Below, in pieces: positions 1 through 51,695 of a DNA stretch of 51,695 nt (position 1 is the first letter of the stretch; every line of letters begins with the position of its first letter). The notes beneath the pieces are model-generated. The model ran no database searches. It was not told where the DNA came from and worked only from the letters and a program-made list of their open reading frames with translations. Location of the stretch: positions 1-51,695 of the IMG/VR virus record IMGVR_UViG_3300038321_000080, one strand, 5' to 3'. Source of the DNA: a virus (taxonomy: Duplodnaviria; Caudoviricetes). The position numbers and the translations under genes are program-made.

Positions 1-177
1 TCCCCATCCCCTTTGTTTAATTCTTCTGCCCTCTCTCTTGTAGCTATCTGCCCTCATTAAGTTTTCTATGCTGTCGCCTAGCTTTATGGGCTTAGGCTTG
101 TCTATCTTAAACATAGCTAATAATTTTCTATATGTCTTTATATCTGTTAGCTTTATATATTCTCCTATAGTCATCAT
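1..177 (-). CDS. Hypothetical protein, truncated by window edge (MMTIGEYIKLTDIKTY...)
   Basis: Manually translated open frame starting 3 nt after the stop of the upstream ORF. Confidence 0.6.
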   Translation of the reverse strand, partial: MMTIGEYIKLTDIKTYRKLLAMFKIDKPKPIKLGDSIENLMRADSYKREGRRIKQRGWG

Positions 178-179
178 TC

Positions 180-578
180 TCACCCCTGTACCGTTTTACT
201 TAACACCTTGTATCCAAACAAATTATTAAATCTATATCCTAATCCTTTTAATCCTCTTTCGTATACATTCCTTCTCCTGTTGTCATCCCAACTACAATGA
301 ATTATTACTGGGATTCCTTCGTGTTTTTCTTTTATAAATTCTTCAAATTCTATTATCTTTTCTTTAGCCCATAATAATCCTTTTAGTCCGTCTTTCCCTG
401 TTTGTTTTAAACGTACATCATCTGCTTGTCTTCTCTTATGCGAGGTTACTAGGTATATGTTATAGTGATACTTGCTCCTGCTCCAATCTTCTTGAAACTC
501 TATTCTTATTGTTTGCCCGCTTGGAAGTATAACAGTATCGAAATATCCACAGTTTCCATCGTCTTCGTATCTTTTCAT
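180..578 (-). CDS. Hypothetical protein
   Basis: ORF track 180..626 trimmed to ATG 578 (GAGGTG RBS); the longer start overlaps the tRNA. Confidence 0.75.
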   Translation of the reverse strand: MKRYEDDGNCGYFDTVILPSGQTIRIEFQEDWSRSKYHYNIYLVTSHKRRQADDVRLKQTGKDGLKGLLWAKEKIIEFEEFIKEKHEGIPVIIHCSWDDNRRRNVYERGLKGLGYRFNNLFGYKVLSKTVQG

Positions 579-594
579 TTTAATCACCTCTATT

Positions 595-682
595 TGGCGG
601 AAGGAAAGGGATTCGAACCCTTGCACGTTTACACGCCTAACAGTTTAGCAAACTGCCCTCTTCACCACTTGAGTATCCTTCC
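595..682 (-). tRNA. tRNA-Ser(GCT)
   Basis: Acceptor stem GGAAGGA/TCCTTCC plus G-CCA; anticodon arm GCAGT-TTGCTAA-ACTGT; long variable arm; GGTTCGAATCC T-arm. Confidence 0.95.
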
Positions 683-685
683 AAA

Positions 686-722
686 TAAAATAAGCCGATA
701 GCTTTTACACTACCGACTTATT
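686..722 (-). terminator. Hairpin plus U-rich tract in late leader upstream of tRNA
   Basis: Minus strand AAGTCGGTAG-TGTAAAAG-CTATCGGCTT-ATTTTT. Confidence 0.45.
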
Positions 723-799
723 CCCAACTGCCTTTTTACATTGTCGTTTTGATATATCCTTGCTTTTACATATGATCTTTTTAGAAGATGTTCATAATA

Positions 800-846
800 C
801 TAGTATATAACACTTCTTAGTAAAAAAACGGACATGAAACGGACTT
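800..846 (-). promoter_or_regulatory. Putative late promoter with RinA-type activator direct repeats
   Basis: GTCCGTTT twice at 11-bp spacing (826-833, 837-844) where a -35 would be, then TATACT -10 (802-807); lies downstream of the RinA-like gene. Confidence 0.65.
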
Positions 847-848
847 GT

Positions 849-1307
849 TTATCTCATTCTTTTCCCATCTACCCATATCTCTCCGTTCCTGCTAATATAT
901 ATTTCTCTGTAAATTAGATTAAGTTTTTCATCAAAATTATATAATTGAGCTTTGTTTATAAATCTTCTCAAATCTTCCATTCTTGTTCTAAGAATTTTCC
1001 TTGTTGTTAGCATGTCGTTAAAGTTGCAAACCAATATGAATTCATTGTTGCTATTTCCATCATCCATTTCTCGCAACTGAGTTATTCCGCTAAAGAAATC
1101 TGAACTTGTTTTTACTTCGGCATAAATCGTGCCCTTTGCCTTTTCAGCACATACATCTGCATGCATTAAATGTTTTCTCTGCCTTGTCCTAATCGGCAAC
1201 TCTGTGTAAATACCAATTACATCATATCTTCTTTTTAGCATTTCGATAACTTTTTTCTTTAGCCCTATGTGCCTTGGCCCTTCATTGGGGCTTGTCCTTA
1301 TTTTCAT
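849..1307 (-). CDS. PD-(D/E)XK-fold nuclease-like protein
   Basis: Motifs TELPI...ADV...YAEVKT; start trimmed to MKIRTS after GGAG RBS. Confidence 0.55.
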   Translation of the reverse strand: MKIRTSPNEGPRHIGLKKKVIEMLKRRYDVIGIYTELPIRTRQRKHLMHADVCAEKAKGTIYAEVKTSSDFFSGITQLREMDDGNSNNEFILVCNFNDMLTTRKILRTRMEDLRRFINKAQLYNFDEKLNLIYREIYISRNGEIWVDGKRMR

Positions 1308-1752
1308 CTTTACTCCCTCCAAACATTCCAACAATCATTTTGTTTATAGCCATTGACCTAATTCTTCTGCAATGCCTTTCCGAATAGTTTGTTTCACTTA
1401 CAATACTCTCCCATCTCATTCCTTCTATATACCTTAATTCTAACATAGTTCTTTCCTTGCGTGTTAGTCCGCACATAGCCCTATCTATTCGCTCTAATAT
1501 CCTTTTATTTCTATTTATATTGTGTTCTAGAAAGTGTATCTTCTCACTAACAGATAAAGCTATATCTTCTGTTATGCTGTTTATTTTATGTGTAGGACTT
1601 GTAGATATGTTATCATAATTTAACCCTTTTAAGCTATCTTCTTTCTCTAAATATTCTATTTCCATCTGCATATTTTCAACGCTTATCTGGAACATCTTAT
1701 AGTTATACAATAAGTATTCTGTTTCTTTATAGTATTTATCTTGTATCTTCAT
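1282..1752 (-). CDS. RinA/ArpU-family late transcriptional activator
   Basis: C-terminal sigma-4-like HTH (LTRKERTMLELRYIEGMRWESIV..NYSERHCRRIR); end of the early region. Confidence 0.85.
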   Translation of the reverse strand: MKIQDKYYKETEYLLYNYKMFQISVENMQMEIEYLEKEDSLKGLNYDNISTSPTHKINSITEDIALSVSEKIHFLEHNINRNKRILERIDRAMCGLTRKERTMLELRYIEGMRWESIVSETNYSERHCRRIRSMAINKMIVGMFGGSKDENKDKPQ

Positions 1753-1754
1753 GT

Positions 1755-2084
1755 CTACACCTCCTGTTGTATCTTTAAAATACTTTGTAAGGCATTTATT
1801 TGTACTGCTATAGCCTTTAAACTATCTCTAGCCGCTATATACGTCTCTTTTGCTACATCTCTTTCAAATCTTAAGTCTGCTAAATTTCCTCTTGCCACAT
1901 CTTCTATTAGTCCTACTGCCATACCTTCATCACGTAACTTTATTTTCTCTATTGCTAAGGCTTTACGATAGTCCCTTTCTTTTTCTGCTGCTTCTTTTGC
2001 AAGAGTAAATATTTCTTTGCTACCTTCTTGCAGTCTTTTGCTGCCTTGGTAAAGTTCTTGAGTTATGTTAACTGTATCTATCAT
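1755..2084 (-). CDS. Hypothetical coiled-coil phage protein
   Basis: ORF with RBS in a tightly packed operon. Confidence 0.75.
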   Translation of the reverse strand: MIDTVNITQELYQGSKRLQEGSKEIFTLAKEAAEKERDYRKALAIEKIKLRDEGMAVGLIEDVARGNLADLRFERDVAKETYIAARDSLKAIAVQINALQSILKIQQEV

Positions 2085-2088
2085 CTAA

Positions 2089-2391
2089 TCATCTCCTATA
2101 GGCTAAATTTGCAAGTTTATCTAATTCTAAAATTAATTTGTTCCATAATGCGTGATTTTTATCTAACTCCATGCTTATCTTTATTTTTTCTTTGTCAGTG
2201 GTTACTTTTTCTAATTTTTCTATTAGTAAAGCATTTTCTTCGAGTATCCCATCGATTTTATTATGTGTGTTTTCTATTTTTTCTTCTAAAATTATTAGAT
2301 ATGGTTTCGTAATGTATTTGAAATCATCACCATGTTTATTTAAAAACTCCACTAATTCCGTTTTTGTAAATTGATTATAGTCAAAGTTCAT
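2089..2391 (-). CDS. Hypothetical protein
   Basis: Start trimmed to MNFDY after GGAGGGA RBS. Confidence 0.7.
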   Translation of the reverse strand: MNFDYNQFTKTELVEFLNKHGDDFKYITKPYLIILEEKIENTHNKIDGILEENALLIEKLEKVTTDKEKIKISMELDKNHALWNKLILELDKLANLAYRR

Positions 2392-2401
2392 CTTATCCCT
2401 C

Positions 2402-2674
2402 CTAAAATAAACTAATCTGAATTGTTTCTCCAAATTCCCTTATATACATCTTTTGTAGTTTTTCTCCTATGTTCTTATTAAACCTTTTAGGAGAATGTGC
2501 TTTCAGCTTTCCTTCAATAAATATATGCAGGTACTCAAATTCCTCTAGTTCTTCTATTTTGTATTTGTCTGATTTAAACTCTACTCCATCATAAACTCCT
2601 AGATATTCTCCTAATTTTTCACCCCAACTACCGCTTAAATCTTCTTTTGATAATCCGTATATCTCAAGTTTCAT
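2402..2674 (-). CDS. Hypothetical protein
   Basis: ORF, operon packing. Confidence 0.7.
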   Translation of the reverse strand: MKLEIYGLSKEDLSGSWGEKLGEYLGVYDGVEFKSDKYKIEELEEFEYLHIFIEGKLKAHSPKRFNKNIGEKLQKMYIREFGETIQISLF

Positions 2675-2675
2675 T

Positions 2676-3032
2676 TTATTGCCCTCTTATAATTTCCTTG
2701 ATGTATTCTTCTATTTTCAATAAATCATCTAAATCTAGCTTACTAATCATCATACTTATTTCATGTTGTAACTTTTTCCTCTGTTCTTTTCTTTTTACTA
2801 TGCCATCATATGTCTCTTTATCAGGATAAGCTTCGTAATAACAAGCAATTCCTTTGCTTATGCCTGTTTTCTTGTCAAACCTTAGTTCTTCTCTCCCTTT
2901 GATTGATTTAACATAAAAACTTCTTGTATTTACTTTCACTATTTTTCCTTCAAACGTTCCTAGTACTTTATTTATAAACATTCCTTGCATTTCAATAAAT
3001 ATTTTTTGTTCTTCTTTTACTGGAAATTTCAT
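2676..3032 (-). CDS. Hypothetical protein
   Basis: ORF, TGATG overlap with upstream gene. Confidence 0.7.
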   Translation of the reverse strand: MKFPVKEEQKIFIEMQGMFINKVLGTFEGKIVKVNTRSFYVKSIKGREELRFDKKTGISKGIACYYEAYPDKETYDGIVKRKEQRKKLQHEISMMISKLDLDDLLKIEEYIKEIIRGQ

Positions 3033-3256
3033 CAGTCAATCCCTCCTATGAACTCCTTGTGTATCTCTATCAGCAGCTCTCTCTTTGCTTTAGCCGACAT
3101 TCGACTATTGTCTTGATATCTATAATCTCTATTTAATACTTCTCTTAAATCAGCTTTAAATCGATCGTTTACTTTTAATTTATCTTCCACAGCTTTTTCA
3201 AATAGCTCAGGTTCAAGTTCAAACTTAGGGCTTCCCATCATACTTTGTTTTCTCAT
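3032..3256 (-). CDS. Hypothetical protein
   Basis: ORF with GGAGG RBS. Confidence 0.7.
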   Translation of the reverse strand: MRKQSMMGSPKFELEPELFEKAVEDKLKVNDRFKADLREVLNRDYRYQDNSRMSAKAKRELLIEIHKEFIGGID

Positions 3257-3265
3257 AATAACCTC

Positions 3266-3589
3266 CTATAGATAAAATCTATTTCCCATTAACCTAAAGA
3301 TAATATCCTCTCTTTTAATTCCCTTTGGGTGCTTGTCTACTTTTTTAAATGCTTTATAGGCTTGTTGTTCCTTTAATCCTAGTATTTTTATTAATTCCTC
3401 TGTGGTATAAAACTCATCTGTAAGTATGTCTTCTAATTTTCTCTGCAATTCTCTTTTAAAGCTTAAATCCGTTGCCCTATTTTTATGAGGACCTTTATCC
3501 CCTCTGTGTTGCTCTGGTGTTAAATATTTATAATTTAACTCGAAGTCTAAGCCCCCTTGGCTTTTGAATGTAATATGGTGCTTTTCCAA
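3266..3589 (-). CDS. HNH-like endonuclease
   Basis: EKHHITFKSQGG...N...L...H pattern. Confidence 0.6.
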   Translation of the reverse strand: MEKHHITFKSQGGLDFELNYKYLTPEQHRGDKGPHKNRATDLSFKRELQRKLEDILTDEFYTTEELIKILGLKEQQAYKAFKKVDKHPKGIKREDIIFRLMGNRFYL

Positions 3590-3656
3590 TCTAATCCCTC
3601 CTAAACAGGTCGTTTAAAACGTCCTGTTTTCTTAACCGTGCCGAATTCGATACGTT

Positions 3657-3697
3657 TAAAAAATAGAATCCCAAGGAAATTAATCCCTGGGCTTCTA
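3657..3697 (-). terminator. Intrinsic terminator
   Basis: Minus strand TAGAAGCCCAGGGA-TTAATT-TCCTTGGGATTCTA-TTTTTT. Confidence 0.7.
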
Positions 3698-3722
3698 GAG
3701 CCTCTAGCTTGTTATTTAATTC

Positions 3723-3977
3723 TTAAAGTAAATTACTATCAACTAATAATATTTCTTCGTTTTCAAAATCTTCTAATACTCTTTTTATTGGAGCATATTC
3801 ATCTACGCAATTTGCATAATTGAAAAACGCGGTACATTTATCTATCTCAGTTATTTCTTCTTTTAAACTATTATCCTCATCATCAGCTATATTTTCTATA
3901 TAAATTTCTATAGCCTTTTCTTCACTTTCGGCTTGTATTAAAGCATAATAAGGTTCATTTATCTCAAAATATTTCAT
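3723..3977 (-). CDS. Hypothetical acidic protein
   Basis: ORF with GGAGG RBS. Confidence 0.7.
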   Translation of the reverse strand: MKYFEINEPYYALIQAESEEKAIEIYIENIADDEDNSLKEEITEIDKCTAFFNYANCVDEYAPIKRVLEDFENEEILLVDSNLL

Positions 3978-3979
3978 TT

Positions 3980-4114
3980 TTAAATATTTCCTCCTTCGTT
4001 CTGATTTACTTTATATTTATTTTTTAGTTTACACTTCGGACAAACTGTTTCTATATCTGCTACATTTGCCTTGGCTAATAACTTTCCACAATGTTTACAT
4101 CTTATTTCTTTCAT
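3980..4114 (-). CDS. Mu Com-like zinc-finger regulator (44 aa)
   Basis: Manual translation MKEIRCKHCGKLLAKANVADIETVCPKCKLKN; below the ORF-track size cutoff. Confidence 0.75.
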   Translation of the reverse strand: MKEIRCKHCGKLLAKANVADIETVCPKCKLKNKYKVNQNEGGNI

Positions 4115-4125
4115 TGTTCTTCCCC

Positions 4126-4266
4126 CTATTCATTCAATCCCATCTGCTTATTTATCTTCTCAAATTCTCTCGATAACCTTCTCCATTTCTGCCTTGTTCC
4201 TTTAGTTTTTCTATCTTTCCAAACTATTTTTATACATTTGCAATAGAATTTTATTTTCTTTATCAT
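4126..4266 (-). CDS. Small basic hypothetical protein (46 aa)
   Basis: Manual translation MIKKIKFYCKCIK...; AGGGG RBS; fills an operon gap. Confidence 0.5.
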   Translation of the reverse strand: MIKKIKFYCKCIKIVWKDRKTKGTRQKWRRLSREFEKINKQMGLNE

Positions 4267-4279
4267 CTTAATCCCCTTT

Positions 4280-4513
4280 CTAATCCCATTCAACATTATC
4301 TATTTTTAATTCCTTATTGCAATTCGGGCATTTAATCCTTGAGCACGACCAATCAGGAGGCTCCCCGACAAAATCACAAAACTCATTGTAATCTATTTCT
4401 ATTTCTTCCTCACAATGGGGACACTCATACTCTACGTATTTAGGCACTTGAACAACGACTAAATCAATATTTGCTAAGTCTTTATACTCTTTATTCATTA
4501 AATCGCTAATCAT
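4280..4513 (-). CDS. Zinc-ribbon protein
   Basis: CPHC...CPNC. Confidence 0.7.
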   Translation of the reverse strand: MISDLMNKEYKDLANIDLVVVQVPKYVEYECPHCEEEIEIDYNEFCDFVGEPPDWSCSRIKCPNCNKELKIDNVEWD

Positions 4514-4704
4514 TTAATCTCCCCCCTTATAATTCCCCAAGCGAACGATAGTGCAATTACAAGAACAACAATGCCTATGCTAAAGCTTTCATTAAAACCA
4601 GATATTATAATCCCTCCAAAAATAGTTACTAGAAGTATAGTTACGGTTAAGCCAACAACAATAGTTGCTGCTAAGTCTAAAATATCTAATATTTTCTTTT
4701 TCAT
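4510..4704 (-). CDS. Small membrane protein
   Basis: Two hydrophobic segments. Confidence 0.65.
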   Translation of the reverse strand: MKKKILDILDLAATIVVGLTVTILLVTIFGGIIISGFNESFSIGIVVLVIALSFAWGIIRGEIK

Positions 4705-4705
4705 G

Positions 4706-5008
4706 TTAATCCCCCATCCTTACTTCGCTTATAGTTTCTGTAATTTCTATTTCATCAATATCGAATCCAAACCCATAATTACCCTCTTTAACATCTTCTA
4801 CCAAATCTTTTAGAGTTCCATATTCTTCTCTTACAAAATAGTTTTTATACCATAGCCATTCGCAAAATTCATCAAGCTCTTTTTCATCTATTGCTAATAA
4901 ATTTAATGTATTATTGAATCCTGTACATAGTAGAAGTTCCTTATTGACTAACCCTTCTTGCCACTTATGGGTTGCTTTTTTAAGTTTTCCTTTGAATATC
5001 TTAAACAT
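4706..5008 (-). CDS. Hypothetical protein
   Basis: ORF, operon packing. Confidence 0.7.
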   Translation of the reverse strand: MFKIFKGKLKKATHKWQEGLVNKELLLCTGFNNTLNLLAIDEKELDEFCEWLWYKNYFVREEYGTLKDLVEDVKEGNYGFGFDIDEIEITETISEVRMGD

Positions 5009-5009
5009 A

Positions 5010-5546
5010 TTAATATCCCTCCATTCCTAATATTTCTAACTGCCCTAAAGGTAAAAATGATTTTAATATTTCTATTTCCTCTTTATATAAATTGTCTAGC
5101 CCCATACTTTTGCTATTTTTAGTTAACTTTTTAATTACATCTATAAATAAATCTTGCGTATCTGGATTTACCGCATTACCTATAAGCTCGGAATTAAAAT
5201 GATTAATTACCCTGTATATTTTATTGTCTTTAATTTCATAATGGATAGTTGGAAGCCTTTGCCAATAGCCTCTTGGATAAATGCTAATCCAATCTTCATC
5301 CCATGCGTTTATGATTCTTTCCATCATCTCTTCTGCCTTATTATCTAATTCCCAGTATGCTTTTACTGTTAACCCTGCATATCTATGTGCTAATAAAACA
5401 AATCCGTAATCGCACTTATTTCTGAAAACAGTTCCCTCGTTGTAATATAGATCATCTCCATTAGTATCTATTTCTTTTAAATAAGTCGTCCCTCCATTTG
5501 TTGTAGCTCTTATATATGCAGTCAAAGCACTTTCTTTATTGTTCAT
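5010..5546 (-). CDS. Hypothetical protein
   Basis: ORF with GGAGG RBS. Confidence 0.7.
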   Translation of the reverse strand: MNNKESALTAYIRATTNGGTTYLKEIDTNGDDLYYNEGTVFRNKCDYGFVLLAHRYAGLTVKAYWELDNKAEEMMERIINAWDEDWISIYPRGYWQRLPTIHYEIKDNKIYRVINHFNSELIGNAVNPDTQDLFIDVIKKLTKNSKSMGLDNLYKEEIEILKSFLPLGQLEILGMEGY

Positions 5547-5561
5547 TTTTGATAATCCTCC

Positions 5562-5744
5562 TTAGTAATCTTGCATTAAACAAATATTGCAACTACATCC
5601 AAGGCAATCCTTGTCTTTCCCTATTGAATTCATTTCGTTGCATTCTTTTATATCTTTTTTCATTCTTTCCGATAATTTTATTACCTTAAATCCTTCATTT
5701 TGCAATATTTTAATTGCATTCTTTATTTCGCCTATATCATTCAT
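5562..5744 (-). CDS. Small Cys-rich hypothetical protein
   Basis: C...CLGCSCNIC. Confidence 0.6.
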   Translation of the reverse strand: MNDIGEIKNAIKILQNEGFKVIKLSERMKKDIKECNEMNSIGKDKDCLGCSCNICLMQDY

Positions 5745-5962
5745 ATTTCATTTACCTCCAATATTTCTATTAATTCACTTTTTGTATAGAACCCTCTTAC
5801 TTTCTTAGCTGCCTCATCTTCATTTTCTGCCCATACCTTCATGTAGAAATTAATCCCATTCACCGAATAAATAACTTTGTACAGATATTCTTCTATACTC
5901 CCAAGTAGATAGGGCTTAAATACATCATTCATTAGCTCGCCCTCCTTGAATTTACTAAGCAC
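5741..5962 (-). CDS. Hypothetical protein
   Basis: ORF; true start may be MNDVF. Confidence 0.6.
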   Translation of the reverse strand: MLSKFKEGELMNDVFKPYLLGSIEEYLYKVIYSVNGINFYMKVWAENEDEAAKKVRGFYTKSELIEILEVNEI

Positions 5963-6180
5963 CTTTGTGCTATCCTACCGTCTTGTAGCACTATTCCGCA
6001 GTGTGTGCATATTCTTGCCAATCTTTTATTGTACTTGCAGAGGACTGTTTGCCCTCCACAACTGCAAGTATTTTTATTTATTTTTCTAGCTTTATTTACA
6101 TATTTATTGAATGTATTTATATCTCCGCCAAGGTATCTAACAATGCCTCTAATGCAGTATTCTAATACCTTTTCAGTCAT
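5932..6180 (-). CDS. Zinc-finger hypothetical protein
   Basis: CSCGG...CTHCG. Confidence 0.65.
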   Translation of the reverse strand: MTEKVLEYCIRGIVRYLGGDINTFNKYVNKARKINKNTCSCGGQTVLCKYNKRLARICTHCGIVLQDGRIAQRCLVNSRRAS

Positions 6181-6183
6181 TAT

Positions 6184-6654
6184 TTACACCTCCAAGCTTA
6201 TTTCAATCGCTTTTATAGCCGCGCGCCAAACTGTCTGCAATAAACCTTCTTCCATAATTTCTATATCTGGTTCAAATTGTTCCATGCCTTTGAATAACTT
6301 TATATTCCACACTCTCAAGCAACAATTTATCGGTAAATAATTATTTATTCCTACATTTGGATACTTTGTTCTTATAAACTTTAGTAATTGGTCTAATCTA
6401 AATAAAGGAATTACTGTATATTCACCTTCGCAAGGTGTTTTATCGAATGATATTAATTTATCTGAATCATAATCATAGTACCAACAATCTATTAATTCAC
6501 CCCTCCACTCTCTTTCTACTCTTGCAACTAGACATTCCCTTTCTTCATCTACTAGACATATAAAATCTCCTTCTTCTATTTTCCACCAGTCAATAAATAT
6601 TTTTTGAATCTTTTTATCTAGTACTAAAAATTGTTTATCTGTGATATGGTTCAT
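6184..6654 (-). CDS. Hypothetical protein
   Basis: ORF with GGAGG RBS. Confidence 0.7.
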   Translation of the reverse strand: MNHITDKQFLVLDKKIQKIFIDWWKIEEGDFICLVDEERECLVARVEREWRGELIDCWYYDYDSDKLISFDKTPCEGEYTVIPLFRLDQLLKFIRTKYPNVGINNYLPINCCLRVWNIKLFKGMEQFEPDIEIMEEGLLQTVWRAAIKAIEISLEV

Positions 6655-6659
6655 TTTTT

Positions 6660-7094
6660 TTACACCTCCAATAACTCTGGGTCTTCATATATGTTGCCTA
6701 TTACAGTTACTACCGCATTACTGTTTGGAAATGTAATATTTATCAAATCATCATACCAGCCTTCTATAATATTGTTTGCAATAAATCCCGCATCCCTAAA
6801 TTCAACCTTAAAAACTTTTGGGTATTTTTTATGTGGTATCTTTGTATCTACTTTTACAATATCACCTTCGTATATTTCCTTACCATTGACATCTCTTTCG
6901 CCTGTATATTGCATTAAAACAATAGTTCCATGCCCTTTTTCATCAATATGTGAAGTTTCGTCTTTAACCTTCCCGTTATCCGTCTTGTATCTATATTTGA
7001 CTAATGTATGTTGAACTTTGCTAAATATTATTTGAGTTACTTCTGCCATTCTATATGCATTTTTATCCCATGCTCTAAATTTAGCTTCTCTCAC
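6660..7094 (-). CDS. YopX-family protein
   Basis: KFRAWDK...LMQYTG..D.NGKEIYEGDIV...VIGNIYEDPELL. Confidence 0.92.
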   Translation of the reverse strand: MREAKFRAWDKNAYRMAEVTQIIFSKVQHTLVKYRYKTDNGKVKDETSHIDEKGHGTIVLMQYTGERDVNGKEIYEGDIVKVDTKIPHKKYPKVFKVEFRDAGFIANNIIEGWYDDLINITFPNSNAVVTVIGNIYEDPELLEV

Positions 7095-7108
7095 CGTTCC
7101 AAACCTCC

Positions 7109-7885
7109 TTATATTACTTTCTGCTCAAATGAAAGTCTCATTTGTATACTACTTAGCATTTTGTTTTGTGCTGCATTATAGAATTTTTTATCTATTTCAA
7201 ATCCGTATGCGTGTCTATTCATTTCTGCGGCTGCTTTTAAAGTTGTTGCACTTCCTGCTACTGGATCAATAACAACATCTCCCTCGTCTGTAAATATTTC
7301 TATCAACTTTTTCAATATTGGTATAGGTTTCTGTGTAGGGTGAATTTTCGGTACTGAATTATCTGTTTTCCACTCCATCCAGTTAAATATCATTTTTCTG
7401 TTATTATTAAACTTAGGTAATTTATCTCTATATAGAACTATTGCGTGCTCTGTAGCTCCTACAATTTTCATGTTTGATTTTAGAACCTGCGAACTGTAAT
7501 TCTTTATGAAGAATAATGGATAACTATTGTTGAATCCGTATTTCTTGCCATAATTGATTACCATTTGCATTTGTTCAAAAGCACAGAATACAATCATTGC
7601 TGGTGCTTGTCCTCTTTCTTTAGGCTCTTTTTTTAATAGTTTACTGCAAAAGTGCATATATTCTGCTATTCTAAAATCCGAATCAGTATTAAAGAATTGT
7701 TTCCCTGCCTTACTACTCTCACCGTTCTTGTTATCTCCGTCTATATACCATTCAGTGCTTGAAGCATATGCGTTATTGCCTAAGTTGTAGGGGATATCAG
7801 CCAAAACAAGATTAGCTCTAGGGATATTATATTTTTTGTAATTTTGGAAATTATCATTATAAAGCTCCACTTTTACTTCTTTCAA
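7109..7885 (-). CDS. DNA N6-adenine/N4-cytosine methyltransferase (beta class)
   Basis: DIPY catalytic motif, HPTQKP, DPVAGSATT SAM motif, GFEID. Confidence 0.92.
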   Translation of the reverse strand: MKEVKVELYNDNFQNYKKYNIPRANLVLADIPYNLGNNAYASSTEWYIDGDNKNGESSKAGKQFFNTDSDFRIAEYMHFCSKLLKKEPKERGQAPAMIVFCAFEQMQMVINYGKKYGFNNSYPLFFIKNYSSQVLKSNMKIVGATEHAIVLYRDKLPKFNNNRKMIFNWMEWKTDNSVPKIHPTQKPIPILKKLIEIFTDEGDVVIDPVAGSATTLKAAAEMNRHAYGFEIDKKFYNAAQNKMLSSIQMRLSFEQKVI

Positions 7886-7901
7886 ATTAATTCCTCCTTT
7901 A

Positions 7902-8489
7902 TTAAAATTTTAAAAACCATTCTGGGCTTCTGTTTAAATCTGACATGTATTTCGCCTTAGAGATGAAAGGTTTAAAATCTTTTTTTAAATAATTTCTTAC
8001 CGACGTATCGCTCATATCTAACTCTTTGCATATTTCCCTTACAGTTAATCCTTTGCTTTGAAGTTCCCTTGCCTTCTCTTGCTTTATTATTCCTTGTTCG
8101 TCATGATATTGCCCTCTTAGTTTCTCTACCCTTATGTTTATAGTCGTTGGCATATCAGTATTTTTAATGTATCCTATTTGCATAGTATCTAAAGCAACCA
8201 CCGCAAATATATCAACTTCATTATCGCCATATCTTTTCTCACTATTAGCTCCTTTTCGTTTAATATTAAAAACATACGCCCCATTAACTCCGCGCCATTG
8301 ATTTGTTGTTCTATAAGTTTCTGTTGTCTTAACTTGCACCTTTAGAATCTTCTGGCCTGTGTCTAGCAACAAATCATAAGGTAATGTTTCACCAGCAGGC
8401 GAAACATTAAAACCTTTTAACAATAAATCTGCACATACTAGATACTCTCCCGCTTTCCCTATTTGAAATTTATCTGATACCCTTATCAT
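7902..8489 (-). CDS. PD-(D/E)XK homing-type endonuclease with C-terminal HTH
   Basis: G.AGEYLV..DL..KG...PYDLL...KVQVKT, similar to the group I intron-associated PD-(D/E)XK family; start trimmed to MIRVSD. Confidence 0.8.
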   Translation of the reverse strand: MIRVSDKFQIGKAGEYLVCADLLLKGFNVSPAGETLPYDLLLDTGQKILKVQVKTTETYRTTNQWRGVNGAYVFNIKRKGANSEKRYGDNEVDIFAVVALDTMQIGYIKNTDMPTTINIRVEKLRGQYHDEQGIIKQEKARELQSKGLTVREICKELDMSDTSVRNYLKKDFKPFISKAKYMSDLNRSPEWFLKF

Positions 8490-8518
8490 TGGTAATCCCT
8501 CCATTCCTTACTATATCT

Positions 8519-8583
8519 ATTATATCATACTTTTGAATACTTTGTAATACTTTGTAGTAAATTATAATAAGTTATGATATAAT
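8519..8583. promoter_or_regulatory. Divergent promoters with three 10-bp tandem operator repeats
   Basis: TGATATAAT extended -10 on both strands; ATACTTTTGA/ATACTTTGTA/ATACTTTGTA at 8527-8556. Confidence 0.7.
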
Positions 8584-8604
8584 TATTTTAAAGGAGTGAT
8601 AATA

Positions 8605-8757
8605 ATGAAAAAGATAAAAACATCAATATCATTAGATGAAAATATCTATAATCAAGTTAAAGAAATTGCAAACAAAGAAGACAGGAGTTTTAGTCAACAA
8701 GTGAATAATATTCTTAAAGATTTTTTGGGTTCATTAGATATAGAGAAAGAGAGGTAG
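8605..8757 (+). CDS. Ribbon-helix-helix (CopG/Arc-like) regulator, 50 aa
   Basis: Manual translation MKKIKTSISLDENIYNQVKEIANKEDRSFSQQVNNILK; AAGGAG RBS. Confidence 0.85.
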   Translation: MKKIKTSISLDENIYNQVKEIANKEDRSFSQQVNNILKDFLGSLDIEKER

Positions 8758-8773
8758 CCTTCTCTATTCTATT

Positions 8774-8863
8774 ATCTGCTATTACTAATTGAGCCTTGGG
8801 AATGTTGTATCTTTTATAATTTTGAAAATGGTCGTTATATAGTTCAACTTTAATGTCTTTCAT
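8774..8863 (-). pseudogene. Orphan 5' fragment (30 codons) of the DNA methyltransferase
   Basis: MKDIKVELYNDHFQNYKRYNIPKAQLVIAD versus MKEVKVELYNDNFQNYKKYNIPRANLVLAD at 7885..7796. Confidence 0.9.
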
Positions 8864-8867
8864 TTTT

Positions 8868-9101
8868 CTACCTCCCGATATATTCTTCAAAGTTGCTTAT
8901 TTCTGTTTCAAATTGTTTGATTAATCTCTCCTCATGCTCTACGTCTTTTCTCAACCGTTCTATTTCTTCATTTGTTTTCCCGTGATTTTCTGTTAAATTA
9001 ACCATAGCTAAGCACAATTCTTTTCTTTCAACTATGTTTTCTAATGCGTGTTTTATAGCATACATATCTTTTAATTTTAGTCTTACGCTCATTTTACTCA
9101 T
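8868..9101 (-). CDS. Hypothetical protein
   Basis: ORF, ATGA overlap. Confidence 0.7.
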   Translation of the reverse strand: MSKMSVRLKLKDMYAIKHALENIVERKELCLAMVNLTENHGKTNEEIERLRKDVEHEERLIKQFETEISNFEEYIGR

Positions 9102-9430
9102 TCTTCTACCTCCACATATTTCTTGTATAACTTAAACCAATCCTCCGCCCTCATAGTAACCTTCCATTTCTCGTTATTCCGTCTATGTGCTACAATTGCC
9201 ATTTCGTTATCTTTCTTATCTCTTTCAGCTTGTTGTAATGCTTGTTCTATGTTTAACCGCTCTACTCTTTTAACCTCTATGTGTATTCCTTCTAATCCGA
9301 CTACATCTTCGCCTTCTATTCCTGAATACTGTTGCCCTCTCCTTGCTTCTGTAAATCCTTGCTCTCTGCATATCTTTGCCCACTCTCGTTCTCCTCTTGC
9401 TCCTTTTTGCTTGCTATTTATCTTAGCCAT
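9098..9430 (-). CDS. Holliday-junction resolvase-like PD-(D/E)XK nuclease
   Basis: NSKQKGARGERE...RRGQQYSG..G.DV...IEVKR. Confidence 0.8.
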   Translation of the reverse strand: MAKINSKQKGARGEREWAKICREQGFTEARRGQQYSGIEGEDVVGLEGIHIEVKRVERLNIEQALQQAERDKKDNEMAIVAHRRNNEKWKVTMRAEDWFKLYKKYVEVEE

Positions 9431-9442
9431 CTTCTCACCTTC

Positions 9443-9769
9443 CTAAATGTATAGCTTTAGTGTCTTTTTTAATAATTCGTTTTCATTTTTTAATCTTTCT
9501 AATTCCTTTTTATCTATTCTTTCTTCCGATATAGCTTTTCTTAATCTCGTTTGTTCACTTTCGTAGTATTCTATAACTTCTTTGATAGAGCTTTTCTTGA
9601 CTGTTTCAACTTTTACTGGTGCTGCAAATCCTTTTGTATGAGTTAATATATTTATCCCTAAATATCCATCTTCTTCTTTTATGTTCATACACTTATTTTC
9701 GACCCATTCTACTATTCCGATTTTTTCATCTTTCGTTTTAACAAAATCACCTAATTTAATTTCATTCAT
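9443..9769 (-). CDS. Hypothetical protein
   Basis: ORF with RBS. Confidence 0.7.
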   Translation of the reverse strand: MNEIKLGDFVKTKDEKIGIVEWVENKCMNIKEEDGYLGINILTHTKGFAAPVKVETVKKSSIKEVIEYYESEQTRLRKAISEERIDKKELERLKNENELLKKTLKLYI

Positions 9770-9908
9770 TAATTTTATCTCCTTTCAATTTCCATCTTCT
9801 TGCCTTCCTCCTTGGTCTAATTAAAATCCTATCCCACATATAAAATTTAAAGAATGTTCCGTTGCTTAAGTTTGTTGTTTCTCTCCATCTTCGCCATTCT
9901 CTTAGCAT
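9762..9908 (-). CDS. Small basic hypothetical protein (48 aa)
   Basis: Manual translation MLREWRRWRETTNL...; GGAGG RBS. Confidence 0.5.
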   Translation of the reverse strand: MLREWRRWRETTNLSNGTFFKFYMWDRILIRPRRKARRWKLKGDKINE

Positions 9909-9925
9909 TGTTTATCCTCCCTTGG

Positions 9926-10459
9926 CTAACTTATTAAGCTTAATTGTTTCTCGTGCGATTTTATTTCTAATGTACATATAGTGTCGTTGTGATTTCCGCC
10001 ATGACACACGATTAATATTTTTTGCTTTATAAAACCTCTGCTTTTACCCATTCCCACGCTATTAAACCCTAGACTTACAACTTTGCCACCTGGTTTAATG
10101 ATTCTTGCTATCTCGTCTTTATCTCTGCTCCAAAACGTAGTCCTTGTATCGTCTTGCATACATTCTATTCCTATACTGTCATAGCACTCTTTTACCTGCC
10201 TTGGAGTAAAAGGAGGGTCATAAATTATAAAATCTACCGATTCATCTTCAAATGTTTTTAAAAAATCTATTGATTTTAAATTGTAGGTTGTTTTATATTC
10301 AGGATTCAAGTCATTGGTAACTTTACAAAATGTTTGTTTTCTTGCAAAAGGGTCTATCGTCAACCCAGCTTTAGGAATTTCTCTTTTTATAAATTCTCGT
10401 ATTGGTTTTATATCGCAAGTGTTCTTATTTGGCAAAGCATAGACATATTCTATGTGCAT
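9926..10459 (-). CDS. Small phage adenine methyltransferase-like protein
   Basis: IDPFAR motif I, TNDLNP, YDPPF motif IV, HGGNHNDTI. Confidence 0.8.
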   Translation of the reverse strand: MHIEYVYALPNKNTCDIKPIREFIKREIPKAGLTIDPFARKQTFCKVTNDLNPEYKTTYNLKSIDFLKTFEDESVDFIIYDPPFTPRQVKECYDSIGIECMQDDTRTTFWSRDKDEIARIIKPGGKVVSLGFNSVGMGKSRGFIKQKILIVCHGGNHNDTICTLEIKSHEKQLSLIS

Positions 10460-10471
10460 TTCATCACTTCC

Positions 10472-10840
10472 TTAGCTTTGTTTGTCCTCCCATCCGATAT
10501 ACCAATCACCTTCTAATATTTCGACCGAGGTTATTGGGGTTTTGTTTTCTTCCTCTACTAATCCAAAATTGCAACTCCTATAAACGTATTTCTCTCCCTT
10601 TAATAAGCAATAAATATCTTTCCCTTCGTCAAATGCTTCTGCGGCTTCCATAAAGCTAACAGGTTCTTTTACTTCTTCCCATTCTTCATCAATATGAATA
10701 ATTTCACAACGTATATCAGCATTTTCAGGTTCTAATTCTTGATAATACTCCTCCCAATAATAAATCTCTTTGTCTTTTTTTCTCTTGAATCTCGTCTTGC
10801 CTTCCTCTGCAATTGTTTTATACACATCATACGTTTTCAT
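10472..10840 (-). CDS. Hypothetical protein, paralogue of 15530..15913
   Basis: Shared WEEVKEPVSFMEA block. Confidence 0.75.
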   Translation of the reverse strand: MKTYDVYKTIAEEGKTRFKRKKDKEIYYWEEYYQELEPENADIRCEIIHIDEEWEEVKEPVSFMEAAEAFDEGKDIYCLLKGEKYVYRSCNFGLVEEENKTPITSVEILEGDWYIGWEDKQS

Positions 10841-11104
10841 TTAATTACCTCCCAATAACTTTTCTATCTTCTCATCAAGTTCTTTTATAAGTTTCATTAA
10901 TTCGTCTATCAATGTTACGTTAGAATTTCTTATTTGTAGCTCTTTATAGCTCTGTAGTGCGTTTGTAATTGTTCTATGGTAAGAAACATTGACTGTATAT
11001 TCCTTTTTCTCTCTATCGTCTGTCACGGTTGTTTTTTTCTCTTGTAAAATATACTGCATTGAATCACTTGCTATTTGATATTTATTGTCTATTTAAATCT
11101 TCAT
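10841..11104 (-). pseudogene. Phage protein (DUF5405-like) with an in-frame stop at codon 4
   Basis: GGAGG-N8-ATG AAG ATT TAA ATA GAC AAT..., in frame with ORF 10841..11059. Confidence 0.55.
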
Positions 11105-11267
11105 TTTCAATACCTCCTATGGCATAATGTAGCCTTTTTATATAATCCTTTTCCTTTTCCTGTTCTAACATTTCTATAGCTTGTCTTATACATTCTTTCG
11201 CTGTCATTCCTGTACTTGTAGCCACTTCCTCTATAGCTTTTAAGAGTTCCGCTCTAAGCTCGTCCAT
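11082..11267 (-). CDS. Hypothetical protein
   Basis: ORF with GGAGG RBS. Confidence 0.65.
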   Translation of the reverse strand: MDELRAELLKAIEEVATSTGMTAKECIRQAIEMLEQEKEKDYIKRLHYAIGGIENEDLNRQ

Positions 11268-11865
11268 GTTTTGCCTCCTTAAAGGTGTACTCTCCCGTTG
11301 CGAAATCTACTTTTAAAATACATTCTTTATATCCGTTTCTTTCAAAGATATAGAATTTATCTGTTCTGCCTATTAATTTTGCTGTAAATCCGTTGTCTTT
11401 CTTTCTGCCTATTGTATTTCTTTTGTCTATTTCATACCTCTTGCCTTTTTTTAAGGCTTTATCTAGCTTTGCTATCCTCTCGTCCATGTCATTAAGTTTC
11501 ATTCCTTTAACCATAGTTTCAGACTCCTTTTTGAAGTTTAAATAATCTCCCGGTATCGGATCAAGTACTTTGGTTTCTGTATATTCCGTCATGCAGTCTA
11601 AACAGTAATAAACTTGTTTAACTCCTTTCAAATATGTTGTTACTTCGTTTATGTTCTTCCCTTTGCATAACGGACATTCATTGGGACTATTTAGACCTTT
11701 AAACTTTTCTTTTATTTCTCCGCCCATTCTATCTATTTCGTAGACTTTATTTCTTATAGCCGATTTAGTTCTTCCTAGCCGTAAGGCTACATAATCTACA
11801 CCTTTATTCCAGTAATTTTCGTATGCGAATTTTTGTTCTTCCGCTGTCCATGTTGTTCCGTTCAT
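11254..11865 (-). CDS. HTH plus zinc-ribbon protein
   Basis: WTAEE...VALRLGRTKSAIRNK; CPLC...CLDC. Confidence 0.65.
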   Translation of the reverse strand: MNGTTWTAEEQKFAYENYWNKGVDYVALRLGRTKSAIRNKVYEIDRMGGEIKEKFKGLNSPNECPLCKGKNINEVTTYLKGVKQVYYCLDCMTEYTETKVLDPIPGDYLNFKKESETMVKGMKLNDMDERIAKLDKALKKGKRYEIDKRNTIGRKKDNGFTAKLIGRTDKFYIFERNGYKECILKVDFATGEYTFKEAKHGRA

Positions 11866-11866
11866 T

Positions 11867-12790
11867 TTACTCCTCCTTCGTTTTATTAAAATAATGTTCT
11901 CTTTTCCTTCTTGCTATCTCTTCTAAATCCTCGGCAGACATATTAGAAGTTCTCTGTTCAAAATTATGAAACTTAGTTTTTTTAGAATTAGACTTATTAT
12001 TTTCTTGTTTATTCTGCTGCTTTTCTTTTCTAAGTGCCTCTAAATCATCTAAAGTTAAAATATTATTGTCTTTCCAATTTCTCAAAATACCTAGCACGTA
12101 ATTAACCGTTCTTCTTTTTTTATTAGAAGCTATCTTTATAGCCTCGCCAAGCATTTCTACTTTGAATGTTTCTGAGTACCCGCTTATTTCATCAATTAGG
12201 ATTGGTGGTATAACTCCTATATTTTCTTCTAAAAGTTTTACGATATTTTTTAGGTTTTCGCCGTACATACATATACTGTTTTTATTGTCCTTATTATCTT
12301 TATTATCATTATTATTCTTATTATCTTTATTGTTTGGGTTTTCTTGTAGTTCTTTTGTAGTCTCTTGGTAGTCTTTCAGTAGTTCTTTTGTAGTCTTTTC
12401 GTAGTCTTTTAGTGGTTTTTTTGTAGTTTCTAAAACTTGGTAATCGTTGTAATTTACTATCGTTATGGTGGTCTTTTTTTTATCCGACGACTTGACTATC
12501 ATTTTTTCATTTTCAAGCAATTTTAAAAAATTTCTTACTTTAGTTTTTGACCAACCCCATTTGTCCATTAGTTTATATTCCGATGTGATAAAGCTACCTC
12601 TTTCTACCTCTACAAGTTCATTTCCTAATAAAAATTGATTATCTTTAAAATTAGCCATTAACAATAAATCTATCCAAGCTGACCGCTTGTCAAATGGCTT
12701 CTCCTGCCATATCCAATGTTCTCGTATCTTCCTATGAATACTTATCCATCCACTCAATTTCTTATCACCTACTTTGTAGACCAGGAGCAT
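11867..12790 (-). CDS. Replication initiator with DnaD/DnaB_2 domain
   Basis: GWISIHRKIREHWIW N-terminus; NYVLGILRNWKDNNILT DnaD motif; start is probably the TTG of LSGW. Confidence 0.9.
   Translation of the reverse strand: MLLVYKVGDKKLSGWISIHRKIREHWIWQEKPFDKRSAWIDLLLMANFKDNQFLLGNELVEVERGSFITSEYKLMDKWGWSKTKVRNFLKLLENEKMIVKSSDKKKTTITIVNYNDYQVLETTKKPLKDYEKTTKELLKDYQETTKELQENPNNKDNKNNNDNKDNKDNKNSICMYGENLKNIVKLLEENIGVIPPILIDEISGYSETFKVEMLGEAIKIASNKKRRTVNYVLGILRNWKDNNILTLDDLEALRKEKQQNKQENNKSNSKKTKFHNFEQRTSNMSAEDLEEIARRKREHYFNKTKEE
12270..12432. repeat. Putative replication origin: iterons plus AT-rich 9-mers inside the initiator gene
   Basis: Multiple GTAGTYY(T)TT repeats at 12346-12430 and TTATTATC-type repeats at 12282-12330. 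Confidence 0.75.
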
Positions 12791-12801
12791 AAAGCCCCGA
12801 C

Positions 12802-13419
12802 CTACTTTCCTATCTCGTTCAACATCTGTATAATCCTACTTGCTTCTGCTTTTGTAAGAGCCTTGCTAGAATCTTTGTTGTATGTTTGCTTAATATAGCC
12901 AGCCATTTCATTCTCAAAGCCTTTTTCCTCTGTTAACTTGTAAAGAAACTGTAATTGTTTATCTGTTGCTAGAGAATTATCTGCTATAGCCTGCTTGTCC
13001 TTATCTGTTTTAGACTTATTAGTTTGAGTTGTAGAAGAATTTTTATTGTTACTAGAGGTATTAGTCGACTTATCCTCTCCTTCGTCTGTTAGCTCTTCTA
13101 TAGCCGTCATACCCACATTTGTTAAATCTCTTAATGCTCTTGCCTTAGCTCTTGTTTCTGCCATTCTTATCAAGTGTTTAGATATAAAACTATTTACATT
13201 TGCAGGATTAGCGTCTCCTATACCGTGGAATTCTCCATTTTCAACTATGGCCATAGCTTTCACTATGCAGGTGTTATTGTTTTCCTTACTTGGTGCCTGC
13301 AATAGCTCTGTCTTAATCCCCTTAAGTCCTTTTTGATGTGCTAAATCAAGTAATCCTTCATAGGTCACGAATTGTTTTCCTTGCAATTCGACTATAAAAT
13401 TATCATCTACCTTAGCCAT
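12802..13419 (-). CDS. Single-strand annealing protein (Rad52/Sak-like fold)
   Basis: QGKQFVTYEGLL...RMAETRAKARALR; sits between Gam and the initiator. Confidence 0.65.
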   Translation of the reverse strand: MAKVDDNFIVELQGKQFVTYEGLLDLAHQKGLKGIKTELLQAPSKENNNTCIVKAMAIVENGEFHGIGDANPANVNSFISKHLIRMAETRAKARALRDLTNVGMTAIEELTDEGEDKSTNTSSNNKNSSTTQTNKSKTDKDKQAIADNSLATDKQLQFLYKLTEEKGFENEMAGYIKQTYNKDSSKALTKAEASRIIQMLNEIGK

Positions 13420-14103
13420 CTATTCCACCACCTTGATACTTATAAAATCTGGTCTTTCTTCTACAGTTACACCTTCGATAATCTTACCCTCACAAACTAC
13501 AACCGATTCATGGAATTTATGCTCTCCAGTGTCATCAATTTCCCCAGTTTCTTTATTGATAAATAGTACATCTCCATGCCTTTCGACATCTTCGCAAATT
13601 ACATCATTTAAGCTGACAACATTTTTTAAAACCTTAGCTTCTTTCTTTAAGTCTGCTTTATTTACTTCTTCTTTAACTCTGATAAAATCTTTTAGTTTGT
13701 GTTTCTTTAAGCTTTCTATAGTTTTTTCTTCTTCGTAACTCCACTTAGGTTGTTGCTTTCTACTTGTTACCTTCCCGTGCGGAGTAGACAGCTTGAATTT
13801 TGGATCCTTGCTTTTCTCTATTACAAAATATTTCGTTAGCAATCCTTCGAAGAATTCTTTGCTATGTTCTAAAGAACCTAATTCTTGTTTCTCCCACTCT
13901 TCTATTCGTGCTTTCTCCTGCTGTGCCAGTTCTTTTATTTCACTTGCCTTAACCTCTATTGCCCTAAGCTTTCTAAATGCCCAATTTGCAGAATCTATGT
14001 CTTTGATTTTAAATCTCTCGTCTGTGAGTTTTTCCATATCCTCTGTTCTTTCTAATATGTCCTCTATCTCATTAAGCTCCATTTCTATTAATTCATTTAT
14101 CAT
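13420..14103 (-). CDS. Mu Gam-like host-nuclease inhibitor
   Basis: FKIKDIDSANWAFRKL...LSTPHGKVTSRK...EEVNKADLK. Confidence 0.85.
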   Translation of the reverse strand: MINELIEMELNEIEDILERTEDMEKLTDERFKIKDIDSANWAFRKLRAIEVKASEIKELAQQEKARIEEWEKQELGSLEHSKEFFEGLLTKYFVIEKSKDPKFKLSTPHGKVTSRKQQPKWSYEEEKTIESLKKHKLKDFIRVKEEVNKADLKKEAKVLKNVVSLNDVICEDVERHGDVLFINKETGEIDDTGEHKFHESVVVCEGKIIEGVTVEERPDFISIKVVE

Positions 14104-14312
14104 TATTCTTCCTCCTTCTCAACAATCATCTCGCACAACTCTTTAAATCTTTCCTCTACCTTGTTTAACTCAACTTTTGCATTTTCCCCTATTTCTACTT
14201 TTTCTCTTAGTTCGTCTATTTTCTCTATTGTGTATTTCATTTCGTTTCTAATTTTAGATTCACAAGGCAGCTTTCTTATAGTTAACGTTCCATCTCCTAT
14301 AAATTTAGCCAT
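14103..14312 (-). CDS. Hypothetical protein
   Basis: ORF with RBS. Confidence 0.65.
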   Translation of the reverse strand: MAKFIGDGTLTIRKLPCESKIRNEMKYTIEKIDELREKVEIGENAKVELNKVEERFKELCEMIVEKEEE

Positions 14313-14366
14313 TGAACTTTCCTCCCTTTTCGTGGTATACTCATATAAAGATATTTTTTATCGAAC

Positions 14367-14921
14367 CTATTTTGCTTGGTCGGCTATAGGTTCTTTTTTT
14401 ATCTCTTTTAAATGTTCATTATTCCCTTCCATTCTTATAGGTAATATCATTACAAATTCGTCGTCTAAGCAAGCATACAAGGGCATTAAATTGCTTTCGT
14501 TGTAATATTTTATATCCTCGTTTTCTTTAATCATGCTCATGAATCTAGAATCTATATAAGTGTAATGTTCTCCTTTAAAAATTCTTTTGTTTTTCTTACC
14601 AGCCCCTTCAATTTCAATAAGCCGTGTATCTTCTATCAATGTTTTGGGAATTTTTAAAAAATCATTAAAAATATTTTCAACCTTATTTAAAGGTTTTTTA
14701 TCATACCAACAATAATTATCTAGTCTATATGTCTGATTGTTTTCAGGAATGAATCCAAACTTTTCAACCAGTAACCCTAATATTTTTCTATACTTCTCTT
14801 GCTTTAAATCAGCCTTTATGAGCCAATAACCGTTTGCTACCATGTCAACATCTTCTGTCCTTGTCCAAAACAAAACATCAGACTTTCTTATTTGACTGTT
14901 TACTTTAGTTACGTTTAACAT
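14367..14921 (-). CDS. Hypothetical protein
   Basis: ORF with GGAGG RBS. Confidence 0.75.
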   Translation of the reverse strand: MLNVTKVNSQIRKSDVLFWTRTEDVDMVANGYWLIKADLKQEKYRKILGLLVEKFGFIPENNQTYRLDNYCWYDKKPLNKVENIFNDFLKIPKTLIEDTRLIEIEGAGKKNKRIFKGEHYTYIDSRFMSMIKENEDIKYYNESNLMPLYACLDDEFVMILPIRMEGNNEHLKEIKKEPIADQAK

Positions 14922-15001
14922 CTTTACCCTCCTTAGCTTTCTTAACTTTTATAAGTTTAAAATCCTTATTCTTGCCAATAAAACCGTATAGAATTTTCAT
15001 T

Positions 15002-15301
15002 TTACACCTCTCTTTCTTTCATGCTTTCAAGGATTTTCTTTAACTGTAAAAACTTAGCCTCAACCTTTAGCAATTCTTTATATCTTTTAAAAGGAATTTC
15101 CGCTGTCTTCTCATTAGAATTTATAGGTTCGTTTCCTTGTATTATCCAGATGTCATCATTTAGATACTTTTCTGCTTTTTCATTTGGATACCAAGTACTT
15201 ATGCATTCCCCATCTTCAATCCAGGATATTTTATAATTATCATTCACTTTCTCAGCTGTATAAACTGTATTATCCTTTACTTTAAATCTAAACTTATCCA
15301 T
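15002..15301 (-). CDS. Hypothetical protein
   Basis: ORF with RBS. Confidence 0.7.
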   Translation of the reverse strand: MDKFRFKVKDNTVYTAEKVNDNYKISWIEDGECISTWYPNEKAEKYLNDDIWIIQGNEPINSNEKTAEIPFKRYKELLKVEAKFLQLKKILESMKEREV

Positions 15302-15328
15302 TTACTTCTCTCCTTCCTCAACTTAACG

Positions 15329-15517
15329 TTAAGCTATTACTCCTACATCACCTCTACGTCTGTGTCCTACTGCTAGTCCATTCCTAGCTGCAGCAATTGT
15401 AGTGTTTACTCCTACCGCTTTAGGTGCTTTAATCTCCACTGGAACTAAAAATTCCTTTTCATACTCCATCTTAAAATCTCCAAATCCATGACATATTGTT
15501 AAAACCTTTTTAATCAT
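15329..15517 (-). CDS. Small hypothetical protein, copy 2
   Basis: Paralogue of 16261..16449. Confidence 0.75.
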   Translation of the reverse strand: MIKKVLTICHGFGDFKMEYEKEFLVPVEIKAPKAVGVNTTIAAARNGLAVGHRRRGDVGVIA

Positions 15518-15529
15518 TAAATTACCTCC

Positions 15530-15913
15530 TTAATCTTCGATATAGAACTCACTGCCCAACAAAATCTCGACTATTGTTGCATTGTAAAAATCCGCCCCTA
15601 ATCTTAGTAGTAATTCATCTAGTGGAACACTGTCAGTTTTAATGCCTTTTACTTTGTAAAACAGTGATAATTTTATATTTGGATTGTTTCTTACTTCTTC
15701 AAGAGCTTCCATAAACGATACCGGTTCTTTTACTTCTTCCCAACCGTCATTACTTAAAAGTGTTACTCTAAAGTTTTGTCCGTTTTGTTCCTTACCTAGC
15801 CATACAACAGCACCATTGGCAATTGTGACATATGAATTTTTCGCACTATCTTTTTTTGCAAATTTTTTATTTGGATTCTCTGTTAATTCCTTAATCATTT
15901 CCCATGTTTTCAT
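15530..15913 (-). CDS. Hypothetical protein, paralogue of 10472..10840
   Basis: MKTWEMIKELTENPNKKF...WEEVKEPVSFMEA. Confidence 0.75.
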   Translation of the reverse strand: MKTWEMIKELTENPNKKFAKKDSAKNSYVTIANGAVVWLGKEQNGQNFRVTLLSNDGWEEVKEPVSFMEALEEVRNNPNIKLSLFYKVKGIKTDSVPLDELLLRLGADFYNATIVEILLGSEFYIED

Positions 15914-15924
15914 CTAATTACCTC

Positions 15925-16092
15925 CTACTTTATAAATCGTTCAGCATATCTAAATTGCTGTTTTATATATCCATCTTCTATATTTCCACCACTTGCTAGC
16001 CAATCGCCTATTCTTTTGTCGATATCCTGCAAGACTTCAAAAGGTAATTGACCTGCATACTGTAATAAATCCTCCATGCTATTTATTTTCAT
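15925..16092 (-). CDS. Small phage protein (55 aa, DUF6877-like)
   Basis: Manual translation ...[35 protein letters not shown]; GGAGG RBS. Confidence 0.75.
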
Positions 16093-16132
16093 CTTATTTA
16101 CCTCCTTGTTAGGCCTCCTTGCTTATCCTTCT

Positions 16133-16244
16133 ACCTAGGCTCTATTCAACACCTAATGTCTTGGCAGTAACCTTATCATGTATTTTGGCGTGGCTCATAT
16201 CTTCGCTCACTCCCGCTCAACTAGATACTCAACAGAGCCTAGGT
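16133..16244 (-). ncRNA. Candidate structured RNA
   Basis: 14-bp closing stem ACCTAGGCTCTGTT/AATAGAGCCTAGGT in a GC-elevated intergenic gap. Confidence 0.5.
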
Positions 16245-16260
16245 TCTAACGATTATTTAA

Positions 16261-16449
16261 TTATCTTAGTTCCCCCACATCACCACGAAATCTGTGTCCT
16301 AGGGGTAAAGTATTTCTAGCTCTTACTGCTGTAGTGTTTGCATTGGTTGCATTGGTTGCTTTAACCTTTGCTGGGAATAAAAATTCTTCTTCATATTCCA
16401 TCTTAAAATCTCCGAACCTATGACATATTGTTAAAACCTTCTTAATCAT
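16261..16449 (-). CDS. Small hypothetical protein, copy 1
   Basis: Paralogue of 15329..15517. Confidence 0.75.
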   Translation of the reverse strand: MIKKVLTICHRFGDFKMEYEEEFLFPAKVKATNATNANTTAVRARNTLPLGHRFRGDVGELR

Positions 16450-16769
16450 TAAATTACCTCCTTAACAAATTTAATTCCGTTTCCTACTGTCAACCTTACA
16501 AAATCCTTTAATTCCTCATTCTGTTTCTGTAATTCTTCCTTCTCTTTCTTCAACTGCTCTATTTCCTTTAATAGCCTTTTTCTCTCCAGAGGAGATAGTT
16601 TACTTATTTCAGTCTCCTCTAGTTTCATTATGTGCTCTATATTAAACCTTACAGAGGGTAACCCTTTTACGGGATTTACAATTCCGTCATCCACATATCT
16701 ATTTATAGTAGTAATGCTAAATTCCCAACGTTCCGCCAAGTCTTGCTTGGTTAATAGTTGTTTTCCCAC
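16449..16769 (-). CDS. Excisionase-like MerR-type HTH protein
   Basis: LLTKQDLAERWEFSITTINRY..DGI; coiled-coil tail. Confidence 0.75.
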   Translation of the reverse strand: MGKQLLTKQDLAERWEFSITTINRYVDDGIVNPVKGLPSVRFNIEHIMKLEETEISKLSPLERKRLLKEIEQLKKEKEELQKQNEELKDFVRLTVGNGIKFVKEVI

Positions 16770-16780
16770 GTCGGCACCTC

Positions 16781-17533
16781 CTAAATAACTTCTTCTAGTT
16801 GTGTTTCTTTGAATTTGTCAATAAAGTATATTTGTCCCTTACCTGTTACCTTGGGTGTTTTGCTTACGCTTACATGCCCATCACTATGGGTAATTGATGT
16901 TTCTTTTATTTCAAATAACTCTAAGTCCATGGACTTCTGTGTAGGCATATTGTAATCAGTACCTTTTCTTTTAATTAAGTAATCATTATTTCTAAGCCAT
17001 TCAAATAATCTGTTTTGCCCTGTATTTATACCGTTTTGTCTTAGAATCTTCGCTAATTCACCAACTAATATAGATGTACGTGAAGTTGATACTGCGTCAG
17101 CAAAAAGAACTTTCGGCTTGTCCTTCTCTATCTTTCCTTTAAGTTGAAGAATATTGTTTTGATACTCTAATATTTTTGTATCTGCTACTTTTAAAGCTCT
17201 TGCCATTATGGCTTCTGGACTATTCCATTGCTTTTCTAACTCTATAAAATATCGTCTTGCCATTTTCCCCTTTTCTGTTTTCTGCAACATTGCTAATTCT
17301 TTAGCCATGTCTATTGTTATTTCATAGTCTGTGTATTCATATTCATTGCCTTGAGCTGTTCGACTTTTTTGTCGGATAGCTCTATAGTCGATGTTTTCAA
17401 CGAATCCATATTCTGAATACCTATGAAACCACTTCATAAATTCGCTATGAGGTCTATCTAAAAACTCCCATAAATCTTTAGCACTTGTTGTATATCTATC
17501 ACTGTCATAATTAATCTTAATTAGTTCGTTCAT
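16781..17533 (-). CDS. Antirepressor (AntA N-terminus, ANT/KilAC C-terminus)
   Basis: SAKDLWEFL...DMAKELAM...ARRYFIELEK; KPKVLFADAV...VTGKGQIYF. Confidence 0.92.
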   Translation of the reverse strand: MNELIKINYDSDRYTTSAKDLWEFLDRPHSEFMKWFHRYSEYGFVENIDYRAIRQKSRTAQGNEYEYTDYEITIDMAKELAMLQKTEKGKMARRYFIELEKQWNSPEAIMARALKVADTKILEYQNNILQLKGKIEKDKPKVLFADAVSTSRTSILVGELAKILRQNGINTGQNRLFEWLRNNDYLIKRKGTDYNMPTQKSMDLELFEIKETSITHSDGHVSVSKTPKVTGKGQIYFIDKFKETQLEEVI

Positions 17534-17555
17534 TCGTATCCCCCCTTTTCGCATA

Positions 17556-17774
17556 TTACGCGACATTCTGGTTAAAAAAAATATTACTTGCCTCTTGGAT
17601 GTTTAATTCTAAAACCTTGCATATTAAATTAGCTTCTTTAATTGTAAAAGTTTCTCCGTTATTACTCATCTTTCTATATAAAGTACTCCTGTCTATGCCG
17701 ATTTTTTCTGCTAATTTTTCTACGCTTAATTCCTTTTCTACAATTTTTCCCTTTAGTTTATTTATGTTCACCAT
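17556..17774 (-). CDS. Cro-like HTH repressor
   Basis: XRE HTH, divergent from cI. Confidence 0.88.
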   Translation of the reverse strand: MVNINKLKGKIVEKELSVEKLAEKIGIDRSTLYRKMSNNGETFTIKEANLICKVLELNIQEASNIFFNQNVA

Positions 17775-17789
17775 TTTGCCACCTCCTTT

Positions 17790-17930
17790 TTACGATGTTG
17801 CATGTAGTGCGATTATCTTTATTATACATTAGCTATTTTATAAAGTCAAGACTATTTTCGCATTATATTAGACTGTTTTTATATTTTTAAATATTTGTGT
17901 TGCATATATGCGATAATTGTTATATAATAA
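17790..17930. promoter_or_regulatory. Lysis/lysogeny switch: divergent promoters and operators
   Basis: Minus TTGACT-17-TATAAT (17849..17821); plus TTGCAT-17-TATAAT (17900..17928); TGTTGC-N5/6-TGCGA at 17796 and 17898, with a related site at 17549. Confidence 0.8.
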
Positions 17931-17952
17931 AAAATAGAAGGAGGTGACAAAA

Positions 17953-18537
17953 TTGACAATTGGTGAAAGAATTAAATTAAGAAGACAAGAACTAGGTATG
18001 TCGGTAGATGACTTGGCTTCAAAATTAGGCAAAAACAGAGCTACTGTATATAGGTACGAAAGTGATGAAATAGAAAACTTGCCAATAAGCGTAGTAGAAC
18101 CTTTAGCACAAATACTGAATGTATCACCTGCATATTTGATGGGGTGGAAAAATGAAAAAAGAGAATCTCAACCAATTCCACTTGTAGGCAATATCGCGGC
18201 TGGAACTCCGATATTGGCAGAGCAAAACATAGAGGATTACTTCAATTTAGATACTTCTATGCATGCAGATTTTGCCTTGAGAATCAAAGGAGATTCAATG
18301 GTGGGAGCTGGCATCTTTCCAAACGATATTGTGTTTATAAAAAAACAGCCCTGCATTGAAAACGGAGAGATAGGAGCAATTCTTATAGAAAATGAAGCTA
18401 CTCTCAAAAAATTTTATAAAGAAGGCAACACAATAGTATTACAACCTGAAAACGACATATATAAACCCATTATCCTCACAAATGGGAATGTAAAAATATT
18501 AGGTAAGTTAGTAGCGGTACTAAATATCATTAGATAA
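17953..18537 (+). CDS. CI-like repressor (HTH plus LexA/S24 peptidase)
   Basis: HTH; AAG cleavage site, GDSM, ATLKK; TTG start after GGAGGTG. Confidence 0.93.
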   Translation: MTIGERIKLRRQELGMSVDDLASKLGKNRATVYRYESDEIENLPISVVEPLAQILNVSPAYLMGWKNEKRESQPIPLVGNIAAGTPILAEQNIEDYFNLDTSMHADFALRIKGDSMVGAGIFPNDIVFIKKQPCIENGEIGAILIENEATLKKFYKEGNTIVLQPENDIYKPIILTNGNVKILGKLVAVLNIIR

Positions 18538-18596
18538 AAGAGAGGGGTACAACGGCCGAGTACCTCTCTTAAATATGCTTTAAAGGGGGACTTGCA

Positions 18597-19385
18597 TTGC
18601 TTAGCATAATTGGTGTGTCACTTTTTATTCTCGGTGCTGTAGGATTTATTATGGCGTTGTTTGAATTTGACCTTACGATTATAGCATTAACATTTATAAC
18701 AATCCTTATATCTGTTTATTTAATGAAAGAATCTAGAAATAATAGAAAAAGTATCAAAATGGATATCAAAGAAGAAGTTCCTGAAGAGAAATCTAATAGT
18801 TCATTGAAAAGTACAATTGATATTCAATCTCCAGGGCCGCCTATTACTTTGAATACAAAAGCATCTTCTAGATGCAATATGGAAGATGAATTGTTGAAAG
18901 TTGATGACAAAAACGATAAACCAGAAGAAAATAATGAAAAAACATATAAAACATATACTTTTAAAGTAACTGGAATTTCGAAGAAAAACGATAAGGGAGA
19001 GAGTATACAGCAAAACATCAAGCAACTTGTAAAAGACTATATAGATGATGGAGGTATAAGATATGATGGTTTATCTAACAAAGAAATATTAGATAATAAT
19101 TACGATGCATATGAGGTCTATATTTATGGGTTCAATGAAATATCTTTAGTTCCAGAAGTAGATAACCAATATGATTCTAATGCTATAAAAGTAATACACA
19201 GCGAAATAGGCCATATAGGTTATGTTCCAAAAGAATCAAATAAAAAGGTTAAAGAACTTTTAGATAATAATTGTTCGATAAACTGGGAGTTAATAGGCGG
19301 TAAGATTAAATATGTTGATTGGGACGAATATAAGGTAAAGACAAAAACGCTAACCTATGGAGTGAAAATAGAATTGATTTATTAA
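18597..19385 (+). CDS. Membrane-anchored HIRAN-domain protein
   Basis: Two N-terminal TM segments; KVTG...EVDNQYDSNAIKV...IGYVP. Confidence 0.8.
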   Translation: MLSIIGVSLFILGAVGFIMALFEFDLTIIALTFITILISVYLMKESRNNRKSIKMDIKEEVPEEKSNSSLKSTIDIQSPGPPITLNTKASSRCNMEDELLKVDDKNDKPEENNEKTYKTYTFKVTGISKKNDKGESIQQNIKQLVKDYIDDGGIRYDGLSNKEILDNNYDAYEVYIYGFNEISLVPEVDNQYDSNAIKVIHSEIGHIGYVPKESNKKVKELLDNNCSINWELIGGKIKYVDWDEYKVKTKTLTYGVKIELIY

Positions 19386-19391
19386 AAAATA

Positions 19392-19425
19392 ATAGAGAGG
19401 CGTTTAACTTCTATGCCTCTCTATT
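19392..19425 (+). terminator. Hairpin/terminator between HIRAN gene and integrase
   Basis: ATAGAGAGGCG...TGCCTCTCTAT inverted repeat. Confidence 0.55.
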
Positions 19426-19543
19426 ATCCAAAATTAAGTTTCTAATTAATATAGCACACACCTTTATTAAAAACTAGTAGAAGCATTACAAGTTACACCT
19501 GTATACTTGTTTGAAAAATTATTAAAAACGAAGGAGGAGAAAG

Positions 19544-20629
19544 ATGGAATATAAGGTGTCTTACAGGGAAAAAGATGGCGGGGTACAAGCAATTATAAAT
19601 TACAAAGATGGCGATAAGTGGAGACAAAAAGCTAAACAAGGATTTAGAATACAAAAAGATGCTAAGCCTTGGATAGATAAAACGCTAAAAGAATTAAAAG
19701 AAACCGTAACTGTTGTGGAAGAGTTTAGGGGCATCACATTCGGAAAATTTAAAGAAATATTTCTAAAAGACAAGCAGAGGGAAGCTGCTTATAATTCGAT
19801 TAAATTTTATAAAAGAACTTTTGCAAAATTTAAAGATTTAGATAATATTCCTTTAACTGATGTTGGTTATATAAATATAAAACCATGTGTTGACAAAATG
19901 ATTGATGAAGGTTTAAAAAATTCTACAATAAAAGATTACTTAGCTAAATTAAGGACCGTCTTCAATCACGCTATTGATAATTACGAAATCATAACCACCA
20001 ACCCCGTTAATATTAAAAAATACAAGTTACCTATTCAGATAGATGACGCAGAGGAAAAAGTTAAAGCTTTGAATGAAAACGAAGTAGATGACCTATTGTC
20101 TAGGTTGAAGGGCAGGGATTATTTTATATGCCTAATAGCAGTAAAGTGCGGTTTGCGACTTGGCGAAATAAACGGTATTGTAGACGGCATAAACGGTGCA
20201 ATAGATTTTAAAAATGGAGAATTGCACGTAAAACAGCAGTGGAAAGAGCTTGAGAAAGGGAAATACGGGCTAGGTTCTCTTAAAACTAAAAATTCTTACA
20301 GAACTGTCCCAATTCCTAAAAAATATATACCAAAATTAGAAAAGTATACTCAAACTTGTGTAAAGGATTTGAATAATAGAATCTTTATTGACAACACAAA
20401 TAATAGGACAGGAGAAAGGCTTAGAAGGAAATTCAACAGATGGGGTTACGATATTTCTGTTCACAATTTAAGACATACTTACGCTACTACTTTGCTGTCA
20501 AATGGATTGGATTTTGAGACTGTAGCCGAACTTATGGGTGACACCGTTGAAATGGTAATAAGAACTTATTCTCATGTAATTGACGATATGCGTAAAAATG
20601 CTAAAACGAGGATAGATAATATTTTATAA
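19544..20629 (+). CDS. int: Tyrosine integrase
   Basis: GLRLGE, LKT, HNLRHTYAT, catalytic Y in TYSH; N-terminal arm-binding domain. Confidence 0.95.
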   Translation: MEYKVSYREKDGGVQAIINYKDGDKWRQKAKQGFRIQKDAKPWIDKTLKELKETVTVVEEFRGITFGKFKEIFLKDKQREAAYNSIKFYKRTFAKFKDLDNIPLTDVGYINIKPCVDKMIDEGLKNSTIKDYLAKLRTVFNHAIDNYEIITTNPVNIKKYKLPIQIDDAEEKVKALNENEVDDLLSRLKGRDYFICLIAVKCGLRLGEINGIVDGINGAIDFKNGELHVKQQWKELEKGKYGLGSLKTKNSYRTVPIPKKYIPKLEKYTQTCVKDLNNRIFIDNTNNRTGERLRRKFNRWGYDISVHNLRHTYATTLLSNGLDFETVAELMGDTVEMVIRTYSHVIDDMRKNAKTRIDNIL

Positions 20630-20633
20630 AGAT

Positions 20634-20864
20634 TTTTTTGCCGTTTCGTCTGCCGTTTTTATAATAAACGCGATGATTCCATCGATTGAATGTTCTTTTA
20701 TTGATATCCGCCATATATGCAAATTTGGCTAAAAACCAAAAATGTTTTATATCGTTTTACATCAAGTTAAGTAAAATAGCCATTTGTAAAATAATTATAT
20801 CTTTATAAAAATATTATTTAAACCATTTTAACAAATATTATTTTGCCGTTTTTCTGACGTCAGA
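20634..20864. other. Putative attP
   Basis: Paired arm-type repeats TGCCGTTT at 20639/20651 and 20844/20856 (second is variant TGACGTCA), 12-bp period, directly downstream of int. Confidence 0.75.
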
Positions 20865-20898
20865 AAAAAAGAGAGTCTTTAACTAGATTCTCTTTTTT
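20864..20898. terminator. Bidirectional terminator
   Basis: AAAAAAAGAGAGTCT...AGATTCTCTTTTTT. Confidence 0.75.
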
Positions 20899-21202
20899 AA
20901 TATAATAACAAGTTAAAGCCTGCCAAATTAATTCCACTTAAAATTACCCCTACTAAAGCAATCCATTTAAAATATTTTATCCTGAACCTTATAGCTAATA
21001 AAAATATTCCTACCATACATAAAAATAATATAAGCTCTCTCGGATAAAATGAAACAACGATTGGAAAATTATGTACATTAAACACAAACAATAAAACTGT
21101 AGATGTAATTCCTAAGATAATAGAAAGTGAAACTATTATTTTTATAATTCTTTCTAATATGGACTTAGTTTTCTCCAATTTTACCACCTCTTCCTTTAAC
21201 AT
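20897..21202 (-). CDS. Small multi-pass membrane protein
   Basis: Three hydrophobic segments; adjacent to attP. Confidence 0.7.
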   Translation of the reverse strand: MLKEEVVKLEKTKSILERIIKIIVSLSIILGITSTVLLFVFNVHNFPIVVSFYPRELILFLCMVGIFLLAIRFRIKYFKWIALVGVILSGINLAGFNLLLY

Positions 21203-21227
21203 TCCACTTAAAGTTAAAATATCCTTC

Positions 21228-21321
21228 TAAAATATTATATATGTATTTTTAAGCTCGTTGTGGCTCGTTACAGTCATTTTATGTATGCACTATACTAATT
21301 ATATTAATGCATATATTAAAG
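21228..21321. repeat. Degenerate hairpin-forming direct repeat, copy A
   Basis: Shares collinear blocks with 31392..31483. Confidence 0.7.
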
Positions 21322-21413
21322 CTTGTCCTACGTAGAATATAGGGGTAGGATATGTTGCAAAAAGAAAAATGGCTAAATAGTTCTAGCCTTTAAATAATTT
21401 TGGTATTTTTCAT

Positions 21414-21824
21414 TTATTTTAATTTTACTTTGTATAAAAAATCTATTATGTTTTCATAGTTATCGAATTTCTTTATCATATCTCTATAGGTCATGGTTTT
21501 AATTAATCTTTTTATGCTTTCTTTTCGACTGTGCAATTGTACTATTCTACCTCCTACCTTATACGATGTTTTATTCGTAATACATCTAGCTGTATCTATT
21601 ATATCCCATGCATTATCTAATTCATTTATTATTCTGTTTATATGCTTAATATAAGTATCAAAGTTTTTTAATATAGGGTCAACTTCTTCATGTGACGGGT
21701 CCTCTGGGTCATGGTTTACTAAGAAATTCGATTTTTCTAGCAAATCATCTGTTATTTCATTTAATTCTTTTTTAATGTCGTTCGCCCATTTAATTTGTCT
21801 TTCCGTTCCTTTTAAATTTTTCAT
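21414..21824 (-). CDS. Hypothetical protein with LxGTxRQIxWA motif
   Basis: MKNLKGTERQIKWANDIK; start trimmed. Confidence 0.75.
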   Translation of the reverse strand: MKNLKGTERQIKWANDIKKELNEITDDLLEKSNFLVNHDPEDPSHEEVDPILKNFDTYIKHINRIINELDNAWDIIDTARCITNKTSYKVGGRIVQLHSRKESIKRLIKTMTYRDMIKKFDNYENIIDFLYKVKLK

Positions 21825-21846
21825 CTTTTCCTCTCCTCTCAAATTA

Positions 21847-22395
21847 TTAATATTCCCAATCCTTGCATAAGTTGTTATCGTTTGTGTCAGGGATATTCCA
21901 ATAAGCTCTACATTCAGGAATATGAACTACCCAGTTGTTGCCTATTTTTTTTGTGTTTAAAAGTCTTTCTTGTTGACAAGCCTGTTTTACAGCACTTTCC
22001 GTTAGCCCTAGGTTTTCAACAATATATTTTATCCCAACCATTCCGTTTGTCATGAAAAGAGTTCTTTTTAATACTTCTGTGTTTAATTCTTTTTCTAAAT
22101 CCGAAAAATTTCTTTGTGGTTCTAGTCCGAATCTTAAATTCTTAATTTCGCTATTGTTTATATCATCTTCTAATTGCAAAACTGCATTTAATAAATATTC
22201 ATTCTTACAGTATTTTTCAATGTTCCTTCTAAGGTTTTTTACTGCTTCTTCGTAAGTTATTGTAAACTTGCTACCTTTTAAAATTCTGTCCATATCCCAA
22301 AGCGTAGAACATTTTAAGTTTGTATTCTTCTCTACCCATCTCACGCAAAGAACTTGTAATTTAACCATTTCCTTAATTAACCCTTTATTCTCCAT
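21847..22395 (-). CDS. C-terminal winged-HTH DNA-binding protein
   Basis: LGLTESAVKQACQQERL..TKKIGNNWVV. Confidence 0.7.
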   Translation of the reverse strand: MENKGLIKEMVKLQVLCVRWVEKNTNLKCSTLWDMDRILKGSKFTITYEEAVKNLRRNIEKYCKNEYLLNAVLQLEDDINNSEIKNLRFGLEPQRNFSDLEKELNTEVLKRTLFMTNGMVGIKYIVENLGLTESAVKQACQQERLLNTKKIGNNWVVHIPECRAYWNIPDTNDNNLCKDWEY

Positions 22396-22412
22396 TGCAA
22401 TCCCCTTTCTTT

Positions 22413-22470
22413 ATAGTCGTTATCGACTATCTGTTACTTATATTATAGTCGGTACCGACTATAAAGTCAA
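22413..22470 (-). promoter_or_regulatory. Sigma-A promoter with two palindromic operators
   Basis: TTGACT-17-TATAAT (22470..22442); perfect 22-bp palindrome TTATAGTCGGTACCGACTATAA (22443-22464); ATAGTCGTTATCGACTAT (22413-22430). Confidence 0.85.
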
Positions 22471-22502
22471 CACTTTATATAAATATTTTAAATTTTCTAA
22501 AA

Positions 22503-22534
22503 CAAAAGACTTGGTGTAAATACCAAGTCTTTTG
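22503..22534. terminator. Intrinsic terminator ending the SNF2-IbrAB operon
   Basis: CAAAAGACTTGGT-GTAAAT-ACCAAGTCTTTTG. Confidence 0.8.
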
Positions 22535-22550
22535 AATGAATCTATCGTCA

Positions 22551-22742
22551 TTACTTATATAAGTCCTCTATTTTCACTTTTAAATATTCAGCTACCTTCT
22601 GTAAGGTGCCAACTTTAGTATCGGATAAATCCTCTCTATTTACTAACTCGTGAGCAGTTTTATAATACATTCCTAAATCTGTAGCAAATTTATTTATTGA
22701 TATATCTCTTTCTTCCAATAAAGCCTTAATGTTATTTTTCAT
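22551..22742 (-). CDS. Cro/C1-type HTH protein
   Basis: XRE HTH pattern. Confidence 0.85.
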   Translation of the reverse strand: MKNNIKALLEERDISINKFATDLGMYYKTAHELVNREDLSDTKVGTLQKVAEYLKVKIEDLYK

Positions 22743-22751
22743 AGCGCCCTC

Positions 22752-23270
22752 CTATTTGATCCTGCAATTTATTTCTGAGTAATTTACCATATCATTCGTG
22801 GTATAGTTAAACATTATTTCTGTCATGACTTTTTTATATTTTTCGACATTGAAATCTTCTTTTAATTGGTCCTCAATGTTCTTTTTTAATCTCCTGGAGT
22901 ATTCTGTACTAAGTCCTACATACCTCATGGCTTTAATTTCTCCTGTTGCAGTATCGATTAAAGCAATATTACAAGCATAGCCTTGCCCTTCTTCTAGGTC
23001 CTGTAATTTAGTTAAGCTTTTGGATAATGCTACGTGGTAAGGAGCCTCCATCCACGGCATACTCCCAAACTTACAAAGTAGAAATATAACATTTTCTTTT
23101 GTAAACATACCAAATTGAAGTTTCCCTTTTCTTATATCGTCTATTTCTTCTTTTGTAGGATTTTTGAATAGTAATGATAACGTAGCTCCATCATCCGCCA
23201 TATTAAACCTAACACCTTGTTGAGAACCTTTTAATTCCTCTATTACTTGACCTACTTCATATTTATACAT
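22752..23270 (-). CDS. Hypothetical protein
   Basis: ORF with GGAGG RBS, in operon. Confidence 0.8.
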   Translation of the reverse strand: MYKYEVGQVIEELKGSQQGVRFNMADDGATLSLLFKNPTKEEIDDIRKGKLQFGMFTKENVIFLLCKFGSMPWMEAPYHVALSKSLTKLQDLEEGQGYACNIALIDTATGEIKAMRYVGLSTEYSRRLKKNIEDQLKEDFNVEKYKKVMTEIMFNYTTNDMVNYSEINCRIK

Positions 23271-23281
23271 ATTTACCCCTC

Positions 23282-23926
23282 CTATTTTACGTTTAATTTA
23301 CCTTCTTGAATCCTTTTTATCAAAACAGAAAGCCTTTTATGGTTAAGTTCTGTACCTACGAACTTTTTACCATACATATTGGAATAGTATCCTACAAGGC
23401 CCTGCCCCATACACAAGTCCCCAATGTACTCATATTCAATATTCTTGCATACCCATTCTATGATGTGCTGTTCGTCCATTCCGTCTAGCTTATAGTTTCT
23501 TCTTTTGCTAGAGCCCTGAATTACATAGCATAGTTTATCTTTAGAATGATAATAAGTGCTATTGTAGAAAGTTACATATTTAAATATTTTTCTCATTTGA
23601 ATAATAAAATCTGCTAAATGTTCTTTTCCTACTTCCACAAAACACATTTTAGGATTGATATCTTTTATTACAGTAAATAACCTTGTATAAAATTCTTTAA
23701 AGCTTTCTATTCTCTCCTCTTGTTCAGCTTTAAGATAAAACGTATTAAGATTTCCTAAATTCCACGGTGGATCTATAAACAACACATCTGACTTATACAT
23801 AAATTCAGGAGTTTTATTATAAATGTTATGGACTTGGATTATGCTGCCATCTTCAAATATATAAGGCCTACCTTCTTCTAAAGGGTATTCTTTATATATG
23901 TCGCCATAATTATATTTCACTCTCAT
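23282..23926 (-). CDS. Amino-methyltransferase-like protein (beta order)
   Basis: FIDPPW motif IV precedes DLCMGQG motif I and GTELN motif II. Confidence 0.8.
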   Translation of the reverse strand: MRVKYNYGDIYKEYPLEEGRPYIFEDGSIIQVHNIYNKTPEFMYKSDVLFIDPPWNLGNLNTFYLKAEQEERIESFKEFYTRLFTVIKDINPKMCFVEVGKEHLADFIIQMRKIFKYVTFYNSTYYHSKDKLCYVIQGSSKRRNYKLDGMDEQHIIEWVCKNIEYEYIGDLCMGQGLVGYYSNMYGKKFVGTELNHKRLSVLIKRIQEGKLNVK

Positions 23927-24500
23927 CTACCTCCTGCATCTCCCACCCTTTCGAATAGGTTTGGTTTCTAAACAAATAGGCTATACCTGTAACTTGTTTA
24001 AGTCTAAACACTTCTTCTAGTTCCATTCCCAAATGTTCAGCTATTTCTTCATCATCTGCTCCTTGGTCGAATAAAGCTTTTACTAAATCTCCCATTAGTT
24101 CTACTTGGTGAACACCTCTGGCCCTATTAAATTGTACTGTAGCACTCATTCTTTGCTTAGCATCTTGTTCTAGTACAACTATAGGCATTTCCTTGCATCC
24201 TAACCAATCAGCAAGAATTGTGTACCTGTGAAATCCATCCACTATAACAAACTTTTCTATTTCATCATCCCACACGGTTACTATAGCAAAGGCAAAGCCA
24301 TTGTCTACTATTGAAGTTTTCAACAATTCCATATTCTGCTTATCTACATGATTAGGATTATAATTGTTTGCAGCTACAAGTTCCGTAGGCACCAGTATAG
24401 GACAAAATACTGGTAGTGATAGTATTTCGCCATTTTTCATTTTTATTTTTGGAGCATCTGGTATTTCAAAAACTCCATATTCAGTTTCTATTCTTCTCAT
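23910..24500 (-). CDS. ParB/Srx-domain protein, IbrB/YbdM-like
   Basis: ANNYNPNHV...SI..NGF..IV...IVDGFHR...RMSATVQFNRARGVH; start trimmed to MRRIET. Confidence 0.9.
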   Translation of the reverse strand: MRRIETEYGVFEIPDAPKIKMKNGEILSLPVFCPILVPTELVAANNYNPNHVDKQNMELLKTSIVDNGFAFAIVTVWDDEIEKFVIVDGFHRYTILADWLGCKEMPIVVLEQDAKQRMSATVQFNRARGVHQVELMGDLVKALFDQGADDEEIAEHLGMELEEVFRLKQVTGIAYLFRNQTYSKGWEMQEVDESEI

Positions 24501-25624
24501 AGTATTTCCCTCCATTTCCGTAATGTCTTTTCTCTCGGGTCCTCTTTATTGTCTACTGGTAGATTGTTTTCATAATCATTTAATATTAGTTGTCTACATT
24601 GCTGCCTAGCTACATAGTTATTATCTAAGTGTCTTGCAAATCTTTTTTCAAATATCCATTTTTTTGATTCATCTGGATATGTTTTAAGCAGAAAATCTCT
24701 ATATTCTCTCCAACTTTTATAGTTCTTAGGTAATTTTCTTACCTTTAACATTTTGCTATCTTTCCCATAAAGCTTTCCAATACTTATTCCCTTAATTCTT
24801 TTAAGTAGTTTATCGTAAGTTTTAGGTTCAAACTCTGGCAAATCTACTAAAGCCTTAAAAGATTTCTCATGGATAAGACTGGATACTCTTATTTCTTGTA
24901 GTCCCATTCCCTTCTTATGCTGGTAGTCATATATCTTGCTGTATTTTAAATCATTATCGTAAATATATTTCCATATATCGTGGAAGTTCCAGTCATACAA
25001 AGGATAAGCATTAACGCTGCCATTTCCTATGTCGGTGGTCCAACACCAGTCTTTATGCCCTGGATGTGAAGATACAGCTTTCCATCTATGAGGGCTTTCT
25101 GTAGCTCTTAATCCTATACAAAAGCAAGTGTTAGGTCTACTTCTCTGGAAGTTTTCAAGCGCATCATAGAATCCAAAACCTTTATTTTTATCTCTTACTG
25201 TTTCCGTTTCCTTTGGCCAAGGTTTATATTGTATCGAATCTGGTCTCTTGGACCTCATCCAAATATCAGACTTCCCTCTCTCCCAACATATAAGCTGTCC
25301 ATCTTCAAAGGAAGTTGCATTTGTTAAGTTAAACTCAATTTGATACCATAACTTAATGGTGTTTTCAGGATACATATTCATAATGTAATCTACTTGTTTA
25401 ACCGTGCTGTCATAGACTACTTCCTCGTCTAGGAAGAATATTCCTATCCTTCTGTCTCTTCTCCTTGCCTCCTGTAGCACTAGATGCGCCAATACAGTAC
25501 TATCCTTTCCTCCGCTAATGGATACACAAATATTTTCAAAGTCATCGAATATTTTCGATATCCTCTCTTTTGCACATTCTAAAACTGTCTTATTTATATA
25601 AATTTGCTTGAGCATAAAAGGCAT
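24497..25624 (-). CDS. PAPS-reductase-like PP-loop protein, IbrA/YbdN-like
   Basis: SISGGKDS PP-loop, GLRATES..R, YPLYDW...DIW. Confidence 0.9.
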   Translation of the reverse strand: MPFMLKQIYINKTVLECAKERISKIFDDFENICVSISGGKDSTVLAHLVLQEARRRDRRIGIFFLDEEVVYDSTVKQVDYIMNMYPENTIKLWYQIEFNLTNATSFEDGQLICWERGKSDIWMRSKRPDSIQYKPWPKETETVRDKNKGFGFYDALENFQRSRPNTCFCIGLRATESPHRWKAVSSHPGHKDWCWTTDIGNGSVNAYPLYDWNFHDIWKYIYDNDLKYSKIYDYQHKKGMGLQEIRVSSLIHEKSFKALVDLPEFEPKTYDKLLKRIKGISIGKLYGKDSKMLKVRKLPKNYKSWREYRDFLLKTYPDESKKWIFEKRFARHLDNNYVARQQCRQLILNDYENNLPVDNKEDPREKTLRKWREIL

Positions 25625-26462
25625 CTAACCTCGCTTTCCACTTCGTAAAATCCGTTACTATAAAATTATCTATAGATAAATCTGTAGCTACATATGTTAT
25701 CTTAGACATCTTGTTATTAATAAGAAAATCAATAAACTGTATCCTACTATAATGCGTATCTAATACTATATAGTTCTTCCCTTTTTCGTAGTTATTGTAG
25801 GAATATACATTATCTAACTTAAATCTTTGATTTCTAGCAATGTATATTTTATCTTCTTCAATTGCTGTCCTCTTAAAATCTCCTGCTAATAGCTGTAACT
25901 TTCTAGGTATAGTATTAGGGTCCTTGTTCCCTATGTTATTAAAAAGCTTTTCTTTTTGTTTTTCGTATTTTCCCTTTTGCTTTTCTGTTATAGAAACGTT
26001 TATAATGTTCATCTTAACTACCTTTGGATTAATCAATATATCCTCAGATTGCAGTATTTTATAGTCAAATTTATCTACATGCTTACTAGCTTTCTCAAAT
26101 TTCATTAGAATCATAAAATCATTTTTATCGTTTACAAACGGAAAAGTAGAAAATATAATCCTATGTTCTGTTTGATTTAGAAATATTGTTGCACAATTGT
26201 ATTTTAGGTCCTGCAAATTTGTAGTTCTAAATACTTCATCTACTATAACTAATGTATCTTTGTCTATCTTTTCTATTAGAGGATAAAAAGTTCTGTACAT
26301 TTCCCATTCGTTATATTCTACATACTCAGCATCAATAGAAAACTTATATCTTGTATCATGTTGCTTTGTATTTAATACGATTACTTGTTTGATATTGTTT
26401 TCTTCGATATATTTATTTACTATTTCTTGTTTTTGTCTTGGTCCAAATCCAATTCTAAGCAC
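25590..26462 (-). CDS. Degenerate SNF2/SF2-like protein
   Basis: LVIVDE Walker B-like motif, no Walker A; segment ITEKQKGKYEKQKEKL parallels LTEWQYHHYENVKDSL of the neighbour. Confidence 0.6.
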   Translation of the reverse strand: MLRIGFGPRQKQEIVNKYIEENNIKQVIVLNTKQHDTRYKFSIDAEYVEYNEWEMYRTFYPLIEKIDKDTLVIVDEVFRTTNLQDLKYNCATIFLNQTEHRIIFSTFPFVNDKNDFMILMKFEKASKHVDKFDYKILQSEDILINPKVVKMNIINVSITEKQKGKYEKQKEKLFNNIGNKDPNTIPRKLQLLAGDFKRTAIEEDKIYIARNQRFKLDNVYSYNNYEKGKNYIVLDTHYSRIQFIDFLINNKMSKITYVATDLSIDNFIVTDFTKWKARLDAFYAQANLYK

Positions 26463-27819
26463 CTATTTCACCTCCGTCTATTATAGCTTCTAAATGATTC
26501 TTGTTATTAAGCAAATAAGTAATATAAGAATCAAGGCTTTCTTTCCTGGATAAATTCCTTATAATCATTTCATCAATTTTGCTATCAGCAATAATATCTG
26601 TAATGTATACAGGCTTATCTTGTCCAATCCTATGAACTCTGTCTTCTGACTGTGCCCTGGTACCCCAATCAAAGTCATTAGAATAATAAATCATATTGTT
26701 GCAAAATTGAAGGTTTAAGCCATAACCGCCACAACTCTTGTTTGCTATAAGAAATTGAGAATCTCCAATAAATTTATCTAATTCTTTATCCCTCTTTTTA
26801 AGTGGTATATCGCCATTGAATATAGCTACATCTTTGCCCATTTCTTTAAGTACCTGGCTTATTTCTTCTATTTCAAAAGTATATTTAGTCCAGATTATAT
26901 ACTTTTCATCGGATCCGTCAATATTGTTTAATAAAGCTTCTATCCTTGGATTATCTTTAGGATTTTTGAAGAAAGGTTTATGTTCTAATCTTCCCCCAGT
27001 CTTTGTAATCATTCTTCCACTAGTTATTAACTGCAATGCAGTTAATAATCTATAGATAGTACTAGGTTCAAATTCATCTACATCAGCTAATAAAGAATCC
27101 TTGACGTTTTCATAATGATGGTATTGCCATTCTGTTAGCTCAAAGTAATAATCATAATAATTTTTCTTTGGTAATTTAGTTTCAATTTCTGATTTCTTTA
27201 ATTGATAGCTATATGGAGCTATTTTATTAGTAAGGTAATCAACATTTAAAACTCTTCTAATTCTACCGTATTTATCATATTCTAAATGATTTGCAGCAAA
27301 GCTCCAATACGTTCTATAACCAAAAATTCTACTGTCCAATATATACCATTGGCTATAAAGGTCAGCTTCGTTTCTAGTTACCGGAGTACCATTTAAGATT
27401 AATTTATACTCAGCCAGCTTTGATAATTCAATAATTCTTTGTGTCCTTTTCGCATCCCAGTTTTTCACTAGGCTGCTTTCATCTACAATTATATAAGCTT
27501 TATTCTTTGCCATAACGTCTAATGCTTTTAAATAAGCTCTATCGGACATCGAAATAGATTCTATTCCCATAATTGTAGTATTTTCAAGAAGCCCTCTTGA
27601 ATGTTTTAATATATCCCTTTTTAAATTAGTTTTTACCGAACAGGGGCATAGCCATAGAACATGGTTGATTTTTCCCCTATCATATCTATTTTTTATTAAT
27701 TCTATGGCCGTTCTTGTCTTACCAAGTCCCATATCCATATATAGAGCTCCTACTTTAATTTTTCTAAGTTTCTTATATGCCGGGACTTGGTAAGGAAGTA
27801 AGTTTGTTAAAAGCTCCAT
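26455..27819 (-). CDS. SNF2-family ATPase/helicase
   Basis: MDMGLGKT, IVDESS, LNGTP, GYGLNLQ, QSEDRVHRIGQ. Confidence 0.93.
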   Translation of the reverse strand: MELLTNLLPYQVPAYKKLRKIKVGALYMDMGLGKTRTAIELIKNRYDRGKINHVLWLCPCSVKTNLKRDILKHSRGLLENTTIMGIESISMSDRAYLKALDVMAKNKAYIIVDESSLVKNWDAKRTQRIIELSKLAEYKLILNGTPVTRNEADLYSQWYILDSRIFGYRTYWSFAANHLEYDKYGRIRRVLNVDYLTNKIAPYSYQLKKSEIETKLPKKNYYDYYFELTEWQYHHYENVKDSLLADVDEFEPSTIYRLLTALQLITSGRMITKTGGRLEHKPFFKNPKDNPRIEALLNNIDGSDEKYIIWTKYTFEIEEISQVLKEMGKDVAIFNGDIPLKKRDKELDKFIGDSQFLIANKSCGGYGLNLQFCNNMIYYSNDFDWGTRAQSEDRVHRIGQDKPVYITDIIADSKIDEMIIRNLSRKESLDSYITYLLNNKNHLEAIIDGGEIGA

Positions 27820-27830
27820 ATCATCACCCC

Positions 27831-28220
27831 TTAATCATCAATTAAGTCTGGAATAATATATACATCTGGAATTCCTAACTTTGGTACTTTTCTTTTTTTC
27901 TCAACTTTCTCTATTATATTTTTATTTATCAATTGAAATATTTCCTCAAACTCCTCAACTGATATTTCGTCCTCTTTTAAAATATCGTATTTATTATACT
28001 TACCTCTTCCGTATTTCTTTAATTTAAAAACAAATCCATCAAAGTATTTTAATGTTATTGCATTTGTATGAGGACCTTCTTTAGTTAACTTGTTGGGGTG
28101 CCAAAAGCTGTAGTTCTTATATTGAGAGTTATTTGGCATCTTTATAAGAGTTGCGCTGTCTCCTTCAAAAAGTATATTACTCTTGTTTATGTTTATACTT
28201 TTCAAACACATCATCCCCAT
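27831..28220 (-). CDS. Hypothetical protein ending DLIDD
   Basis: ORF in operon; exact start uncertain. Confidence 0.75.
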   Translation of the reverse strand: MGMMCLKSININKSNILFEGDSATLIKMPNNSQYKNYSFWHPNKLTKEGPHTNAITLKYFDGFVFKLKKYGRGKYNKYDILKEDEISVEEFEEIFQLINKNIIEKVEKKRKVPKLGIPDVYIIPDLIDD

Positions 28221-28476
28221 ATCTAGCCTTTAATGTATCTATGTCTTTATTTGTTAAATCGTCCAGCAAAATCCCATGCTCGAGATTTTGTTCCCCTCCC
28301 CAATTCCAACTATCATTTTGTTCTATATAAAACTTGCCATCTTTGGATATATAGACGTAACAATTTTGATAATCGTCTACATTGTGTCCCGAATTCATTT
28401 TTCTTTGTAAATATATTTCCGTCTCCACTATGTCCATATCAATTAATTTTTTCTTGTTCTTATAAAATGCTTTCAT
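28177..28476 (-). CDS. Hypothetical protein
   Basis: ORF with GGGGG RBS. Confidence 0.65.
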   Translation of the reverse strand: MKAFYKNKKKLIDMDIVETEIYLQRKMNSGHNVDDYQNCYVYISKDGKFYIEQNDSWNWGGEQNLEHGILLDDLTNKDIDTLKARYGDDVFEKYKHKQE

Positions 28477-28488
28477 TATTCATCCCCC

Positions 28489-29643
28489 TTAATCATCTAT
28501 TAAATCTTCTAATATATCTGTGCTAGAATTTAATATTGCTTCTAATCCATCTGCATTTTTTTCTTCCTCAACTGCTGCAGGTATAACCGTTTCAATTTTT
28601 TCTATTTCTTTTTTGTACTCATCTATTAATTTTCTAGCTCCCTTTGAAAACTTAAAGTCGTATAACTCTGCAAATTCTTCTACTTCTTTATAATATTCTA
28701 CTTTAACCATAACTGCAGAATCCCACCTACTGCCTGGTAAGCTTCTAGCAGTCTTATAAAGGCTTTCATTATACCCTTCCCATTTGATAGATAGTTTACC
28801 TTTATGTTCGCCTTTTGTTCTTGCATATATCCATCTGGTGTGTTCCTTTTCGTATTCTCCTTTTATAGCTTTATCTCTTATTTTTTTATCTAATATCATT
28901 ATCGGGAAACCTTTGTTTAATAACTTATTACCTACCTCAGCTACTCTATTTCTATAATCTCCAGTAGTATAGTCTAATTCCTTGCACCACACTCCACTAT
29001 CCCAATAATATCCTAAGCCTTTGACTAGCAGTCTAAAATCTTCATTTTTCTTAAACTTCAATGTGATTTCTTCTGCTGTGAAGCTTATTTCTACAGGTAC
29101 ATCTGTTACTTTGTCCTCTGGATATACTATACTTTCTATTTTTTCTTTCTCTATAAGTTTTTCCTGGTGTTTTTCTTCATCAGGTTTTAACGCATCTTTT
29201 ATTTCATCTTCAATTATTTTAACTATATATCTATCTCTATTGTCTATATAATAGCTTGAAGATATCTTGCTTTCTATTATATAGTCTCTTATATCTATTA
29301 CCTTCTCTTTAGTTAAGTCTAGTTCGTATAAGTCAGATATTTCTTTAATCGTCTCTTCATCTTCGGAAAGGTTTGTAAACTTCTCTATTAGCTCTTGCCT
29401 AAGTGTATTCGCCCAGGAAATTTGTCTAGGAGTACCAGCTAGTTCTGGTAACTCCATTTCCTTTGCTAGTTTTTTAGATTCTTCATTTGCTTTCTGTCTT
29501 CGTTCTTCTAAGTGTCTTTCCCAGCATTCAGGACACATCTTTGAAAATTGTCTATCCGCTTTCCATTGTCTGTCTTTCATAGGGCCTATTATATTAACCC
29601 TGCCTTCGTGTCCACAGTTATAAGTTCCGTAATACCACGCCAT
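28489..29643 (-). CDS. Multidomain protein: Zn-finger, GTxRQIxWA motif, two HARP-like repeats, DLIDD tail
   Basis: CGH...CPEC; LAGTPRQISWANTLR; VKGLGYYWD..VW and YNESLYKTARSLPGSRWD; start trimmed to MAWYYG. Confidence 0.7.
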   Translation of the reverse strand: MAWYYGTYNCGHEGRVNIIGPMKDRQWKADRQFSKMCPECWERHLEERRQKANEESKKLAKEMELPELAGTPRQISWANTLRQELIEKFTNLSEDEETIKEISDLYELDLTKEKVIDIRDYIIESKISSSYYIDNRDRYIVKIIEDEIKDALKPDEEKHQEKLIEKEKIESIVYPEDKVTDVPVEISFTAEEITLKFKKNEDFRLLVKGLGYYWDSGVWCKELDYTTGDYRNRVAEVGNKLLNKGFPIMILDKKIRDKAIKGEYEKEHTRWIYARTKGEHKGKLSIKWEGYNESLYKTARSLPGSRWDSAVMVKVEYYKEVEEFAELYDFKFSKGARKLIDEYKKEIEKIETVIPAAVEEEKNADGLEAILNSSTDILEDLIDD

Positions 29644-29672
29644 ATGATTACCCCTTCCCAGCCTGTCGTTCA

Positions 29673-30317
29673 TTAATAAGTATGTGTTAAAGAAAATAAT
29701 GCTTGTTTGATATCTCCTTCTTCAATTGCTTCAACTGCTATCTTTATTCTAATTATTTTATCTGTTATTGCCTGTTCTCTCTCATCGGTTCCTAATATGT
29801 TTCTTACTAATCTGAAATCATGCAAACCTGTTGCTAGTGTATCTTTTAGTTCTTCCATAGTTGTTTCACCCTCTTGTACTTCTTCGAGCAGGTCTTTTAC
29901 TAAGTAAAATTGTTGATTAATAGCTCTTTCGAGCCTTTCTATTAAAGTTTCTTCTCTAGAATCCCTCTCATATTTACTTCTCCAAGCCTCTAGCCCTGCT
30001 CTGTCAATATAGTAGCAACATCTATAAGCACCGTTCATGTCATAATTTTCATTTCTAGCAAACGTATTATTCAATTCTGTTTCAATTCTTTCATGTATAT
30101 AATCTTCATTAATTTTTGCACTTTCGTCTATGAAGCCACTTAACTCCTCCATTAGATTCTTTACAAAATCTCCTATATAGCCACTATTATCTATATAGTT
30201 TTCCTCTTCCATTTCCTTTTTAATTGCAACTTGAATTTCTTTACCTAGCTCTTTACACTTTTTAATTATAATCTTCGTATCTTCCCATAGTTTTCCATTA
30301 TGATCGCTTGTTTTCAT
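29673..30317 (-). CDS. Hypothetical protein
   Basis: ORF with AAGGAG RBS. Confidence 0.75.
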   Translation of the reverse strand: MKTSDHNGKLWEDTKIIIKKCKELGKEIQVAIKKEMEEENYIDNSGYIGDFVKNLMEELSGFIDESAKINEDYIHERIETELNNTFARNENYDMNGAYRCCYYIDRAGLEAWRSKYERDSREETLIERLERAINQQFYLVKDLLEEVQEGETTMEELKDTLATGLHDFRLVRNILGTDEREQAITDKIIRIKIAVEAIEEGDIKQALFSLTHTY

Positions 30318-30429
30318 CTATATAGTCTCCTTTTTTTATAGTCGCCCTTTTGGGCTACATACAACATTAACTTTAATTTTTCCATTTCGTCATAATATTT
30401 TTCCTCTCTTTCATACTAGGGCTAATACT

Positions 30430-31161
30430 CTATGCTATGTAGCCTTCTCTTTTCACTCCGTATATATCTTCGAATTCTTCGTCTGTCATTTTTTCTGCTT
30501 CTTCATATAATTTGTTATATCTGCTACTATTATTGTTTGTTGCTTTCTTAGCTGTTTCTTTTTCATAGCCTTTTTTGTAGATATAAATTTTTCTGGTTTG
30601 GCTTTCAAACGCTTCTGTTAATTCATCTTTTAGCATGAAGTTTCTTTTATTGTTTCTTATCCATTCTTCTTTCTTTCTGAAAAAATAGCCTTCATTCAAC
30701 TTCTCTATTTCTTTATGACTTTCTCCTAAGATGTAATAGTTTCTATGCCCTATTTTCTCAATTTCTAATTCTTCTATTTCGTTGAAGTATTTATCTATTT
30801 TATTTTTATTATCTTCATATTCTCCTAATATTTCATTTCTCACTTTTTCGTCTACTGTTATACCTAACATTCCTTTTAAGGGTCCTGCCTTTACTTCATC
30901 ATTAAAAGCTATAAGGTTATTCTTCTCTAATTTATTAATATATTCGCTTTCTCCTATTGCTTTCCCTTCAAGGTATACTGTCAATTTTTCAGTTACTTCA
31001 ACTTCAAACTTTAATCCTTTCTTACTAAAGTTTATCATCTCTTCTTCCTCCTCATTTAGAAGGTAGCTAAGACATAATCCGAATTGCACTTGATAATCTA
31101 CCTCATATTTCTTCACCATTTCTCTTGTCATTTTATGTGCCTCTACAAATATCTTTTTCAT
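30430..31161 (-). CDS. Hypothetical protein, first gene of the accessory operon
   Basis: ORF with GGAGG RBS downstream of a consensus promoter. Confidence 0.8.
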   Translation of the reverse strand: MKKIFVEAHKMTREMVKKYEVDYQVQFGLCLSYLLNEEEEEMINFSKKGLKFEVEVTEKLTVYLEGKAIGESEYINKLEKNNLIAFNDEVKAGPLKGMLGITVDEKVRNEILGEYEDNKNKIDKYFNEIEELEIEKIGHRNYYILGESHKEIEKLNEGYFFRKKEEWIRNNKRNFMLKDELTEAFESQTRKIYIYKKGYEKETAKKATNNNSSRYNKLYEEAEKMTDEEFEDIYGVKREGYIA

Positions 31162-31199
31162 CTTTGCTACCTCCTTGTTTTATTTTATCTTATGTATAT

Positions 31200-31235
31200 A
31201 TTATAACCTTTGCAGCATATGATGTCAAGGTTATA
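31200..31235 (-). promoter_or_regulatory. Perfect-consensus sigma-A promoter overlapped by an inverted repeat
   Basis: TTGACA-17-TATAAT (31228..31200); TATAACCTT...AAGGTTATA (31202-31235). Confidence 0.85.
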
Positions 31236-31350
31236 GCGCAACTTTTTTATATTCCATATGTGTTGATATTACTAGCTTACAGTCGTTATGTCTAATAATG
31301 TCGAAATGTTTTTAAAATAAAATACCAAGGCTAAAAACCTTCAAAAACAT

Positions 31351-31383
31351 AAAAAAGAGGTAGGATTTTAATTTTCCTACCTC
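31351..31383 (-). terminator. Terminator after lysis cassette
   Basis: Minus strand GAGGTAGGA...TCCTACCTC-TTTTTT. Confidence 0.75.
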
Positions 31384-31391
31384 AAATTACG

Positions 31392-31483
31392 TAAAATATT
31401 TAATATTGTTTTTAAGCTCGTTATAAGCATTTACAGAGGTCTTAGTATGCTAGTATAGTAATTATATTAGTTGCATTATAAAG
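31392..31483. repeat. Degenerate hairpin-forming direct repeat, copy B
   Basis: Shares blocks with 21228..21321; long stem TTTACAGAGG...CCTCTGTAAA extends to 31494. Confidence 0.7.
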
Positions 31484-31561
31484 TCCTCTGTAAACCTAAA
31501 ATATTAAGTCCATTTTATGTCAGTTTTAGTTTTACTGCAAAAATAAAAAAGACCATGCTTT

Positions 31562-31867
31562 TTAATCTTGGTCCTCATCTTCGACTCTCTTTCTAGTACT
31601 CTGAATTGTAAGTTGATGTACATATACCGCCATACCTGCACAAAGTATACCCTGTAAAATCCCATTTAAAATTATAGGTCCACTGAAGCCTTTATTAAAT
31701 CCTAGTGTCAATATTCCGAGGATAATTCCTATTGTCCCTAATACAATTGGTATAGTCCAATCTTTTACGTATTCAACTTTTTTTAACATCAACCCTATTA
31801 TAATTAAAACTGGAATTAAAATTAAAATCTCTGGTTGAATAAAGTTTAATATTTCTGTTCCTGTCAT
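31562..31867 (-). CDS. Holin
   Basis: Three TM segments, charged tail, next to endolysin. Confidence 0.88.
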   Translation of the reverse strand: MTGTEILNFIQPEILILIPVLIIIGLMLKKVEYVKDWTIPIVLGTIGIILGILTLGFNKGFSGPIILNGILQGILCAGMAVYVHQLTIQSTRKRVEDEDQD

Positions 31868-32646
31868 TATTTTACCTCCTTATATTCTATAATTACATCA
31901 TTGTTGTTTCCGTCTAACTTATATCCTAATCTCTCTAAAAATCTTACTGGAATATAGTTAGTTCCCTCTCTGCATATACCTTCTACCTTTAAATCCTTGC
32001 CATGAAGTTTTACGTTTATTGTGTCTAATTCTTCCTTGCTTTCCTCTTTTACTATTTCTTTCCCTGTAAAGAATTCTAAAGGTTTAGTTCCCATTAGCCT
32101 ATTTAAGTCTAGATTTCCATTGTAACCGTCTAATCTACCTACGCTAGTGAATTGATGTATATCGCAAGAGTAAGAAGGCTTACTGTTAATTGTACCATCA
32201 TTCTTGCCATAGTGAGGAATCCACACTGCATCCACTTCTGACAAATTCAAATTAAACTGCTTGTACAAATGATGAGCTACATAAATACCAATTTTCTTAG
32301 CTCCAAGTTTTCTAAGTTGAGCCACATAAGCAGATAGTCCACTTCTCATATCGCCCATACTTTTCTCTTCCACATCCAGGAACCAGAAGCATGGATTTAA
32401 GTCTTTGGTACGGTTGTAAAAGTCCGTAGCCTCTACCCTCATATCATTTATACTTACTCCCCTAACCCAAGCGTAACAAGCTGTAGGAACCCCTCTCTTT
32501 TGGAATTCCCTATGATGTGTCTTGTAATGCCTGTCTAATGTTCTGCTACCATATTGAGTCCTGATAATTGCTAAATCAACTTGCTTGGCTAACCTATCGT
32601 AATTAATTTTTGATGGATCTTGATGATGTGAAATATCTATAATCAT
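31867..32646 (-). CDS. Endolysin, GH25 muramidase
   Basis: IDISHHQ, LDVEE, HQFTS.G...G.LDLN. Confidence 0.92.
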   Translation of the reverse strand: MIIDISHHQDPSKINYDRLAKQVDLAIIRTQYGSRTLDRHYKTHHREFQKRGVPTACYAWVRGVSINDMRVEATDFYNRTKDLNPCFWFLDVEEKSMGDMRSGLSAYVAQLRKLGAKKIGIYVAHHLYKQFNLNLSEVDAVWIPHYGKNDGTINSKPSYSCDIHQFTSVGRLDGYNGNLDLNRLMGTKPLEFFTGKEIVKEESKEELDTINVKLHGKDLKVEGICREGTNYIPVRFLERLGYKLDGNNNDVIIEYKEVK

Positions 32647-32657
32647 TTTTCTACCTC

Positions 32658-32936
32658 CTACATTAGTTTACCTGCCATTACCGCTGTTACCACTGCGGTT
32701 ACCACTACGGTTATAATAGTTTTTACTGTATCTTCCCAACGGTTGGCAGGTTTTTCTTTTAAGTTTCCTAAATCCTTTGCAATATCCTTTATACTGTCTT
32801 TTATTTCATTTAAGATGTTAAATATCATTTTTATTTCTTGTTTGGATACTGCATCGTTTTTGTGCAATTCTGTTACTGCTTTTTCCAACTCGGATATTCT
32901 GTTTTCTAAATTCGATATTCTTTTTTCATTTTCCAT
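32658..32936 (-). CDS. XhlA-like lysis accessory protein
   Basis: Coiled coil plus C-terminal TM, upstream of endolysin. Confidence 0.7.
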   Translation of the reverse strand: MENEKRISNLENRISELEKAVTELHKNDAVSKQEIKMIFNILNEIKDSIKDIAKDLGNLKEKPANRWEDTVKTIITVVVTAVVTAVMAGKLM

Positions 32937-33000
32937 AGCACCCTCCTGAATTTAATAGAAGGGCATAAAAAATACACCCTTCTAGGTGTTTATCTCTTAA

Positions 33001-33159
33001 TTACTCTTGTTCTGCAAGCAGTAATGATAGTTCTTGATATTCTTCTGTGGTTAATCTATCTCCTGCATAGAATACATCCAACATCTCTTGCATTTTTTCT
33101 TTTGATTCATACCTTTTTTGTTCAATTTTAGCTTTACACAATGCATACACCATATACAT
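33001..33159 (-). CDS. XkdX-like small protein (52 aa)
   Basis: Manual translation ...MQEMLDVFYAGDRLTTEEYQEL. Confidence 0.7.
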   Translation of the reverse strand: MYMVYALCKAKIEQKRYESKEKMQEMLDVFYAGDRLTTEEYQELSLLLAEQE

Positions 33160-33170
33160 ATCCTCCCTCC

Positions 33171-33446
33171 TTATATTCCATATTCCTCTAAAACTAATCT
33201 ATAATCTAAATCTAATGCATAATCACTTAATAACTGTATATCATTATTTTTGTTAATATTTGGTTTGTTCAGCTCTTCGATTTCCTCTTGTGGCATATCC
33301 TCTATCCATTCTTCACCCGTCCACTTAGCACAATATAGGCTATCTGGCGGTCTTATTTTTACACAATCTATAGGAATTTTTTCATACTCAGTTAATATAA
33401 CAGGTTCTACATAAATACTGTTTTTATCAACTCTGTATACTTCCAT
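33171..33446 (-). CDS. Tail-fibre assembly/accessory protein
   Basis: Follows the RBP; P..LY.AKWTGEEWIE pattern. Confidence 0.6.
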   Translation of the reverse strand: MEVYRVDKNSIYVEPVILTEYEKIPIDCVKIRPPDSLYCAKWTGEEWIEDMPQEEIEELNKPNINKNNDIQLLSDYALDLDYRLVLEEYGI

Positions 33447-33462
33447 ATTATCGCCTCCTAAT

Positions 33463-35253
33463 CTAATAACCTGCTCTAAAAGTTGTGTAAACCCTAAAGG
33501 TTCCTGCTTCTATATTGCCAAATACTTTTAATGTACCATCTGTGTTCAAGTTCATGGGGGTTACACTTGTACTATTAGCTCGTATAACTGGGATAGAAAT
33601 TATCTTGGTAGGTCTATATCCTTCTGGTAAAGTTGTTATTATAGTACCGCTTGTTGTTGTACCATCTTTTACTTCTCCATGCAGATTAACTATACCCATA
33701 GAATCCTTAAAATATTGTAAGCCACCAGTCCCATGAGCCCATCCGTTTTGTAGTACAGCTGTTATCCAACTAGGCGCTTCCAATACTGGGGGTAACATAG
33801 TTGGCACTGGTGCAGTATGGATAAAAGGAGCAATTTCTCCCGGATATAAGACTGGTAAAGCTATTTGAACTTCTACTCCTTCGTTTGTATATATATAGGG
33901 TATACTATTGTCGTATCCTATAGCCGTATAATTTACTGCAATTATATGTGTCCACCCATCTTCTGGAGTTATTTCAATATTAGAAGGAGCTAATTCCCCA
34001 TTCTCATACAGCCTTCCGCCATTACTAGTTTTATTCACGATTAAGTTCCCATTTGTTGCTCGTATAAAAAAAGCCATACTACATAATCCTGAGGCTCCTG
34101 GAAGATTTATATCTTTTGTAGTTGATAAAAGATATTTTCCTTGAAATGATAAACTAGTGCCATTTCCCATAGTTGAAGCTACGATATAAAATTCTATTCC
34201 ATATCTTCTCTCGGCCGGCGAATTTGGTTCTAATTTATTAATAGCACTTAAAAGGTCTATTGTTGTCTGATTTAATGCCTCTCTTGTGCCTCCAAAGGTA
34301 CTATTATCATATATAAATTTTCCAACTTCTGCCCAGGGTGTAGAATTATTATAAGGTTTAAAGAACATATTATTAAAATTATTAACAACATTTATCGATG
34401 GCGAAATATTTGAAAACCTGCCGCTATCTGGTAGCATATTATAGACAGGTAGGTTATTTAAGAATTTTGTTTCCTCTTGTATTGCTAATATATCATCAGC
34501 ATTTTGTTTTACAGTTTCAATAGTCCTTCCTTCACCTGCGAGATTATTCACATCTGTTTTATTAGCCTTATTGTTTAATTCCGTTATTACTTGTTCAAAG
34601 TCCGTGCCTACTATAATGTCGTCTAATTCTCCTTTTATAGCATTTCCTTCCACTATAGAGCTGTCTAATTCTGTTTTAGTTAAGTTCCCTTCTGTAATAG
34701 AATTGTCTAAGCCAGTTTTTAATGTATCGCCCTCTTGAATAGATTGATTTAAGCCACTTTCGGTATTAGTTATTTCGTTCATTTTTTCTTCAATTACAGG
34801 TACCGCTTCAACTACATCTCCTACATCTGTAATCAATTTATTCAAAATAGGAAACTCATTTGTAGATTCTATTGTTTCATTGTTTACGATAGCCCGTCTT
34901 ACGAAAAAGTTAAACCTCGTTGTAGTTAATAACTTATTCTCTTGCAATATTCTTACCTCTGCACTAACTTTCCCTGCGGCTGCTATAGTATTTGTTTTAA
35001 GTGTACAAGTTATCTTTCCTTCTATAGCATTTATAATCGTTACTCCGTTTTGTTCGTCTTGCAGAACCGTAGTTCCGTCTCCTTTGGCAAATGCTATTTC
35101 TACGCTTAGTCCTGTTAAATTATAAGGTTCAAAATCTTCTACTATAGCTATGTTTAGTATGTTAGATTCATAGTCATTTTGTACTACCTCAAATTCTTCC
35201 GTTTTTCTATTTCTTTTTATGTCTAATAAGATATCAAATTCTTTTAGTTTCAA
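33463..35253 (-). CDS. BppU-family baseplate upper/receptor-binding protein
   Basis: N-terminal BppU-like domain, coiled repeats, C-terminal LPEGYRP receptor-binding domain. Confidence 0.85.
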   Translation of the reverse strand: MKLKEFDILLDIKRNRKTEEFEVVQNDYESNILNIAIVEDFEPYNLTGLSVEIAFAKGDGTTVLQDEQNGVTIINAIEGKITCTLKTNTIAAAGKVSAEVRILQENKLLTTTRFNFFVRRAIVNNETIESTNEFPILNKLITDVGDVVEAVPVIEEKMNEITNTESGLNQSIQEGDTLKTGLDNSITEGNLTKTELDSSIVEGNAIKGELDDIIVGTDFEQVITELNNKANKTDVNNLAGEGRTIETVKQNADDILAIQEETKFLNNLPVYNMLPDSGRFSNISPSINVVNNFNNMFFKPYNNSTPWAEVGKFIYDNSTFGGTREALNQTTIDLLSAINKLEPNSPAERRYGIEFYIVASTMGNGTSLSFQGKYLLSTTKDINLPGASGLCSMAFFIRATNGNLIVNKTSNGGRLYENGELAPSNIEITPEDGWTHIIAVNYTAIGYDNSIPYIYTNEGVEVQIALPVLYPGEIAPFIHTAPVPTMLPPVLEAPSWITAVLQNGWAHGTGGLQYFKDSMGIVNLHGEVKDGTTTSGTIITTLPEGYRPTKIISIPVIRANSTSVTPMNLNTDGTLKVFGNIEAGTFRVYTTFRAGY

Positions 35254-35266
35254 AATATCACACTCC

Positions 35267-35893
35267 CTAATCTGTATAGATTAACCCATATGCCTTTAAA
35301 GCTCGCAAAAGCTCATTTAACCTACTTACGGCATCACTTAAACTTGCACTAGACATTAAGGTCCATACAGTTTTTTGCCTTATAGGAGAACCTCCAAAAA
35401 AGCCAAGAGTACCATTGTGCTCTAATCTGTCTACTTTTAGTGTACTTAAATCGGCTGTACCGCTTACACTCATACCGTTTGACACTGTAGCTCCATTATT
35501 AAATCTTGCACTTGACCTTACGTTAACTCCACCGTTTAAATTAGCTGTTCCTCCTACATACATTGTCGACGTTACATCTAAAGTCTTTGTTTTTGTGTTA
35601 TTTTCTACTGTTAGGGATTCAAAGTTTCCAGTACTAGTATCTTCGATTGCTTCTTGATACTTTATTTTGTCCATTATTACATAAGTTCCTGCCACACTAG
35701 CTAATAGAACCCTGTCTCCTATAGAGGGTTTATAACTAGCTAAATAAGAATATTCTTTTTCGCTTGGTTCTTCTTCTCCGTCAAATTGTATTTTTGCAGT
35801 TCCGATTTCAAACAGTTCTACCACTGTGCCTAATTTAAAAGGACTTTGCTCCTTACTTTCGGTCATTTCAACTAATTCCTCTGCTGTTATCAC
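35267..35893 (-). CDS. Tail tip/spike-like protein
   Basis: N-terminal OB-like YLASYKPSIGDRVLL plus beta-repeat region. Confidence 0.65.
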   Translation of the reverse strand: MITAEELVEMTESKEQSPFKLGTVVELFEIGTAKIQFDGEEEPSEKEYSYLASYKPSIGDRVLLASVAGTYVIMDKIKYQEAIEDTSTGNFESLTVENNTKTKTLDVTSTMYVGGTANLNGGVNVRSSARFNNGATVSNGMSVSGTADLSTLKVDRLEHNGTLGFFGGSPIRQKTVWTLMSSASLSDAVSRLNELLRALKAYGLIYTD

Positions 35894-35918
35894 GCTTGTA
35901 TCACTCTCCTTGCATTAA

Positions 35919-37034
35919 TTAGATTTGGATTACACGTCTAGCACTGTGTTGCATTTTTCCTCCTGCTTTTAAATCTATCTGCCAAGAAGTTTCTATATAT
36001 TTATTACTTATTCCTAATCCTGTATGTTCACAAAATAGGCTGTCCATGTACGAATGATGAGGCATTATAGCAGTTTCAAATATAAATTTGGTATAAACTT
36101 GGCTTGCTTCATAGGCTATCCTTCGCACATATTCATCAAGGGTTTTCTGGTCCAATATGTCATTTTCTTCCCTGTGGTCAACTATATTTCGTTTCCCTTT
36201 TCTTCCTACTGTACTTGTGGGACTTCCAGCATTGTCATTTGTGTATCGGCTTACTAGAGGCTCCGTCTCGGGATTGGTAGCTACTACAACCCATTTATTG
36301 GGTATGTTAAATAAATCCATTTCCTCTATAGCGGTTTCAGGAAGAATTATACTCATATCATCATTTCTATACTCATATTCTATTGCTCTATAAGTAGGTA
36401 AAATATAAGGCTTAGAGGTAAAACATCCTGTTTCGTCTACCCAAATGCTCGTGTAGTTTATCTCTTTTAATAATTCATTTACGGCTTCTAGCCTAGAAGT
36501 GCCTATTTCAAATTCTTTATCAGTTTTAATGCTCCCCACTACAGGAGAAATGTTAATCTTCCATATTCCCGCTTCATTTATTATTCGCGTAACTGCTTCA
36601 ACATAATTCGTTCCTGCAGGAATTCTATACCTATCATCAAATTTATCTTCTAGCAGAATAAGAGAGGTATCATAGCATTCTACTTCTCTGTATATAGCAT
36701 TGTTTTTTACGTTTCGCCTTGGAGAAGAAATTAAGAATACTCCCAAGGACCATTCTAGCCACTCATTCCCCATTTTCAACATAAAGAAAGGCTGAACTCT
36801 ATCATTCAGCCAATCCACTTCCTTAAGTTCATTTTCTCTAAAATTAAAGGAACCTGTTCTTTTTATTTGCGCTAAACTATTTAACCCTAGCCTACCTTTA
36901 GGTACAGGTGTTAATTCGCCTATTTTTATTTCATTATAATTTAATATGTCATATCTAAATTTTACTTCTCTGCTATCATCTTTCATGTGTAGTTTATTTA
37001 TTACATTTTTATCTAGTTTAATCATAATAATCAC
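35919..37034 (-). CDS. Tail hub (Tal-like) protein
   Basis: Position and size after the Dit-like gene. Confidence 0.65.
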   Translation of the reverse strand: MIIMIKLDKNVINKLHMKDDSREVKFRYDILNYNEIKIGELTPVPKGRLGLNSLAQIKRTGSFNFRENELKEVDWLNDRVQPFFMLKMGNEWLEWSLGVFLISSPRRNVKNNAIYREVECYDTSLILLEDKFDDRYRIPAGTNYVEAVTRIINEAGIWKINISPVVGSIKTDKEFEIGTSRLEAVNELLKEINYTSIWVDETGCFTSKPYILPTYRAIEYEYRNDDMSIILPETAIEEMDLFNIPNKWVVVATNPETEPLVSRYTNDNAGSPTSTVGRKGKRNIVDHREENDILDQKTLDEYVRRIAYEASQVYTKFIFETAIMPHHSYMDSLFCEHTGLGISNKYIETSWQIDLKAGGKMQHSARRVIQI

Positions 37035-38967
37035 TCGTTTTAGTTATTGTAAAATCTACGTTATAGCCAAACATAGCCTTTTCATAGTCGATGCTTAAAA
37101 TAGTTCCATATATATTTTCTCCTTCTATATCTCTATAAAGTAAAGTTTGTTTTTTATCAATTAAATCTATTAAGTCGTCTAATTCTTTTTTTGTCCTGGA
37201 TGAAAATGATAAGGTCTTACTGTACTCTTTAAATTCTGTAAACTCTGTTGCGGGATATTCTCTACCATCAAAGTATACTAAACTTCCTATGTTTCCTATT
37301 CTATTTACTTTCTTCGGTGCGTCATTAAACCTATATCTAAGTTTTATAAATTCTCCTGGATTATCTGCTAAAGCTAAAGTATTATCTTTAAATCTACACT
37401 TGCCCGTCTTAATATCACTATCGGAAAAATTATCGTTTTTGTCTATGGCTCTAATGAAATATCTATATTCTCTATTATTTTCTCCTGTATAGTCTATAAA
37501 GCAATTGTCTGTTAACTCTCCTATACATTTATTGTCCCTATATACTAACGTTTTAAGGGTTGTATTATCTGTTTTGATAGTAACACTATGCTCTTCATTA
37601 TAAACTGCTATAACGGGCTTAACAGGCTTTGCGGTTTCTATTATAAACATAAATTCTGCAAAAGGAGAAGTTAGACTGTATTCATTTGTTACTCTTAATT
37701 TTGCTATATATTCTCCATCTTCCAAATAATCCTCTATTCTATAGCTCCTATCCGTTGATGGTATAGTTCCTGTTTCAAATATTATTTTATCGTCTTTAAG
37801 TATTTGCAATTCGTATATTTGCTGTTCTACGCTGTTCCAACTTATTAAAGGTCTTGCACAATTTGTTACATCTGTTATTTGCGGAATCGGTGGACTATTT
37901 ATAACATAAAAGCTTCCTACTTCGCTGTATGGGCTTACATCTCCATAAGCGTTGTAAGTTCGTACTCTCCAATATACATTACCACTTTTAAATGTATCTC
38001 CTGATATAGTATGTTGCTCGTTCGTGCTTGTTTTTGTTATAGTTGTCCATGTGGAGCCTTGGTTTAAACTGTATTGTAAGTCGTATTTATTCTGTTTATC
38101 TTCTGCTGTTCCGCCTAAGAAGTTCCATTTAAAGATTATTTCCTTAGAACCATCTAAATATCCACTTATAGGAGATGACAGAATCGGAGCCTTTTGGGGT
38201 ATTACTTCTGTGCTAAATTTGCCATTAGCATAATTAGATTCTAAACCATTTCCGTCTATTGTTTTTACTCTCCACATTATTTGGCCTGTAAGTGGTAATG
38301 TATTCGCAGGTAAGTCGTAGTATTGGTTAGCTGTTGTTTGTGTTACAGTAGTCCATGTACTTCCTCCATCTTTGCTATATTGTAACGTAAATCCCTTTTG
38401 TTTTAATCCTTCTTTACTTCTATGAACCCAGCTAAATCTTATTACGTTTCTTGCATTTACTGTCGTGTTGTATGGATATAAGCTTGTTGGCACACTCGGA
38501 GGTGTATCTTCATAGGTTACTACTGCATAAGGCTTGTTTGCGCCTAAATGCGAGTCTATTTCTGCATGAGTAGCACGAGTACAACCTCCATAGTCTTGAA
38601 GTTGCTCTATTGTTAGATAGTCATCACCTTCAACTTCTATTGTGTTCCATCCTGAGCTTAAATCAAAACTTCGGTCATTTGCGTCAAGAGGTATAGAATA
38701 TGAATATCTCGAATACACATAATATTTTATCTTTTTTATTGTTTTCCCGCTTGGGATATCTTTTGTATCGCATTTAAAATAAGCTCTATTTTTAAATAAT
38801 AAAACAGAACCCCCAGAATAAATTGGAGGGCTATATCCATTGCTGATATACACTTTATCCGATAATTGAGAAGGAATAAAATAATCGTTACTTCCACAAC
38901 CAGTCCATATTCTTTCCCCTGGATAAGTTTCTGCAATTACTGGTACCGTCTTTTCGTAACTAGCCAT
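37018..38967 (-). CDS. Minor tail protein with Fn3-like repeats and a Dit-like C-terminus
   Basis: Repeated LQYS..G.TWTT...WRV.T units; follows the tape measure. Confidence 0.7.
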   Translation of the reverse strand: MASYEKTVPVIAETYPGERIWTGCGSNDYFIPSQLSDKVYISNGYSPPIYSGGSVLLFKNRAYFKCDTKDIPSGKTIKKIKYYVYSRYSYSIPLDANDRSFDLSSGWNTIEVEGDDYLTIEQLQDYGGCTRATHAEIDSHLGANKPYAVVTYEDTPPSVPTSLYPYNTTVNARNVIRFSWVHRSKEGLKQKGFTLQYSKDGGSTWTTVTQTTANQYYDLPANTLPLTGQIMWRVKTIDGNGLESNYANGKFSTEVIPQKAPILSSPISGYLDGSKEIIFKWNFLGGTAEDKQNKYDLQYSLNQGSTWTTITKTSTNEQHTISGDTFKSGNVYWRVRTYNAYGDVSPYSEVGSFYVINSPPIPQITDVTNCARPLISWNSVEQQIYELQILKDDKIIFETGTIPSTDRSYRIEDYLEDGEYIAKLRVTNEYSLTSPFAEFMFIIETAKPVKPVIAVYNEEHSVTIKTDNTTLKTLVYRDNKCIGELTDNCFIDYTGENNREYRYFIRAIDKNDNFSDSDIKTGKCRFKDNTLALADNPGEFIKLRYRFNDAPKKVNRIGNIGSLVYFDGREYPATEFTEFKEYSKTLSFSSRTKKELDDLIDLIDKKQTLLYRDIEGENIYGTILSIDYEKAMFGYNVDFTITKTSDYYD

Positions 38968-41028
38968 TTATACAACACCTGCCCTTTTAGCTTGTTTAAA
39001 TTGTTCAAATACATTAACTAGCTTATATACTTCGTCAACTTCATCCATGTCGACTTGGAGTATATAAGTATCTCCACCGCCTTTTCCTCCATTAAGAGGA
39101 TTTTCTTCTGCTGTTTGAACCCTTTCCCCTCTATGAAGTTCAGCTATATATCCATCATAAGGCACGTAATCGAGCCCCGACTTGTGGCTTCCGTTAATAT
39201 ACCTTCTGCTTACGTTATTGCCTCTGCTACTCGCCCCCGAGATACTGTTTGCTATGTTTCCCATATCATTCAATTCACTATTAACTTGTTCTGTCTTTCC
39301 TAGAAAAATATTTATCTTATCTATCAAATATCCAAGTGCTAAAGCTACTCCTGCAATTATTAAAGCCCATTTTGCAAAGCCAAAGAACTTACTATCATTA
39401 GCAGTTTGGTTAAAAATTTTTCCTGCTCCTGTTGCTATGTCTACGCCTCCTTTTACTAGCTTTAATCCTTCGTTTATGTTAGATATAGCCTTAAATATGT
39501 TGCCTAAGAAAATTAAAACAGGTCCTATTGCTGCTACAATTCCACCGACTATGACTATAAATTTTTTGGTTCCTTTATTTAATTCTGAAAATTTTTGTAT
39601 CATGTTATTTACACCTTTTAAAACAGGAGTAAATATAGGCAATATTTCTTCTGAAAAGCTTGTGCCTAATTCTTCTAAACTTTCTTTAAATAGTATTAAC
39701 TGAGCTGTAGCACTATCTTGTTCCCTTTTAAACTGCCCATGAGATTGAGTAGTTTTTTCTATTACATAGTTATATCTTAATTGAACTTTTTCGGCTTCTG
39801 ACATTTCTTGAACTGATTTTTTTATTCCCTTTTGATATGCAAATTGTTGTAAATTAGCCTGTGTCATATATATCTGGAATTTCTTTAAAGGTTCAGTTTG
39901 TCCGCTTAGTATAGCCGTTAACGCTCTATTAGTTTCGTCTAAAGATGTATTGTAAAATGCCGACATATCCGTTGTTAGAGAGGTTAATTTCTTACTCCAT
40001 TCGGTAGACTTTTTGACATCTATACCTAATTGATTAAATCCTGCTGCAAAGTCCGACACCATTTCTAAAGCTGTAACTCTAGAAAGTCCAAATTCTTTTA
40101 ACGCAGTTTTAGACCAAGCTTCAATCTCTCTTGTGTTTCTACCGAAAACAACTTCTGCCTTTCCAAAAGCATCCTCGAAGTCAGCTCCTAGCTTAAAGCT
40201 TGCTGCGGCGGCTCCTAAAATTGGTGCAGTTACTTTCAACGTCATGCTCTTGCCTATATCTGTCATTTTAGTCCCAATTTTATCCCATTCATCAGCTGTT
40301 TTTCCTAGAGTTGATTTCTGTTTTTCTAATTCTTGAGTAACTCTATCTAGTTCTACTTTAGTTTCTGCTAGTTGACTTTCAGCCTCAGCCAATCCTAATG
40401 TATTATCTTTTACAGCCTGTTCGTTTTGCGTTTCTGCCTGTGTAGCTTCTTTTAACTTTTCTCTGTACATTTTCACTTGCTGCTCTTGTATCTTTATGTT
40501 TTCAGTTAAAAATTCATGTTCGGTTTTTAATCCCTTTACGGCATCACCGCTTAATTCGGTCTCTGCTCTAGCTTTTTTAAATTGTTCATCATTTAATTTT
40601 AATTGATATTCTAAGTCCTTCCATTCCTCAGAGTTTTTGTCTACCACGCTTTGCTGATATTCCATTTCCTTAGTTACTGTTGTCAGCGCTGTTTTCATTC
40701 TTGCCAATTCTGCTTCTTGTTTTCTAAGTTCTACTGTATTGTTTTCAATCGACTTAGCACTTTCCCCTTGTCCTCTTTTAGCTGTTTCTAATTTTTTTCT
40801 ATATTCTTCGATTGCTGTCTCATTTATCTTTATACGTTCAGTTAGATAGTCGTATCTTGCCCCTAGAGTTTCCAAGGGCTTACCTGTCGCTTTAGCCTCT
40901 TCGTATGTTTTTTTAAACTCTGCATTAAGTATTGTCATCTGCTTTTTTACTCGTGGTATACCGTCTTTTACTGATTGCCAGTCAAAATCAAGTCGAATCT
41001 GTCTTTTATAGCCTTTAAAATCTGCCAT
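38968..41028 (-). CDS. Tape measure protein
   Basis: Long coiled coil, TM-rich C-terminal half, position after chaperones. Confidence 0.92.
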   Translation of the reverse strand: MADFKGYKRQIRLDFDWQSVKDGIPRVKKQMTILNAEFKKTYEEAKATGKPLETLGARYDYLTERIKINETAIEEYRKKLETAKRGQGESAKSIENNTVELRKQEAELARMKTALTTVTKEMEYQQSVVDKNSEEWKDLEYQLKLNDEQFKKARAETELSGDAVKGLKTEHEFLTENIKIQEQQVKMYREKLKEATQAETQNEQAVKDNTLGLAEAESQLAETKVELDRVTQELEKQKSTLGKTADEWDKIGTKMTDIGKSMTLKVTAPILGAAAASFKLGADFEDAFGKAEVVFGRNTREIEAWSKTALKEFGLSRVTALEMVSDFAAGFNQLGIDVKKSTEWSKKLTSLTTDMSAFYNTSLDETNRALTAILSGQTEPLKKFQIYMTQANLQQFAYQKGIKKSVQEMSEAEKVQLRYNYVIEKTTQSHGQFKREQDSATAQLILFKESLEELGTSFSEEILPIFTPVLKGVNNMIQKFSELNKGTKKFIVIVGGIVAAIGPVLIFLGNIFKAISNINEGLKLVKGGVDIATGAGKIFNQTANDSKFFGFAKWALIIAGVALALGYLIDKINIFLGKTEQVNSELNDMGNIANSISGASSRGNNVSRRYINGSHKSGLDYVPYDGYIAELHRGERVQTAEENPLNGGKGGGDTYILQVDMDEVDEVYKLVNVFEQFKQAKRAGVV

Positions 41029-41039
41029 GTTTCACCACC

Positions 41040-41596
41040 TTACTTTAAAAAGTCTCTCATTGAATATACCGTTCTCGCTTCGGGTTTTCTTTTTATCCCA
41101 TTAATAGCCATTTCCAGTATTCTTATTGTTTTGGCTGTAGTATTCCTAAAAAATTCTTCTTCACTTCTGCCTAATTTAATGCAGTAAGCAAAATAAAGAG
41201 TTTCCCAAAATACATTGTCTATTCCATAAGCTTCTTGTTGATTTTCTCTACTTCCTTCATGAACTTTTTTTTTGAATCTTCATCGGCAGTAGTCATAAAA
41301 TTATCTATTAATAAGTTTGTTATAGCCTCCATAAGCCCACTTCCGCCACCGACAAGAATAGCTCTAGCCTCTTCTAAGGTGACTGTTTTATCCATCACTT
41401 TCATTCCTGAATACAATATTTTAGCCGTAAAATCATAGGGCTTCTTTTTTAATTCTTTTTCAATAGATTTATCTATAGATCCAAATTCTTCGGTATAAAT
41501 AATAAAAGCTTCGTTGTTAAACAAAGCTTCTTTAATCGTTCCATCTGCAAATTCCATTTCCAAAGGTTCTATTGGTTTAATTGATACTCTTGCCAT
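41040..41596 (-). CDS. Tail assembly chaperone G (41219..41596) and -1 frameshift extension GT (to 41040)
   Basis: Slippery A AAA AAA AAG at 41273..41264; -1 frame is open to TAA at 41040 (..FWETLYFAYCIKLGRSEEEFF..). Confidence 0.88.
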
Positions 41597-41644
41597 AATT
41601 TCACCTCAATTTTGTAAATAAAAAAGCACCCAATTTAATGAGTG

Positions 41645-42082
41645 CTAATCCAAGCTTACGTTCAGATAAGTTAAAAAATCGTCAAAATTATTTATCTTAT
41701 CCCATTCTATTTTATTTATATCTTTAAATTTTACATCGTAAAACTGAAAATCATCTTTATTGCCCTTATAATACGTTCTTACACTTAAGAGATTAACAAT
41801 ATCATACTCGCCAATAGGCGATAGTAAGGGTAATGCATCTTTTGTTAAATTAAATAATTCTTCTTCATTTTCTAAGTTGTATATCTTGACAATAATTCTA
41901 TTCGATCCTTTGGAGTAATCAGCTCTAGTGTTAAAAGCTTCTTCCGTTGCCTCTACAACTGCATTAATTGCCTTGTTTATCGTATGCTTATTGTAGGCAT
42001 TTAATATAATTGCTAAAGCTCCACATACGATAATGATAGCAACTAACATTTTAAACACTTTATCACTTGTTTTTGTTTTCAT
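41645..42082 (-). CDS. Moron: N-terminally anchored membrane protein
   Basis: TM helix; own -10 TATAAT at 42106-42111; downstream terminator; interrupts the tail operon. Confidence 0.75.
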   Translation of the reverse strand: MKTKTSDKVFKMLVAIIIVCGALAIILNAYNKHTINKAINAVVEATEEAFNTRADYSKGSNRIIVKIYNLENEEELFNLTKDALPLLSPIGEYDIVNLLSVRTYYKGNKDDFQFYDVKFKDINKIEWDKINNFDDFLTYLNVSLD

Positions 42083-42141
42083 ATGTACCCCCTCCTTTTA
42101 CTAACATTATACAATATCATAAAAGAAAGGGGTACATTGTT

Positions 42142-42738
42142 TTAACCTTCTGGTGGAATTGGTGGTGCGGATATGGCATCTGTCGTTTGTACTTGTTTAA
42201 AGAAGTTCTCTACCATTTCAGGCTTAATTTCTTCATCTTCTGTATCTATGAATGTGTAGAATCTATCTAAACTATCATGTTCTAATGCCGTTATTGTAAC
42301 ACTATCAGTAGAATAGTTTGTACTATCTTCTGACTGTCTAACAGTTTCTTGTATAGGTTCAGCCTTACAATATAAGAACCATATTAACTCTCTTTTACCT
42401 CCTGTTTTTTCTACTGCCCAACCTATAGCAAAAGGCTTAGGTTCATCTTTAGATGTTCCACTTTCTACTCCATTATTTACTTTGGTTCCTTCCATGTATC
42501 TTCGCCATTTTGAGGGCAATTTGTTTTGATTGATTGTTATTTGATAAGAATTTTTCCTTGAAATAGAATGTCTTACCTTTCCATCACCATAAAGTTGTCC
42601 TGTGGATAGCTGTGGTGTTCTGCCGATTTCCATCGCTCCTGGTATATATTCAGGCACACCGAATATCAATGCCCCATCAGGGGATTCGGTTATTTCTGCT
42701 AAATGCACATCCTCTACGTTTATTTTAACTTCGGACAT
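42142..42738 (-). CDS. Major tail protein (phi13-like)
   Basis: IPGAMEI...LYGDG...PKPFAIGW; position. Confidence 0.88.
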   Translation of the reverse strand: MSEVKINVEDVHLAEITESPDGALIFGVPEYIPGAMEIGRTPQLSTGQLYGDGKVRHSISRKNSYQITINQNKLPSKWRRYMEGTKVNNGVESGTSKDEPKPFAIGWAVEKTGGKRELIWFLYCKAEPIQETVRQSEDSTNYSTDSVTITALEHDSLDRFYTFIDTEDEEIKPEMVENFFKQVQTTDAISAPPIPPEG

Positions 42739-43084
42739 TATTTAATACCTCCCTTTCTGTATAATTGAATATTAAAATCTTATGATAGTATTGAACACTA
42801 CTCATACCATCGTCACTATCATCACTACCAGCAAATCTAAACTTATTTGCTTTCATTAGAGTTTTAATTTGTTTTACTATGTTGGTATAATCTGTAGTAG
42901 AAAATACATCTATTTGCACGCTTCCGCTGGTTTCTTTTCCTTCTCCATCGCCGTATAATTCATCGCCTTCACCAAAAAAGTGATAGCTTATTCCAATTTT
43001 GGAGCTACCACTTATATCAGGTCTTTGAATGTATTTAATTGGTATTTTTAGAGGTTTTAACGTATCACGTACTTTTTGAATCAT
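42725..43084 (-). CDS. Tail completion/terminator protein
   Basis: VQIDVFS motif; position. Confidence 0.75.
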   Translation of the reverse strand: MIQKVRDTLKPLKIPIKYIQRPDISGSSKIGISYHFFGEGDELYGDGEGKETSGSVQIDVFSTTDYTNIVKQIKTLMKANKFRFAGSDDSDDGMSSVQYYHKILIFNYTEREVLNNVRS

Positions 43085-43088
43085 TTAA

Positions 43089-43475
43089 TCACCTCAAAAT
43101 CCTATCCCATAATTTATCCATTGTTCCGTCTAATCTCGCCAACGCTCCATTCATGAAATGGATCCCAAATGTGTGGAGAGTCCCGTCATTTACTAAATGC
43201 CATAAGGTTCCTGTCTTTTTACCTCCACGTACACTAACGTATTTTTCCCCATATTTATTGGTTTTTGTAGACTTTTTCACATCATCAGCCATTGCAACCC
43301 TATATCTTTTTTCTAAACTTCTTCTGTGCATATTTAAATTTTCTTCAACGTACTTTTTTAATTCATCTCCTGCCTCATCTAATATTTGTTTTTCTGTTTT
43401 CTCTGAATCTTTTTCTATTTCGGTTAAATAAAGTTGTAGAGAATCATCATTTTCAAAAGTTATGTTAAATCCCAT
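43089..43475 (-). CDS. HK97 gp10-like protein
   Basis: WHLVNDGT...HFM; position. Confidence 0.8.
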   Translation of the reverse strand: MGFNITFENDDSLQLYLTEIEKDSEKTEKQILDEAGDELKKYVEENLNMHRRSLEKRYRVAMADDVKKSTKTNKYGEKYVSVRGGKKTGTLWHLVNDGTLHTFGIHFMNGALARLDGTMDKLWDRILR

Positions 43476-43519
43476 TTAATCACCTCAATTTAGGCATAAA
43501 AATAACACTCATTGAGTGT

Positions 43520-44203
43520 TTATGCTATTTCTTTTAAATATTTTTGGTTTAATATTCCCTTTATCTCTTTATAGCCCATGCCTAAGTTTATAAGTCCTGT
43601 TACAGTATTTTCTAATGCTTGTATCTCTTTTAATTCATCGGCGTTAAAATGTTCTCTTAGATTATCTTTCTTTGACAGTCCTCTTTCTGCCCTTAGTTCT
43701 GATACTGTTTTATTAAATAGAATTTTATATATTAATTTAGTATAGTTAGGATACATAAAATGTTTATTAGGGCTATCTGGTATTCTTTCTTTTATAGTAT
43801 CTGTTAGCATATTTCTTACAACCTTTCCCGCTTCCCGTTGTATAATTCTTTTTTGTTCTTGAGTTTTTATTTCTCTATATCTTTTTTCTACTTCTATAAA
43901 ATATCTTCTTACTTGCTTACCTCTTTCATTGTTTTCCACCATTGCTACTTCTTTAGCCATATCTAACTTTAAAATATAATCATGTTTTATTACATTTTGA
44001 CGTTCCCCCGTTTTGGTGAGCGTTACTGCATAGTCATAATTCTCGATAAAATCATATTTATTAATTTTATCCTTTATCCATGTAGTAAAATCTCGTCCTA
44101 CCTCTAAAAATTCATGTAATTCTCTAGCATCAACTAATCTTTCTTGTTTCTCGTTTTGATATACAGGTATTAATTCATTTTCAAATATAGTTAAATCTTT
44201 CAT
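43520..44203 (-). CDS. AntA/AntB-domain antirepressor moron
   Basis: VDARELHEFLEVGRDFTTWIK...LDMAKE..M.E.NERGKQVRRYFIEVEK. Confidence 0.9.
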   Translation of the reverse strand: MKDLTIFENELIPVYQNEKQERLVDARELHEFLEVGRDFTTWIKDKINKYDFIENYDYAVTLTKTGERQNVIKHDYILKLDMAKEVAMVENNERGKQVRRYFIEVEKRYREIKTQEQKRIIQREAGKVVRNMLTDTIKERIPDSPNKHFMYPNYTKLIYKILFNKTVSELRAERGLSKKDNLREHFNADELKEIQALENTVTGLINLGMGYKEIKGILNQKYLKEIA

Positions 44204-44333
44204 TTTGTTACCTCCTTAGGTTTGTTTTTTAACACTTAGGAGCTACAGGAGCATACCCTGCAATGAGTCCCTCCTAAGGAGTTTTTTGTATTAAAAAAAG
44301 ACCTTTTATGGTCTTGCTGTTAATTGTGTTGCG

Positions 44334-44669
44334 CTATCCATCATGCTTAATCTCATAAGCCTTGATAACTAAATACATACGATTATTATCCAGGGGTAAT
44401 ATCCCCTCGATATTAAAGAATCTATCTATGCCATTTTCGGTAAATTTAATTCTCATTTTTTCGTCTAAATCTTTCCTTCGTCTAATGATAAATTCTACAT
44501 CTGTTTTTACATTAGCAGCTCTTGCAGCGTAAAAGTTTTTACCTCTTAGGAATCTACTTTCAGCCCATACGCTAATGTAATCTTTATAATCGTCTAGGTC
44601 GTCAAATGGTCCATCAGATTCTACCTTGGTTTGAAAGGTTATTCTATCACTTAATCTTCCAGGGTTCAT
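44334..44669 (-). CDS. Head closure protein (SPP1 gp16-like)
   Basis: MNPGRLSDRITFQ...VWA; position. Confidence 0.88.
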   Translation of the reverse strand: MNPGRLSDRITFQTKVESDGPFDDLDDYKDYISVWAESRFLRGKNFYAARAANVKTDVEFIIRRRKDLDEKMRIKFTENGIDRFFNIEGILPLDNNRMYLVIKAYEIKHDG

Positions 44670-44953
44670 TCAATCACCCCTTCATCGTCATAGCCCAATT
44701 GAATTAACATCATAGATACTAATTCCCTTGTTTTTGTTCCTACTTTATCGGTTGTGGTTACTCTGTTTTCATACATATCTGCAACTAACATTAAGCATAC
44801 AGTTTTTGCAAGAAAATTTGTGTTGTCAAATGTTTTTCCAGTTCCGTTTTTTATAAATTTCTCACTTGCTTTAATTAGCCCTTCAATATAGGAATTTTCT
44901 TCATCTCCGTCTACCCTCAAATGTTGTTTTGCCTCTTCAATCGTAATCACCAT
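44666..44953 (-). CDS. Head-tail connector (HK97 gp6-like)
   Basis: IEEAKQHLRVD...MYENR. Confidence 0.9.
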   Translation of the reverse strand: MVITIEEAKQHLRVDGDEENSYIEGLIKASEKFIKNGTGKTFDNTNFLAKTVCLMLVADMYENRVTTTDKVGTKTRELVSMMLIQLGYDDEGVIE

Positions 44954-44995
44954 TTATACACCCCCAAAAGAGGAAAAGAGGGAATTACCCCTCTT

Positions 44996-46282
44996 TTAAA
45001 CCGTTGCTTTCTTTGTCAATAATACTACCCCTTGCTTGTCGCCCAACTTACCATCTGCTATAAGAGTAGATTTAGAAATCCATTCATCAGTATCTTCATC
45101 AAAGTATCTCTTATATGTCATTTGCAAGTTAGAGTTTACTATATAATCTTTTAGATCACATATAATGCCCCATGCCTTTCCAGATTCAGCTGCATCTACC
45201 GTTGGTAAGTATCCTTCTACAAGTATTACGTCATATCCTAATAACTTTCTAGTTATAGCTCCATCAATGCCATAATTCACTCTGCCTACAGGCTGTCCAT
45301 TAACATCCGTCATGCCTAGAATGTATTTATCCCAGTCAACCTTAGTCATAATAATAGCCACTCTACTCTCAAATGCTAAAGGTATGTGGCTTATTATTTC
45401 TGTCCAAGTATTAAATTTTCCTGCATCTTCTGCTTTTACTTCTACCTTTTCAGTTACTTCTGTATCATTTACAATCCCTAAAGGCTGTCCAGAACCGCTA
45501 CCATTTATGATAGACTGTTCTAAAGCCATAATCATAGCTTCGTATATATTATCTGTTATGGTTTGTTCAAATATCGACATAGATACTGTATCGGCTATTA
45601 AATCTACTGCTACTCTACATTGTAATTTATGATATTTAAAGTTTACACTGCCATTCACGACTTTCTTTTGCTTATCGCTCATTGCATTCCCAGATGTCCA
45701 TGTTGCGACTGGTTTTAGATTAGAAACCGGTATATCTAAACCACCTTTGAAACTGGTCTTAGTTACCCTATTCCATATCTGCCCATAGGTGTTCATCTTT
45801 TCGATAATTTTATTCATTATTGTAGTAGGTATAACTGCCCCTACATCACCTACACCAGTAGTTGTGTCTGCTCTAAATTCAAGTGCATCGGATCTCTCGT
45901 TTTTTGTAACATAATCCATGAAGGCACTTCTGTACTCAGGCGTACTGTATCTATCAGCAGACCTTTGTGTTTGCCCTTCTCCACCACCCAATCCATACGT
46001 TCCTAATATTTGAGCGCCATTTATAGGTTGCTGTATTTGCTGTTCCCTTTGCTCTCCTTCTTCGCCCTCTGTAGGCTCGTTTCCTTCGTCCCCTGCCTTT
46101 TCATCAGGTATAGAATTTATCATGTCTCTTATCTCTTCTATTTCTCCATTTAATACTTCTAGCTCAGAGTTAATACTTCTTAATTCTTCTATCTTGTCTG
46201 TTTCTTTTGCTTTTTTTCCTAGTTCTGCTTTTCTTTCTTGTTTTGCTTTTAATATTTTTTGTAACTTTTCTTTTAAAGTCAT
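44996..46282 (-). CDS. Major capsid protein, HK97 family
   Basis: N-terminal coiled delta domain, GAVIPT, NGSGSGQPLGI. Confidence 0.93.
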   Translation of the reverse strand: MTLKEKLQKILKAKQERKAELGKKAKETDKIEELRSINSELEVLNGEIEEIRDMINSIPDEKAGDEGNEPTEGEEGEQREQQIQQPINGAQILGTYGLGGGEGQTQRSADRYSTPEYRSAFMDYVTKNERSDALEFRADTTTGVGDVGAVIPTTIMNKIIEKMNTYGQIWNRVTKTSFKGGLDIPVSNLKPVATWTSGNAMSDKQKKVVNGSVNFKYHKLQCRVAVDLIADTVSMSIFEQTITDNIYEAMIMALEQSIINGSGSGQPLGIVNDTEVTEKVEVKAEDAGKFNTWTEIISHIPLAFESRVAIIMTKVDWDKYILGMTDVNGQPVGRVNYGIDGAITRKLLGYDVILVEGYLPTVDAAESGKAWGIICDLKDYIVNSNLQMTYKRYFDEDTDEWISKSTLIADGKLGDKQGVVLLTKKATV

Positions 46283-46293
46283 AAACTTTCACC

Positions 46294-46938
46294 TTAACCT
46301 TTCATCAATATTTGTGTTTTTAATTTCAATAATTCTAGTTCTGCTTGAGAGTTGTCCAACTCCGACCTAGCATTATCCAATGCCTTTACTGCATTATCCA
46401 ATACAGCTTGATCTCTAGCATTTATATCAGCCCCACTATAAGCAGGGTAATTAACTGCACTTACTTCTCTTACTTTTTTTACTTTTACAATATGCCGTGT
46501 AGGCATATCCTTATCTAAATCAACCCATCTGTCCTCCTGCACGTAAAAAATAAAAGACATCCCATTGATGTCTCCACGTTTTACCGCACTATATAGATTT
46601 TTAGCTTCCGAATTGTTTTCTGTGTCTAAATCTGCCCTTACATACAATCCTTTGTTGTCTAAATTTAATTGCATTGTTGAGTTTCCGTTGTTTCTTCGAC
46701 TTCTCGCAAGAGGAATCTTTCCTAAATCATGGTTTACACTAAACAACACATCGTCAAAATCGCATTCGTCAAAAGCTCCTCTTTCTATAACTTCATAAAA
46801 ATAGCCTCCAATATTTGTTTTTTGATTATATACAGCTGCATGGCCTTCGATATAATTTTCATTTTCTGCTGCTTGCAAATCCTGCATACTAAAACTTCTA
46901 ATTACCATTTCATCTGTAGTAGGTAATTTCTTACTCAT
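46294..46938 (-). CDS. Prohead protease, HK97 family
   Basis: IEGHAAVYN, NHD, GMSF, EVSAVNYPAY. Confidence 0.93.
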   Translation of the reverse strand: MSKKLPTTDEMVIRSFSMQDLQAAENENYIEGHAAVYNQKTNIGGYFYEVIERGAFDECDFDDVLFSVNHDLGKIPLARSRRNNGNSTMQLNLDNKGLYVRADLDTENNSEAKNLYSAVKRGDINGMSFIFYVQEDRWVDLDKDMPTRHIVKVKKVREVSAVNYPAYSGADINARDQAVLDNAVKALDNARSELDNSQAELELLKLKTQILMKG

Positions 46939-48175
46939 CTAAATTTACCTCCTTTCTCGAACCTGCCCTTTTCATTTGATACTCATTTGCTAAAGTTGCA
47001 TCTATATAGTTTAAGCTCATAACTCTTACATCTCCACCCTCATAAGGTGGATATCCAAATACAGCTAATAAGTCATTGTTTGTCAGTGCTGCTCTATTAC
47101 CTAAAATATCCGCAACCGCTATTTTATTCTTTGTGTTAGTGAATAATAGCTTTTGCGGATAGAATACTATCTCATTGCCAAAATCAAGCTCCGTATCGGT
47201 AAATAAACATTTAGAAAATGCTTGGCCTAAGCTTATTATTAAAGGTTCTAATGTTTTTTCATAAAATGCTTGGTACTGTTCATCGTTGAAATCTCCACTT
47301 AAAATAGGCACTGACACGCCATAATAATTTAAAACTTTATTTTGTAAAAATTCTAAGGTATCCTTGTCTATTATTTTTGGATCTGGCTTTAAATTTATAT
47401 AATCCCCTTTCATATCCATAGGAAGTATTCCAGCTTTAGAACTCGTTATTGCATTTTCAAATTTAGTTATTTCTTTTTGCAAAGCTTCTTCATTCGTCAT
47501 AGTATTTATTTTTACTATTCCTCTTACTGTTAAACTGGTTTTTATAGCTTTCTCAAGACCTTGCAATACTGTATCATTTATTTGGAGTACCTTTAATAAG
47601 GCTTGATTATCTGGTTGCCCATTCATGCCTCCACCCATAACATCGTTTACGGAAAACTTTTTTCTAAGATGAATTAAATTTGAATAAGGTATAGTGAATT
47701 TGTCTCCACTAGCAAATCTCATTTCTAAAAATATTTTTCCTGTCGTATCTTGTAAGAATGTCACCAGCGTAGGGTTTAAAGGATAAAATCCAGTATAGTT
47801 TCTGGTTTGGTTTCCTCGCCCATCATCTTTTAACTCATAAGTAGGATAGATAAATACGTTGTAATTCATATAAAGCAACCAAATGATCTTTTCTATAAAA
47901 TCTCTAGTTGTCATCAGCTCGTTTGGTGCTACCTTAAACAGCCTGTTTATACGGCCTGTTACATTCTTTTGCATACCGTTTTTATCGGTCCTAATATGCT
48001 GAGGTTGTAACTTGCTACACTCTGTTGCTATAACATCTATACACATTTGCACTACATCAGAAGCGTAGATATTATGCCCAAATTGGCTAAATATAGGATT
48101 GTATCCATTCAAAAAGTTTGCATATTGTAGTTGCCTATCAACTTCTCTATTGCTTATTAAGCTTTCTAAAAGCAT
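46931..48175 (-). CDS. Portal protein, HK97 family
   Basis: Size, position, PNELMTTRDF motif. Confidence 0.92.
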   Translation of the reverse strand: MLLESLISNREVDRQLQYANFLNGYNPIFSQFGHNIYASDVVQMCIDVIATECSKLQPQHIRTDKNGMQKNVTGRINRLFKVAPNELMTTRDFIEKIIWLLYMNYNVFIYPTYELKDDGRGNQTRNYTGFYPLNPTLVTFLQDTTGKIFLEMRFASGDKFTIPYSNLIHLRKKFSVNDVMGGGMNGQPDNQALLKVLQINDTVLQGLEKAIKTSLTVRGIVKINTMTNEEALQKEITKFENAITSSKAGILPMDMKGDYINLKPDPKIIDKDTLEFLQNKVLNYYGVSVPILSGDFNDEQYQAFYEKTLEPLIISLGQAFSKCLFTDTELDFGNEIVFYPQKLLFTNTKNKIAVADILGNRAALTNNDLLAVFGYPPYEGGDVRVMSLNYIDATLANEYQMKRAGSRKEVNLDE

Positions 48176-48362
48176 TTGCTATCACCTTCTTTCTTGCAAT
48201 AAAAAAAGCAATTGCCAATAAGCAAATGCCTAATGCTATATGTGCTGCTGGTATATATATTTCATAAATTCCTTTATAGATAAGTCGAATTCCTAAAATT
48301 AGGAGGATATCACCAATAAATTCAGGTATTATTTTTAATATCTTCGATAGTTTCTTTTTCAT
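48147..48362 (-). CDS. Small membrane protein
   Basis: Two TM segments between terL and portal. Confidence 0.65.
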   Translation of the reverse strand: MKKKLSKILKIIPEFIGDILLILGIRLIYKGIYEIYIPAAHIALGICLLAIAFFIARKKVIANAFRKLNKQ

Positions 48363-48366
48363 TTAA

Positions 48367-51306
48367 TCACCTCCCGATCAATTCTAAGAATTCTGTTCTA
48401 TGATCGAAATATATTTTATAACAAATTCCCATAGTTACTGCGCCATCAATCTTTTTGTTTGGTTTCCCCTCAGGTTTCACTATTAATATTTCTTGCTTTG
48501 AATTAATGTTTAATGCTGCGTTTTCAAGGCACCATTTATCGATTGGATTATCGTTATATATTACCAAATTGCTTTTTAAATCAGCTTCTAACATTTTATA
48601 AGGGTTTGACAGTGTTCCGTGATCTTGATTTACTCTTTCCATATCAAAACCGTATTCCTCCATATCTTTAACAAAATATACTGCACTCCATTTGTCATAT
48701 CCTGTTAAAAACACCCTTATCCCATAGCTTTTGTATAAATCAATAAACCACTTAGTAACTAAACTAAAATCATTCTCATTCCCAGGAGAAACAGTTATTA
48801 ACTCATCTCTTATCCATTGTTCAAATTTAGGTTTATCTTCTCTAGGTAATTTTTCTATTTTAGATTCTGGTATAAAATATTGCTGATGAAAATACTTTTC
48901 TCGACTACCTGGTTTCATTAATAAAACTCTTGCACTACATAAGTCACCAGACCTAGCTAAATCTACTCCACCTATGCCAAACGAATTTCTAAATTTTTCT
49001 AATTCAAAAGTTACTTCGTTTTCTATATCCTCTAAAGTTAGCCAAGCAGATGAATTATTTTGCTTTATGTTGAAGTCTTTAGACAGTACAAATGCTCTAG
49101 TGGCTTTATTTGTTTTTGCTTCTTCAATCATCCCCCTTAAAAAGGACCATTTTTTTATTGAACCAAGTCCCGGATTACTCTTGAACCAAGTCTTTTCATC
49201 TTGCCATATTTCTCGTTCATTATCCTGTGTGTATATCCATATTAGCCATCTAGGTCTTTCTATTTCTCCATATAGCACTTTTCTAGCATCTTCTAACCTT
49301 TCATCCAGATATCCATTATTCACCATGCCCTCAGTTGTTAACTCAAAATATAGAGGTTCATCTTGCGTTGATAAAGCTTGTCTAATAGGCATTACCAAGG
49401 AATTATCTTTCATCTCATGAGCTTCATCTACTGCCCCTACTTTTATATTCCTTCCTTCCTTAGCTCCTGTTTTAGCAGATATTTTTCTTATACTCCCTTT
49501 GTTAGCGTATGAAAATTTGCCTTTGGTTTTTTTGTTTTTTGGATTCCCAAAGAATATGCCTTTTATATTACTTCTTGAAACCTTTTCCAATGCCGAACTT
49601 TCTTCTCTCATGGAATCAATAGCTTGAAACATTATGTCAGCTTGTTCATAATCGTTGCTACTGCAAAGAATTTTAGTTCCTCTCTCTCCGCAGAACCATT
49701 CAGCTAAACAAATGGCACTAATAAGGGGCGAATTATGCGTTACAGTCATTCTCTCTCCTGCTAGATAAAGGTTGTTAGGAGAATCTACCCCTATACATTT
49801 TGTTTGAACACTTTCAATTTCAGCAACATCAATAATGCTTTTGTTTTTCATTCTTGGGGCTAGATGTCCCTTGAGCCTTTCGTGTTTTCTCTTTAATTTA
49901 AAACAAGAGTTTGTTTTATCGCAATAAAAAAGAACTGAATACACAGTTCCCACTTCTTTGCCATTACATTTCGCTGTTTTTTCTCTAATTGTATGTTTTA
50001 TCCCTAATGAAGAAAGCAACTCACTGAAATTATTTATTATTATTTTGCTTTTCTGAACAAATTCGCATTGCCCTCTTTTATCAGCATATCCATCTGTATC
50101 CATTAATCCTTTTAGTAATTCCATTCTTTGCTTTATTGATGAATGGAGGTATATATTAGGTATATGTTTGTTGTTAAGTACGCCTAGTTCTTTTAATTGC
50201 TCTTTTATTGTAATATACTTTGAATCCCACTTTGGTCTTTCTGTTCCTGCCTTTCTCGCCCTGCGGAGTTCTTTTTCGCATACTAGACAAGTGCCATTAG
50301 TGCCTGTATGTTTGCTTTTTAAGTGACCTCTACGGCAATATTCTGTATTCTTCTTGTTTTTTAGTCTAATTCTAAGGTTTATATCTGCTCCGTTTTCTAT
50401 GCTAATATCAATTCCATCATCTTTTAAGTATTGTATAATTTCAATATCTTTAGAATTTACAGTTACTCTTGCATCACTTGATTCTCCATCTCCTAACCAC
50501 ACACCCAAAGTATACGGAGATACTAATAAATCTTTTTCCTTATATTTAACAGCTTCATTCATCGGTACTCTATATTTGTATTCTTTACCTTTTCCATCTT
50601 TTCTCACTCTTACAAAATCATTAACCATTTTTTCTGTTGTTATATCGAAGTACCCATTGTTATCTCTATAATCTGGTCTTAAAAGTTTTCTATCACTTTT
50701 TGGTTCATAATTCAATACTCTCCTGCTATTTTTAGTCATAACAGTCCATACATGATTAGCATCTGCAACTATAGTTTCTCCATCTTCAAACGTTACTTTA
50801 TAACACTTATGGTCAGTAAATATTCTAGATGTTCTAATAATTTTGGTTGCATTGCCTTTTTCGTCAAATACATAATCCCCAACATCTAATTCACTCATCC
50901 TTTTCCAACCTGTTGGTGTTGGAATTGGAGTATTGATATCTAAAGCTTTCCCATTTTTCCTACCAACCAGATATAGTATTTCTTGGTATAATCTTACAAG
51001 TCCTTCAACCTCTTCGTCGTATATTTTAAAAATGTATATAGCTTCAATGAATGCTTTTTGAAATAACTCCAAAATAAAAGGTTTCCCAGCAAAGGGAGCC
51101 TCAAAGTGTTTACATTTAGTTTCTATGAATTTTATTCTTTTGTGAGCGTCTTTAAAATCTATTGTTATTGAAGGATCATCAAAATGTTCTACTAATCTAT
51201 TTAGACACAATATCATTTCATGACCTACTATTATTTCTCCACTTTTGCATTTGTTTATATATTCAACTAGCCATGAATGCACTCCGTTAATATTCTCATT
51301 TAACAT
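48367..51306 (-). CDS. terL: Terminase large subunit, intein-containing
   Basis: GRKNGK|S Walker A, VDEAH Walker B, GVDLA, KIDG nuclease motifs; 574 aa after splicing. Confidence 0.95.
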   Translation of the reverse strand: MLNENINGVHSWLVEYINKCKSGEIIVGHEMILCLNRLVEHFDDPSITIDFKDAHKRIKFIETKCKHFEAPFAGKPFILELFQKAFIEAIYIFKIYDEEVEGLVRLYQEILYLVGRKNGKALDINTPIPTPTGWKRMSELDVGDYVFDEKGNATKIIRTSRIFTDHKCYKVTFEDGETIVADANHVWTVMTKNSRRVLNYEPKSDRKLLRPDYRDNNGYFDITTEKMVNDFVRVRKDGKGKEYKYRVPMNEAVKYKEKDLLVSPYTLGVWLGDGESSDARVTVNSKDIEIIQYLKDDGIDISIENGADINLRIRLKNKKNTEYCRRGHLKSKHTGTNGTCLVCEKELRRARKAGTERPKWDSKYITIKEQLKELGVLNNKHIPNIYLHSSIKQRMELLKGLMDTDGYADKRGQCEFVQKSKIIINNFSELLSSLGIKHTIREKTAKCNGKEVGTVYSVLFYCDKTNSCFKLKRKHERLKGHLAPRMKNKSIIDVAEIESVQTKCIGVDSPNNLYLAGERMTVTHNSPLISAICLAEWFCGERGTKILCSSNDYEQADIMFQAIDSMREESSALEKVSRSNIKGIFFGNPKNKKTKGKFSYANKGSIRKISAKTGAKEGRNIKVGAVDEAHEMKDNSLVMPIRQALSTQDEPLYFELTTEGMVNNGYLDERLEDARKVLYGEIERPRWLIWIYTQDNEREIWQDEKTWFKSNPGLGSIKKWSFLRGMIEEAKTNKATRAFVLSKDFNIKQNNSSAWLTLEDIENEVTFELEKFRNSFGIGGVDLARSGDLCSARVLLMKPGSREKYFHQQYFIPESKIEKLPREDKPKFEQWIRDELITVSPGNENDFSLVTKWFIDLYKSYGIRVFLTGYDKWSAVYFVKDMEEYGFDMERVNQDHGTLSNPYKMLEADLKSNLVIYNDNPIDKWCLENAALNINSKQEILIVKPEGKPNKKIDGAVTMGICYKIYFDHRTEFLELIGR
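49732..50946 (-). mobile_element. Class-3 intein (405 aa) with LAGLIDADG endonuclease
   Basis: Starts ALDINTPIPTPTGW, ends VTHN|S; NHVW, TKCIGV, LGVWLGDG, LKGLMDTDG. Confidence 0.92.
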
Positions 51307-51314
51307 TTAATCAC

Positions 51315-51641
51315 CTATTCAAACTCTTCTAGTTCATCATCATCCTCAATCATATTTTTACTTAACACTGCATTTAAAGCTTTTATTACTACAGAATAGC
51401 TGTTTATATTTTTCAAATATTGTTTTGCTGCCTCTATAGGCTTTTGCATATCTGGATAGTTAGGGTGTACCTTAACCATTCCTGTATCTTTTAATATATT
51501 TTTTAAATCATAATTTTCAGCTTTTAAGAATGCTGCATCTTCAATTAAGCCTTCAACTAATTTTCTTTTATCTTCTTCTACATTTTCAAATATTTCGTTC
51601 AGTTTGTTTAATTCTTCTTCATATACTTTTTGTTTGGACAT
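51315..51641 (-). CDS. terS: Terminase small subunit
   Basis: Immediately upstream of terL; size and acidic tail. Confidence 0.8.
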   Translation of the reverse strand: MSKQKVYEEELNKLNEIFENVEEDKRKLVEGLIEDAAFLKAENYDLKNILKDTGMVKVHPNYPDMQKPIEAAKQYLKNINSYSVVIKALNAVLSKNMIEDDDELEEFE

Positions 51642-51695
51642 TTTTCAAAACCCCTCAACTGAATTTCAATTTTTTTGGTCTGTGTCTTTCCTATA

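Follow-up and report, generated by a model that had tools for sequence, protein, structure and literature searches.

IbrA and IbrB occur in E. coli, where the K-12 copies are called YbdN and YbdM, and as pairs in phages. A protein with PAPS_reduct and DUF3440 domains is encoded by a gene that overlaps the gene for a ParB-like partner. Sequence-record notes describe the two as co-activators of prophage gene expression, as the name states. No biochemistry of IbrA/IbrB (YbdN/YbdM) was found in print. Tdp is another phosphorothioation system, beside Dnd and Ssp. In Dnd, Ssp and BREX type 4, as described in sections of PMC12914056 and PMC12839542, a PAPS-reductase-fold PP-loop enzyme is accompanied by an NTPase, and in Dnd the ParB-family protein DndB is a partner comparable to IbrB. 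A section of PMC12914056 gives the enzyme and the NTPase as the minimal phosphorothioation set. SMARCAL1 and T4 UvsW carry one or more HARP-like domains N-terminal to an SF2 motor (parts of PMC4666394). Type IV-B CRISPR-Cas comprises csf1, cas11, csf2, csf3 and a cysH-like gene, and CysH-like is the sole accessory mentioned in the corresponding part of a review (PMC8175902). The locus described here lies in a 51.7 kb stretch of DNA from a temperate phage, hereafter the window, and contains the following features.

31202..31235, no strand: 34-bp imperfect palindrome (palindrome scan, 14/17 pairs) overlapping the promoter, candidate operator
31200..31228, minus: sigma-70 consensus promoter TTGACA-17-TATAAT, 12/12 match, the sole perfect consensus in the window
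30430..31161, minus: U243, variable leader gene whose first 40 aa match phrog_33044 (E 4e-5)
29673..30317, minus: U214, variable gene, no known family in family/profile searches
28489..29673, minus: U394, with predicted ssDNA-binding and possible HARP-like domains; in two relatives its C-terminal half forms a fusion with SNF2
28177..28476, minus: U99, variable gene, no known family in family/profile searches
27831..28220, minus: U129 (phrog_27058), alternative SNF2 leader gene; homologs precede SNF2 elsewhere
26455..27819, minus: minimal SNF2 ATPase, helicase motifs intact (Pfam SNF2-rel_dom E 1e-17, Helicase_C E 1e-11)
25590..26462, minus: dead SNF2, a compact two-lobe SNF2 fold lacking the Walker A GKT (model pLDDT 95.7)
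24497..25624, minus: short-clade IbrA-like PP-loop enzyme, PAPS_reduct and DUF3440 above cut-offs
23910..24515, minus: IbrB-like ParB/Srx domain with HTH-like helices (phrog_2159, E 9e-50)
23282..23926, minus: small beta-class DNA amino-methyltransferase, DPPW first and SAM-binding motif C-terminal
22752..23270, minus: U172 (phrog_12389), recurrent accessory gene, in 14/71 and 15/48 loci
22551..22742, minus: Cro-like HTH (HTH_26, E 7e-9), last gene, candidate operon repressor
22503..22534, minus: terminator-like 13-pair hairpin, z -4.0 against 200 shuffles

The 12 ORFs are tightly packed on the minus strand and form one operon, with spacings of -44 to +12 nt at all ten junctions from U214 through the HTH gene. 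The genes that the first-pass annotation had named in this interval all lie on the minus strand at the positions given, and Pfam, PHROGs, profile and model matches confirm their identities. The overlapping or abutting core genes, the perfect promoter (31228-31200) and the terminator at 22503 that it had noted are also present. A simple terminator scanner overlooked the hairpin at 22534-22503, which the shuffle test revealed; 2/200 shuffles were equally good. The window holds three palindromes of the kind seen at the promoter, and the terminator is one of the other two. The HTH gene at the operon end suggests a candidate repressor acting at the promoter palindrome, and the operon would be expressed early, under HTH control. 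Holin and endolysin genes lie on one side and the integrase gene on the other. The proposed position between lysis genes and attP is amended accordingly; a separate two-gene operon also intervenes, and attP itself was not located. An Rfam search gave tRNA as the sole match.

Comparison of related loci defined a conserved core, U394-SNF2-dead SNF2-IbrA-like PP-loop enzyme-IbrB-like ParB-beta-class methylase. Among 72 viral IbrA loci, the ParB gene is present in 72, dead SNF2 in 62, the methylase in 60, SNF2 in 45 and U394 in 33. Five genes previously listed as core (SNF2, dead SNF2, PP-loop, ParB and methylase) are retained, and U394 and U129, which had been omitted, are added to the cassette. 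U172 and the HTH gene, also listed, were rejected as core genes, as they are found in 6/72 and 1/72 of these loci, respectively. A fold search with U172 gave no usable match, and other Cro-like HTHs sit after the methylase in loci L024, L097 and L098. U243, U214 and U99 have no counterparts in the 48 U394 loci compared. In this U394-based set, SNF2, IbrA and IbrB are each present in 46/48 loci and the methylase in just 9/48. In a set of 71 dead-SNF2 loci, the methylase is present in 66/71 and a ParB-like gene in 70/71. Dead SNF2 and the methylase characterize only one of two subtypes. The core reaction can do without the methylase, to judge from its absence from most U394 loci. Wide co-occurrence of the genes in the 72, 71 and 48-locus sets bears out the conservation for which the first-pass annotation had suggested a neighborhood check.

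The arm next to the core varies. Among the 71 loci, it is SNF2 in 46, type IV-B Csf genes in 18, both in 1 and neither in 6, and it changed at least 5 times on the tree. The csf genes are therefore found beside relatives of the same four-gene core in 19/71 loci, 17 of which also contain a CysH-like gene. Relatedness inflates the Fisher p values for SNF2/Csf exclusivity (7e-11, 1e-7), which are given no weight here. None of csf1, cas11, csf2, csf3 and cysH-like is among the 14 ORFs of the window region. The Csf exchange, the division into two subtypes and U394 as a possible DNA-structure sensor had been missed in the earlier reading. IbrA relatives account for 207 records in the phage collection. 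The dead-SNF2 subtype was found in 2/399 sampled genomes, one of which is the seed, and a profile search of genome contigs gave one locus. Dead SNF2 was absent from INPHARED phages and PLSDB plasmids in profile searches, so no cultured phage was identified that carries exactly the subtype of the window.

The PP-loop protein scores above the cut-offs for PAPS_reduct (57.9 bits, cut-off 22.5) and DUF3440 (41.1 bits, cut-off 25), and shares 29-39% identity with Flavobacterium and Streptococcus phage proteins that carry the annotation IbrA. Its gene overlaps that of the ParB-like protein by 19 nt. The suggested likeness to IbrA/IbrB is well founded. Unlike other IbrA proteins, the window enzyme belongs to a short clade of 375 aa that has a C-terminus of its own; dead SNF2 precedes it, and a methylase is usual. 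The pair is also coupled to the U394/SNF2 arm, and in other loci to the Csf arm. SGGKDS is present in 69/69 homologs and RQxCRQ in 63/69, whereas CxxC is found in 3/69, CC in 1/69 and ECG in 0/69. Of the cysteines, C343 is conserved. Among proteins of solved structure, the nearest in sequence are CysD and FAD synthase, whose substrates are small molecules, which speaks against the reading favored below. In the IbrB-like protein, DG[FY]HR is present in 67/69, and the profile matches Noc/ParB (E 1.5e-10) as well as the SerK/SbnI kinases.

PADLOC models of DndC and BrxP match the IbrA-like enzyme weakly (E 3e-5 and 1e-7). However, the enzyme has neither a cysteine dyad nor a cysteine-rich Fe-S region, the motor is SNF2 rather than DndD, SspC or BrxC, and the cassette is phage-borne. 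Searches of the 14 region proteins and the conserved clusters with PADLOC, NCBIfam and Pfam found no DndD/SspC/BrxC, SspB/DUF4007, PglZ or DndE, and unlike Dnd, Ssp and BREX type 4 the cassette contains no restriction genes. Membership in these systems was rejected because the partner genes and the cysteine-rich region are absent. The reported lack of an Fe-S cysteine cluster is correct; it counts against an Fe-S cluster only, and C343 is conserved. The missing cysteine desulfurase had also been read as a sign against sulfur. That argument fails, because host IscS/SufS substitutes in phosphorothioate systems, according to parts of PMC12914056 and PMC12839542. The chemistry may yet be sulfur-based. 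The text seen of the latter, on BREX diversity, makes no mention of DUF3440, IbrA or HARP. No description of the cassette as a whole was found in a partial survey of published papers, limited to main texts.

The dead SNF2 has lost the ATPase motifs. Its profile gave no match among PDB sequences, and its model matches ISWI in Foldseek (E 2.7e-7), with TMq of 0.58-0.65 to ISWI/Snf2h. In the complex prediction it binds the last helix of IbrA, with a score of 0.75 compared to 0.00 for the best of three controls. The score mark was reached by 116/157 solved and 2/215 mismatched pairs, a calibration that is rough here. The runs have at least 33% of contacts in common, with partner pLDDT of at least 87. 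The predicted contact residues of the dead SNF2 have a conservation of 0.71, compared to 0.54 for random sets, 1.3% of which are as high. Those of IbrA (0.67) are not above the average of 0.76. The dead SNF2 is predicted to be a docking adaptor for IbrA. One SNF2-dead SNF2 gene fusion was observed among related loci.

U394 is predicted to contain a Cys-pair, zinc-ribbon-like segment at the N-terminus, a helical domain (residues 75-163), two alpha/beta domains (189-264 and 278-348) and an acidic tail. All its structural Z-scores are below 8, a range that the structure-comparison tool rates as common. Residues 75-163 resemble AcrIF23 both in structure (Z 5.2, rmsd 1.9) and by sequence profile (E 2e-5), and AcrIE7 in structure (Z 4.7), with the motifs GSEKQ..WA and IDNR in common. 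In AcrIE7, K6 and R49 bind ssDNA (PMC12002350). Both positions are kept in U394: K6 aligns to position 83 (K/R in 136/140) and R49 to position 146 (R in 132/140). The domain is thus predicted to bind ssDNA. Unlike AcrIE7 and AcrIF23, it is internal to a 394-aa protein. The second alpha/beta domain may be HARP/UvsW/XPB-like. Structurally it is closest to the N-domain of T4 UvsW (62 aligned residues, Z 5.6, rmsd 2.2), and the N-domains of two archaeal XPB proteins gave Z of 4.9 and 4.4. The first alpha/beta domain is matched just as well by eIF1/YciH, and the alignment between the two alpha/beta domains is weak (hhalign probability 2%). Foldseek with the U394 model gave nothing at E <= 0.001; in Pfam, U394 has no family and HARP matched 0/26 members.

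The C-terminal half of U394 is fused to SNF2 in loci L113 and L120 (E 3e-42 and 8e-39); elsewhere it is encoded by the upstream gene. In SNF2, the motifs GxGK, DES, GT and QxxxRxxR are invariant (23/23). We infer that U394 and SNF2 form a split SMARCAL1-like motor, in which U394 may sense ssDNA or bubbles. Compared to SMARCAL1 and UvsW, it usually consists of two genes, carries additional zinc-ribbon-like and AcrIE7-like domains and is coupled to enzymes. The DLIDD tail of U129 is identical to that of U394. In D4276 and CHPC1062, the gene directly before SNF2 is a U129 homolog; in L221 such a homolog is found upstream of SNF2 at a distance of ~300 nt. The window methylase on its own falls under the Pfam cut-off; its family profile matches DpnA (E 2.6e-8), as well as CcrM and MboIIA, and D52/P54 and C172-G174-G176 are invariant (28/28).

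Relatives of the cassette are found in cultured phages. In virulent D4276, acrIIA5-U129-SNF2-IbrA-IbrB form a single run (PMC6060171), and a related cassette also follows acrIIA5 in CHPC1062. In phiCs5676-1, as in the window, the genes occupy a moron position, with lysis genes on one side and the integrase gene on the other. In Athena, a cluster B mycobacteriophage, IbrA-IbrB lie just upstream of the terminase gene. In Rosebush, the dpdA/queC/folE genes in that slot put dPreQ0 on ~28% of Gs (PMC6884629). Athena IbrAB therefore occupies the slot of proven DNA-modification genes, in a comparison of a single pair of phages that both lack the SNF2 arm of the window cassette.

Gene content, packing and conservation, as well as the gene fusions, are observed directly. 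Catalytic motifs are intact in SNF2, IbrA, IbrB and the methylase, and, as judged from homology, DNA handling is common to every characterized part (SNF2, the ParB/Noc-like IbrB and the DpnA/CcrM-like methylase). On balance, we favor a cassette that puts a chemical modification on the DNA of its own phage as protection from host defense, probably via adenylation. U394 and SNF2 would find or open single-stranded bubbles, and the dead SNF2 would dock the IbrA enzyme. IbrA, helped by IbrB, would adenylate DNA, either backbone or base. A further mark would come from the methylase or be guided by it. In about one quarter of loci, the Csf complex would be an alternative targeting arm. The resulting protection of phage DNA, one of two roles suggested in the first-pass annotation, best fits the contexts in Athena and D4276, and its idea of a motor-coupled complex is consistent with the gene fusions and the predicted IbrA contact. 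More tentatively, and with doubt, we suggest a single IbrA-IbrB-methylase core, docked by the dead SNF2 and aimed by either the SMARCAL1-like motor or an RNA-loaded Csf complex, that installs a non-sulfur, adenylate-derived protective mark. The cassette ties together two puzzles, IbrA/IbrB, present in E. coli K-12, and type IV-B CRISPR-Cas. If this suggestion is true, such a modular DNA-writing machine would be a new class and would give both a function, with type IV-B possibly an RNA-guided DNA modifier. Modification and anti-defense are testable, given relatives in three culturable phages whose hosts are non-pathogenic, a predicted protein contact and candidate catalytic residues.

Strong promoters, operators and terminal HTH genes are typical of acr-aca operons. 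The similar layout here is consistent with direct anti-defense that leaves no lasting DNA mark, which we consider rather unlikely. U394 would shield ssDNA, SNF2 would rewind CRISPR or restriction R-loops or bubbles, and IbrA/IbrB would either AMPylate a protein of the host or act on a nucleotide signal, by making or destroying it. The AcrIE7/AcrIF23-like domain, the acrIIA5 gene ahead of related cassettes and the IbrB likeness to SerK/SbnI also point in this direction, and part of PMC8175902 proposes IV-B systems as anti-CRISPR. However, AcrIF23 works via a Cas2/3-binding loop, residues 17-28 (PMC9270243), which falls outside the region matched by U394, and neither the methylase in most dead-SNF2 loci nor the Athena/Rosebush slot is explained. 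The moron position would suit an anti-phage system, the other role suggested earlier, by which a lysogen marks its own DNA and restricts or stalls unmarked invaders; in outline, the combination of modification enzyme and SNF2 recalls DISARM, BREX and Dpd, with weak PADLOC matches. This is improbable, as virulent phages carry related cassettes next to an anti-CRISPR gene. Moreover, no conserved nuclease or toxic effector was found among the core or scanned accessory genes, and chromosomes seldom carry the dead-SNF2 subtype.

A helper in regulation or replication, in which the motor remodels phage forks or promoters and IbrAB co-activate phage genes, appears no more probable than an anti-phage system. 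HARP plus SNF2 defines fork-reversal enzymes (a section of PMC4666394), and the co-activator record notes and the HTH-like helices of IbrB agree with regulation. But in the window the replication module does not include the cassette, and plain regulation does not explain the invariant PP-loop, the coupled methylase, the exchange with Csf genes or the accessory genes, which include GNAT genes inside or adjoining 7 loci and glycosyltransferase-like genes in 2 (145/251 accessory ORFs scanned). In CysH PAPS/APS reductases, the catalytic C-terminal cysteine motif is ECG. Its absence, the scarcity of CxxC and scores far below the curated CysH/PAPS/APS reductase cut-offs (34.4 vs 165.1 bits and 27 vs 254 bits) led us to reject an auxiliary metabolic PAPS reductase for sulfate assimilation, a very improbable reading despite the Pfam match, the phrog_2302 label "PAPS reductase" and the placing of such genes under host metabolism in papers (parts of PMC11318856). 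The conserved neighbors, moreover, handle DNA. Phage IbrA copies are widely mislabeled as sulfur-metabolism genes.

By its sequence the window is a temperate tailed phage, and the 51,695-nt record encodes integrase, CI-like repressor, replication, terminase, portal, capsid and lysis genes. Its GC content is about 32%. Most homologs that carry a name come from clostridia and bacilli, pointing to a low-GC Bacillota host. The cassette is carried by a minus-strand operon of 12 ORFs (31161 to 22551). The ten junctions after the first gene are each within -44 to +12 nt. The first-pass annotation described a single operon with a perfect-consensus promoter and a terminator, and both were confirmed:

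31228-31200, minus strand: promoter, the sole perfect TTGACA-N16-18-TATAAT in the window
22534-22503, minus strand: terminator hairpin of 13 pairs (z -4.0), which closes the operon

A 34-bp palindrome (14 of 17 pairs) overlies the promoter; the window has three palindromes of this kind. The operon had been placed between the lysis genes and attP. It is indeed flanked by holin/endolysin and integrase genes, but attP was not located. A separate two-gene operon also lies within this interval.

Co-occurrence of the cluster genes in other genomes is well supported. A search with the PP-loop protein IbrA identified 72 viral loci, not dereplicated, in which tblastn found the ParB-like IbrB in 72, the SNF2 paralogue without a Walker A GKT (dead SNF2) in 62, methylase in 60, SNF2 in 45, U394 (a 394-aa protein) in 33, U172 (172 aa) in 6 and the HTH gene in 1. 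The HTH gene, previously counted as core, is therefore not a core cassette gene. Anchoring on dead SNF2 gave 87 loci (79 from one search and 8 from others), or 71 at 90% identity, with IbrA in 71, IbrB in 70 and methylase in 66. Anchoring on U394 instead used the 80 top-ranking of 262 matches. These fell in 79 loci; 60 were left after dereplication, and 48 of them had 6 kb or more downstream. Among the 48, SNF2, IbrA and IbrB each occur in 46, dead SNF2 in 8 and methylase in 9. These gene counts therefore distinguish two cassette subtypes. Subtype 1 has four genes, and its IbrA is long (404-457 aa after trimming in most cases). Subtype 2, that of the window, has a 375-aa IbrA, dead SNF2 and the methylase. 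Of 399 sampled genomes, 2 carry dead SNF2, including the seed itself, and it was not found in the phage or plasmid collections searched. At L134 (and L112), two IbrA/IbrB pairs stand in tandem, accompanied by a divergent methylase and a pair of GNAT genes.

IbrA clears the Pfam PAPS_reduct and DUF3440 cut-offs and scores far under those for CysH. Among 69 short-clade IbrA proteins, SGGKDS is found in 69, R[VI]S[SN]L[IV]HE in 64, RQxCRQ in 63, CxxC in 3 and ECG in none. The motif counts and CysH scores make an Fe-S cluster and sulfate reduction unlikely. A single cysteine, C343, remains in IbrA. The earlier observation of no obvious Fe-S cysteine cluster thus stands. The non-sulfur chemistry suggested on the basis of a missing desulfurase does not follow, because host desulfurases stand in within phosphorothioate systems (PMC12914056, PMC12839542). 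By this analogy, sulfur chemistry for IbrA is possible. PP-loop enzymes are described as AMPylating their substrates (PMC8175902), and we infer from this analogy that IbrA may adenylate its substrate.

DG[FY]HR is kept in 67 of 69 IbrB proteins, and the IbrB profile matches Noc/ParB (E 1.5e-10) and SerK/SbnI. In the methylase, DPPW precedes the SAM-binding motif and the profile matches DpnA, CcrM and MboIIA, which assigns it to the small, beta-class enzymes. Some beta-class methyltransferases act on single-stranded or opened DNA. For the YbdN/YbdM pair, the literature found gives only regulation by YbdO (PMC9068703); for phage IbrAB, it gives only passing mentions (PMC4541368, PMC8813620, PMC11318856).

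The model of dead SNF2 (pLDDT 95.7) finds its match in motors of the ISWI/Snf2h type (E 2.7e-7, TMq reaching 0.65), and its family aligns with the adjacent SNF2 family (E 1e-4). None of 69 sequences has GxGK[TS], and 63 have GxxxxxK; Walker B is NE in 40, DG in 12 and DE in 9. SNF2 and dead SNF2 share one 762-aa frame in L101:7576-9861, a single contig in which sequencing error is possible. The predicted IbrA-dead SNF2 complex scored 0.75, compared with 0.00 for the best of three controls. The mark for this score is reached by 116 of 157 solved pairs and 2 of 215 mismatched ones, and is rough here, where our own alignments were used. The runs have at least 33% of contacts in common, and partner pLDDT is at least 87. 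The prediction supports binding of IbrA by dead SNF2. In the model, the last IbrA helix (364-375) packs against dead-SNF2 residues 170-189 and 263-267. The dead-SNF2 interface residues are conserved (0.71 vs 0.54), with P182 and P186 in 70 of 70. Those of IbrA do not exceed the average (0.67 vs 0.76), though all 70 sequences have W or Y at position 371 and 69 keep L375. In the alignment, the dead-SNF2 patch corresponds to roughly residues 244-259 of SNF2, suggesting that dead SNF2 is a duplicated dock.

A Pfam search gave no family for U394, and Foldseek on its model (pLDDT 90.6) gave nothing at E <= 0.001. Its profile matches AcrIF23 (E 2e-5) and AcrIE7 (E about 0.02). Structural matches, all with moderate scores, are AcrIF23 (Z 5.2) and AcrIE7 (Z 4.7) for residues 75-163, a generic eIF1/YciH match (Z 5.6) for 189-264, and the N-domains of UvsW (Z 5.6) and XPB (Z 4.9 and 4.4) for 278-348. 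AcrIE7 binds ssDNA using K6 and R49 (PMC12002350). These correspond to U394 positions 83 (K/R in 136 of 140) and 146 (R in 132 of 140), counted on the profile alignment. AcrIF23 acts via residues 17-28 (PMC9270243), which fall outside the segment matched by U394. The C-terminal half of U394 is fused ahead of SNF2 in L113 and L120, which lie apart on the IbrA tree, and the same part aligns weakly with Atlas models of other SNF2 proteins. UvsW carries a single HARP domain, SMARCAL1 a pair of them (PMC4666394). We infer that U394 and SNF2 may form a split SMARCAL1-like motor. A DLIDD tail is common to U394 and U129 (129 aa), and U129 sits before SNF2 in streptococcal phages. U394 homologs of the L161 and L181 groups, several on large phage contigs, have neither the acidic tail nor SNF2 or IbrAB within 7 kb. 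This is consistent with a tail needed only with SNF2.

PADLOC identified the type IV-B CRISPR-Cas genes Csf2, Csf3, Csf1 and Cas11 in representative ORFs of related loci. Among 71 loci, 46 have SNF2 only, 18 Csf only, 1 both and 6 neither, three of these six being truncated by the contig. For the 46 loci flanked on each side by 4 kb or more, the numbers are 30, 12, 1 and 3. U394 is found in 40 of 47 SNF2 loci and 0 of 24 others, and a CysH-like gene in 17 of 19 Csf loci. On a quick IbrA tree (SH-aLRT only; truncated L124 left out, window added), the SNF2/Csf label requires 9 changes, of which starred branches force 5 or more, with the direction of change not inferred. L126 alone combines the U394-SNF2 arm with csf genes around a single enzyme core. 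Type IV-B is described as having no crRNA-processing enzyme (PMC8175902), yet Cas6-like genes lie within Csf-type cassettes (L115:7130-8011, L122:5651-7522).

Related genes are also found in cultured phages, among them three whose hosts are non-pathogenic (D4276, Athena and phiCs5676-1). The S. thermophilus phage D4276, which is virulent (PMC6060171), has acrIIA5-U129-SNF2-long IbrA-IbrB in one run downstream of endolysin. CHPC1062 has the same order, its first gene being 126/140 identical to AcrIIA5. In phiCs5676-1, which infects C. scindens, U394-SNF2-IbrA-IbrB lies between endolysin and integrase. In the M. smegmatis phage Athena, a mycobacteriophage, IbrA-IbrB sits immediately ahead of terminase, a position taken in Rosebush by dpdA/queC/folE genes. 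About 28% of the Gs in Rosebush DNA bear dPreQ0, and this DNA is resistant to several restriction enzymes (PMC6884629). Among accessory ORFs (145 of 251 scanned), 8 encode GNATs, spread over 7 loci, and 2 loci have glycosyltransferase-like genes, one of which scores below cut-off; none of the nuclease families seen is a fixed, recurring member.

The best reading, which we rate slightly above even, is that the cassette chemically marks phage DNA and so protects it. Early expression would come from the strong promoter, repressed by the HTH protein. U394/U129-SNF2 would engage opened DNA, and dead SNF2 would hold IbrA. IbrA would adenylate the DNA, and IbrB would help either by nucleotide chemistry of its own or by DNA loading. 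The methyltransferase, elsewhere an acetyl or sugar transferase, would complete or accompany the mark, and the finished mark would shield phage DNA. Of this mechanism, what has been observed is limited to gene content, motifs, fusions and co-occurrence.

The cassette may instead counter defense directly and leave no mark on DNA, to which we give a modest minority chance. It is improbable that it is a prophage anti-phage system, and equally so that it is a regulatory or replication helper. Sulfate reduction is barely credible, as IbrA falls far below the CysH cut-offs and ECG is absent throughout. As a marking system, the cassette would work like Dnd, Ssp and BREX-4, which are PP-loop-plus-NTPase DNA modification systems, yet membership tests placed it in none of them. 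In the main texts of the openly accessible papers searched, we found no description of the cassette. New in this analysis are the predicted contact between IbrA and dead SNF2, the AcrIE7-like residues, the link to acrIIA5, and the slot that holds IbrA-IbrB in Athena and dpdA/queC/folE in Rosebush.

The separate operon (21414-22470, minus strand) encodes a 182-aa protein, with a likely C-terminal HTH by eye, followed by a 142-aa protein that shares the AcrIF23/AcrIE7-like domain of U394 (E 9e-9, small database). Two related palindromes (22409-22430, 22445-22466) overlap its promoter, TTGACT-17-TATAAT. It looks like an autoregulated anti-CRISPR-type operon. Elsewhere in the window, the 979-aa terminase large subunit (48367-51306, minus strand) contains an inserted LAGLIDADG homing-endonuclease domain, probably an intein. 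A HIRAN-domain protein (18597-19385, plus strand) lies between the CI-like repressor and integrase. A second, ordinary N6/N4 methylase adjoins a PD-(D/E)XK protein (7109-8504, minus strand), and a tRNA gene is located at 598-682 (minus strand).
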